Both the position numbers and the translations under genes were made by a program. Source: Lingula anatina (lineage: Eukaryota; Animalia; Brachiopoda). From it: DNA of 64,000 bases. Under the pieces are notes generated by a model, which did not search any database, was not told the origin of the DNA, and was given only the letters and a program-made list of their open reading frames with translations. The stretch lies in contig CM120643.1 of assembly GCA_051362555.1 (NCBI GenBank), positions 27,532,848 to 27,596,847 of the forward strand. Direction: 5' to 3'. Below are positions 1 through 64,000 of this stretch, piece by piece (the stretch's first letter is position 1; each line of letters starts with the position of its first letter).

Positions 1-1780
1 TAGTACTGGAATGAGTATTTGACTATATTACATGGGTTGTATTGATAATAGTTTTCTGCACTGAATATTGCTGAGGAGAAACATCCATTGATCTGCGGCT
101 GTACCTGGTAAAGACACCACTACTTCTAATCTGATAAAAATTACATATCCTTTGGCGTCTTGATATTGGAGAAGCCTGGATAATTTGATAATGTGTAGCT
201 GACAGGGCCGTTAATCTGGTCATAAAAACTTTGATACAAACCAACCAATCTTTTCTTTTTTCCATCTCATAATTGCTTTTGGCAGACGCATTTTAACCAA
301 ATGTGCTATCCGCATGTTTGTAACAATCAAGCACACTTAGTCATAAGGAAAACATTTTCTGTTAAATTGAATTCTTGGTTTAAGTGTTTTCTTCCACAAT
401 CGACCACTTATCCGCGGATGAAGTAAGGAAGGTAGAGGACTTATTGTTAATACAGGTCAGCGTCATTGCCAAACTATTGCCTGTTTTGTGGTCTCCGTCA
501 AGTGTCTTCCTTCCTGCGGTGCTATGATTCTATAGCAACAACCAAGTTGAAATGGACTTTACCACATGAATTTGGATTTTTTGTATAGTCACTGTTAGGT
601 TGTGACTATTTGTTTGTGTGATTATAAGAGAATTGTTGGGGTTTACTAAATTTTCATTTGTGTATGATTAAAGATGGAAGGTAGATATGGATTTTTGTGA
701 TGTCATTGTAAGTTGTGGACACCAGTTCTTTTTTCTGCGTATTTTGTGGTTACACGCGAGAGCCTGGTGTCAGCCCTGGGGTCTTGTAATTATGTTATTG
801 GAAGTTCTAGATAGGGAGAATGAGTCAGTCTTTTGTCTTGATTTTTTTTTTTTTTTTTTTTTTTTTTGTCAGTGTTTCTGTTTGGTTACCTGTCTGACTT
901 TCTGTGATTGTGTGTGCGTGCATGCACGTGTGTGCTTGTACCTTTTTCGTACATTTCTTCATGTGTCCATGTACAGACAGTAAAAGATGAAACGTGCAAA
1001 ATGTCATTATCAGTGAATTGCAAAGTAAATGAATCATATAAATAATTGCACAACACTTTCTGTGCAATTAAAAAAATTACTCAGAGACAAAGGAAAAAAC
1101 AACCTTACTTTCCACAGATATCACCATATTACTGGTTCCTGTGACAGCTGTCACATTACAAGGTAGACAAGATAGATGATGATTGGCAAGCATCTGACAT
1201 AAATTGGACATGGTAATAAATAGAGGCACCTTAAGGGATACTGCTTATGATGTATTAAATTTAAATGTCTGGAGGCATGTTAGTCAAGTATTATGTTGTG
1301 GTTTCTACAGAAAGTATATTAATACATATGTCATTGTATTGGGTTGACCTGTGTACTCATTTTAAGGAAATGGCAGTTGACTTGTGGAATATTTATATTT
1401 AGAGAGTGCTGTCATCCTGACCACAAACGGGTTATGATTTCTACCAAAATATTGTGTGCTGTCCTCTTTCTCAATCTTATAGCATAGTGTGTGTGTGATT
1501 GTGTGTGTTTAATTGGATTTAAATTGTAAGTTTCATTTTTTCATGGTGCATTTCGAACTGTCAGCCCCCCCCCCCCCCCCCCCCCCCCACCACTGGTCAC
1601 AATATAAGTCCTTCATAGATAATACATTTTCTTTTATCTTGTGATTTGTCAAACTCAAAGTGACAACCTTCATTATGGATGTTTAACACTACACTGAAAT
1701 TGCTTACATGATAAGGAGTCCAGCACTTGTAACTTTCACTTTCACTTTTATTCAACCAATGATATGCATTGTTGTTTTAG

Positions 1781-1882
1781 GTCAGTGTTACACGTGTGGT
1801 GAGATGGTTTCTGGAACCAACGACGCCTGTCAAGCGATGGGGAACCTGTACCATACCAAATGTTTTGTTTGCTGCTCGTGTG
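1781..1882 (+). CDS. WTIP: Ajuba/LIMD1/WTIP-family LIM protein, internal exon (LIM1 first half); upstream exons lie outside the window or were not found
   Basis: ttttag acceptor and gtaagt donor; encodes GQCYTCGEMVSGTNDACQAMGNLYHTKCFVCCSCG (LIM CxxC..HxxCxxC); phase matches next exon. Confidence 0.93.
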
Positions 1883-4800
1883 GTAAGTGCGTACACACAT
1901 GCATGCACACACAAGCACAAAGAGCCTGTACTACACCATTTGTAGCTCCTGTGGTAAGAGAAAAACACTTGCACATGTGCATACTACGGATAGCACATAC
2001 TGCACATGCATGCACAGACAGATTCACTTATACCATGTGCTTCATATGCTGCTTATGTGGGAAGAAGAAAGACACGGTGAAACAAAAATGTTCACCTCAG
2101 TTTTGCATGCCTAAAAATTTTAATGTTAACAGCATTAATCAGCCTAGCCTCTGCTGTACACGTATAATGACTATAAATCTTAAAGTCAATTTTTTCTAGA
2201 AATGAAAACTTTAAAAGGTATAAACAATTTTTAAATAATAGACAAAAGGTCTATAAAAAGCATTGAGGCTGAACCGAATGGCCTGAAAGAAAGAGTACAA
2301 AGCCAGTATTTCCTGTATCTTCATCTTGGCTTGCTGTCAAGAGTATTTGGAGCTGTGTAATATAGATGTTTGTGTGGCAGGTAGGCCGTTTTTTATCATG
2401 ATTCTGTTGTACCTGGCTCCATATAATATATTGGCTGCGGTTGTTGTGTCTACGCACGCAAAGGGCACGGCCACAGCTACCTTCAGCAGGCAACGTTTTC
2501 TCGGCCAAGTTTTAAAACCTGGATACTGTACAGGGGCCCCACCCCAACTAGCATTCCCTGTGTTGTGTGATATTTTCCAGGAGCTCTCAGATGTTTTATC
2601 TGAAACATGAGGTACTTCTTTTTAATCAATAGGTCAAATGTTATCTGGTTTTGTGAAGATGTCTGATGTTATTCAGAGACCTGTACATAAATAATCTTAG
2701 ATAGAACGTTCAGACAAATAGCTCAATAATTTTTTGCAATATCAGAATTTTGAACCAGACCAGTGTTTTAGAAAAAGAGGATGATTTGCAATTTATTTTC
2801 CACCCCTCCCCTCTCCCAGCCCCTTCAGTATACCTACCCATATTCCACAGTCTTGTCTATGTTGATTTCTCTACTAGTAATAATACAAACAAGACACAAT
2901 ACAGAAAAATTATTTTACCAAAAAACTTTTGCCTTGAACTTTGATAATTGTGTCAATAGTCAGAGAGCTATTTATTATGGGTAATCAAAATTCAAATACC
3001 TCATAAGGATGAAAAAGTGGCGTGAAATATTTGAAGCTATTACTTTATTTATAGTCACCAACTATCCCTTTCTCATTTTCCTTGCACCGTTTCCATGGTA
3101 TTGCCATGAAAGCTACACTGCCAGTAGGACGGAAATCAATGATAGTTTCTCTCAAGGGGATTTTGCCTTCTGATGGCTATTTTGACCAGTTTTGAAGAAG
3201 GGGAGTTTTAAGAGAGAAAATGATGCTTTTGTATGAATGAGTGTCCCATGGGATTAAGGAAGATACGGATTAAAATCCACATTATTTATGCAGTTGACTC
3301 TGAGACTGAGATGGAAATAAAGTTGTTTAATACAAAAATAATAGTTTATGGCCGTATTAATGTTTTGTGCGGGCAGACTTCCAACCATAGGCACTTGTAA
3401 GCATGGAGAGAGAAAGAGAGAGCTTTTCTGTGTGGTAAATGACCTCTGAGAAACTGAATATTAGATTTTTCATTTCAGTCTATGCATTACCTCCTACAAA
3501 AATTTAAACTTCCTTTGCAGTGTTGAAAGTCTGAGCTGGGCCAAACACAGACATTAAAAGTGTTAAAAGAACCGTTATAATCTCAGTTAAAGGTGTTCAA
3601 AACCACTTCTAGTTACTCCAGAAGACTAGTTCTTTGTACTCTCACATTAACGTGAAGTAAACCGGGGCCCTATCCAGTGAACCAGAGCAACTCTTTTGTA
3701 GTGTACGGGTCATAATATTTCCTGCCTTTACAAAGATCTAGTTTGTTCATTGGTCGTGATTGAACATGGCAGATTGGATAGGCTTTTACCCCAAGAAGGC
3801 AAATGGATAAGAAACATCATTTAATGACATTTACATTGATGAATGAAGTATTTGTTTGCTGTTGGGCGTTGTTGACTTTAACCTTAGAAGGTATCTAGTT
3901 CAGAAATACTATTTTTTTTAGGTCTCTGAAATTTGTGAATGGAGTTTTTCTTCTAGTGGTGGCCTTGAAAAGGGCATGGTGAATTCAGATATTGGAGAGT
4001 TAAATATACTGTAGCAAAAAATATAGTCTTCAGGGGGTATTTTGAGTGTTATAGTTAACTTCGTATAGTGTATACAGTATAGACCAGACAGTTCAAAAGT
4101 TTCCTTTCCTCAAAAAATTTTTTAAAAAACTAAAAGTGAAAGGTAGTTCTTTTCTCAAGAGACCAGTCTTCTAGTTTCTTTTCACGTCTTTTCTCTCAAA
4201 TTAAGATATTTAAGCCTGTTTAAATAAAAAAGAAAGAAAGAAATGTCTAATTTTAAAACCAATAGTTGACCTATTTTATTGGACTAGTAAAGAATTATCA
4301 ATCAGACTTTAGTAGATACAGTAATATATATATCTCCAAGGCAGCTTGGATATTTTGTGCTGGGTATGACTTCCAAGTGGTGGTGATAATTTAGAACAGG
4401 TTTTTATTCCATTCGTTCCACAGAAATGGTCAGAGGTCTGTAGGGAAACCTTAACATTTACAGTTAGAAACTTAAAACGCCAAGGCAAGCTGGACGAGAA
4501 ATTGTTTTCTACTTAAAAATCCACAGCTATTTGTTACTGTCAGCATAGCAGCAGACGGTAAAGGTCAGGATCTGCTGCTAGGGGTCACTTATTGCAAGAC
4601 AGGCCGCTCAAATGCCAGCTGAAATGTTCCCAAGATCTTTATGTCATATAAACCACTTTTTTTCGCTCTGTTATAATCTCTTTGTTAAGAACAACAGTTT
4701 CCTTACATATCATAATCGAATTTTGTATTTGATAGTATTGAATTGTTTGTTTCTGAAGATGCCCTTGGCTAACCCTTTGCTAAACCTTCCCTTGTACAAG

Positions 4801-5436
4801 TCATTAATCTGACAGAAACATCAAAATAGAAATGCTGAAGGTGTTTGAGATATTGATGATAAGTTTATCCTGTAAACTATGTCAGATATTCCTAACCTCT
4901 GCATTATGTGAAATTCTGGATGTTATCAATGTTCTCTGTGTAAACAAACTGGTACTAGAAAATAGATAAATAAATTATACAAAATTGACCCCAAGCAGAT
5001 AGACGTCTTTGAACAGAAAGACCCTCGTGCCCTTAATGGCAGTAAAATAAGTAAATAAATGTACACATGAATAAATAAATGTACTTGTAGGTGATCCAGA
5101 GACTTGTTGATTTCCCAGTGTTTGTTTCTAAAAATATTCACTTGCCCTGAAACCTTATTATTTCACTGATACATGCATCTGTCCATGAACAAAAGAGTGA
5201 TTATGTTAAGATAATGTTTGTTTTTTAATTTTATTTTTATTTGAATTTATTATTAGTATTAGTATTTTAGAAGAATGCTGCAGTCAAATTGCAGTTAAGA
5301 ATCAAAAGCATCCATTAATGATGTTTGATAAATGTTTAAAAAATAAAAAAAATTATAGATATTATTACACTTAACATGAATTTGCCTTTCATTTGCTATA
5401 TATATAATCTGTATATAAAAGTCTTATGTTTTCCAG

Positions 5437-5504
5437 GGCGGACGTTACGCGGGAAGGCATTCTACAATGTGCATGGAAAAGTGTATTGTGAGGAAGACTA
5501 TCTG
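5437..5504 (+). CDS. WTIP: LIM protein exon (LIM1 second half)
   Basis: ttccag/gtgagt; [23 protein letters not shown], typical Ajuba/LIMD1/WTIP sequence. Confidence 0.95.
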
Positions 5505-6828
5505 GTGAGTTGACGCCATGGAAAAAAGTGAATACTTCGACACTGCTGAAAAATAGCCCCAAGTAAAAACATGGGGGAAATAAGTCCTTCCAGAATCATT
5601 TCTGTACAGAATAAAAAAATTGCCTCATTTTGTACTGTGTTATGTCTGTGAGCGAAATGCGGCAGCTGAAAGACCTCTGTAGCCACTGCCTGCAGGTATG
5701 GAGCAATTAATAGGCTAATTACACTGTCTGTACTTGTACACCTGGGCTGTGTCCTGACCTCAGGTCAAAGGTCAGGGGTCAAAGGTCAGAGGTCATTTGG
5801 TAATAAGGCAATTGTCTAACCATATTGTACTAAACCTGTCTGAACCAATGCCAAAACGGTTGTATTTTTCTGGATGAAGAAGTGATTGTTTGAGAGCGGT
5901 GCCATCAGGTTTATGGCATTTGATTGATTTAGTTTGCTGCTCAAGTTAAACAGCAAAATATGAATTCTTGCAAAAAGCCAGAAAATAGTCAAAACTTTTA
6001 GGGTCAAACAAAATCTGGCCTTGAAATCCATTTTGGCTGAAGTTGAATTGAAAAAAATATTAAATAAAGTGTTTAGCACCTAGGTCATTGACCTAACAAA
6101 ACCAAAAAGAGATTTGGAAAAGTTTACGAAAAGAAATATATATTTGGTAATATAGAATATGAAAGTTTGCTCTCTAAAAGACATATGCATGAGCTTGCAT
6201 ATAAAAATGAGTCGGATCTGAAAGCCAAATCTTGTGGACAAGTACAGAAAGGTTGCCTGTTATTTTATTACCAGTATAAATATAGACCAAGTCCCAGCTG
6301 TTGCTGAGTGACCTCTTTGAAGTTCAAGAATTTTAATCAGGTGCCAAGAAGTTATGGCCTGTTTATGATGCATAAGCTGTTGACAGGGAGATAAAACAAG
6401 CCTCACCTGCCTTGCAGGGGGGGGGGGGGGGGGGGGCGGGGATTGCACAAAAGAAGTAAGAACGGAAATTTGGTCTTGACTTGAAAGTCTTCATTTTTTA
6501 ACCCAAGAATAACCAGTATTCATTATTATTATAACAGTATATGGGGTGTTAGTATAAGACAAAATTTCAATTTATTACAGCAAACTACTATGGTGGTATC
6601 CGTATTGGTAGTTGACCAGCATTTTGGTCTGAAATATCAGAGTCAAGTTTCCTCTAAGGTTCTTTAAATATGGCTTTACATGGGAATTAGAGATCAAAAA
6701 TTCATTTTAAATTTTGATTTCAGGCATTTTTAAATCAGAACAATTTTGTACATAGTCCAAATGTATTTCAATTCAAGTGAAAATAATTTTTGGTCTAAAA
6801 CATGAGATACTTTTGTTCTTTTCGTTAA

Positions 6829-7819
6829 AGACAGTCTCAGCGCGTTAAACCCTTAAAATAGCACGAAAATGAATTTTCCTTGAAATCTCACCAATTTCCC
6901 CATAATGACCAAGGTATATCCTATCCAAAACCGTTCAGAAAATGAAGCTACCTAATACCGTTTTTAAGTTCCATTAAATAATAAAAGACGACTCGTCTTA
7001 AATACTCAGCTACCACCTCACAGTACGGCTTCAGAACGCGCAATTTCTTGCTAAGTCTCGCGGTTTACTATGAATGCAGTACTACGGCTGAGACCCGGAT
7101 GTTACTATTTGGCGCCAAAACAGCAAACATGGCTCAGACGCGCGTCAAGTCTGAAGAGGAGAGCGACAAAAGGGGACGAAAGAAAATAGCCACTCCAGTT
7201 CGAAAGATACGAAAGAAAATTAGAGACAGACAAAGAAGAACTCAGACTGTGTATGTTGGGAGGGAGGTGGGGCGGTGGAGGACACTTAAAGCTGAGTTAG
7301 GACTCACATACGAGGCAATGGCGAAACTACTCCTCGACACGTGAGTATGCGCTTCACAGGTCTCAAGTGTAACTGATTATCATATTATCCTGTTCACAAT
7401 AAATGACAATATTTGTGCTCATACAAAGTTGGTTACGTGTATAAGAGCGTTTTGGGCTTTACGTTTTCTGTTTTTGATCGGTACATGTACCGAAAAGATG
7501 GACAGGCGGCACTTACATGTCTGACAAGTTTCGCTGTGTAGTCGTGACGTCTATCTCATTCTGACTGAAGCCTGCTGTGATTGGTCGTAAGCGTGGGAAA
7601 ATCGAGGTCGTGACCTTGAGCCGGAAGTACTTCTGGCTGTGCTCCGAAATCATGATAAATAGTTTTCGTTTTCTAATTCTTTATTCTAGTTGTCTTAACA
7701 GGACTTTTGTGACTCAGACTTATTAATATAATAATAAACAATCTCACAAAATACAAATCTGATCAAAGTTTTACATAGAACCTGCTTCTATACATTAATC
7801 TAACCCACTGAGACTGTCT
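6829..7819. mobile_element. Non-autonomous Kolobok-like DNA transposon (991 bp) in LIM gene intron
   Basis: TTAA on both sides (6825-6828, 7820-7823); TIR AGACAGTCTCAG(C/T)G(C/G)GTTA; AG termini plus TTAA TSD fit Kolobok rather than piggyBac (CC termini); CpG-rich relative to flanks. Confidence 0.8.
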
Positions 7820-7960
7820 TTAAACATGCAAAATATTTCCTTTGCGGTTTGAACAAATTACAAAATTTTCCTGGCTGGACTGCATTGTTACAGCAGTGAC
7901 TTGAATCTGTTCAGTGGGGGAAAATTATCAATCTCTCAGATACATAGATTTGAAATCATT

Positions 7961-7964
<4 letters not shown>

Positions 7965-8018
<54 letters not shown>
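7965..8018. repeat. (TA)n microsatellite
   Basis: Direct reading. Confidence 0.95.
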
Positions 8019-8024
<6 letters not shown>

Positions 8025-8729
8025 GCATTTGTGGTGCTTTGAGTCTAGAATGGAACCACAAGGTAGCCTGCTTTCCAATTTTGTCGCAACCACCTGATGG
8101 GAATGTTTTAGAATTTATGACTGAAAAAAAATCTTGAAAGTTCACAATTTTCCCTGTTGAAGTGATGGGAGTCATAACTGTACTTTCAGACTGTAAGAGA
8201 ACACTTAGTGATTTATCTGTGGTTAAAGTAGCTTGCAAGTGTTGCCTTAGTTGAGATGAACTGTCGTTCTTGAATTCTTTTGTGTAAATCATGGTCCTTT
8301 TTTTTCTCTTTATATATGTCTGTCCTACAGCTGGGTTAAGGAAGGTTAAGGAAGTGTTAATGTATAGCTGTTGGTGGGCAGACAAGAAACTTCAATAATT
8401 GCACAATTGTTAAAATGTTGGCACAAATCAATCAACATAATCACAGGAAATAATGCTGAGAAGGAAGTGTATTATGTATTTACCCTCCAAGAAAATGTAT
8501 TATATACTCAAAGCATGAGTCACACAGTGAATATGTACGTGCATAATTACATATGATTATGAAAGAACGAGGAAGTAGTTTGTTTTACTGCAAATTAAAT
8601 TTTATCCCTTGTAGCGCTCTAAACTGCTGTTTATCCACCAAATATGGCCTGCAATTTATCTTCCATTATATTTCAGTTAAAATCTTCATGTTTTACAGTG
8701 TGTGTTGTGGTGTAACATCTGAGAAATGG

Positions 8730-9045
8730 CTGTTGTGATGTCACACCTAACATAATGATTGTAGTGTCACAATAAACACCTAATTGTTGTGATGCCACAA
8801 CTACAGCAATGTCTGTTGGGTTGTCACAATACTTGATTGTTGTGCTGTCACAAATAATGGGGAGTCTGTTGTGATGTCAAAATTAACATCTGATCCTTGT
8901 GATGTCACAAATAACACAATCATTGTTGTGATGTCACAATAAAGACTTTACAGTAGTGACGTCACAACTAACACAATCTCTGTTGTGATGTCACAATAAA
9001 GACTTGATTGTAGTGATGTCACAACTAACACAATCTCTGTTGTGT
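8730..9045. repeat. Degenerate minisatellite built on near-palindromic TTGTGATGTCACAA
   Basis: About 11 recurrences at 25-35 bp spacing running up to the exon acceptor at 9052. Confidence 0.85.
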
Positions 9046-9052
9046 ATTGCAG

Positions 9053-9115
9053 TACTCAGGCTTCCAGCAGACGGCAGAGAAATGTGCCATATGTGGCCAC
9101 CTCATCATGGAGATG
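9053..9115 (+). CDS. WTIP: LIM protein exon (LIM1-LIM2 junction)
   Basis: ttgcag/gtaaga; YSGFQQTAEKCAICGHLIMEM. Confidence 0.95.
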
Positions 9116-9261
9116 GTAAGAGAACCGAGGCAGAGACTCTTGTCAAATGTATTCTTAGTCATTTGCTAGTTTCAGTTGATTTTAGCAGTAATACAGAAAT
9201 TTTTCACATCTTAAACAGAGGAAAACTTTAGTTTATTACCTCGGATAATGACCAAGACTTA

Positions 9262-9476
9262 CACCCCATTTCCATAGATTAGATCGACCTACTTTAGATC
9301 GATCTAACTCCCTGGGGGTTCACGCTAAATAGCTGTCAGCCGGGCAGACACGAAAGTTAATTACCCTCTTATAGCTTGTAGTAGGCGGGACGGACATTTA
9401 AGTCAGATTATCTGAAAGTAATCTAGTGAGACTCCCCGCGGGGATAGATCGATCTAATATCTATGGGAATAGAGCC
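9262..9476. mobile_element. MITE, PIF/Harbinger-like
   Basis: Imperfect long inverted ends (ccatagattagatcgacctac / gatagatcgatctaatatctatgg); TTA flanks both ends; left tip degenerate. Confidence 0.6.
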
Positions 9477-9672
9477 TTATTTAAGGCTGTGATTCTGTTT
9501 GAAATTTTAAGCAATACATTGGTGTTGATCTACCTAAGACTGAGCAGTTATAAATAATAGTTTACTTAAGCCACAGACATATTAAATGATTGTCACAGAC
9601 ACAGATGTGGCGCCCTCTTTGATTTGCTGCTTATTACCTGAGCATTCATGTGTATTTCATTCACTAATTTAG

Positions 9673-9803
9673 ATTCTTCAAGCGTTGGGGAAGTCGTACC
9701 ATCCGGGCTGTTTCAGGTGCTGTGTATGTAATGACTGCTTGGACGGAGTGCCGTTTACTATAGACGTAGATAACAAAATCTACTGCGTTATAGACTATCA
9801 CAA
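9673..9803 (+). CDS. WTIP: LIM protein exon (LIM2)
   Basis: atttag/gtaagt; [43 protein letters not shown]. Confidence 0.95.
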
Positions 9804-11092
9804 GTAAGTGAGAGTTTACTGAAAGCTTGGTTACTTTGATTTCTGAGAATTGCTCAAGTTGAACATTGTTGGCATTGCCTAAGACTGCTAAGACTTTTTA
9901 GACACCCAAACTGTTTGCCTGTATCACCAAAGGACTACTGTCAAAATTGGTCAGTGTATAAATTTTTGTGGTAAAAGAAAAACCTGCCTTTTTGTGAATC
10001 GGAATCCTGTCAGTCCTGGTCAAATTACTGACATTTTCAGTCAAGAAATAAAACTGCCTTGTAATGAATTATGGCAATTCAGATGAACTATGTTCGGAAT
10101 AACATCTGTGCTATTAGACAATTTTTTTACATGAGGGTTTCTCTATTTGATATCAGTTTTCAGCTTTTCATATCTACTTATAAAAAGTATATATGCAGTG
10201 TACTTATATGGAACAGTTTTAAGGACAGTTTTTATTTATTGATGAGAAATTTGTTGATACAGCCATCAGCAAATACTGAGTGGTGTAAATAAAAAATTAA
10301 TTTTGATATATATAATTGAATATTTGATTTGATTCCAGCTTCATTTGCTTTATTTGCTTTGATAACAGTGCAGTTCATATGAAATATGGGACATAATTTG
10401 TTTCATGATACTATCAACCATCAAAACTGATTCTACAATTATCAGAACTATTATTATTCAGAACCAGGCATTTGTTACATTGTCATTAGCTGATAGAATT
10501 CTTTTTGCGTTCATGCTAAATATAAAGACCATGTTTCAGTGAACTGCGCTGGGTCTTGGGAGAGGGATTTGCAGCTTTCAAGCTTCTACGCCCAGAAAAA
10601 ATAAGAATATCAGTAGCAATTTATTCCTGGTTACTTGTATTTCTTTTTATGCCAAATTGTAAAAAAAATGGAATTTATTATATTTTATTAATTTTAGTTG
10701 TATCAAATTTGATGCAGTACATTGCATTCATTCTCAAGAAAGATTTGAAAATATAAAAAAAATGTATGATTCTCAACTGCTTGTTAACATCCAAATTGAT
10801 AAGCGAGGAGATAGCAAGTTGTAGCTAAGAGAAGCTTCAGTGGGATCAAAACAACAATGATCCCACAGGCATATAAAGTGATACAATCCTAACTGTTGGG
10901 GTCATTTACCACCCCAAAGTCTTTTTACCAAATATTGTCATTTTATGGTAAGACAACAAAAACTGGCTAATATTTTAATAACTGTATGGCAGAGAGGTTT
11001 TAAAGTACTTTGTACCACTCTGGGTGTATTAAAGAACACCTGTGTGAAGTATTTAGTATATAAAGTTCACTGGAAAACCCCCCTTGTTTCAG

Positions 11093-11144
11093 GATGTATG
11101 CACCTAAGTGTGCCGCTTGCGGGCAAGTTATCACTCCAGTAGAG
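11093..11144 (+). CDS. WTIP: LIM protein exon (LIM3 start)
   Basis: tttcag/gtaaat; (K)MYAPKCAACGQVITPVE; phase consistent. Confidence 0.93.
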
Positions 11145-11713
11145 GTAAATATTACATTGAAGTGTGTTTGTATGTGCATATGAATGTAATGTTACTTGCA
11201 GGCAACCTATCAACCTAGTCTAGAAATTGAAATTATCATTTCCTTTGGACAAACTGTGTGTGTGCGTGCGTGTGTGTATGCACACAAATGTGTGAAATGT
11301 CAGCCTGTTTGTTTGTGCGAGAATTGGTGCTTTTCACCAATGTGATTTGTGTGTCAGTGTTCTCTATATTGTTTTGAAAAACATACCAAGTACCTACAAT
11401 TCTTCTATATTTGAAGGCCTCATGTCCTGATATTGGATGCGAGTTGTTGATTTGGATTGATTTAGTTGATTTGTTTCAGTATTGCTTAGCATGCTGCATG
11501 TTTGGCTAGATTAGCTGCAAACAATAAAAATTTTAATGATGAGATGGATGTATATTTTAATAAAAACCTTAATATTAATCATCCCAGCAAGGGGACCTGG
11601 GTGGAATTGTCAAGGAATTGTTATGCAGGTTTCCTCCACTGGCCTTGTGTGTTTTCATTTCTTTGTAGCTGAAGTATATTCGTGTATTCTTATTTTTCTG
11701 ACTTTTTTTCCAG

Positions 11714-11782
11714 GGAACAGAAGAAACTGTGCGGGTAGTTTCCATGGACAGGGATTACCATGTGGACTGCTACTGTTGCGAG
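11714..11782 (+). CDS. WTIP: LIM protein exon (LIM3 middle)
   Basis: ttccag/gtatgc; GTEETVRVVSMDRDYHVDCYCCE. Confidence 0.95.
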
Positions 11783-12324
11783 GTATGCACGCACACATGC
11801 ACGCACACACACACACCAACAGTGCTTTCACCATTTTACTAGCTCATGGTGAAAGTTTATTTGTAGCTTGAGGATTTATTTGTTGATGATTGAGAATCAT
11901 GATTTGTAGTAGGTGATTCAGAAAAGTAAGGAGTCTGTTATCACTGCTGTCTTGTATTTTGTTAAAGATATTCTTAGAAATCAGTTGTAAAATGAAAGTC
12001 TTTGTGTCAGCAACGTATGAGTCACTTACATTAAGTTGAAACATAAGGGTAAGTGAGTAATACATGGATGTCTTACATTCTCAGATGTGTCATAATATTT
12101 AGAGGTGACACCATTCACTCAGATTGATCAAATTTAGAACAGCTGAACATCTGAATATTTATATTAGGATTACTTTTTGAGAGCCATCAGATACTGTTTG
12201 ATGCCAGTCCCCAAGTACAGACAGTTTTATATTGTATAAATGTAATCTTCTGTATTTGTAAACATAAGAGTCAATAAAAGGAGTGTTCTTGTAGTTCTAC
12301 AATTTGATATTTTCTGTTTTCTAG

Positions 12325-12996
12325 GACTGTGGTCTGCAGCTGACAGATGAACCAGACAAGCGTTGTTATCCCCTGGGGGAGATGTTACTCTGCTACGGTT
12401 GCCACCTGGCACGACTAAACTATCACCCCAACGGACTCCCGCCAGCAACCGAGTCCCAGCTCCTCACCTTCAATTTCAATCCCATGGTGCAGCAGCCGAT
12501 GCAGGGAGCTCAACCGACACATTTTGCTCAACCACAGTCTGAGGCACCACAAACACAATTGAGTTCAGCCATGATGAGTCAGCAAAAACAGCCACTGGGT
12601 CTTCAAGGCGGAGTGTCCAGTCAGAATGTTAGACAGACTTTGGCCGGTGGAGGAGGGGTAGGAGTGGTCACTAGGACTGGCCACCCCAATGGTCATCCAG
12701 ACTCCGGACCTCAAAGTCCAGCCAGTATGACCAGTTTGTCCAGTGGTTTTAGTGGTCAATATGTCCACAATATGTACACCAGTGGTCAGAAACCTGAACC
12801 CCAGGCGCCATTACGGCCACCACCAAATTATTATGACCGTCACAGCAGCACTGGTCATTTCTCTAGTGATGATAATCACAGTCCTCCCATACCGCCAAAA
12901 CAATATATCCAAAACCATTTCGACACACAGAGGGCTTCCCCACAGGGAACGGGAAAATCTGGCAAAGCCCAGATGTACCAGATAACTGATCTGTGA
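12325..12996 (+). CDS. WTIP: LIM protein terminal exon (end of LIM3 plus long Q/P/S/G-rich tail)
   Basis: ttctag acceptor; DCGLQLTDEPDKRCYPLGEMLLCYGCHLARL continues in frame with ORF 12382-12996 to ...MYQITDL-TGA. Confidence 0.92.
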   Translation, partial: DCGLQLTDEPDKRCYPLGEMLLCYGCHLARLNYHPNGLPPATESQLLTFNFNPMVQQPMQGAQPTHFAQPQSEAPQTQLSSAMMSQQKQPLGLQGGVSSQNVRQTLAGGGGVGVVTRTGHPNGHPDSGPQSPASMTSLSSGFSGQYVHNMYTSGQKPEPQAPLRPPPNYYDRHSSTGHFSSDDNHSPPIPPKQYIQNHFDTQRASPQGTGKSGKAQMYQITDL

Positions 12997-13784
12997 GCGA
13001 GTTGTGCCTGTTCCCTGTGAGTACTTTCACTGTGGTCCTGTCCAGCCAGGTTTCTTGTGTGAAGAGCGACAGTGTCAACACAGGCATATGGAAACACAAC
13101 CAAAGCAGAGATACATCAAACAACAGAACCGTGAAGCAGTTCTGTCTTATTCCCTGTGACTGTGAGCTTCAAATTTGGACCACAGGGAATAGAGACATTT
13201 CTTCCAACTAAAAAGAGATTCATGGCAGTTTCTTCCAGTTCCCTGTGAACTCCTGTGCTGACCACCAGATGTCACTGCAGTGTGTCCGAGCTCTCGCCAG
13301 CATGTAAACGTTTTGCCAAAACGAGCAGATGATGAACTGTTTGCCGAAAGTTAAATACAGACAAGCATATTTGACATTTTACATATATATGAAGTGGTCT
13401 GTAGTCTGCATGTTACAGCATCAATGTTTAATGCCTCTGATTCATACTGTGGTACTAGCATTTCATGGGACAGCAGTCAGAATGGCAGTATTAAAAGGAA
13501 TTGCTATTTGTTCTCAGATTTCATCAGTTCTAGACACATTCAGTTTTCTGAACATAAAGATGTGTCATGTTCATATAAATACTTTTTATTTTCAGCTTTT
13601 TCTAAATTTTGTCTCTTAAGTTCCTCAAGTACCTCAAATTTTTGTCTAGACATAAAAAGTTGGAAGTGTACTTTGTACACATCTTATCTTGTTAGAGTGT
13701 TTGAAACAAGTATAATACTACCACTTCTCTAGTTGTACTATAAATGTGCATCAATGTGTTATTTTAATGTCTGTTACTGGTTTT

Positions 13785-14055
13785 TGAAACAATGGACTGT
13801 TTGTTGCAGTCTAGGTTCAATGTATCACAGATTGTGGTTAACTTGGATACAATGTATCACTGTTAGTGCAACCTGGATACAATGTATCACTGTTAGTGCA
13901 ACTTGGATACAATGTATCACTGTTAGTGCAACCTGGATACAATGTATCACTACTTGTTGTGAACTGCAAACAATGTATCACTGTTTGTTGTAACTTGGAA
14001 GCAATATATCACTGTATTGGTTGTTACAAGTCACAATTGTATCGGCGTTACTGAT
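13785..14055. repeat. 30-bp minisatellite downstream of LIM gene stop (probable 3' UTR)
   Basis: caacctggatacaatgtatcactgttagtg, four near-perfect central copies with degenerate flanking copies. Confidence 0.9.
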
Positions 14056-14709
14056 GTAAGTTTAGTATTTTGCACGGGAAAAAAATTTATGTGATGACAT
14101 TTTAGTGCAACAATACAGGTGTATGATAATTGGTTTATCTCATGACACATAAATAATAGGTTGTCTTACATTTACCAGTAGATGTATGAAGCTTTTTCAA
14201 ATGTTGTCTTAAAAGGAGATACACAGGGAAAGTATGCATCAGTTATGTATGTGTTTGGCACAGTTTTAGAGCACTTACATGTTACATATATTGTCAGCTG
14301 ATGCACTGGAGTATTACATAAGTCTTTCACATGGTGGTCTATATGTTCTCACTTGATGGTAAAATGTGTATTGCCACTCTGTTGTGCAACTGCAAAAAAC
14401 CACTGTGGTTTGGTGTAAACTTGGATTTCCTGGAACAGGATCGGTTTACAGCAGTGGTTATAATCTGGTAGGTTTTCAGGTTAAGTGGTTTCACATTATT
14501 TTGAAATTCACATAATTTTGAAATTTATCATGTTGACACAATTTATTTATAGCACAGTTAGTTGTATGGCTGCAGGAAGCACTTTGAACAAGTAAACTTA
14601 GCACCCTGTGTTTGAGAACACTGGCATTGACTCCTGTCCTGGTATATAGCTGCCTGGTACAAATAATTACCCACATTATGGTTCTGAAAGTCAGGGTGAC
14701 TGTGATCAC

Positions 14710-14860
14710 TTGGTTGTTGTAATTACTTCACTGTGGTTACTTGATGCATTTTACATCACCATAGTAACTTCACTATGGTAACTTGGTATATGTAACATTG
14801 CCATAGTTACTTCAGTATGGTAACTTGATGCAGTAAACATCACCATAGTTACTTCACAGA
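14710..14860. repeat. Degenerate short tandem repeat
   Basis: Recurring catagttacttca..atggtaacttg units. Confidence 0.65.
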
Positions 14861-17800
14861 TTTTATGAACGCCCTGAATTTCAGAGATCTGCTTGAACAT
14901 TCTTGAAGAGAGAAGTGTCATTCTTAAAACTATGAAGTTCAGGTTGACTTGATCACATTTTCGCCACACTTGCAGTCTCCTTGTAATTTCATATACCAGC
15001 TTTGTTACTTCTCACTCTGTGTTGCTGTCACTGCCCCTGTTGGTTGTCAGTTACAATGTAACGGGTGTATTGATATTTTATATAATATCAGTTAATTATA
15101 TTAATATTGTCATTAATGCCAGTATTGTGAAAGCAGAGCATTTCTGTGGCACATGGTAACGACATGTCCCCACGCAGGCATCAATGTAGCTATCTCTCTT
15201 TAAGAAACTACCTTTTTATTTTCTATGAAAAAATGTCAAGGTATTTGATTATCATCTGAGACAATTTCACAAAATCTCTAAACAGTGTCCGGTATTTAAA
15301 AACTTAGACCATAAGGGGCAATTTCTAATCCTCTGTTTTAACTGTGTTTTAGGCTGGTTTTAAATTGTGCTAATTATGAGAAGCTTAAGTGCAGGTGAAG
15401 AAGGTTCGGGTTAAACGTGTGTGAACCTTGCGCTGGATAACTGTGTAATAAGTCTGAATATTATATTTTTAAAGGTACTTGATTATATTAATAGTTATGG
15501 CTTTCTCCTATCCTACCACTTGATCTTTTACTATTATTTTATTATAATTAATTTAAGTAATGAATGTGGAATTAATATCAACTAAATTGTGAGTTGTTAA
15601 ACTATATCAATCTCAATATTGTAATCAAACTGTTATATGGCATGTAATCCTGTCCACGGCAGTTCAGTACAGATTTTATTTTCCATTCTTAAAAGTCGCT
15701 TGTAGATCACAAAGGTTGGAGTTATTTATAAAGGAATCTGCATTGATGGGGAGGGTGGGATGATTTGCATCACGGGCACATCGCAAGAATTTTAAGTCTT
15801 AAGTCGCAGCACCATGACACGTTTTGTACATAGATTTCTTGGTGCTTATGACGGTATCGATGTATAGCGGATACCCAGTTGTATATGTGTAAATTATTTT
15901 CATTATATTGTGGGTCTTACACGTGTATAAACGATAAAATGTTTTTTCAACTTGAGTTGTTCTAATGTCTAGAGTTCCTGGAAAGCACGCGTAGAAGTGC
16001 CGTCCTTGTCCTGACTTGCACCCCGTCTTGTGCTTCGATTCGTTAACTGTTGTTTACTAAAGATTTCGTGCTATCAAATGCAGTCTTGCATGTGCTAGAT
16101 TAATGCATAGCAGTTTGAATGAATGACGATGAATTCTGTGACGGGCCTAGTAGAAGAACGCACGACTGGCAGAAGTTTTTCGAAAGAACCGTAATTTTCC
16201 ACTGTAAATCAAAAATTGATCTAGGATCTCTGCCCTTTCTCTTGTTTGTTCTACCTAGAGGTTTGAAGGCAAAATTCAGAAATGGACCCCACCCTAAAGA
16301 GTCTCTCTCTCTCTGCTGATATTGCTGCCTTCAGTATTAACTGATCTTATTAAGTGGACTGGGGAGGGATGTGGAACAGGGTTAGCGTTCCCTGCCCCCC
16401 CCCCCCCCCCCCCCTCAACCTCGATCAGCGTTGGTCTTGATACGGTAAATAACAGCAGATCACGTGGTGAACACTTTCTTCAAGGAAAGTAGCGGAGTGT
16501 AATGCGCTGATCATTGCGCCCTGCTTTGCTTGCTTAAGGAGAGAATTACTTTGAAATCGGTTTAAGCTAGCTTGTGTACAAATAATCGCCTCTAGTTCAA
16601 TTTCACATCCTTACTTACGCAGATGGACTGGGAAGATAAAATTAGACCTTGTTTATCATATAATTTCACCTGAGCCTTCAGGTCATCGTGAAATCGCGAC
16701 AGCAATGCCTTGGGCATTGTCATGGGATTCCCGTTCGACAACAACAACTTACTAATTTGCTTTATTGTTTTTCGAACCGTTTACATGACATTTTCACCGG
16801 GCCTAATTGTTTGTATTATTTCATTAGTAAACCGCCAAACCTAATTAATTGCAGATTTGAGAAGGATGGGGCACACCTACCCCACCTCACTAATATAATT
16901 AGCTCTGGGGATGCCCCCTGTCTTTCCCTTCTCCCTCTCCAAACGCGCCACAAACGTTCTTACCAACCAAAAGAGACAACACCAAACAACAGCTTCGTTC
17001 CATGTGCTCTTCATACTACAGTAAAATTGTCCTTGTCTACTATTTTATATTTACTGAATGAAGTGTCAGAGGCAAAAGTTTCATGCCTTCACCCCCACCT
17101 CCCCATAGCGAGAAGACGCTGCTATTTTTTTCAAAAATCGTCTTCATTTTTTCCTTAAGGAGCCTAGCTAATACATGTGGCATAACCTCACCATCCACTT
17201 TTCTAATTAACAGATAAATACAATGCAGGATCAAGGATTTTTCGTGCCATCACGGTAAACGTATAGAATACAAGCCTTTTAAAATGATATGAATTTGTCA
17301 GAGTGGAGAAAATACATCCCGCCCGATAGTCTGTGGATATTGGAGAATTGATCCCGGGTCTGTTTACCTTAGACCCCCCACCCTCTGTTAGACTCGGTTG
17401 GTCGAGATGTCCGGCGTCTCTAGCTGAGGCTACCGGGTCAATAACAAAATCCCGGTAATCTGAACAATAACACGGGCTGTTTTCTGCGTACAGGTGGCGC
17501 TGACGCGCGCGTGGATCAATACCTCGCGCATAGGTACCAGTAATAACATGGATACACGCTCACTCGTGCGCTTTCTCTGCGTCTCTCGCCCCTTAAGATG
17601 CTTTGTTCCACCTGGAACAAAGAAAAGCTTGGGCTTTCACAGAAGCTCGCTTTTGCATATAATAGTGAGGGCAGGCTTGCTTGGACAAAACCGTATTGTA
17701 TAAGGGAGCTACTGTCTCTCTCTTTTTGTTAAAGCTATATAAAATGTTGTCAATGCAGTCTAATCGATACAAGGAACGATGTAGGTCAATTTTCTGCCTT

Positions 17801-18272
17801 TATGAATGAGGCGCCTGATAGATTTGTCAATGGAAATGAATATTCAAATGAGCTTAACCATTCAGAATTTCCAAGAATATATGAGACTCTCTAGATCCCA
17901 TTAGGATCCATCGCTAGATCGGTAATGATGTGAAGAATTGAAAACCAGAGGCTTGCAGTTTTGTAGTTTTGCTGTATTTGCCACCGGCATTTGCGGCACC
18001 CGCCCTAGTGTTAGCTTAATTCCTGTAATATATGTTAAGGAAGAATACGGAGATTGACGTCACACGGCTCCCGGAAGAATCTTCGAGAGACACTAAAGGG
18101 GGCGAGTGTCAACTCCGAGAAATAATTTCCAGGAAAATGCACCTTGGACAGGCGGGGGCTACAGAAGACGGTGACGCTCTACACGATATCAATTGCCCAG
18201 CGGCTAATTGCATCGCGTTTTAATTAACGCGGGATGAAATTACCTGGATTGATTAGAATTGCTGCTGAACTG

Positions 18273-18327
18273 GTTGCCTAGCAACAGCCTCCCCTTCGTT
18301 TCCATTTCCCAAGCTCGACCATCAGTC
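18273..18327 (+). promoter_or_regulatory. Candidate G-alpha-o core promoter: RFX X-box plus Inr-like TCAGTC
   Basis: GTTGCCTAGCAAC (18273-18285) fits GTNRCC-N(0-3)-RGYAAC; TCAGTC at 18322; inside a CpG-rich stretch about 350 bp before the ATG. Confidence 0.5.
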
Positions 18328-18630
18328 TTCGCGTGCCTGAACCGTCTGCGCACGTATTGATTGATTCAGGTTGGAATATTATAATCTCTCCCGTTATTTC
18401 ACGATTTGCTAGCCGAGCCTTCTGAGTTTGATGCATAGAACATAGCTGACAAAGGCATAGAGACAGGGAGAAACCCGCTTTAACGAAAGGGTTTTTATTT
18501 ACAGTGGAAACGTCGAGGCCGGCTCAAACGCAGAGTTGGAGGATTATTACCAAGGATCTGATTCCAGGGAGTCGCCGAGGATTTGAAAGATTTTCTCCAG
18601 GCGAGGCGAGGCTGTGATACCGAAAACAAG

Positions 18631-18748
18631 ATGGGGTGTACGCTTAGCGCCGAGGAGCGAGAAGCCATGGAAAGGAGCAAGGCGATTGATAAGAATATAA
18701 AAGAAGACGGAGTCCAGGCTGCTAAGGATATAAAACTGTTACTGCTAG
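18631..18748 (+). CDS. GNAO1: G protein alpha-o subunit, exon 1
   Basis: aagATGG start; [40 protein letters not shown] with Gly2 myristoylation and Cys3 palmitoylation motif; gtgagg donor; 118 nt. Confidence 0.97.
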
Positions 18749-19158
18749 GTGAGGTGGTCCGCTCTCTGCAGACGTTCTAGTCCCAGTCTGAATATTGAAA
18801 TCTGCGCATCTCATTATACCCCGCGCTAATGGTGGATGATTGCCTTACTGCGGCCGCCATATTGCCTGGTCGATTCGATGAAAATTCCTAGGAAAATAAT
18901 CATTGTTCTGATAGTAGAGCGCGCTCCGTGGGGCACTGCCATCACGGGGCGTTGTAGTAACCGGAGTTTTATTTTAGGCTAAGGTGTATTATCTCTTAGG
19001 CATGTTTTTCGTTGGTTTTTGCAAGCTGATTTTACAGATGTTGGGAGTAGATTGCAGAAACTGGTCGCCTCCCTAGCTGCATAGTCGATGACTGTGACCT
19101 ATTTCCGCGATATTAATCAATATTCATGTCATTTTTTTCTTCTTTTTCGCCAAACCAG

Positions 19159-19201
19159 GTGCAGGTGAATCCGGAAAAAGTACCATTGTTAAACAAATGA
19201 A
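19159..19201 (+). CDS. GNAO1: G-alpha-o exon 2 (P-loop)
   Basis: accag/gtaggt; GAGESGKSTIVKQMK; 43 nt. Confidence 0.97.
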
Positions 19202-20180
19202 GTAGGTATCCAATATAGCATTCATTATTTACTTATATTTCACTTCTTTCAATTCGCTACTGCTCCACTCTGCACTGAACACTCATAAAAAAACCTGGGC
19301 AATATCTTCATAATGTGTGAAATATGTGGCTTGCTGTGAAGCCGAGATACCGATTTGCAGAACACTTTTGCACGTTTTCTTTGTTTTTAAACCCGCGCTT
19401 TCCTCCCCAACTACAGTGATAATTCAAATAGATAAGGAATTAAGGAATAAGGGGGGTATAAAAAGAATACAGAGGGATGGCACTCATTTCTGGTCCCTCA
19501 ACTGAAAAATAAAGCAAGGCCAATATTTAATAGCAGCTCGGCATAATAAATCCATATGAATCTCCCAGAAATCTTGTTTGCACATACTTCGACAAGGGCG
19601 GCCTTATATTGATTCCACGTTTCTAGCATGTTGCAAATGATCAGTCGTTGGAGATTTAACAACCGATGGAGGGAACTGCACACGCCGAGCAGCCGGCATT
19701 TTCGTTCCCCCCACTCCACTTATTCCTCTCGTCTCTGCCTGCCCTATATAGCCGCAAAGCACTAAAATGTTTATATTTTGAGTAAGCGCAAGCGTTCTTA
19801 ACGCTGTTGGTTAGGCTCAGGGCATATAAGCTTGGTTAATTTATGATTCCACATGCAACCGCTGACTGCGTTTATATATTTCAATCCAGACAAAGGGCTA
19901 AAATAGGGGCCTGTTTTATACGGATTTTATGGAGGCGTTCTATTTTTTATTACCGTTGAATTATTAACTGTGCTTTTTTGTTTAGCTGAAAGGGTTTTAG
20001 AGTTATCTTGTGACTAAATAATGACGGTATTCTTGAATGCAGCTGTGATAATGTGACGCATCTGTGTTGTCAAATGATTTGATGGCGATTAGGCCTGTGA
20101 ATGAAGGGTGATCATGTTTCTGTCAATTTCACAGTGTCATTGATGTACTCCAAAGACTATTTAGTTTGGATATTACACCT

Positions 20181-20183
<3 letters not shown>

Positions 20184-20225
<42 letters not shown>

Positions 20226-20343
20226 TCCTTTCTTCCCCCTTCCTCTCTCTCTTTCCCTCTCTCTCGTCCTTTATTTCTCTCTCTCTCTCTAGTTCTTTCG
20301 TCCTTTCTTCTCCTTTCTGTCCATCTCTCTCTCTCTCTCTCTC
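20184..20343. repeat. (CT)n / polypyrimidine tract
   Basis: Direct reading. Confidence 0.9.
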
Positions 20344-21008
20344 ATCACTTGGACAACAAAAACCACAGTCTTCACACGCAGGAGCTGTCCACACGTGCAG
20401 TAATTACACATTATCATCTGTGGGTGTTAATCAGTATTTGCAAGGAAAATGTAGCTTTTCCTTTGTTTTCCCCTCCTGGCCAGGTCGTGGTTTTATACTA
20501 CCTGGTTGTTGTAGTGAAATATTCAGGTTGTTGATATGTACAGGTACCTCTAGGGGCGTAATCTTCCACATATATATCAATATATACATAGTGATAACAA
20601 AATTAAAACCAACAACTTAGGCTCTAGAGAGAACAATAAAGCAAGCTTCCCTCTCTCTCTCCATTCAAAGAATAAGCGTTGGGTTTTGCACTTACGATCA
20701 TTAACAAATTTGTTGCAGATTTTATTTGAGGCTATTATGTTTTGTGTTAGAACACATCAAATACATGGACAGTTTGTGAGGAAAAAGGAACTAGGTTGAA
20801 GTTTTAAGATTGATGGACTCGAGAACACAAGGGCAGGGACATTTTATAAGGATATTTTTGTGTCAAGGGCACCCGTTATAATCTCAGTTGAAATAGTATT
20901 TTTAATCTATTTCAGGAAATACACGTCTGTAAGTTGAAGTTGTCTTTGATGATTTTGATTTCCCCTCACTTTATCAAAAAAATAATGTAAATATCAATAT
21001 ATATATAT

Positions 21009-21010
<2 letters not shown>

Positions 21011-21055
<45 letters not shown>
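21011..21055. repeat. (TA)n microsatellite
   Basis: Direct reading. Confidence 0.95.
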
Positions 21056-21056
<1 letters not shown>

Positions 21057-21682
21057 TTAAATGGACTTATTATAATTCTACAAACTTATGTTTATTTAGA
21101 ATTAGAACTATGGAATATCTTGGGTTTATGTATATTGCACTTTATTTTCACAGAAAATGCAGAAAATAGGTCTTGACAACAGCTGGAAATACCATATATT
21201 TCTGTTTCAGTTTAACTGTCAAAAAAAGACAATTTTAATATGAAAGTTACTGCATATTATTATCTCGTAGTTCTGACTTCTGCATCAAGCTGAAGAAAGG
21301 ATTCGAAACCCAGAATGCCCATATTCTTTGTCATATCTGAATCGTAATATCGTCTCACAGTTTAAGTTAACTTGTACGGCAGGGATGTAAACACAGGAGG
21401 ATGTCACAGCACGGGCCTTGGTATTAGAACAGTGTTCACTGCATAGTATTGTCTTATAATAATAATAACGACAGCAGCGCTGCACTCTTACTGAGCTTAT
21501 TTCTATTTAGTAGATAAATGTCATATAGGGTTCTTTCATTATTTGGGGTCATTACTAGCAACCTGAGTAAATCCAGTATAACAACACTGATTACTATTCA
21601 AGAACGGCTGAGATGAAAATAACTTTCAGGATTTGGATATTGAGGTTGATATTTTGCATTATCACAAGCTTCGTGGGAGAGG

Positions 21683-21696
21683 GTTACCCTAGCAAC
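21683..21696. promoter_or_regulatory. RFX X-box match in G-alpha-o intron 2
   Basis: GTTACCCTAGCAAC. Confidence 0.4.
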
Positions 21697-24600
21697 GGGT
21701 AATAACATTGTTTCATACAGCACTGCAGCAAAAGCAGCAACAGTAACAACGACAGTTTAGCTTAACACCCCCTCCTCAATATTTCCCAAATTCTTGTCCA
21801 AAACCCTTGGCCTGTCTGTAAGGCAGTATTCTCAGATATCAGGGGCTTCTAAAATAGTATACATAATTTAGGTTTGGACTACACAACATTTTTGTGACAG
21901 ACTTCTAGCGCCCCCTGTGGTAGGAGAGTGGTCCCTGTAGGACAGTAACGATACTCTCTCCAACAGCCCAGCTAGGTGAGGACATCTTTCTGTTCTGACA
22001 ACAGTACAGTGCAGAGAAATAGAGAAATACTAGTGAATATCTAGTGAAAAAAACCCTCTCCTTGACCCTGGTAGTGGGGGAAGTAATGACACGCTCAGGT
22101 TTTATGAATTCTGACGTTTACTTTTGGAAAAGGGAAATGTTTCTCCTATGTCAAACCTTATAGTTAAGAGTCGTATATTGACAATAGTTATTTCGCTGCA
22201 AAATTTAAAAATGTCATATGTCATATGTGTGTTCATATTGCAAGAAGTGGACTAAAGCACGGTAAGTCAAGGCTTATGGTTTTATTAGAGTGAAATAGTG
22301 TCTCCAATCACTTGTGCCTAGAAATACTCCTAATACCTTACAACCGCGTGGGCTGCAGCCATGCACAAGAGTAATCCAAGTGACATGAAATTTCAAACAC
22401 CGGAAGGAAGACTAATGTTCATATTCTTAGGCAATGGTTTGAGTTCTATTGTTGTGTAACTAGCAGGGTTACTTTTGGGAGATGGACAGTTGAACCCAGT
22501 GTCGGCCCTACTGTCACAGGCCAAGGGGGGGGGGGAGGGGGTGTTACTGATAATTTATACAAAAACTGACTCTCCAATCTGTCTAATAAGAGTAATAGGA
22601 CAAGACAGGGTCTACATTTCCGTGCTATGGAATGCACCCACGTCTTTTGCGGAGGTGTCACAAACGTTACATTTGGGGCACCAACGTCGACATCAGCAGA
22701 GTATTTGAAATGAAGGTTGCTATATTCATGTACACGTAATGCTTGTCAAAGTCATTTGATACACAAAAGGAAACGACATTATGTTGTGTCTTTTTAGAGA
22801 AATATATGCACTATTTACGCGTCAGATTTGTCAAAACTGTCACGTTATGGAGCAGTCCTTTCTACGGTGTTTTATAGAAGAAATCCACAAATTCGTTGAA
22901 CGTTTCCATTTAAACCATGGCTTTTTATTGTCGGTATTATTCCTTCTGAAGTCAGTTTGTTAGTGAGAATGATATTTAAATATGCAGTCCACCTAGCCTC
23001 CTATTCAAAACCTTTGCATACAGAACCATACGAATTTATTTGCAGGTTGATTCAGAATAGTTCATAGCATGAACTATTCTGAAAATGAAAATTATATCAC
23101 CTATTTATGATGTAGTTTATTCACCATTCTTTATTTCATTCCAAACTAATAAAGTAGGCAAATAAATAAAATATGAATCATAGTTTTATTATACACACCG
23201 ACAAACAGAATTTACGACTAAAGCCATTTAATGGACGTAGGAAAATCGTCTCTAGTGCATCAACATTGAAAATTACACAACATCACAGCAGGCAGACACG
23301 AACGCCGTCGACGCCCTTAACGCTGCAGTGCTATTAGCCAGGCTACCAAGGCAGTAGAATCCAGTACTGTCGTGATTGAAGTGCGACACTGCACTGTTCG
23401 TCAGTTTATTGATCGTAGTTTATATACAACGAGAGACCCCGCAATATAAGCCAGCCAGCAGCAATGGAGGGCACTTCTGCTGTAAGGCATATATTGGTAA
23501 TACGCTCTGTCCAAACCATCATGATGCTGCATATGCTTCATACTGTGTGGCAAAGGTCGTCCCTTGTTGACAAAGGCACAGTACGATGCGCTGTGTAGTA
23601 GTAAGACACAAAATGCCCCCCCCCCCTTTTAGGAGAAAGGCGCAAATTTCCCCCCTCCCTTTTTTCTGATATTTGAAGATATGATTCTGCGAAAGAACTG
23701 AGTTTAGGCTTTTAGTTCTGCTTTGGGGTCGGCTAGATGTCAAAACCGCTACAAGTGGTAAGACATTAAGGGTGGTCGCCTTAATGACTGGTAAAGCAAT
23801 GGTCATTTTATGAAGAAAACCGTCGGTTTTGTAACCAAACGAAAGTCAGTTCTTGAAATCAGTTTAAATTGCCTAAAGTTGAATATTCCTGCACGTGCCA
23901 ATGAAACAATGTCTTACATGGTTTCTTAGTCCAGGGATATTGAAACCATTGATTAACATCTCGGCAAAATACTTGGCCGTATAGCAAACCAATTTATGCT
24001 GGGTCGATTCTCTCTCAGGACGTAGGATTGGACTTGGGTTGTGGTGTGTTGATTTCTATGTGTGAAATGGACATTTTGTCCAATTTCGATTTGGACAAGA
24101 GCTTGTCAGATATTTGAAACGTGGCCATGATTATTACTTAAGACTAAAATCAGTTTCACGAGGCAAGACGCTAAAGAAACTCATTAAAACTGCAGCTGCT
24201 TAAAACTCCCATATATTTGTTACCAACATCAAGTCGACACTGCTTTATGACCCCCATTTCATCTAAACATCTTAAATTTTTTCGAGTCGTTCACGAATAT
24301 GCATAAACATTGTGTTAATACACATGTCAATCACGTATCAAAGCAGTCAAAATATTATTATGCATTGTCAGTTTGATCATCAGAACTTATATACATAATG
24401 CTGCCCATTTGAAATAGTAGTAGGTGGTGAAATAAATTTAATGAAAACGTTGGTTAATTCTTTCCGTTCCGATAATCAGGCGACAAAGATGTTGAAATTC
24501 TAATCAGAATCCTTTATTACGGTCTATTGTTGAATGGCAATGGAATTTTAATTGCAAATTTGATTATTTAATATAAGTAAAATTAGGGTCAAAACTTGGC

Positions 24601-24972
24601 AACCAAGGCAAAGACTGGCGATGATCTATTCTTAAAGGTCGTTTTAATTACCTTGAGATCTGTAATGCACATGTATCCCAGTTATTTAATAAAATGTATT
24701 TAATAAAATGCGTCCGCCTTACGCGTGTTAATAACCTGAAATTAGGTTCGTTTCTAAATAGTTTCACTAAAATACCGTTTGGTGCCAACAGAATTTAAAA
24801 AAGGAAACCAATAAAAATAGACAAAGTAGACACCGTAGTTGTAAGTACTGATATAGTGATAATTAAAGCATATAAAAACGACTACAGCCAAGCTGTCCAC
24901 ACAGAGAGCATTGTAAGTATGACTGTATCCAAAACGTTTAAATATTTGGCTGTGACTTTCTTACAGACTCAT

Positions 24973-25285
24973 CAGTGGCGGATTTAGAAGGGGGGTCAGA
25001 AGGGTCCTGAGCCCCCCCCCCCTTCGGTTTCTGAAATATATATATATATATATATCACAAATATTTCTCTCTTGAAATTAGAATTTAGACTAGCTAAATT
25101 ATAGTTCTAAACCGTATCAAAGGGAACTCTTTGCTCTCTAAACACCAAAAAAAAAAAAAGTTCGAGGCCTTGAGCAGGCCCCGAACCCCACACTATGGGG
25201 GCGATGGTCGGTTTCGCCTCCGAGGCCCGTCGTTCCGCACCCCACCCCCACCCCCACCCTTCAAATAATCCTGGATCCGCCCCAG
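24973..25285. mobile_element. MITE family CAGTGGCGGATTTAG...GGATCCGCCCCTG, copy 1
   Basis: Shared termini and internal similarity with 41174-41424 and 59675-60186; CTCAT flanks both ends. Confidence 0.75.
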
Positions 25286-25843
25286 CTCATTCACAGCGTT
25301 TACGTCACAAAGTGGTATTATACAATGTGTCCAAGACATTTTAACATTTGACATTCACTTTCTTTCAACCTCAGTCGCGGTAACCAGTTGTGTAAAACCT
25401 TATGCAACATTTCCAGAAAGCGTTAACTGTATAAAGCTTAACTCACTTGCAACCTTATTCATGTATTTCGTGTGTCCTCCAATTAGTTTTTCCTTACTTG
25501 TAAAAACGTTCTAAAGTTTTCTTTCGTTTAACGTTACACGGTAGGGTTGGGGCGTATTCAGTGTTTAGGTTTTTTAATGGAATATGTCGCAGTTTTACGC
25601 ATTGTCGTATCATATTGTTGTGCTTGTTATACATACATATTGCACTTTTGCTTGATCTAAGACATTGTTGTAATGTCCCTCCACCGAAAAAATTTTTAAA
25701 TGAACTAAAACTTTTATACAATTCAACTTGCCCATTGTGTTCGGACAGAAGTAGAAGTAGTCACAACTTAAACATAACTTGCCTTTGAACTTCTTCATGA
25801 TTCTGTGGACATGTTAACTGCCTGGCGTTCGTCTTTGTTTCAG

Positions 25844-25985
25844 AATCATTCACGAGGGCGGCTTCACACAGGAAGACAACAAGCAGTACAAGCCAGTGGT
25901 CTACAGCAATACGATACAGTCCCTCGTCGCCATTGTGAGGGCCATGGGAACACTGAATATTCCGTTTGGCGATAACGAGAGAGAG
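25844..25985 (+). CDS. GNAO1: G-alpha-o exon 3
   Basis: tttcag/gtgagt; [47 protein letters not shown]; 142 nt. Confidence 0.97.
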
Positions 25986-26076
25986 GTGAGTACGCTGCTG
26001 TTGTCACCTGCCGCGCAAACACAACGTTATTATAACGTTACCATAACGAGTTTTTTGTTACCATAACGTTACCATA

Positions 26077-26109
<33 letters not shown>

Positions 26110-27256
26110 GTTACCATAACTTTACCATAATGATTTTTGAGTTATATAAACGTCATGGTAACGTTACAATAACGTTCTGTGTTTGCCGGGTGTGTAATTG
26201 TATGATTGCAACTTTTACACATTCAAGATATGGGAAACAGACGTCACGCTGGTGGAAGGATACCGCCAGGGGGCAGTTAGTGACGGGGAGGACAAATGCG
26301 ACCAATTTGTCACAATGTGTCCGTTCTTCGTAACACAGGGCACTAACATTCACAATCACATACTAGCGGATGTCATTTCAAATTCTATATGAACAGGAAA
26401 GTGGACAGAAAGTGCGGTCACTGTCTGATAAGAAAATAAGATTATAAGGATGAAAGGTCCGTAACATATTTTACACCCCGCCCTCCTAACTCGACCGCTT
26501 CTAAAAAACTTCGATCAAGTAAATAAGGCCTCTCAAGGGATGTCTCATTTAAGACCATACAATGAAGGATTTCTTTTCATGACCGTGACTCCCCCTTCAT
26601 TTATTAACACAATGATTAAGAAAAAGTTTTCTCTCACTATAACTAAACCATTGGCGTGGTCCCGGTTAGGAATATGCCTTCCTGACGAGAGATAGGATAT
26701 TGAAGCAAGAAGACGAGAATGTTGAAAACTCCCTACAGGTTAATACCCATATCTGCCTCCACTCTTCCCCCCTCTTTCGAATCAAATCAAGAATGTTTAC
26801 ATATTTCATGGTTGTGGGATTCCCACAGATGAAACTTTCATACTTTTTGCATCTTCATGGATTGTACACACTCGAACGTGTCTGGACATTGGGGAGCAGT
26901 GAAACTTGAACAGGGGTTTTATGAGTGCAAGCCGGGATTGAGAGAAAATTCAACCACCTACGTCGATTCCGAAAGAAGCTGGTTTGTGATTTGTGTCTTT
27001 GTGCTTTTGGAGTCAATGTTTTCCTCGTATGTTTTTGCCAGGCACATGAAACCTATTATATGAGGTTTTGTGATGGTATACAGTTAAAGCTATTTGGAGT
27101 GATTTGATCACGATTATGTATTAACAAGGTGAACTGTGGGCAACACCTGGTCAAAAGGTTGCCATCTTTGATCTGATTTGGCTTTTACCACTTTTGGTAC
27201 AAAAGGCTTTGGAAATATTCGGAACAATTCCACGTCTCATACCCAGTGAGCCGATG

Positions 27257-27304
27257 TTCCACGTAAACAACCACTGTACATTCCACGTAAACAACCACTG
27301 TACA
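27257..27304. repeat. Exact 24-bp tandem duplication
   Basis: ttccacgtaaacaaccactgtaca x2. Confidence 0.9.
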
Positions 27305-30300
27305 TAAAATAACTTCGATTAAGAGACGAACTGGACTTGATTAAGAGATATAAACACGTCAAACAAGGAGTTAGGTTTGCCAACTGTACCTAAATATAGA
27401 CCTATAGGTTCTGCAAGCTGTTCCTTGATGATTTGACACCGGAAATGGACAGGCCCCTGTACACATAGAACAAGAATATTTTACAGCAAATTTGAAACGT
27501 TGGGGTTAAAAAACATTCAATCCCCTTACGTTTTGTTATATATTTTATTCGAAGCAGAATTTAAGTGCATAGTACGCTTAATTAGAAAAAATGAAACACA
27601 GATGCCAGTGAGAGGGAAATCAATCAGATACATGTGCTACTAATTATAGCGATACTAGCAAAATACAAATTGAAACCACAAACAAATAGTCGTACAAAAT
27701 TTGAACAAAATTGCGTTAACAATACGCAGTAATCCTTGCACTAATATAAAGTGATGATCCAGAGAAGGCATTCGGTGGCTTAAAGGTATATATATATGAA
27801 AAGAAAACCGTGTCCAGTTTATTGTCATGTCAAATTATCGTCCTAATATGTCGCTCTTTAAAAAGAAAGTACAGAAGTATAGCTACCCCACGGATGAATT
27901 GGGTATTAACAAGTAAGAGAGAGGTAGAGCAGTGCGTTTGTGGGTGTGTGCGTGAGAGAGGGAGAGATGTCTTAAACCCCGTGGAAAAATTGATAATATT
28001 CGTGATAAGATACAATATGTTTACCTTAAAGGTGCTATTTAATTTCACATTTATTCTTCTAAAATGACTATTATTGGAACACAATTTCATGCACGAGTCA
28101 GCAGTTCATGGATAAGAATAAGACAGTAAACAATATCATAATCTGAAACGTGCACCAAAACACTGCAGCAAAACGGGGAGAGAGTAGACTGCAAAAAAAC
28201 AGGGACGCCAGTACTCCGCCACCCTCGAACCCCTTGGGTAATAACGAGCGTTCCATTTCCTCTTTTGAACGCATGTGTTGAACCCCAGCGTTTATTATCT
28301 ACGTAAAATGTCAACCTTACCGTGTCCTTGGTGTCCTAGTCATGTCCTTGTAAACAAACAATAGAGGAATGACGCGTTTGTTAATGTTATTAGTTCCACC
28401 CGTCTTGTTAATGGTGTTAGTGCGCTCTCGCCAGGCTGTTAGTGTATTGTACGCGGCGTGCGTGGCTTAGTACTCCGTGCAAAAAAGGGTCAATTTCTGA
28501 ACGTGATAGGTTGTCTTGATGCACAGACAGTACAATGACGTCAGCAGACGCGTATATAGGTATGTGTTTATGTTCACTTTTTGATTATTTAGCTTTTGAT
28601 GTCCGAGCATCGGTAAGATATTAAGAAGATTGCAATGAGAAGAGGAGGTATTTCTGTTCCCCCCTTTCTCTCTCTCTCTCTCCCTCATCGCTTACTTTTT
28701 CTTTCCATCCCTCTGTTCCCCATTTACTCCTCTGCCTTTACCTTCTGGCTTTTGCATTCACAATGTTTCCAAATTATGTTCTCAACGTTCCGACATTTTC
28801 AGTTGACACCAAGGTAATAGTTAAGTACATTTATTAATTGCCACCAACATCAGATTTCTCTATTCCCAGACTCAGCCCCCCTCTCCCCCATCTCTTCTCT
28901 TTCTCTCTCCTTCCATATCTCTCTCTACCATCTGGAAAACATCCCCCAAGATGTTCCCAAATGATGTCCCCAAACATCCGAACATTTTAGGCTCCAGCCA
29001 TAGCCTTTCAGCGCATCTGTTAATTGCTAGAGCCACCTTGCCTTTTATGGGACTTTGCTATACAAAGAGCTCGGAGGATGACTCACACCAAGGTCGCACG
29101 GTTCCTGCATCATTTATAACCATGCTGATGCCACGACATAAACTGTGTTCAGAACAGCGTACAGTTGCCCTTATAACGGTTCCGTGCCGCTATTATATGT
29201 TATATGTGTTATATATGTTATATACTATGTGTTTACCGCCTAGCAGAGATTTCGTCGCTAAACTGTCATATTTAAGGAGTATGTAATAAAGGTATGCGAT
29301 ACTTTTCCCTGTTTATCTGTGAAAGGGTTAAGAAAGTTCCCGGGTTCTGGCATGAAATTATCAAAACAGGGATTGTGGAGAGAGGAGGGTGGGGAGGGTT
29401 TTGGTTTTCCATTATTCTATTCCACCGTCTGGTTTTACTGAATGTGAATTAACTTATATAGGATCTTAGTCGTACTGATGTGCGTTATCATTTATAGATA
29501 TAGATCTACCTAAAAAGAGGGAAACGCTAAATTATATCAGCAGTATATTGCAAAAAGATCATATAATAAAATATGCAATGTACATGATTTTATATGTTTT
29601 CCGCCTAGCCACTTTGCCATGTGTGTGTGTGTATATATATATGTGTGTGGGTTCGTTAAATGCATTATCATATATAGATTCAACTTTTCTTAATATGCGG
29701 GATATGTCGAGTTATAATTAGCGTGGAGCCAAATCATCTAACACCTGGTTTTATAACACACGTGTGACCTACTAAGTGATGTAGACATAGAAATACGTAT
29801 TGCTTGATCACTATATACTATACTTTTAATTTCATTTTGCTTTAACATTTAAATAATGCTGATAATTTCATTTGGGCGTGCAGGGTTTGGGATTACATGC
29901 CGGCATTTTTAGATTTTATTTGGTTATATGAGGACGAATTCGACTTTTGTCTTATGGTGCAGCAGGGGTCCCTTAATGAGCAGCTATTTTCTCACTTTAT
30001 CAGGCAGTTTAGAAATTCGATATCAGTATTTTTTGCATATCATGGAGTGGAAAACGTCAAAATTGCTTGTCCTTTTATGTACAAAATTTAGTAAGACGAA
30101 AGGGTTCATGGTAATTGAGGCTAGGTGACTTTAAATGGTACCACATCATTTAAATAAAGGCGTATTGGTGCCATTTTGGCATTGGGCTATGTATACGCAT
30201 TATAAGGGTGCAGCCGTAGTCCTACCATAGGCTTGTATACCAAGATGACACGGGGTTTGAACCGTCTTTCTGGAACTGAAGCGTTGGTGTTCTGTAATGT

Positions 30301-31560
30301 TTCGCACTGGCTTATGTGCGACGAGGGAGCTTAAGCTACAGACACTGTAATGAAGAGAGGATTTGTTCCTAGGACAAAGAAAAACAGACCAGAGAATTTA
30401 AGTATCATCATTACGTTACCCAGATTAAACTAGAAACGATACCTTTTGCACTAAAAGCAGTGACACAGTGGCAGGCCTAAGGTTTTGCTTGGAGGGGGGG
30501 TCGAATTGGGGTTTGTGGGGGGCAAGGAAGTTGAATATTATACCAAGTACTGCACGGCAAATATTAAATCGTAGACGAGGATAATTGTACTGTAACATTA
30601 GTACAGGGATGGTGAAGTGCTAGTTAGTCATTATCATTAAATTTATTTATTTATTTATTTTTTTTTTTGGGGGGGGGGGGGCAGGGCGACAAGTCTTCTA
30701 TTGGTCTTCTGTTGACTGTGTTAGCTGTCGCCGACGTCTATCTGGCAGCCACTGCTGGCAGAAGCTGATGGGACACGCCCACCCGCACTGGCGTACACTG
30801 CTAACGAACTGGAAATTGATTTTCTTTGGCTTGGCAGAACTACAGCGTTCCACCTTCCTCTTTGTCTCTTAGTAATCATGTATGTCGTTCTGGTTCTTTC
30901 TACTGTTATATAAACGACGTTATAGAGGGCATTACTTAACACAGCCAAGTATACGTAGGCGTTTCGTGCCACCACTTATTTTTGTAACTATTTATTTACA
31001 CATTGGTTTATTCTCTATTTATGTAACTAAAGCTCGAACAAAGCCGTCTCCAGTCTTTATCTTTCCTAAATACACCTCAGTTTTCACCTGTTTGCGACAG
31101 ACATTCGAGATTATAGATGTCAATAACTTTGAAACGTCTCAGCCGTGAAAGAAAGCAGGTCTTGCAAGTAATCCAGCCGTACGCATTTAACGGCCAGAGC
31201 CTTGTTATCACTGTCCTTATTAACAAAAGCAAATTGTTGCCATGTAGCTGTCATATCAGAGGTATCATTTAGCCTAAGCTCGACATCTGGCTTATTCATA
31301 TGACAGTTACCTTACCACACCGTGTATTATGACAATGGAGGAAACATCCAACATCTTCTGTCAACTAATTGAACTTTGTAATCCTTGTACCGGTTATTTA
31401 TTGGTCGAATATCTGTTCGTATACGACACAGAACACATTGAAGCGTCGTTGGCCTCACAAAAAATTGGAGTTTCAGAAATGACAAGGATCATAGGTGAAA
31501 TATCTCACATGAAAGATTATTTACATTAGATAACTTGTTAGAGAGAAATGTTTTTAAATA

Positions 31561-31645
31561 TATAATATAATATAATATAATATAATATAATATAATATAA
31601 TATAATATAATATAATATAATATAATATAATATAATATAATATAA
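31561..31645. repeat. (TATAA)n microsatellite
   Basis: Direct reading. Confidence 0.95.
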
Positions 31646-32274
31646 ATGGAGCTGGAACTGAAGTATCTTGAATATCCAAGCTAAGCAACGATTAGCTATT
31701 AGAACAACAAAGAAAAAATTCACCCAAAAGACGTGTTCGACGATAAATGATAATTTGAATTATAAGGTTACAAGTTTCTTTGTGGAGTCTGTTGTAATTG
31801 TTGCACGTTATTAAGCCCTATGCAAATCATAATGACGCGTTTTACGACCAACGCATACTGTATTAATAGCGTACGATTAAAGTTCACACCTTTGCACATC
31901 GATGTGGCATATGATAATAACCAGCAGACACATGCAAAAGCAGTTCATTGAAAATAAATACACATATTACACTTAGTTAAACCTTGGGAAAGCGGTGCAA
32001 GAAACGGAGATAGAGGAGATGAAAATGATGAAAATAATCATTGAATTTTTGCATCCGCCATTTTTTAGTAGTCTGAACCCTATCCAAACATGTCATGGAT
32101 GGATTTAGATCGTGTAATGCATGCTTTTATGACACTGATCACTGATAAGCCTATAAGACCGTATAGTCGCGGGAGTTAGAACCCATGTTCAACGTCGATA
32201 TGCCTGTATGACAAAACGACATTTGAGGCCATGCGGACACTATATAGGGCATATATCCCTCTTTAGCTCACCAA

Positions 32275-32277
32275 AAA

Positions 32278-32324
<47 letters not shown>

Positions 32325-32367
32325 AATAATAATAAAATAAAATAAATAAATAAATAAATAAATAAAT
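32275..32367. repeat. (AAAT)n microsatellite
   Basis: Direct reading. Confidence 0.95.
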
Positions 32368-35300
32368 GCGTCGAGAGACAGCATCTCGGGAACAAAGAAA
32401 CTTCAGGCTCCGTGTTCGCAAATTATGATAATTTTGATAATGATATCGGTTTCCCGGATGTTAGTTATGCAATCATTTCTTGGAAACACGGAAATGTATC
32501 AAGATTAACTAACGCCTACTCCTGTTGCCCCGACTTCACACAAGATGCTGTGTTCTTGTTTTATATGTTGCTCGATGTCTTGATCAAAAACTAACCCCAA
32601 ATCTACCTTAAGATTGGTCCTATAAAACAGAAAATATGACTTGTTTTTGACATAACCAGAATACATGTCATGTGCAAAAGAATAGTTCCTAACATCCATT
32701 TATTGAAATAGTTGATAATATTTAATATTTCACAGAAATTATCTTTTGGTATCTGCAGAAAAGTGTACGCAGTAATGAAGTGGTAATGTTTTGACTCAAA
32801 TGCCTCATCGGTATTAAAGTTTTGTATCTCTGTACTTTCGATTTTGACAGAGGTTGACCACTGCAATGTATACAGGAAAACAAGCACTACAATATATAAT
32901 GGAAAACAAAGTTGCAGTCGCATCGTCACTGCCTCGGCAGGATGGCGTCACATAGATATTTCAATAAAATAGGGGACTCTGCACCCAAGACAGGCCCTGG
33001 GCAGTGTAGGGGCTGCAGCAAATGAATATATCTCTGACACATATGAGGTGAGAAGGCACTTAGCCTACTATACCTGCACTGATGGTAACCCGTTATGGGC
33101 CCCCTCAGTTACAAAACCTCATCTCGGTCTAGAGAGACGCGGCTGAAAACCCCATAGATAAAGTCAGTGACGCGCATCCATAATGTAATTATTAAGCAAG
33201 AGACCATGCGAGCACCGCGGTAGTTGAACCCCAGGTCTCAGCAGGCTGAATATCTTGGTCTGATTCCCAGTTTGTTCCAAGACACTTCCTGTAAGACCAT
33301 ATAGTCCTTCTGCTGCAGTTGCTTGCCGTTGACAAAAGGCGAGTTTTAGTAGATTTTCCTGTCTATGTAACGTAGGCCTATAATGTATAATAACATAATA
33401 ATATTGGTTCAGCTACTTTGGTTTTAAAAATACGTACAGATGTGTGTCTCTTATACACACACATAAGTTGTAGGTAAAGATGAATATCAAAATGTCGCAT
33501 TATTGTTTAGGGTTGAAATTGACAAAATGCCTGGGTTTCACCTATTACTCTCCGAAGTGGGAAACAAACTAAGATTCTGGCACAATCATGCAGGTTTCCT
33601 ATCAAAACTATGTTTTATGTAAAGAAAGTTGTATATATTTGTACTTTCACGTCTGTATAAAAAATATTTAGTAGTCCTTTTATATAAAAAATTTTTGCTG
33701 GTGATCCGATAAACTAAAAAAGCGAGTTTTTAGTATAATCAAATTGATGCCGAGCCGATTTGTATGTAAAGTCAAACATCTTTAAGCTAACAACGCTTTT
33801 GAATTAAGAATTGGCCATTCCAAGAGTTTGTGTTTCGTGCTTGTGTCTAAACATACAGGTTTTTAATTGACATCCAAATTAAGGATGCTGGTGTAGATTC
33901 AAAATGCCTTTTAAAGGAAATCTTTAAAAGATATTGTTTATTTGAAATTATTGCAAATATATATTAAAACGTTATTAGGAATCACGTAGGCTTTGAACTG
34001 AGAGCGTTGTTTAAGGTAATACTTAAGATTCTTAAAGTTCACGGCACAGACGGCGTTTTGTTTTTAACAACTTCGACCCAATATCGATTTCCAAATTTAG
34101 CCTGTGTAGATTCCCACCGGGGTTTTAAATATTGAACGTGAAGTTTCTATCAAGTACGCCACAAACTGGGCAATACACAGGGCTCTGTGAGCGGATTTCA
34201 ACATGAAATTCGATACCTTGTGACACTTCATTCAAGGTCTTCCTACAACGTTATTTTAAGATTTTTGAGGGTTTACTGTTGGGTAACGGTGGTTAGTTTA
34301 AATACTTGACTACCTGGACAAAAAGGCCGATCTTAAAGATGTGCGCAGTTATCCGTGGAATGTATGCTGTATCTCGAGCTATGAGTGTTGCTTATGTAAT
34401 TGGACACATAGCTCTCTGTTGGAAAAATATGATGGTTAATGAAAATATACGCTATGTACTGTCCTTAAGAAATTTCGTGAATAATTCACACGTCAGAGAA
34501 CAGTTTAGGTTACTTTAAACCTGAAATTTTCTATTTATTTCAAATGACAAACAGCACAGTTTTCGCACTTTGGTACTAATATATTACCTTTTTTTCTCCC
34601 AGTCAGAGTGAAACAAGTAATTACCTGGAATATTTTATTAAAATGACGTTTCGGAGATAAAATAGGATGAGGTATTTGCTCTTGAACCTGTGTGTCTGTC
34701 GTGATGACGCAAACACGAACAGAGTTGGAGACTATAGCACCTTATTAAAGTCATTTATAGGAAGTCTCTCAATTAAAAAGTTGACATTGACGCAATTTTT
34801 AATTAGGGCAGATATCCATTGACGATGACATCTAACACCTTTGAGGGAAGTCGTCAACTCTTAACATACAACAACGCTAAGTTTGCTTATTAGGTAAGCT
34901 ATAGCTCACACATTGAAAACGGACCCAAAATATTCATCAATGGAAGAAGTGAAAAATGAATAGGACAAATTAAACAGTTATTGTATTATTAGATCTTAAA
35001 ACATGAAATCACATGTTGTTGCAAGAGCGAAATGCGAGTTACAACTACTGTTTAACAACCTGTCTGTTAAATGTTGGTTTGAAGCAAGGGAGCTGGACAT
35101 GTTCCCAAGAGAGAGTTGTTTATTGCTTTTTAAAAAAAAGAAAAGTGACAAACAAAAGGAACTCCTTTTCCGTATAGGTATTATAGAAAAATACAAGGAG
35201 AGGTAGGTTTTGAGCATCCTCTGCATCGTGATGGGATGGTTGTATTATTCAACATAGTGTTTGGTTTGTTGCATCTTTATTTGGAAAAAGAGGTAGGCGT

Positions 35301-38300
35301 TTTGTCACGATGTCATGATGTTAAGCAAAGGAAAAGCGTCTGACGTCATACCCAACAGCCTGGGAAGAGAACACCCAACTTTGAAAGATACCACAAAGTA
35401 CCTATGAACCGCTAGAATTGAAATCCTATTATCCGTTTTTATCTTATATTCAGCGACTATTGGCGTAAAGACTGTACCGTATTGATTTTTTTATGCCGTA
35501 TCGCATCAAAAACGTGAAGGCTTACATACAGATAAGTCCATATTGAATGTGTTACGTGGATTGACGTAAGCGACACATTGATCTCGACGTATTCCGTGAC
35601 GCGTTATGACGTCACAAAGCTACGCTAAATATCCGATCTCAGGATCTTCCTCTTGTAATGGAATAGGCACTAAGGCATTGCAATATCTCTCAAATGATAC
35701 AATAAGAAGTGTGAATAATTTTACCTCTCCCTCTACTGCGTTTATCTTCAACCCGAGTTGATACTTTATTACGAAGTAAGTACTTTTTACTCAAATATTA
35801 TCAGCAGATAGGCGGGTATTTGGTTTCTAAAGATAAAAACACAAAATAATCATCATCATGACACCAAATAAAACGCTTATTTCGAATAAAAAGGGCATTT
35901 AAAGTGGTACTTTTGTCCATTACCTTTTCAGTAAGAAAAAGGCCCAGGGATAACGAGAACAGTTTTACTATAATATGAAGGGCACAGGGAAGGCAAATTG
36001 TTTTTGACTCGTTTTGCTCGGTATACCGTTTATTTTTCCTTTTTCTTTTTAATTAAAAAAGTCAAGGGCGGACCCCCCCCCCTCCACCCAACCACCCCCA
36101 CCCCCAACCCCACGGCGGGTGTTAGTGACCTTCATGATGGTGAATTTAAATTCATTTTTAACATTTTAACCTGTGAATAATATGCCATGGCCAGGTGCGT
36201 GTGCGTCAGGTGTGTGTGTCAGGTGTGACGGTCGGTCATCTGAAGGTGTGTCGTTAATGTCTTTAAATGATGGACGCGTGGGTATCAACCAGACATTAAA
36301 CACACAGACTATAACACGCAGAGGTGGCTCCGTGACAGCCAGTGTGTTGACTGAACTACTTCACTGGTGTTCAGCAATATGACGGCAGATGGAGCTGTGG
36401 ACTATTTTGATTGCAAGATAAGCACATTCGTCAACAATGAATCATTTCATTATTGGAATCGATACTCCGCTGTGGTTGTGTATTGATATAAATATGAAGT
36501 GATCACTCTTGATAACGAGGACCTAGATAAACCAAGTATCAAAGTTATATAGAACTTGTAGTCAAGGCCAAGCGTCTATACCAGTGATATTTGTACACTG
36601 AAGTGCTTGCTTATGTTAAAAATCAGTATTTCCTATAAAGCCAAAGGACACTGAAAATCATAAGTAACATATTCAAAATAGTTGATATTATAGGCTTGAT
36701 ACGCTTTAAAATTGATAGGTTTTATCAGTAATCTCTCTCTCTCTCTCTCTTATTATTATTATTAATGTTATACGTGTCCGTTCAACCTTCTCTTTATCCG
36801 CTATTGTTGTGTCAATGAATCAGCTAGAATAATAAATGAAAATAAACATAAAATTGACAGCCATCGTGAAAATTTGAATGTGTGGATACCAGTCTCAATA
36901 TGTTCGTCATATAACACTCAGTATGCTCGATGAATCATCAAAGCCAACGCTACACAGCGCTCAGGTAAGGCCGTTTGACAAATTAAAGAAATCATCTCTG
37001 TCAGTTGATTTGGGCTTTACACTTTACATGTTAGTAAGAGCCATAACGTGTAGTTTTCATGCCTACATTTCCCCCTTTGTAAATCTAAAACACATGTTTG
37101 GAGAATTTGGGCCGTTCTGATGGACCGCTGGATCGATTTTCTACTACGTTGCCCTCTGGCCCTTTCCGCTTTTTCGAAATTGAGTAAACACGATTCTGTT
37201 ATCGCACCTGCGTATTCGACAGAGGCAAGCAGAAATGTTGTTAAAAGCTTTGCAGACTGAAACTCTGCATAGACTTAAAGCCAGTGACTGTTTCGCTTCT
37301 CTGAAATATGAATGATAAAGGCGTGTCCGTTTGCGCATGATCAGTCTCATCACGGCTATATAGCACTTTTCTTCCTGCTTTTTGACAGTTAAAAATCATA
37401 TCTGTCAGTTTTCAATGTCATACCCAATAAATTAATTTAAGTACTTGTTTGTTCAAAGAAAACCTTTCCATGCGTTTGGGATATAAATGCCTCATATATA
37501 TTATGGCTCATTCTGAGCATCTGTTTTAAATTGCGGTATAATTTCCCATATGACGTCACCAACATATATGACGTCACATGCATGGTGTGACGAAGTCCAT
37601 TATTTTCATTCCATATTTTTCATGGGTTTTTCTGAGAACAATGTCATTCAGGTTACTGAGAGTGAGAGGGTGGATATAAGGATAAGACATAGTCTGACAA
37701 GGTCCGGGGTATGTCTCCCTCGTGGCGGGATATCCTCTGGAGGAGGCCACCAGATGGGGTTCCCGGTTATAGGTGACGTGTTAATGTTCTATAAGTGGGC
37801 GTGCTATAGGTCTGTCATTCCTCGTTAAACATGAGGGACCTCCCATTCTTTCTCGTCACTCTCTATCTGTCCTCCTTTTATCTCATCTTCCATTTCTTTC
37901 ACATTCTCCATCTCCCTTATACACACACACACACACACACACACATGCACAGTAAGTGCTCTCTCTTTCTCCCCCCTCTCTCCCTCTCTCTCTCTCTCTC
38001 TCTTGATGTTTCCATATGAAGCCAATATTTTAAGCTCACTTTTTTTTTACCGATGTTTAGTATAGTAAAGGCTCTTTACTTACTCTGCTGGGGAAAAGTA
38101 AGGTATAATGGCGCTGTTCAACATAAAGCTCAAAGACCTTCAAAATGTTGCTTAGGACGCGGGACTCCAGGAACACATCTGTTGAAGATAATATCTGCAC
38201 TTTACCTGAGCTCTATTACCTAGCCACTATTACCTTGTTTCTACAGGTGGAATTTCAAGTATGTTTACTTCTTGATATAATTAGACCCAAGGAGTATTGC

Positions 38301-39570
38301 AACTCAGTCTGCGTAATCTTTGGAAATAGTTTACGTACAATGTGCAGATGTACAGATAAAATTGACAGTCGTTAGAAATGTTTAGAGACAGTAATGATCT
38401 TATTCAGATTGATTTAGAGTGTCTGCGCATGCTTAGTAGGTCAAACCTGAAGTAGGAGAATATCACGCAAGATTTCCTACTTGTGAAGATTACCAAGGAG
38501 GTTAGTAGGTCAAGGTTGCCAGCCCTGGTTACAATATCTAATTAAGCCAGGTTTGCAATTAACTAGAATTTCAAGGAATCTTTAAAAGTTAGGTATTACA
38601 ATTGGCAATACCAAAGCCTGAATGTGGTGTCATTTGGACATAACAACTGTATGGATTAAAAAAAATTGAATGCCCATAAAACGTTACAATTGTAATTTAG
38701 ACACGCCCTTCCAAAATATGGCAGATTTACCAGATTTGAAGCACCCTCACCTTGGGCATATGATTTGGCTGGAGACCCTGAACACACGAGAGGTAAAGTT
38801 GGATATAGCTGAAACCTAAAGCACGGAAACCCAGGAAAATTTAAAACAGGTCAGAAAGGCCTTATCAGAATAGTTAACAGTATTACTTACGAAGTGTACA
38901 GTGTGGAAGGTATGATATTAATCATGAACTTAATGGAATTATAATGGCGAATGAATCAGTTGTTTAATACTTCAGATACACTACGTTAAATTCCAGAAAT
39001 TTATGTGTAAAATCATAATACATGTACTTCGCAGAAAAGGGTGTTTACAAAGTTTTTACCAGAATGTGTTGAGTTCTTCATTGTGATAGCCCACAAAACA
39101 AAAATAAAAAACAAGTTGCAGCGACTTGAATGAATGAATAATCACACCGCACGGCAATAATGGTGACGTAGCTCTCTTGATGACGTAGCTTTCTTGATGA
39201 CGTGGCTCTTGTGATGACGTGTTCGCGTGAGCAGTAGACAGAACACGCAGGCTTTGCTGTTGGGTTATTGAAGGGGCATGAGGGCAACAAAACGACTTGT
39301 TTTGAAAACAAACATTGGTTTGAGACTCCAGACACCTGTGTCTTTTCCTTTGCTTGTCGGTAATTTTGATCTAAAATGAACAGATAAACAGAAAAATTAT
39401 GAAGATATATATCTGAAATTAACCAAGTACCATGTAAAATTTTGTTAATTTTACTCAGATGAATATATGGCTTTGATAAGTATTTTTCATGCAGCTTTAT
39501 GAAAGGCCTCCCCATATTAGCAAAGCGTAAGACACATTTTGAGTAGCTTGGTATTTACTTACGTGACTGA

Positions 39571-39763
39571 GGGCGCATTCAGAACACGTTGATCCGCAAA
39601 ATAAGAAGTCCGCGGATTAAACATGGCCGACCCACTTAAAACTTTCCCAGCATCCCTGAATAGATTCCATGCAGAGATTATGCGGTAAACTTTCAAGTGA
39701 GTCGGCCATATTCGGTCCGAGGATCTGTTAATCCGTGGAACAACTTTAGTCGTGATTGTGGCC
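39571..39763. mobile_element. Degenerate fold-back MITE, Harbinger-like
   Basis: Internal inverted arms atggccgacccactt / aagtgagtcggccat; GG..CC ends flanked by TGA on both sides. Confidence 0.5.
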
Positions 39764-41173
39764 TGAGAGGTTCGTCAAGTGTACATGTATTCCACCAATT
39801 AGGCCCCTGTGACCATTTGCATCGATCTGTTTGATGCATGTACTAGTACCTTAGGTAAATTAGAGTGCCTTCAACATGGCCATGGCATCTTCTAACACTT
39901 CTCTGCGTGTAATGTAAATATTTCGTGTTGGGGGTCTTGTAGATGAACATGGGTGCCCGGGGACTGATTTGAAAGAATTCCACACTTATACAAAGATGAC
40001 TGTGTGCAGGTGCGTTCTCTTTGTCAATATTTCTATTGCTTTCAAAACTAAGAGCAAATAATTAATGCTTCCTCGGAGATACAGTTCAAAATACTTACAC
40101 CACACCTTTAATTTTGGAAAATACATTTATATATATATATACGAGTCTATAATACGACCGTGGTTGGAATGATAATGGCGCAGTTGGAACCGGGCAACTC
40201 GACCGATGTCTTCCATTATTTCTGAGAGATACAGTATATCAGTTGACCTATTTGAGGGGACACAAGTGTCCCTGTTGGTATATAACAGGCAGAACTGTTG
40301 CCTTATTTTCATAACCTCGTTATTTGCCGCAAATATCCTCTGCAGAACCTGTTCTATGGTTTGCAAAAAGAGGCACTTTAGATGTGTTATGCATATGACC
40401 TGTTATAAATCTCTAAGGCTTCTTTAGTTGGCCCTCTTTGCTTTTATATAAAACGTGTATTTCAAAGAACACCAGCTTAAACCATGCGCTTAAAATCTTG
40501 ATAACAAGGTGTAGGGAGACTGTCTCCAGAACGTTCAACATCTGTACTATGTATGTACTTATGATGGTTCCAGTTCAACCTCGGTCTAACACAAAGAAAC
40601 CTAAGAACCCCGGGCGGTCAACCCCATAAACCCTGTTAGGAACAGATCGGTGTGTGTGCAGCAATGTTGACTGTGGTAATACAGCCTTATTGCAAGGCAG
40701 CACAGCCAGAACCAAAATCAATACTTCTCTGGCTTAACCAACAAGCATTACTTTGCCTTGGCAGCTCGCGCTGTACTAGCATTAATGATGGCACCTAGCT
40801 AGGCTCTGCAGACGATCTTTGCGTGGGTGGTAAGCGCGACCCTGGAGTGGCGGAATAAATTAACTGCGGAGCAATTATATTGCGTCGTATGCGTTTTTAT
40901 AGGCGACTTCTGCGCAGATAGGGAAAGATGATTTCGTTGAATTGTTTACAGTCTTTAAACAGGCAGCAAAGGGGATTGGAATAAAAGTGTTTACAAAGAG
41001 GTTGAGTGCTTTTCAAAGTTAATGAAATTAACTGGTTGAGAAGTGTTTTGAGTTACGCAGATGGTTGCAATGAGTCTGAATGGATTTGTGTGGGATATTT
41101 GAGCATAAAGATGAAAATGAACGATCTTGAAGCAGTGCTTGTTTTCTGTATTCCCATGAAAGATAACTATGAT

Positions 41174-41424
41174 CAGTGGCGGATTTAGGGGGAGTCGGAG
41201 GATTCTGATCTTCCCTCCCCCTTCGATTTCTGAAAAAAATCACACCAGTGGTCCCCTCTTGAAATTAAATTTTTGACTAGCTGAATCATAGTTCTAAGCC
41301 CTACCAAATGACACCATTCGCCATCTAAAATACCCAAATATTTCAGGGCCCTCCAGCAAGGGGGGGGGCGGCTTGGCATCTGCGGACCCCCTCCCCCCTA
41401 CAAATAATCCCGGATCCGCCCCTG
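41174..41424. mobile_element. MITE family CAGTGGCGGATTTAG...GGATCCGCCCCTG, copy 2
   Basis: Imperfect TIR; 6-bp duplication TATGAT at 41168-41173 and 41425-41430. Confidence 0.8.
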
Positions 41425-44400
41425 TATGATATGCATAAACATAGTAGGCTTAGTGGGCCTTGAACAAATTGATATTGTGAGTATGAAAGGCGTTGAATAT
41501 AATAAAGGCTTCACCCAAAATTCAGTATCTTTTATTGTGGAGGATATGACTAACCTGTGGCGATTTTGTCAAGAGTTGTTTTTTATGGAGCAGTGTTGCA
41601 GATTTCCGGCATTGTCGTCCAGAAGGCTTTGGGTATGTTGTAGCAAAATGAGCACTTGTAAGTAAATCAAAGAGATAAATATGGATGAAAAATATTCATT
41701 TTCACATTACATCTATCGGGGCAATTTATTCATTTGTTCCTAGAGGCTTTTCTATTCTAGGCAGAGTTTACCTGTCCGCACAGAAATACGAACTCTGTTG
41801 TCACTTCTTGTTTCATGAAGTTGGTCACGTATGCACTTTTCACCCAGAGAATATTTCGGACGTGGAAGAAATATTATCACCGATAAGCCTCAGCTCTTGG
41901 GATCCAAAAACCACAGAAAATTGACCTTACATGCCCCTACATACACAAACATACATCCATTTTTGGGGGTAGATGGGGGAAAGGGGGTACCTCTGAAATG
42001 AGGAGGAGGGGAGGGTTGCCCCCTGGATCTGCCTTTGTCACAGTTTATATTATTGCTTTTTAGATAACGTTGGACCAGTATGCCCGTGACAATATACATT
42101 GTTTTATATTGGATTTATTGCTTTAAAGGGATAAATAACAATGTAGAAGATGGATTTGGAAAGAAGACCTCTTCCTAAACCGTTTTGTTGCCTAATTAAC
42201 AAGGAAAGAGAGGTAGTGGTCAACAGTGAAAGAGAGAGAGAGTTGTAAAATTCATTTTAATCATATTCAGTTATTTTTATCTCTGACAGTCCATTTTATT
42301 TACTCCATCAAGTATTTCCCTTGCTGTTTGCATTTCTTTCTTCTGTGTTCATACGTGAGATCAACAGAAGCCACCTAGGACTGTGTCAAACCTGATCAGT
42401 CACGTGCGTCCGATTTTAAAATCTCCCTCAGGTCGTTAAATGTGAGCCTTAACCAAACAGATGCCAAGAAATGAGACTTTCTTGGAAAACGACGCATCCC
42501 AAGGTTAACGTTGGCTGAACTGTAATCAAGTTGTCCTTTGTGGAAGTTACTAGTGGTACTTAGTTCACCATACAACCTCTTAAAACGACCGGGCGTGGGC
42601 GAGTGGCTCTACTTAGGCATAAAATTGGCACCTTTCTGTAACATTGCTTTTTGCAGCTTTTTTGTAAATCGTGTGTTTTATTTATATCTCTCAGAAATCA
42701 ACTGGGACAAATGAAATGGGAAATCTTCATGCAATGAAAAAAGCTGAATCGTTAATGGCTAGGATGCATAATTGGGTTTTAGATGCTTTAATGGGTGTTA
42801 TGGAAAATCGCCATTCTTGTCATGACTAAATCATTCACATACAAAAAACATTTTTGCTGTAATGTCCATGCACGATAGAGTAACGATACACGGTAACTCA
42901 TCATCTTTTAAATACACTATAAGCCATTAGCAAGGGATTTAAAATTGGTTCTTTTGTTAGGTTATTTTATTAATAACGTGTTATGTAATCTATATTAGAT
43001 ATGTTGGGAGAATTTGGCAAGGAAGGTAGTTTTGAATAAGGGGGCCTATATAATTGTATATATCGAACATTTTCTTTTGAACATAAGAGTTTGTAAAAGA
43101 ACAATTAACCCTTAACAGTATTTATTTAGTAAACTATACTATAATGGTAGCTGGATTCCTTAAGAGAGCTATTGTCATTCTTGAAATAAAAATGGCCTTT
43201 GGTCATTTTTGCCGTCACTCTCTGGCTATACTCCTCACCTACATAGAGTACATTATTTCTGAAGACTCGTCTCTCTTTGTCAAAGTTTGACTGTTTTAAA
43301 CACAATGTTTAATACTAAAGGACACGAATTATTTTTTAAAATAACAAAAAAGAACCTTGAAATATATATTACTCAGTGGATAGGCCTACGCAAACTTAAA
43401 CTTTATTCTGTAATGGCCCCCTTTTGAGCTTATCTTGATGATAGCAGGTTGTCATTGAGCTAAAATCGAGACTCCGTTCACCTTGACTTAAATGGGGCGT
43501 GAAAAGGAGGCAATGCATTTTTTTTTCATTATACTGTTTTTCGGTAATGATATATCACTACAGAAAGCTTTTGTATCGATTTGGCATATTCAAAATGGCG
43601 GAGGTTGTGGCTGTGGGAAGAGGGACCCAACATTTCAATTAAAAAAAGACGTTCCTTAAATGATGTTGCACTCAGTCTAATTATCCCACGTGGTTCTTCC
43701 CCTATCTGTTCAGTTTTAGGTACATTTCAAACCGATCCAATAACATCGACAGTGCCCTTCAGGCGAACATATGCACCTAATGGAATATAGTGGCAAATAA
43801 ATTATTCAGTGAAATATGTTTTGAAGTGACTATGGCTGATAAAGTCTGCGTTCACACAAGATATACCGTTCTGCATGAATAACTACATAAACGGTTGTCT
43901 AACACAGAAAGAATTAGACCCATTCCTAAATGTAGCCGTACAGAAACATGGCTGATTATGACTAATAAGTCACCTGGAGGAAAACAACGATTTCAGAATG
44001 TCCCACTCTCCTAGTGCGGTTTACACAATGTAGGTGTGGTCGCTGGTGGCCACGTGGGTGTCCAGGGCTCTACCAAAGGTGTTGAGAGGGGAGGGGGCCT
44101 GGTGCACAAAATAAAATGCAAATAAATAAATATAAAAAAAAAAAACACTCGCCTCTATTCGCACGTTATTGGAGATGAGCAACATTTTACTGTAATATGT
44201 ACGGCACAGGGAAAATTACATGTTTTTGACACGTACTTGTTTTAGCGTTTTGGGGGAAAGGAGAAGTGCCCTCCAAAATAGTGGGTAAGAGTACATTGTA
44301 CCTTCGGTTCTTTATTGACGCCATTATTGTATTAATAGGAAGGGTATAGCAGGAGTTGTTGGTTCCGACACCACAGCAAATCAGTCACTCTTACAGCACT

Positions 44401-46119
44401 CCGACCTCTTCCACTCCACTCTTGCCTCTTGATTTATGGGAAATAATTGAAAATGTCGGCACACATATCAACTCAGAAGTTGAATGCTGGATGGGGCGTC
44501 CGTCAGGTACCACTGAGACGTGACTTGGACCAGAAGAGGGTTATATTTACCTCAGAACACGAATTTACATGATATAACAGGAAGGTGAAGCGATCTGTAC
44601 TCGTTCTTTGCTATCAATAACCCCCTTTTTGGAGGATGCATACCGAAATATCTACTGGATTCTTGATATATTGTAGCTTTGTGAAACCAAACGAAATATG
44701 TTACTGAGAAGTTCGGGTAAAACGCACAGTAAATCAGTAACTATCATATGTATCAGATAAATGCTTTAATTTAACAAAATAACCTTACTATACTAATGAG
44801 GTAGATATAGAGGTGTGTATTCAAATATGTTTATCATATCAGTTGAATTCACTGGTAGCTTCAAAATAAACAGATACTCTGGTAAACCAGAAGTTAGTCT
44901 CTTAATGTTCAAAAAAGGTTCCACCAAATGTTAGAGCCAAGAAGCGTGATTCTTTTTATTTGTCGACCCCACGCCATATTTCACTGCCCTCACAGTTAAA
45001 TATAGCAACTGTCATTACCATAACATTCATCTCGCACGCTTCTCGTCATTTTTTGTGGCGTCCCTCTGGCTTTTCTGTAAAGGAATTCGGCGTGTCGGAA
45101 ATGGGAAAGTGCATATACACTATGGCAGTTAACCATAAATTCTATGGATCCTTTTGATAATTTATTATGGCAGAACTTGCTTAATATTCTCACGAAGGCA
45201 AAACGCCAGGTTGCTCGGTAAATTTTGTCAAAATTCCAAATATTTGTCTTGTTTTACCTTTTGATGTATTTACCTGAAAATCTCTTGTTAAATATAGGTC
45301 ACAAAAACGCCTAAAGTCAGTTTCTTCTTTTTATGAGTTTTAACTGTCTGTGAACTTGAGAAATGTTCTTTTATTCTTGGCCAACAAAATCGACAGGTAC
45401 AATTCAATTTACTGATGCATTTTCTTAGGTTATAAAAGCAACTGAAGCCAGGTCATGATAACACTGTTCTAATGTTATTTAAATTTTAATAACTTAAGTT
45501 ATAATTTAAGCACTAGCCGCATACAGTCATTAAAATGTTACCTCTATACTGTGTGCAAAGTATATGTTTCTTTCCCATTGCATAACGTCTACATTGCATG
45601 ACATCAAAACTGAATTCGAAATTTGAGGAGGCATTTCCTTTCGACATTTCTAGCAACTGTAAAACATTCCTTTATTTAATCAAACGATATATCTGTAAGC
45701 CACAAGAAAAAATAGATGAACAGTACATGTGTATATAAAAATTAATCTCAACGCAAAGCAGCTTAATATTGATGAATATAGCATTTGTATTGTTAGATAT
45801 TAATATGCATGTATTCATAATTTTGACGTTAAGACTCAGCAATTGATATGATATGTTCCTTAGTAGGCATTTGTATATTGAATCAAGTTGATACATATGT
45901 GTATAATGTGTACAATGTGTCACAGTGATTAGTATTTGTGAATGATTATAGGTTTACTTTGTCACATATTGATACAAATCGATACGTATTGAAACATACT
46001 GTCGATGTCACATATTGATACAACTTGAAACTGAAACATGAATACATATTATTACTTACTGATATGCACTAATATAATTTCAGTCAGATGGATATTGAGA
46101 AATGCTTTTCTAATTTCAG

Positions 46120-46280
46120 TCTGATGCAAAAATGGTATTGGACGTAATTGCCAGAATGGAAGATACAGAGCCTTTTTCCGAGGACTTACTGGGGGCTATG
46201 AAGAGGCTATGGTCCGACAGCGGCGTACAAGAATGTTTTGGTAGATCTAATGAATATCAGCTAAATGATTCAGCAAAATA
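46120..46280 (+). CDS. GNAO1: G-alpha-o exon 4 (after a ~20 kb intron)
   Basis: tttcag/gtaagt; [54 protein letters not shown]; 161 nt. Confidence 0.97.
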
Positions 46281-46618
46281 GTAAGTACTGACTCCAGTGC
46301 TGTATATAACTATAACCGGAGTTGAATCTGGTATTTTTGCTTAATGGTGAATAAGACCTTGAGATTAAGAGATTAAGGAGGATAAAGGTTTGTTATTTAT
46401 TTCATAGAAACTTTTTTAAGATGAGTGTTATTTTCATCAAATAAGTCCTGGAAAGTTAGAACAAATTAATGCAAAGTTAATATTTTAACTAAATTAGGTA
46501 TATGAAGTATCTCTCAATCCATCATTTTATGTGTTATTTTCTAGTTGGGCGTGCGTGTATGATTATGCTTGTAAATGTCAAACTGCTCTGCATGAGCAAT
46601 ATAACGTCTCTATTTCAG

Positions 46619-46747
46619 CTTTTTAGATGATTTAGATCGTTTAGGACAGAAAAATTACATGCCAACCGAGCAAGACATACTTAGGACAAGAGTTAAGACA
46701 ACTGGTATCGTAGAAGTACACTTCTCTTTTAAGAATTTAAATTTCAA
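46619..46747 (+). CDS. GNAO1: G-alpha-o exon 5 (switch I)
   Basis: tttcag/gtgagt; [43 protein letters not shown]; 129 nt. Confidence 0.97.
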
Positions 46748-47664
46748 GTGAGTACACTATTCAGCACTTCTACAAGTAGTATCCAATCAATTTGTAAACA
46801 TATAAGATACATGTCAGTGCGCTGTTTTTAATGTCTTCATTAATTTGATAAGGTACACGTTGTTGTTATTTTCTCATTTCCAAATTCGTAATTGGGAATC
46901 AGTGCTCATTATTCGAAACTTAACATCACAAACCTCAATAACAGCACGAAAGCACGTGTTGTTTTCTTGAATAGAGGTCTGTTATTGTATGCATTACCAG
47001 CAGTCGAGATTTCTTTAACGTGTTGATCGCCCAAAACCCTGAGTTTCCGAGATAAGTGAGGACAAACCACCACTACCATCATGGCGATTGATTTTCAGTA
47101 AAATCTGAATTGTCAGGGTGTAGTATAAGTAACTAGGATTATCATATTATCCGAGGGCAACGACTGGACTTGGCAGTAAACATCGCGTGTGGTAGAACCA
47201 TTTGCTATCCCCACGCTATTTAAGCTGAAAGAATTGTCAACAAATACACGGTTGATCTTAATACCTGATACATCATTACCTGCACATCCAGTAATTGCAC
47301 TCGTTCTTAGCCCTACTTTTTGCAAATCCCATATTGATAGCAGTGGTCTGTTGACATGTACCAAACACTAGTTACTTGAGGCGCCAACCTCACCCCCCCC
47401 CCCCCCCACCCCACCCCCACCCCCGAAGTAGACGTAAAGTAAGAGTTCCCAGCACCGCATAAACCTCTTTTGCCGAATGGCGTCTAAAAGGTAACGCCAC
47501 GGCATCACTACTGCTGGTTATACTGCGTTGAGAGGAGAGGAGAGAAACTGAGAAAGGGGCACATGTTCGGCTGACCCCCCCCCCCCCCCAACCCACCGAT
47601 CCCGTACCCTCCATGAATTACTTCGTTACCTATGAAAAATGCCTTGAAAAACTTCATATTTCAG

Positions 47665-47794
47665 ATTGTTTGATGTCGGCGGACAAAGATCCGAACGCAA
47701 AAAGTGGATACATTGTTTTGAAGATGTTACGGCTATTATCTTCTGTGTAGCTATGAGTGAATACGATCAAGTACTCCACGAGGACGAAACTACA
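47665..47794 (+). CDS. GNAO1: G-alpha-o exon 6 (switch II/III)
   Basis: tttcag/gtaaga; [43 protein letters not shown]; 130 nt. Confidence 0.97.
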
Positions 47795-48032
47795 GTAAGA
47801 ACCCGAACTAAAAATTTCTTTTAGAATGATAATTTGTTATACTATTTGTACAGAACCAGTTTTTTGTAGTCTGTCGATAGAATGACTAATCAGGTTAAAA
47901 GTTATTAAATAATGTAAAAATGTTCGAAATGGTGTATTTTAATAAAATAATTAAACATGCTTCTGCAATTGGATAAAAACTATCTGTACAACAGAGTAAT
48001 ATTGATCATTTCGTCGTCTGATATGAGCCTGA

Positions 48033-48251
<219 letters not shown>

Positions 48252-48696
48252 TAGTTTCAAAACGAATCTTCTGACTGTTAGGTATATATCTAATGTACAA
48301 AAGCCTTCAGTTTTTTCGGGCTTGAGATTTCTCTGAATTCGGTACGGAATGAAATATAATCTAGCGTCTATATCCTAACATACTTAAAGGAGTGAATAGA
48401 ACTGAGAGCTCGTACACGTTACTGACTTTATGGAGCATACTGTATTTTCATATTAAACTTATATTGTACATGTAAAAAATTTACCACGTATTTATAAGAT
48501 TTACATTCGGTGTTCCTTGTTTAATCAGACATCTTCAAATTTATATTTTACATATATTAGTACAAAATATATTTAAGTTAAAAGCACATTTATTTTAGTT
48601 CTGCTCGTTTTAGGTTATGTTTCAGTTTTAATATGTTATGTTTCCTTTTAAAATGTTTCAAATGCTAACGATATAGTCGAATTTATCATGGTTTCG

Positions 48697-48862
48697 CAGG
48701 CCCGTAGCCAGCAATTTCAAAGGGGGGGTCTTTTTCTGAAAAAGTTGACCTTTTACCATATAATCCCCATGTACCTAGGTCAAATTTTACCCAGATTGGA
48801 CCTTTTTCCAGCAAAAAGGGGGGTTCTTTCGAACCCCCCGAACCCCCCTGGCTACGGGCCTG
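48697..48862. mobile_element. 166-bp MITE in G-alpha-o intron 7
   Basis: Perfect 15-bp TIR CAGGCCCGTAGCCAG; 6-bp TSD GTTTCG; related 5' end at about 60664. Confidence 0.88.
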
Positions 48863-49935
48863 GTTTCGGTTGTTCCCTAGTTTCCTGTTACACAGGGCTT
48901 GTAACCGCTTGGAGACGGACTTTTGACCCACTCTCGCCATTGTGGGAATGGACCAGAATCCGCTCTCCAGGCGATCTCCCAGTGTGCCAGGGGCATTCTT
49001 CCTTCATAGAGACCAAGTTATTCACAAAATGCTTCCAATATTATTGGCCATTCTCATCATTGTGACTGTCTCACACGCGCGCGCACAGACGCATGTAAAC
49101 AATATAAATAGTGAATTATGTACAGATTCTTGTGAATAATAAATGTTTTTTTTTTAATTTTGAAATTGTTTTATAAGATCTGAAACATTTCACATTTTCC
49201 TTTGTGATGCTTTGGAAATATTATGCTCAGAAGGACTTGGCATGTTTTTTATGTTTGTTTTGTTTGTTTGTTTTGTTTTGTTTTTACACCCTTTGGCTTC
49301 AGCTATTGAGGGCTGTCATACCTTGACGCGAGCATATCATCCAAGATTTATTGCAAAATTTCCTTTTGACCTTGGCGTACTGCACTGTGCTTATGTTTGC
49401 TCGCTGTACATACCACTAAGTGCAACGTTTATCCATAACGTACTCATCGTACGCCATAAAATATGAAAAAAAGTCATCACGGTGTGACAGTGCTTGACGA
49501 TGTTTATTTCTTGCTCCCAATATTTTATCTTTTCCCTTCCGCCTTGCTTGCTAGACGTCTGACACTGCCGTGAAACGCAACCAAGTTACTTTAAATACGC
49601 CAAACACGAGAGAACACTCCTTGCATCAAATGCGTCGCACGACATTCTGATATTCATTTTTATTTTGGCAATAATTTTGTTTCAAAAAACCGTCTTCTAC
49701 CTTAGAAGTTTGTTTATAAATTATATCTACACTGTTTTTATCATCCGTTAGAATTAGCAGTGATACGCATGGCCAGTGTCACTTTCATTTTGGGCACATT
49801 CTGTATAAAAAGCAAACCAGAAGAAAGCACCATTGCGATTTTGATTTTAGAAGACGGATGTTATTTGATTAACTGCATTGAAAATTTATGAAAAATTCTT
49901 AAAATCTATTGTCGTTTTCTTTCATCTCATTACAG

Positions 49936-49947
49936 ACAATACGCAAG
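49936..49947 (+). CDS. GNAO1: Candidate 12-nt alternative microexon of G-alpha-o (adds DNTQ)
   Basis: gttttctttcatctcattacag|ACAATACGCAAG|gtaaca; frame-preserving in phase 1, no stop. Confidence 0.45.
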
Positions 49948-50298
49948 GTAACATTTGGCTTTGTAGTTGTTAAACAAGTATACAATACAGTATTATACAG
50001 TATATGAAAAAGTAGGATTGTCATTTAAACTTGTCAAGATACATGAACATAGGCATGTACACCATGCGCGCACGGGCGCCCACACGCACACACACGTAAA
50101 CACATACACCGCGTGCAGTAGATGGGTGATGCAAAAGTTTGTCGCTTAGCTGGTTCTCTGTAAACTTTCCCTGTCGCTTTCTGTAGAGTGAATAATTGGT
50201 GAAGTTTGTCGGTAGGTCATTTTTGCTTCTATCGCATGAACTCCTTGCACCTGTATTCTGCGTGTTCAATGTGTAAATGGCGTTCTTCTCTTTTTCAG

Positions 50299-50486
50299 GT
50301 AAACAAACGTACGAGGATGCAGCAGCGTACATTCAAGCTCAATTTGAAGCAAAGAACAAAAGCACCACAAAGGAAATCTATTGTCATCAAACCTGTGCTA
50401 CCGACACGACCAACATCCAATTTGTTTTTGATGCAGTTACGGATGTAATTATTGCAAACAATCTACGTGGATGCGGATTGTATTGA
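50299..50486 (+). CDS. GNAO1: G-alpha-o terminal exon 8a (canonical)
   Basis: tttcag acceptor; [65 protein letters not shown]; the eight exons sum to 1065 nt = 354 aa plus stop. Confidence 0.97.
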
Positions 50487-50588
50487 TGTTGTTCAAGTTT
50501 TCAGAACTGTGCATCAGCAACAAAACCAGTGTGTGAGGCGTCACAGACTCTGACATGTACATGTAACTGCCTTTTTTACAAATTCCAG

Positions 50589-50776
50589 GTATACAGAGTT
50601 ACGAGGATGCAGCAGCGTACATTCAAGCTCAATTTGAAGCAAAGAATAAAAGCACCAGTTACAAGGAAATCTATTGTCATCAAACCTGTGCTACCGACAC
50701 GACCAACATCCAATTTGTTTTTGATGCAGTTACGGATGTTATTATAGCAAAAAATCTGGAAGCATGTGGATTGTAA
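50589..50776 (+). CDS. GNAO1: Duplicated alternative terminal exon 8b of G-alpha-o
   Basis: ccttttttacaaattccag acceptor, same phase, open frame: [65 protein letters not shown]; 188 nt like 8a. The duplication is certain, its use is not shown. Confidence 0.72.
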
Positions 50777-51016
50777 AGAATTGTTTAGTACTGCAAAGTC
50801 CATGAAGGGCAGTGGTTGGTGTCACTATACCGTGGTTTTTGCTTCAACACTGGTCTTTTCGCCGGTAATCCTGAAAGGCAAGGCATTCTCCAACACTCAT
50901 GCATACACGCACACACGCGCACGCAAACACGTACAGACAACACATGCATTGAAACATGTCTACAAGCAAGCTGTCACTCAAAGCGAACTAATCAGGAAAA
51001 TGTTCTAATATTCTAG

Positions 51017-51215
51017 AAGCTCAATTTGCGGAATCAAGGAATATATAAACCAGAAAACAGTTCTACAAAAATTAACAAAAGGTTTTGTGTATGCTATAAG
51101 CAGTTTACAATAAGACCAGGATACTGTTGCAGGGTTTATAAAAAGTCTTTGCACGATTCACCTTGACTGTATTGATGTTGTGACAAGTTTCAGGAGCACT
51201 CTGTGAGGCGACATC
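51017..51215 (+). pseudogene. Decayed third copy of G-alpha-o exon 8 and its 3' flank
   Basis: aagctcaatttg..aaggaatatat resembles the exon 8 core; gactgtattgatgttgtgacaagtttcagg..tgtgaggcg resembles the 8a stop and UTR (gattgtattgatgttgttcaagttttcaga..tgtgaggcg); no intact frame. Confidence 0.65.
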
Positions 51216-54200
51216 ACCAAAGATGGCGCCACCACCAAAGAGGGTCTCGTATATAAATACATAGTCTGTTTAATAGCAAGTCCGCCTTGCACTGTTATGT
51301 GAAACTGCACGTCATTTGAATACGTTCATGTGGCATTGTACGTTCAACTATGATATAGCTTCCTTTCTTGCAATTCAGAGGGATCGAACTTGCTAAAAAC
51401 ATTCATCACAAGGATTATAGCCTATGTACAGCTCTTGGTAAACGCTTCAGTAATGGCCATGGTTTAGATATTTATTTTTATCATTAGTTTGCGTTCAGCA
51501 AATTAATCCACATAATACTTTGTCATTGATGATTCCGTGCCAGGAGGTCTTGATGTTTTGCGCCTTATCAACGCCCTCTGGCGACTGAATAAACTAGGGG
51601 TGACGTCGGACGACAATGTGCGTACATGCAAGGTATACTGCGACGATGTTTCACTCCATAAGATATATGGAAGACTGCGGCGGTGGTTTTTAACTTCAAT
51701 ATGACACGATGATATCTGAATATATCCGCGAACATCGTCGTTCCTTTGGATAAGAACAAGACACGCCTGGTCATATCAATGTCTTCGTAATTTGTGGGCC
51801 GTTTGCCGCATTGACGCAGGATATAATTGGGCGAATCTTAGATCATAGAGTGGACGTTGGAATAAGGAACGTCTTGACTGCAAGCCCTCTATCGAGTGAA
51901 CTGAAAAGGGCCTTGTGACTGGGTGATACCCTACGGACTTTGGTCGTAAGAAGAACATTCTTGTCCAGAAAAGGAGTTGTCTTAGTAGTGAAGCAGAAAA
52001 GGAGCAACTCTTTCGATGGGATTATCACGTTAACGTTTTTGCGTATCCGTTTATGATATGATGTAGTAGATATGACTGTAATTCTTTTTGTTACTGAAAT
52101 CTGTTGATAATGAATCATTATCAGGGTTCTTTAAGAAATCGCTTACTTTGGAAGAGTGTAATTGCTTGAACTTGTTTGATATGTCACCGTAGCTGTAGAC
52201 GGAGACAGGTTGTTCCTTACTTGTGTACTATGTTACATGTAGAGACTGCCAAGAACTGTGTTTTTTCAGTAAAAAAAAAACACGTAGGTGACGGACGGCC
52301 CGTATGGTTCCATGTTAGGTCGTGGGAAAAAGCCAATATCTGTCAAAAGCCAAAAAAAGTGGCGTTAATTTTCCCGTTTTTGTAAATGTAAATTTTACGG
52401 CTCAGCGAATCAAACCGTGAATGTGAGGGAATTGAAAAGAGTGTTGACTAAAACAGTGCAAAGATATTCTTCCATACTAAACAGAAAAAATACCCGTGTT
52501 CAATCAAAGAGGGAAGTCGAGACAAGTAAGGATGCGTGGCAAAAATCAAAGTTGGAGTAACAGCAGACCTCAGTTATCCCAAAGTAACAACAATACTCGG
52601 TCACATTCTTACAGTTCCCAAACCATGCACTAACTCACACACGCCCACACGTCATTAGTACACGTACATTCTGTTCTGAAGAAAAAAAACACTGAGCAGT
52701 AATTCCGGTTATTTTGATTTGACAATTGACAAATTCTACTTAATATCGTTTGTAACCCAGAACCTTTTCCCTAGGCCTTGCCAACGCTCTGGAGCCGAGC
52801 ACAGTATTGGTGAGATAAACGAGCAGGGGAACTTGTGGCTTCAATTTTTGCTGGTGACAGTTGTCAAATTCAGGGGCCTTGTGGGACATACAGTTTATAC
52901 ATATGACAATGTGGGTGTTTCTTATTTGTGTATGCTAATGCACATATAACCAGGCATAAGTATGGAATGGAAACATATCCCAGTTTGTACTCAGTATATT
53001 CGTAAGGCATCCAGGCACATGTGCAATAGTGGTTTGGTGATTGCTGTCGTATTGACAGCCAATGTTATGTGACATATCGACAGCCATGTCATGGGACAGT
53101 CGTAACATATTAGCCTTCTATATAAAAACAAAATACGATACAGGGAAGATCATCACAAATATGTCGAAATTGTGAAAAACTTTGGGCCCGTACGCGTGTT
53201 ACGCTAGAGAAAATGTTGGCAGACGCCGTTAGTTAAGTGTGACTTGTTCTGTTTCAAAGTGTTCCACTCAATCGCACACACCGTATGCGGTGAGAATCTC
53301 TTCTATGATGCAGTAGCTTTGAGTATATAAGTATATCTATATAAAACCACAGAATGATAATGTTTCATGTTTCGAATGGATATTTAGATAACTTACAATA
53401 TAGCGATAGACTTTCCTCATTTGTATTTTGGTTACTACCGTTTCAAGTAATCGAGAACAGAGAGAAAATCGGGTGATTTTGCTCCTGTTCGGTCATCATG
53501 ACAATTAATGAGCTGTTCTTGGCATGTTTGATGATGGTTTTCATTACTTTATTTTTCAAAGAGTATTTCTCATGGTAACTAGTGTTTAAAGTAGCTGAGA
53601 GTTTGTGATTATGTTGCTTAGTTACGCGTCACTTGCAAATGGTGACCTCGTTGCAATTTAATTCGTATACAGGGTTAGAAAATTCAAAGGGGAGCAATTT
53701 ATCGCTGTGTAAAGAGACCATGTAACTACTAGTAACCTTGTAGCGTTTGTTACAAGCAGCATTTTATCTTGCCCATGGTATAACAGGCACTGGTCAGAAT
53801 TTGACCACCCATCTAGCGGCCAGCAGGGCACTATGTGGCATCCAATTGTTTCTAATTTGTTTTCATGACGTCTTTGATATGTTGTAGGTTGTTCCTACCC
53901 AATTTCATGCTTTAAGTGGCACTTAACGGGTGAGAACGCCCTAAGTGACGGGAACATCTTTAATGTAACACAAACAACAACCCATCAACATTAAAGAGGC
54001 GGCTATTGTATTTAATTAAGTCAGTGAATGTGATGCTAATTTTGTCTTCATTGGAGGCTTCTGCAATTCCTCTTTCCTTGAAGTTGGTTTTGTGTCCTGA
54101 TTGTCATTATGATTGCAGCCGTTTAGAAGTGAGGTGGGGGGGGGGGGGGTCGGTAAACGGATCAATTTAACGCCACATCTTATGGATGATCCTGTTTTCG

Positions 54201-54758
54201 TGTCATCTATCTAAAATGACGTCATTTTGCCCCCAAGGATTTCACGTTAGCGTCACCCACCTTTATTCTGTCCACCCTTGTGACAATCAAAATGCAATCC
54301 CAAAATTCTTGCAAAGAGTTTATTTATTTTCCTTTCAGTGCAAGCTGTGAGTAAGGGCATGGTCAATAACTATGCTATGAGTCAATATATAAATATATAT
54401 ATGATATATATGTACAAGTTGTATTAAAATGAACATTTTCAGGACGTCTAGTCTTTACCATTGTATGTAGTCTATTCAATTCAAAGTGTCTAGTTGTATA
54501 TTGCATATCAGTTATTCGTAGTTTTTTGGTCTTTTTCCAAAATCAAGATGAGTTGTTGGGGCGGGACATACATTTGTGTGCCGACACCAAGGAAACGTTG
54601 AGGAGGCAATGGCAATTGAACGGTTAAATCTCCACGCCACATGTGATTCACTTGGGATTGGGAAAAGATCTCGTAGAGTACGAGATTCTCGTGCTCGACT
54701 ATTTCAGCACAGCAGATATGTTACCGTTCAGTGTTGTGGCTCTTCATCCTGACTTTGA

Positions 54759-54800
54759 AATAAATTCTATGATAGCATTTTAGTATGTGTGTTGTTTTCT
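54759..54800 (+). terminator. Candidate distal polyadenylation signal of G-alpha-o
   Basis: AATAAA at 54759 followed about 20 nt later by GT-rich tatgtgtgttgttttct; would imply a ~4 kb 3' UTR. Confidence 0.35.
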
Positions 54801-55053
54801 ACTCTATTCACAATTTTACGGTGTCAGTGTTTTTTATATCCAGTCACTTGAAGTCACGTTAGTGTATATATACTGTATATCAGTCTATTTACCTCCGTCT
54901 ATTGGTGACGTCACCGATGCCGTTACAGTCCGACACACCTATTAACAAATAAAAGAAACCCCCTCCAGTATTGAACGCGTTTTCCAATTCAGACATTTAA
55001 AAACTATAATTAAAGAAAACTTCTGATGTGGATATTTGCTTCTGGATACATCT

Positions 55054-55735
55054 GGGGCAGTGTTATATAGTGAACAGGCTTCACTAGACTGGTCACTATA
55101 AAAAGGCTAGAGCCTGACATCCTAGGGTTTGGGACAGGGGGTACCACCTGTCTCACAACTGGGACAGTGTTATAGGGAGCAGGGCTCACTGGTCACTATA
55201 AAAAGACTAGCGCCTGACATCCTAGGGTTTGGGAGAGGGGGTACAGCCTGTCTCACAACTGGGACAGTGTTATAGGGAGCAGGGCTCACTGGTCACTATA
55301 CAAAGACTAGAGCCTGACATCCTAGGGTTTGGGAGAGGGGGTACCACCTGTCTCACAACTGGGACAGTGTTATAGGGAGCAGGGCTCACTGGTCACTATA
55401 AAAAGACTAGCGCCTGACATCCTAGGGTTTGGGAGAGGGGGTACCACCTGTCTCACAACTGGGACAGTGTTATAGGGAGCAGGGCTCACTGGTCACTATA
55501 AAAAGACTAGCGCCTGACATCCTAGGGTTTGGGAGAGGGGGTACCACCTGTCTCACAACTGGGACAGTGTTATAGGGAGCAGGGCTCACTGGTCACTATA
55601 CAAAGACTAGCGCCTGACATCCTAGGGTTTGGGAGAGGGGGTACCACCTGTCTCACAACTGGGACAGTGTTATAGGGAGCAGGGCTCACTGGTCACTATA
55701 CAAAGACTAGCGCCTGACATCCTAGGGTTTGGGAG
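55054..55735. repeat. Tandem array, 100-bp unit, about 6.8 copies
   Basis: gggacagtgttatagggagcagggctcactggtcactata... recurs at 55161, 55261, 55361, 55461, 55561, 55661; first copy degenerate, last truncated. Confidence 0.97.
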
Positions 55736-57316
55736 TCCCGATAGTCGGGATAAAAGCCTTCACAAGTAAGCTTTCAAAAAATTACTTTTTCTCAACATGA
55801 TAGACTTTATTTCAGTCGTCTCTTTGAATTCCTTAATTAAATGCCCCGTGCACGTGTCATATGTGACGTCTTTATAAAAGCGCTGCAGACAGTGAAGAAA
55901 GCTTGTAGTGACGAGATATAATGATTATGAGTGAATCTGTATCCCACATGTAGGTCACTAGCGCCCTCTATAGTTTTGTTTGTAAAATTAACGGTTAACT
56001 CCCCACGCTGACTTTACTGAAGTTTAGCTTTCCGACAATGACTTTTCAGATTTGTCATTATTATTATTATTATGAACGGATTATTCGCTTGTTATCGGCA
56101 TATTAAGAGACCGAAATTAATTATCAAATTTAAGCTACATGTATATAAATTACGCTAAGCGTTAGACATTTAAAGAAATAACAGATCTTTTGGCTAAATG
56201 CAAAAACAAAAATTGGATTTATAATTTAGTCACAGCAACGTCCGTTTTTTCTCCAATGAAAGATACACAAAATGCACAATTAAGAGGACTTTTAATCGCG
56301 TTTTTGTCTGATTTTGATTTCGAAGCTGTCCTCTGTCAAATGCGAGATTACAGATCACTTTGGAAATTACCCAACGTTCGCCTGATGTGGCTGTGTAGGC
56401 CCAACTTTCCTGGGTTATTTCACTAGTAATGAATCTGAAATGTTAAAAGTGAGCATGTTGAATTGACATAATGGCGGTAAACCGCAAATCTCATTTTACA
56501 GGCACTTTTAATTTAGGTAAATACCCTCCTCTCTTCTCCATATAGCTGCCTTTAATTCTTCCATTTTCTACATGTTAATCTGTTTCGAGCGCATATTACT
56601 TAACATCACGTTATTTTTCATTTTATGTTTTATTTATTCATTTTCTTTTTCTTTGTACTGATACTATGACCCTCAATGTCCTATGTTACCGGTTCTAAAA
56701 TGGCGACATCTAAACCCGTCAGTTGACATAGCTGGAGGAATGGCAATGAACCTGGATCAAAAGATGATTCAGAGCAGACAGTAAAGTGGGTTTTCCTTTC
56801 GCCACCTCCCCCTCACACACACACACACACACACACACACCAAACCTCCACATATATGACACACAATATATGGCTTCTACATAACCGTATACGGATTCCA
56901 TAATCAAGTTTCTGATGTAACTAGAAGCTGTTGTATAGATTTATAAATACGTAAGCACATGCTGCAGGTTCTAATTATTAAGGAATCCTAACAGGTCGCA
57001 ACCCGTTAGTTGACCTCACTTGAGAAGTGGCACAGAAATTTTATCAGTTTTGGTTCTCTCGACCCCCCTATCTAACCGCCCCCTCCCCCCCCCCCCCCCA
57101 AAAAAAAAAAAAAAAAAAAAAAAAACATTGCCTACCTGCTTGTAATTTAATCATTTAGACCAATAACCTATTTTCACTAAAATGCTTGATGCAGCATTAA
57201 GGTATGTGCAACGCTGGTGGTCAAACTTGCACGTGTCGTACTCTTTAACCGCCAGATCACATGTATACGGCTTCCTCATAGTCACCTTCGGATTCAACAA
57301 ACAATCAAGTTTCTGT

Positions 57317-57355
<39 letters not shown>

Positions 57356-57920
57356 TACAGATTCACACTGAGGCATTTCTCCCTTAAAATAAGCATACAA
57401 TTTAGCCATCTGAGCGCTAGGCTAAAGTGTTCTTTAAATCAACCCTTAAAGCTGTATATTTTCAATAGCAGACGTTCAAAAGTTTGAACTCTATTCACCT
57501 GTAGAGCCTCATACCTTTATGATGATGCTCTAGACAGACATCGAAATATTGGAAATAAAGAATTTCAATTTTAGCTGTTGACTGAAGAAAAATTAATACT
57601 TTATTTTTATTACATATAATACAGCTGATGAAATTCTTTTCTGACTGAAACTCGGTTTCTGAACACAAACGGTATCTGCTACATGTAGCACTTTCTATTA
57701 ACGTTAACACTGCCATAAAAGGTACACGAAATCTATTACAAAGTGAACTAGTTTCAAGACAAAGGTAATCGAAACCATGCTAATATTGTAACCTTTAGTT
57801 TTTCTAATAATAGACAGGAAGACTGAAATCTGCGCCTTTTCCTTCACTTATCGCATGACATCGCCATGTTCATTACATCACACCGAGTCACTTTAAATTC
57901 CCCATTTAGCCCATTTTCCT

Positions 57921-58170
57921 CACCGGCTCGTTAGGGAAGAGAGGTAGACGACTGAAAATCCTAGAGTGAGTGCTTACCCTCGTTGCAGTGGGCCGTGGAT
58001 CAATCCCCGGTCGGGTCATACCAAAGACCATCATTAAAAAGGTACCTGCTGTCTCCTTGCTAAACACTCAGCATACAGAAGTTGTAGTAAAGAACAAATC
58101 CAGTAGTGCTAACAGCTGGTATCAGAGGGCTATGTGGAAGATGAGCTTGCGCTTTACCTTTAACGAGTTT
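57921..58170 (+). mobile_element. tRNA-derived SINE, V-SINE-like
   Basis: B-box-like ggatcaatcccc followed by ggtcgggtcataccaaagac..aaaaaggtacctgctgtctccttgctaaacactcagca, which resembles the V-domain as I recall it; boundaries approximate. Confidence 0.6.
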
Positions 58171-59674
58171 TGTATATTTAATGTGACTGGAATCAGATTT
58201 TCAGAAATTATGCTACTCTTGCTTTGAAAAGGGTCTTGTCAAGGTCATATAGCTTTCTTAACTGGCCATGTCAAAGGTCATGTCTAGGCCATGTCAAGGC
58301 CAGTGAAGATTATCTCCTTCAATGATACGACTTCAATGAGCAGAGACACATAGCTTCTGGAACTCTAAGATATTCCATATCGTTTTGGTTCCCTTTGAAA
58401 TAGGATATACATTTAGAAATTGCAGACCACATTGCTCTCTTTCTTATTGGCCCATTTCTTATTTGACCAGAAAAGAATTAACAGATTTCAACTTATGTCA
58501 AAGTGAACGATTTGAATCACCCAGTTATTTCACACTAAGATAATGAAATCTGATTCTGATCAGGATCTTACGTTAAAACGTGGCACCGGTGACAAATCGA
58601 AATCAGTTCACCTGAAGAACTCGTGATAAGATCGAAACGTCGCGATCTCCGTTTCAACATAAGATTCAGCACAATAAGAATCAGTTTCCATTGTCTTAAT
58701 CTCTATATCATTAAAATGAAAATTAACAAGATACCCTGGGGGGGGGGGATTTAATGTAAACATTTTTTTTTTTCACTTTTGTTCTTCTTTTTACCTCACA
58801 AAACCGTCAGAATGCACCCGCGTCTGTCGGTTAATGCGGTTCGACCACACTTGTAATCCGCATGCAATACCCGATCTCAGACGCTGCCTCGTTTAATGCG
58901 GTGACGTAGAGAGGAGAAACCAAAGTAAAAAATAGCAGCACTGCGGTCGCGGGGAGTTATATTTAGACGCGGACGCCAAAGCGCAGCAGATTAGTATGTA
59001 CGAGACAATTGTAGATTGGCTCCAAATTCAGGAAATCAATAAACCGGAGTTGCCTGGGCGTTGAAATTGCCAAAAATAAGAGGAACAGTTTATTAATAGT
59101 CGAGCTCTCAAATTTGTAGGCGGGCAAGACGGAAGCTTCAAAATTTGTTAGGGTTCAGGCTAATATTGCATATCTATATTTAAATGTGCGTGAGGTTCAC
59201 GTATACCTCTCATTATATATTTATATTTTTAATTAGCTTACTAAAGTGTCTGACAGATTGGTATTGCCATTACATCCGCCATATAACACCTTGTAGTTCT
59301 CTTAGCAATTACAGATTCATTATGATTTCCGTACTTTTGGTACAATAGTTGGGAATCATTTTATCCCACCCGTCCGCGAGTCCGTAAGACCGTGCGTCTG
59401 TGTATCAGTGATTTCCGCTATTTCCTCCTACACTAGTTTGGAAGCGGTCATTTCGGTGATTGCTATACTTATCATCAGGGATGTGCTTGGGCACTTTGGA
59501 ATTTTAGTGCATGGAGTTGGGCTGTCCCTAGGAGTGGTTCATTTTTAATACTTTTTACATTGTAATATCTGCTAATTCTTCCTAGACTATTAGAGTGAGA
59601 AAGTTCAAACTTTGGGGATTGTTAAACTTGTAATAAGGGATGTGCATGAGCTCTTTGGGGTTGGGGCAGTTCCT

Positions 59675-60186
59675 CAGTGGCGTATTTAGGAGGTGTCAGG
59701 TTTGTCCGGACCCCCCCGCCCCCCTTCTTCGATTTCTGAATAAAATCAAACCAATGGTCCCCTCCTGACATTAGAATTTTGACTAGCTGGTCATGCATCA
59801 TAGTTCTAAACCGTAGGGTCTACCAAATGGCACCGTGCGGCCTATGAACTACCCAAAATTTTCGGGGCCTTAGGCTTCGTTCACATGCAATGTCTATTTT
59901 CTAAATTCTATTTTCTATTCGCGCTATCTTATGATCACGGTCTGTGCACTGAATATCCCGCCGCGTAATTACTGGCAGCGCGAGCCAGTTACTTATAGTA
60001 ACTTATAGTAACTGGCTCGCGCTGCCAGTAATTACGCCGCGGGATATTCAGTGCACAGACCATGATCATAAGACATACCGAAAATAGAAAATAGAATTTA
60101 GAAAATAGACATTGCATGTGAACGAAGCCTTAGCTTTGGCTTTGCGTCCTCGGACACCCGATCAAATAATCCTGGATCCGCCCCTG
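59675..60186. mobile_element. MITE family CAGTGGCG...GGATCCGCCCCTG, copy 3 (carries nested insertion)
   Basis: Same termini and ttcgatttctgaa..gactagct..atagttctaa interior as copies 1 and 2; flanks TTCCT/TCCCT. Confidence 0.75.
59873..60129. mobile_element. 257-bp almost fully palindromic PIF/Harbinger (Tourist-like) MITE
   Basis: Arms of about 120 bp starting GGCTTCGTTCACATGCAATGTCTATTTTCT; TTA TSD at 59870-59872 and 60130-60132. Confidence 0.9.
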
Positions 60187-63115
60187 TCCCTGGGGGTGGG
60201 TGATTCCAAATTCTTTTTACATTATAATTTTTACTTTCTACTCCCAGACCATTTGAGTGAGGAAATACAATTTTTGGTAATTTAGGGACTTATGATCAGG
60301 AATATGTACATGGGCATCTCGGAATTTTAGTGCGCCTTTGACCCAAGCATTGTTATACACGGAGGGAATGGTGTCTATGGGATGAGCTATTTTTTTACAA
60401 TGTAGGGTAGTGCGGGGATATGTGATGGTTACCCATCTACGTCAGTTTGTGTGTAAGAGAGAGAGAGAGAGATTTAGACAACTCGTTTGCTCATCAGGGC
60501 TAAAACTCTAGTCTATGCACATACCAGCAATGACAGGCGATCTGACACACACCTTGAAAACGGGTAGTGTGGTCCGATTTACCGGTTAATTCAGGATCCA
60601 TATGTGCCGAGTCTGGTAGTTGGGTAGGCCTGAATGATAGCGAGGTGATAGTTTTAAGAAGCGTAGGCCTGTAGCCAGCAATTGTAAAGGGGTGGGATTC
60701 TTTTTTTTTTCAATATGGACAATTTAACCGCGAAAATTATGCTTCTCCGCTGATGTACAACGTAAGTCAATTTTTTATTTGAATTTTTCCGGCCATAAGG
60801 GCGGTCCAAAGCCCTACACTACACCACAAAACATACCACCTGAACCCCCTTCACACCCAGAAACACGTGATCTGCAGCGGGAACTCTACCCCCGAGTTTC
60901 AGAGAACACAGGACCCCTCCTCCTTCATCAGCGCCCTCTGCCGTACGTACGGGTTAATAGTCAGAAAGTTCACAGTGACCTTTACATTGTCTTAACCGCA
61001 GGGTGAGGTTCACCATTACGGTGGTGAGGTACGGGGAACGAACGTTTATTAATAAACTCAGCGTAACATAACGCCTAAGGTATCAGATCATGCAGGTTTC
61101 TTTTAACTGATCTGATTTCGGCAACAGTGCATGTTATAAATAAACTTTTTGGGCCCGTTGCCAGGCGATAGGCTAAGTGACGTCACGCGCAAAGGGTTTA
61201 TATCCAGGTATTATATATGCATTTTGGTTAGCCAACGACATGCGTTGTGCAACCAAGCGTTCGTAAAAACCGCCCACGACAATGACAAATATCAACCACA
61301 CAAAGTTGCTTCCTCTACACATGCAGTCTGCACAAATCATAAAGACTTTCAAACATTTTGTTCAACAAACCCCAGGTTTTATTTTTCTTAATTACAGTAC
61401 ATCACAGAGAGGCACGTTTATAAATATACTGTATCTCCGGACCCCATGGCCTAAGCCAATAGTCGCTTATTTCCAGTCTTGTATTATATAAACATATTTA
61501 TAGTGGATAAATATATCTTCACTTCTGCGTATATTACTTTGAACCAGCAATAAAGGCACATTACGTTTCTCAAATTTTACAAATTTCTTCGCCTCAGTAC
61601 AAACTGAAAAGTTTAAAGAAGGACAACGTGATAAATAAACCGTGACAAAAAATGGTAACAAAAAGTAAATAAATTAACGTAAATATAAATCCTTAACTGA
61701 CAAGAAACATTGTTATTTAAATAATCACAGAAAAGCAAAACCCATTTTACAAAAATTTGGCTCACTCTAAGGCATTTTTTAGTGACAGGACAAAAATAAT
61801 TACTGCCAAATTGAGATCTGGTACAAAATCATACATTTATAATTATTTAGCTGACGCTATATACGTATCATGTGCATTTTCAAGGCGACTCCAGCATATA
61901 ATTTGCACTTGGTTAAGATTTATTTTACAAGAGTGAGACCAGAAAATTAAACTTTCACTTCAAATGCTCCTCCAAACTATTCACAGCACAGCAAATTCCA
62001 CACAATTCTGATAAACAAGCTGATAGAAAACACAGCAAAACCACAAAATAAACAAAAATTATAACCACAAAATAAACAAAAAGAAAAAAATTCTAGTATT
62101 CCTTTAATATATAGTTAAATATTCCAAACTTCTGAATAAACTCTTTTTGTCTGAAATTGGATCATTTTACCACAGTTTGATATAATTAATGTCATAGTAT
62201 TAAATACGTCACTTAAAAATAACACTGGTCAAATGCAAAAAAATTAACAATATAATAATTTTAAACTTATCTCATACCATAAGCAAAAAATATTATAAAT
62301 ACCAACTGCATTTTGTGCAACTTGTAACACTAACACATCTAATATTCAACAGAACGGCCATGCCATAATGAGGTCTTCACAAAATATGTACACTTCTGTC
62401 ACAATTAAAAATAATATTTAAAAAATACAGTCTCCACTTTTAGTGGTCATTCAATAACTATACACACCAATGGGCTCACCCAATTCAATTAGAATATTTT
62501 CATAGATCTTGAAAATCTGTTAATTATACATTGTGAAAAAATTAAATATTCCTCGTTTGATGTCTATAAATATAAATAATCTGTAATGGTCACAGAATTA
62601 TCCTGATCTCTCAGGTCAGTCATTTACCATATAATAGCCCAGTTTATCTAACATCTCAGCTATGTAGGTACTACACCAAGGTACACTGTCACATTACAAC
62701 TTTAGCCCCAAAATTGGTCTACAGTTTTAGATCAAAATTTTAGTCTTAACTGACCCAAGAGAACAATGAAATGAAACAGTGTGTCCATTTTATAACAAGA
62801 CAGACATGGCCACCATTCCAGACTAATACTTACTAAACCTATGTGAACTACAATGGATAAGTGTTCACATTATGCAGAACAAAATTTTGACCTAAAGTTA
62901 TGATCAATTTTCTGGCAAAAGTTCTTCTTTTTCAAAACAGATCCTACAGCTGCCACAGTTATATTTCCCATAAGAATTTCATTACGACTTGTTATTCTGT
63001 TCATAAACTTTATGTGTGGCCAGTTTCATATATAGTAATGCAACAAACCTGACCCCATAATTTCAGTCCAAACCAAGTGTCAAGAGATGGTGCAATCCAG
63101 TTGGTGTACCTAATA

Positions 63116-64000
63116 TCAGAGGATGAGCGGCCATGCTGCTCTGGGAGGACGGTCCCAAACCACTGCATGTTGACCACACGGGCACACTTCATACAGCATC
63201 ATAGCCAAATCAAAGTCTACGAAGGCTTTCCAACTCCGCTCCAACTTCTCCTTGTTAATGTAGAGCAGGTCCCGGCAGCTTTCGCGCAGGAGGTGATAAA
63301 GGCATGGAAACGTGTTGACTTCAACCAGAGGTCCCTCCCAGTGCTTGCGACTGACTTCAAAGTATTTCAGCTGCGGCAGATCAATTTTCTTCAGAAAGAA
63401 CCCCTGGGAATTGGCAATATCTAATCGCTGAAGCCTGGGGTGAGAGATCTCGTAGACAGTTCGAGAGTGAAAAATTGGCATGAAAATCTCCAAGGTTAGA
63501 TCCTGCAGATGGGGCATACTGCTACATACGGTGTGTAGCTGGGACTGCTCAACCACCCGAAAGATTACATATTTCCGTAAGGCCAGTGTCTCTAGTTGGG
63601 TCAACCTGGCCAAGCAGCTAACTGACCAGTGGGCCCAGTCAAATGGAATGTCCAAGTGCCGCAAGTTTTGAGCGCGGAGGGTCAGTAGTCCGAATATATG
63701 ACCAAAAGGATGCATGCGGAACAGGTGTTGGTGGACCTGCAGTCTGACCTTGTTGAAGAGACAGCAGAATTTGTCCAGAAACTGAGGGCGGGATGGCGTG
63801 TGTGTCCAGTCCAGGTGGACAGTGGTCAGTTCACGACAATTGGCAGCGGTCAGCAGGCGCACCAGCACCACACACCAAGGCTCGTCCTCATTCGCAATGT
63901 CGAAATTGAAATTCAGTTGTTTTATCGCAGGTTTCACCTCGTTGAGAAACTTAGCGAAATTACAGATGTCTCTGACATACTTTGTGAAACGGTCTCCTAT
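63116..64000 (-). CDS. Leucine-rich-repeat protein, probably F-box/LRR-like; 5'-truncated by window edge
   Basis: Frame is open from base 64000 (IGDRFTKYVRDICNFAKFLNEVKPAIK...) to the stop at 63116; repeated LxxLxL units (NLRHLDI, QLETLAL, HLQDLTL, RLQRLDI, QLKYFEV). No F-box is visible in the window, so that label is inference. Confidence 0.75.
   Translation of the reverse strand: MGDRFTKYVRDICNFAKFLNEVKPAIKQLNFNFDIANEDEPWCVVLVRLLTAANCRELTTVHLDWTHTPSRPQFLDKFCCLFNKVRLQVHQHLFRMHPFGHIFGLLTLRAQNLRHLDIPFDWAHWSVSCLARLTQLETLALRKYVIFRVVEQSQLHTVCSSMPHLQDLTLEIFMPIFHSRTVYEISHPRLQRLDIANSQGFFLKKIDLPQLKYFEVSRKHWEGPLVEVNTFPCLYHLLRESCRDLLYINKEKLERSWKAFVDFDLAMMLYEVCPCGQHAVVWDRPPRAAWPLIL

Follow-up and report, generated by a model that had tools for sequence, protein, structure and literature searches.

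Few receptor-coupling elements in animals are as conserved as the tail of Gαo. In the vertebrate GNAO1 gene, the established isoforms GoA and GoB carry either exon pair 7.1-8.1 or pair 7.2-8.2, which are mutually exclusive (accessible part of Lokits et al. 2018, PMC5896119), and both tails end in CGLY. Among tandem duplicated exon substitutions in general, 77 of 236 human events swap the C-terminus; according to the accessible part of that survey, the events are mostly ancient and were detected as isoforms (PMC9741552). The roles of the last Gα residue and of the alpha4-beta6 loop have so far been probed by engineered mutants, such as the human Gi laboratory mutants Gαi1 ΔF354 and Gαi3 ΔY354 (PMC7192526 and PMC9079181, both in part).

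The window analysed here is a 64,000-nucleotide stretch of DNA from the brachiopod Lingula anatina, in which an earlier note, based on the letters alone, described a second copy (8b) of the terminal exon of Gαo behind the canonical one (8a). As in GoA/GoB (PMC5896119, in part), the 3' end of the gene is tandemly duplicated and receptor-contacting regions are altered, and the K346 of 8b is also present in GoB-like tails, namely in 6 of 436 tips. Unlike GoA/GoB, the Lingula gene doubles exon 8 only, the copies lie 102 nt apart and share the 3'UTR, their core appears to have been converted, and the 8b tail has no residue 354; 8b splicing was unseen in the RNA examined. The copies resemble the events of PMC9741552 (in part) in that homologous terminal exons stand as alternatives, but 8b looks lineage-restricted and is without junction evidence. 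A protein made from 8b would end without the last residue, as the two Gi mutants do, but on a Go background it would also carry N346K, R349E, and G350A together with an inserted loop residue. The kind of arrangement is already known, from C-terminal duplicated-exon swaps and from GoA/GoB, and the 8b tail itself is absent from the fetched proteins.

Orthology with vertebrate GoA/GoB was rejected since there is one exon 7 and the 8b core is nearly identical to that of its own 8a; together with the spiralian nature of the gene, this agrees with the independent origin that the earlier note had proposed. Such 3' duplications in Go have arisen independently in vertebrates and apparently also in decapods, and are not unique to Lingula anatina. 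Decapod Gαo (Petrolisthes P0001; Eriocheir P0070; isoforms of Penaeus and Macrobrachium) also has two versions of the C-terminal region, as read from database models; in Eriocheir, Penaeus, and Macrobrachium, the isoforms differ in the sequence of exons 7-8. The Petrolisthes model doubles exons 6-8 and, unlike 8b, keeps the 7-residue loop and the terminal Tyr. The models P0001, P0070, P0360, and P0363 point to exons 6-8 having been duplicated separately in decapods, and one Petrolisthes version ends in RVCGLY.

Structure of the Gαo gene

One complete 8-exon Gαo gene lies on the + strand of the window (Table 1). In tblastn searches with three spiralian Go proteins, exons 1-7 were matched once and exon 8 twice, and splicing of introns 4, 5, and 6 was seen in RNA. 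The Go-type sequence, the canonical ten-residue tail, the eight exons, and the predicted length of 354 aa place it in Gαo (GNAO/preGNAO). The best PDB matches of exon 8a are Gαo, and the gene is spiralian since the 8a protein is up to 94.6% identical to mollusc Go and 92.7% to Capitella.

Table 1. Coordinates of the Gαo gene and its terminal exon copies in the window.
Feature	Position	Strand	Remarks
Gαo exons 1-7	18631..48210	+	877 coding nt, end in phase 1; AG/GT borders, open frame, tblastn with spiralian Go
Gαo exons 1-3	18631-18748, 19159-19201, 25844-25985	+	
Gαo exons 4-7	46120-46280, 46619-46747, 47665-47794, 48057-48210	+	
Exon 8a, coding part	50299..50486	+	canonical ten-residue Go C-terminus; exon used in the RNA examined
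Spacer between 8a and 8b	50487..50588	+	102 nt; start of the 8a 3'UTR and 8b acceptor region
Exon 8b	50589..50776	+	intact in-frame duplicate of 8a
8b core homogenised with 8a	50611..50737 (limits approximate)	+	putative gene-conversion tracts either side of the indel island
In-frame indel island inside the 8b core	near 50659-50664	+	
8c, putative decayed third exon 8 copy plus 3' flank	about 50972-51232	+	in-frame stops, indels
Long 3'UTR common to any 8a or 8b transcript	50777..54500, runs past 54500	+	continuous RNA depth
Candidate poly(A) signals AATAAA	54759, 54948		hexamer positions

Comparison of exons 8a and 8b

Exons 8a and 8b are 188 nt each including the stop, each is preceded by CAG and starts with G|GT, and exons 1-7 joined to either give 354 aa with a single stop. 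The offset, own CAG acceptor, equal phase, open frame, and equal length of 8b had all been noticed earlier and are borne out by the coordinates and the translation. The two copies are 89.6% identical across 193 nt (blastn, E 8e-71), which is well above chance. In Go numbering, the changes in 8b are K294I, T296S, one added residue in the alpha4-beta6 loop, N346K, R349E, G350A, and Y354stop; the translation thus has the loss of the terminal aromatic residue and the change from Arg to Glu that had been described, and it ends in AKNLEACGL where 8a has the canonical tip, which is found in 346 of the 436 tips fetched; a stop at 353 is present in none of them.

The region before 8b carries a branch-point-like CTGAC/TAAC, a pyrimidine tract, and TTCCAG. 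The putative acceptor is 71% pyrimidine at -20..-4, with no further AG within 38 nt, and this share falls inside the 53-88% range of the seven other acceptors of the gene; it is weaker than the 8a acceptor (0.71 vs 0.82). With two homologous tandem exons of the same phase, each with a predicted acceptor and an open frame, the locus has the structure of a tandem duplicated alternative terminal exon.

Probable gene conversion and age of the copies

The near identity of the core and the clustering of changes at the start and the tip, both pointed out in the earlier note, hold in the alignment. In codons 4-48, 1 of 132 nt differs (the indel codon left out), compared with 4 of 9 nt in codons 1-3 and 10 of 39 in codons 49-61, or 14 of 48 for the ends together (Fisher p 2e-8 vs core). 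Synonymous sites, which the earlier note had not considered, follow the same pattern: the core has 1 difference at 44 such sites and the ends have 5 at 10 comparable sites (p 4e-4). The longest identical run is 86 nt (permutation p 0.00035). When 59 distinct exon-8 sequences of other animals were compared with 8a, 62% of the same core synonymous sites differed; therefore, the core is not intrinsically frozen. The flanks of 8a and 8b align only at about 63-65%, with gaps (5' flank 28/43, p 0.02; 3' flank 34/54, p 0.1, not significant). An old duplication with its middle overwritten by gene conversion is likely to be the best account of the near-identical core and the diverged ends.

With gene conversion, an open and near-identical core would be expected even in a dead copy, which weakens the argument of the earlier note. 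The clustering of changes at the ends of 8b would largely mark the boundaries of conversion tracts, and it was rejected as proof of positive selection. Overall, 8b is a genuine copy of the terminal exon of Gαo, apparently confined to this lineage, with a core that was probably converted.

Further downstream, inside the 3'UTR and displaced from 8a by a constant 682-689 nt, lies a candidate third copy, 8c, which is absent from the earlier note, with a recognisable EAQF.ES.N stretch and with the original stop and 3' flank kept. Its local score of 80.5 exceeds those of shuffles (41.6±6.7, maximum 68 of 300) and the top score among 347 other windows (72.5). A search with the 8a unit (nhmmer) gave E 0.043, and the 3' flank and the exon taken separately gave p 0.0015 and p 0.007. 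With a DNA profile of the 59 exon-8 sequences from other animals, 8c went undetected, and support for 8c as an exon 8 copy is modest. The 8c 3' flank is closer to that of 8a than the 8b 3' flank is, so that the intactness of 8b would not be due merely to youth. Where 8a reads TAT TGA, 8b reads TAA AGA; divergence has thus already reached the former stop codon and the sequence just after the new one, so that the short end of 8b is not very recent.

RNA evidence on the use of exon 8b

Eight of nine RNA runs for the species (all but X3), from unspecified tissues, were aligned, with 6-30% of each run read, and splice joints were listed from 3 reads at 2 starts upward. The joint from exon 7 to 8a (48210 to 50299) has 48 reads in 4 of the 8 runs, with 13 in X4, 15 in X7, 11 in X8, and 9 in X9. 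The junction from 48210 to 50589, which had been named as the one to look for, is not among the joints listed at this threshold in the eight shallow runs. Runs X1, X2, X5, and X6 have no exon 7-8 junction reads of either kind and are uninformative on 8b use. If each informative run holds at most 2 unlisted exon 7-8b reads, the p value is 0.003 (reads) to 0.04 (distinct starts) for an 8b share of 25%, 0.02-0.14 for 20%, and 0.43-0.67 for 10%. A share of at least 25% in the sampled RNA is unlikely, and one of 10% is compatible with these reads; since the sampling is shallow, 8b usage is bounded and not refuted.

The RNA depth over the 102-nt spacer equals that over 8b, and no clear step is seen at the 8b acceptor in 102-nt bins aligned on the spacer (12.4 to 12.8 in X8 and 16.9 to 20.9 in X9). 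Coverage is continuous through 8b to at least 54500, and is on the + strand in X4, the run that appears stranded. In the sampled RNA, 8b is mainly 3'UTR of the canonical 8a mRNA. Of the proposed alternative-last-exon switch, the duplicate, a usable-looking acceptor, and changes at receptor-facing positions stand; the switch itself, which would give a joint from exon 7 to 8b, was not seen in the RNA examined.

The same reads bear on the assembly. A mis-joined haplotype or repeat might produce closely spaced copies with a core of such high identity; however, RNA reads of other samples span 8a, the spacer, 8b, and beyond without a break, no 290-nt skip is listed, no read fits two places, and the differences between 8a and 8b are structured. 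Since RNA from other samples covers 8b, as part of the 8a 3'UTR, 8b is present in other animals of the species, and an assembly artefact, which is highly improbable, was rejected. Among the variants listed for X8 and X9, eight fall in 50824-51003 and none in 50299-50823; similar gaps are present elsewhere in the UTR, and the gap over 8a/8b is a weak sign of constraint.

Relatives and databases

No second exon 8 copy was present at any of 80 Go exon 8 loci in metagenome contigs, of which 71 have at least 500 nt downstream; many are redundant and, with a best exon 8 DNA identity of 83% and no non-coding match, none is closely related. A degenerate pattern for the 8b tip had 0 matches in the metagenome contigs. 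Among 423 fetched proteins, none has the 8b tip or a tail ending in CGL at 353. Likewise, no 8b-like tail occurs among the matches listed (the best 120 of 313, the best 120 of 211, and 150 of 1070 representatives); the homologue set was clustered at 90%, which could hide an 8b-like isoform, and from 7 of the clusters at most 15 members each were viewed. In the literature searched, with partial coverage, no report of a duplicated exon 8 in an invertebrate Go was found. In the 80 loci (L001-L080), two Go-like exon 8 types recur, SQTY...KEIY and KQSY...KEVY, which suggests two Go paralogues in the host animals of these contigs.

Predicted properties of the 8b protein

The TCAT motif of 8b and the part encoded by exons 1-7 are as in the canonical protein, so that the nucleotide handling, Gβγ binding, and effector binding of the 8b protein should be normal; in Gα subunits, these functions are expected to be kept with such parts intact. 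In Gαi1, the alpha5 residues F336, V339, I343, N347, L348, and L353 pack on Ric-8A (PMC7192526, in part), and 8b keeps every residue matching these contacts. The accessible part of the same paper gives the terminal carboxylate of residue 354 as a key Ric-8A contact, and describes Gαi1 without F354 as stabilised in the GDP state and crippled in its activation by Ric-8A.

Altered receptor coupling is predicted for 8b because exons 7-8 encode receptor-contact regions (PMC5896119, in part). No direct measurement of receptor coupling after the loss of residue 354 was found in the literature searched, which includes the accessible parts of PMC12499500 and bioRxiv 2022.05.25.493498. The earlier note had also considered the 8b form probably insensitive to pertussis toxin. 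Such insensitivity was rejected: 8b keeps the acceptor cysteine C351, in contrast to what would be expected of a toxin-insensitive Gαz-like Gi/o, and Gαi3 without Y354 is still ADP-ribosylated, about 5-fold less (PMC9079181, in part). The authors of that paper, in its accessible part, state that the effect of residue 354 may be smaller in Gαo.

Possible selection on exon 8b

The tip columns were scored across 105 representatives, which yield 21 distinct Gi/o tips. Conservation stands at 95% in columns 343, 344, 347, 348, 352, and 353, and columns 345, 346, 349, 350, and 354 are the most variable. The 8b tip changes solely at 346, 349, 350, and 354, all of which are among the five most variable columns and none among those conserved at 95%. 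Seven hook residues were picked beforehand, partly from PMC7192526; six of them then proved to be conserved at 95%, with C351 at 76%. The chance of four changed tip codons sparing these seven residues is 0.019, in a post hoc test (p about 0.02) on four changes.

The sole indel in 8b is a net +3 inside the probably converted core, and the loop that holds it, which we take to be the alpha4-beta6 loop, becomes 8 residues long. Of 40 Gi-like proteins, 38 have a loop of 8 residues, whereas all 374 Go-like proteins have one of 7 (both sets being redundant); 8b aligns gap-free to Gi1. When neutral copies were simulated, the AG, the frame, the absence of an internal stop, and the seven residues were all retained in 9% of trials at divergence 0.1, in 1% at 0.2, and in 0.1% at 0.3. 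Third positions hold 10 of the 15 differences, an excess that does not reach significance under the null of a dead 8b (p 0.15). Overall, protein-level constraint at the 8b ends is suggestive, in tests that were chosen post hoc and cover few sites, and the spared alpha5 residues, the in-frame indel of Gi length, and the decay of the adjoining 8c favour past or present selection on 8b.

Possible function and evolution of exon 8b

More likely than not, 8b serves as an alternative 3' acceptor that is seldom chosen. The donor of exon 7 at 48210 would, in some cells, skip the stronger 8a acceptor and take 50589, presumably with the same 3'UTR, and the resulting Gαo of 354 aa is predicted to couple to receptors differently. 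The predicted protein would retain the nucleotide pocket, the Gβγ and effector surfaces, and the hydrophobic alpha5 residues, and would combine an alpha4-beta6 loop of Gi length with a reversed charge at 349 and the absence of residue 354. Because of the latter three features, it would be activated weakly or by another receptor set and respond poorly to Ric-8A; it would still be a pertussis-toxin substrate, though a weaker one. We put the probability that 8b is currently used as a minor alternative last exon at roughly 0.55. The acceptor, frame, and length of 8b are intact in spite of its old flanks, the adjoining 8c has decayed, and C-terminal swaps between duplicated exons form a common functional class (PMC9741552); against this use, there is no listed joint from exon 7 to 8b, conversion alone explains the intact core, the tail is in no fetched protein, and, if divergence is assumed to be as low as 0.1, 9% of simulated neutral copies pass every filter.

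The missing junction may also mean that 8b was once selected and is now retired, because its acceptor was outcompeted or the stop at Y354 was disabling, so that it would be carried silently in the 3'UTR with its core refreshed by conversion from 8a. This would account for the protein-level pattern at the tip and the missing junction together, and 8c exemplifies the death of copies at this locus; however, the acceptor and frame persist although the short end is not very recent, and no 8b variant is listed in the more divergent animals, X8 and X9, although this is weak evidence. Such retirement seems rather unlikely. If 8b was never functional, it would be a tandem duplicate lying 290 nt from the original and evolving neutrally, with a homogenised middle, eroding ends, and an ordinary nonsense change at the last codon. 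The mosaic divergence that includes synonymous sites, the non-significant third-position bias, the missing junction, and the absence from the 80 related loci fit this history, which is nevertheless unlikely considering that the neutral simulation passes all filters in only 0.1-9% of trials (divergence 0.3-0.1) and that an in-frame island survives within the converted core.

A more specific form of the minor-exon reading is possible, though doubtful. Here, 8b would give a cell-type-restricted Gαo isoform that lacks residue 354, universal elsewhere, and has a Gi-length loop and an acidic hook, and the choice of 3' acceptor would re-address Go or leave it nearly deaf to receptors and Ric-8A, as a Gβγ buffer, with conversion keeping the core in step while selection guards the islands of difference. 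If so, a natural isoform would test in vivo the roles of the last residue and the alpha4-beta6 loop in receptor choice and Ric-8A handling, and would be an instance of a G protein being redirected or muted by splicing. Should 8b be silent, the locus would still be a compact case of repeated exon duplication, with one copy converted and one decayed, and a caution that an intact duplicate frame can result from conversion.

Other features of the window

In intron 7, a possible 12-nt in-frame microexon at 49936-49947, with a pyrimidine tract and CAG before it and GTAAC after it, would insert four residues ahead of exon 8; it had no read support in the RNA runs examined. The same intron holds a short dispersed repeat with terminal inverted ends at 48697-48862, here labelled MITE-like, that attracts hundreds of reads from other transcripts, and another element-like stretch with inverted ends, unlike this repeat, is at about 41177-41425. 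Pieces of an upstream LIM-domain gene are spread over about 1700-13000 (+), where the ORF at 12325 has a LIM-like start and a Pfam LIM match at 1687-2196 is weak and below cutoff. At 63119-64000 (-), a 294-aa open frame leaves the window, with no Pfam match and a leucine-rich-repeat-like appearance by eye. Just past the candidate poly(A) signals of the Gαo gene, a minisatellite with a 100-nt unit is present at 55088-55735 in 6.5 copies with 97% matches.
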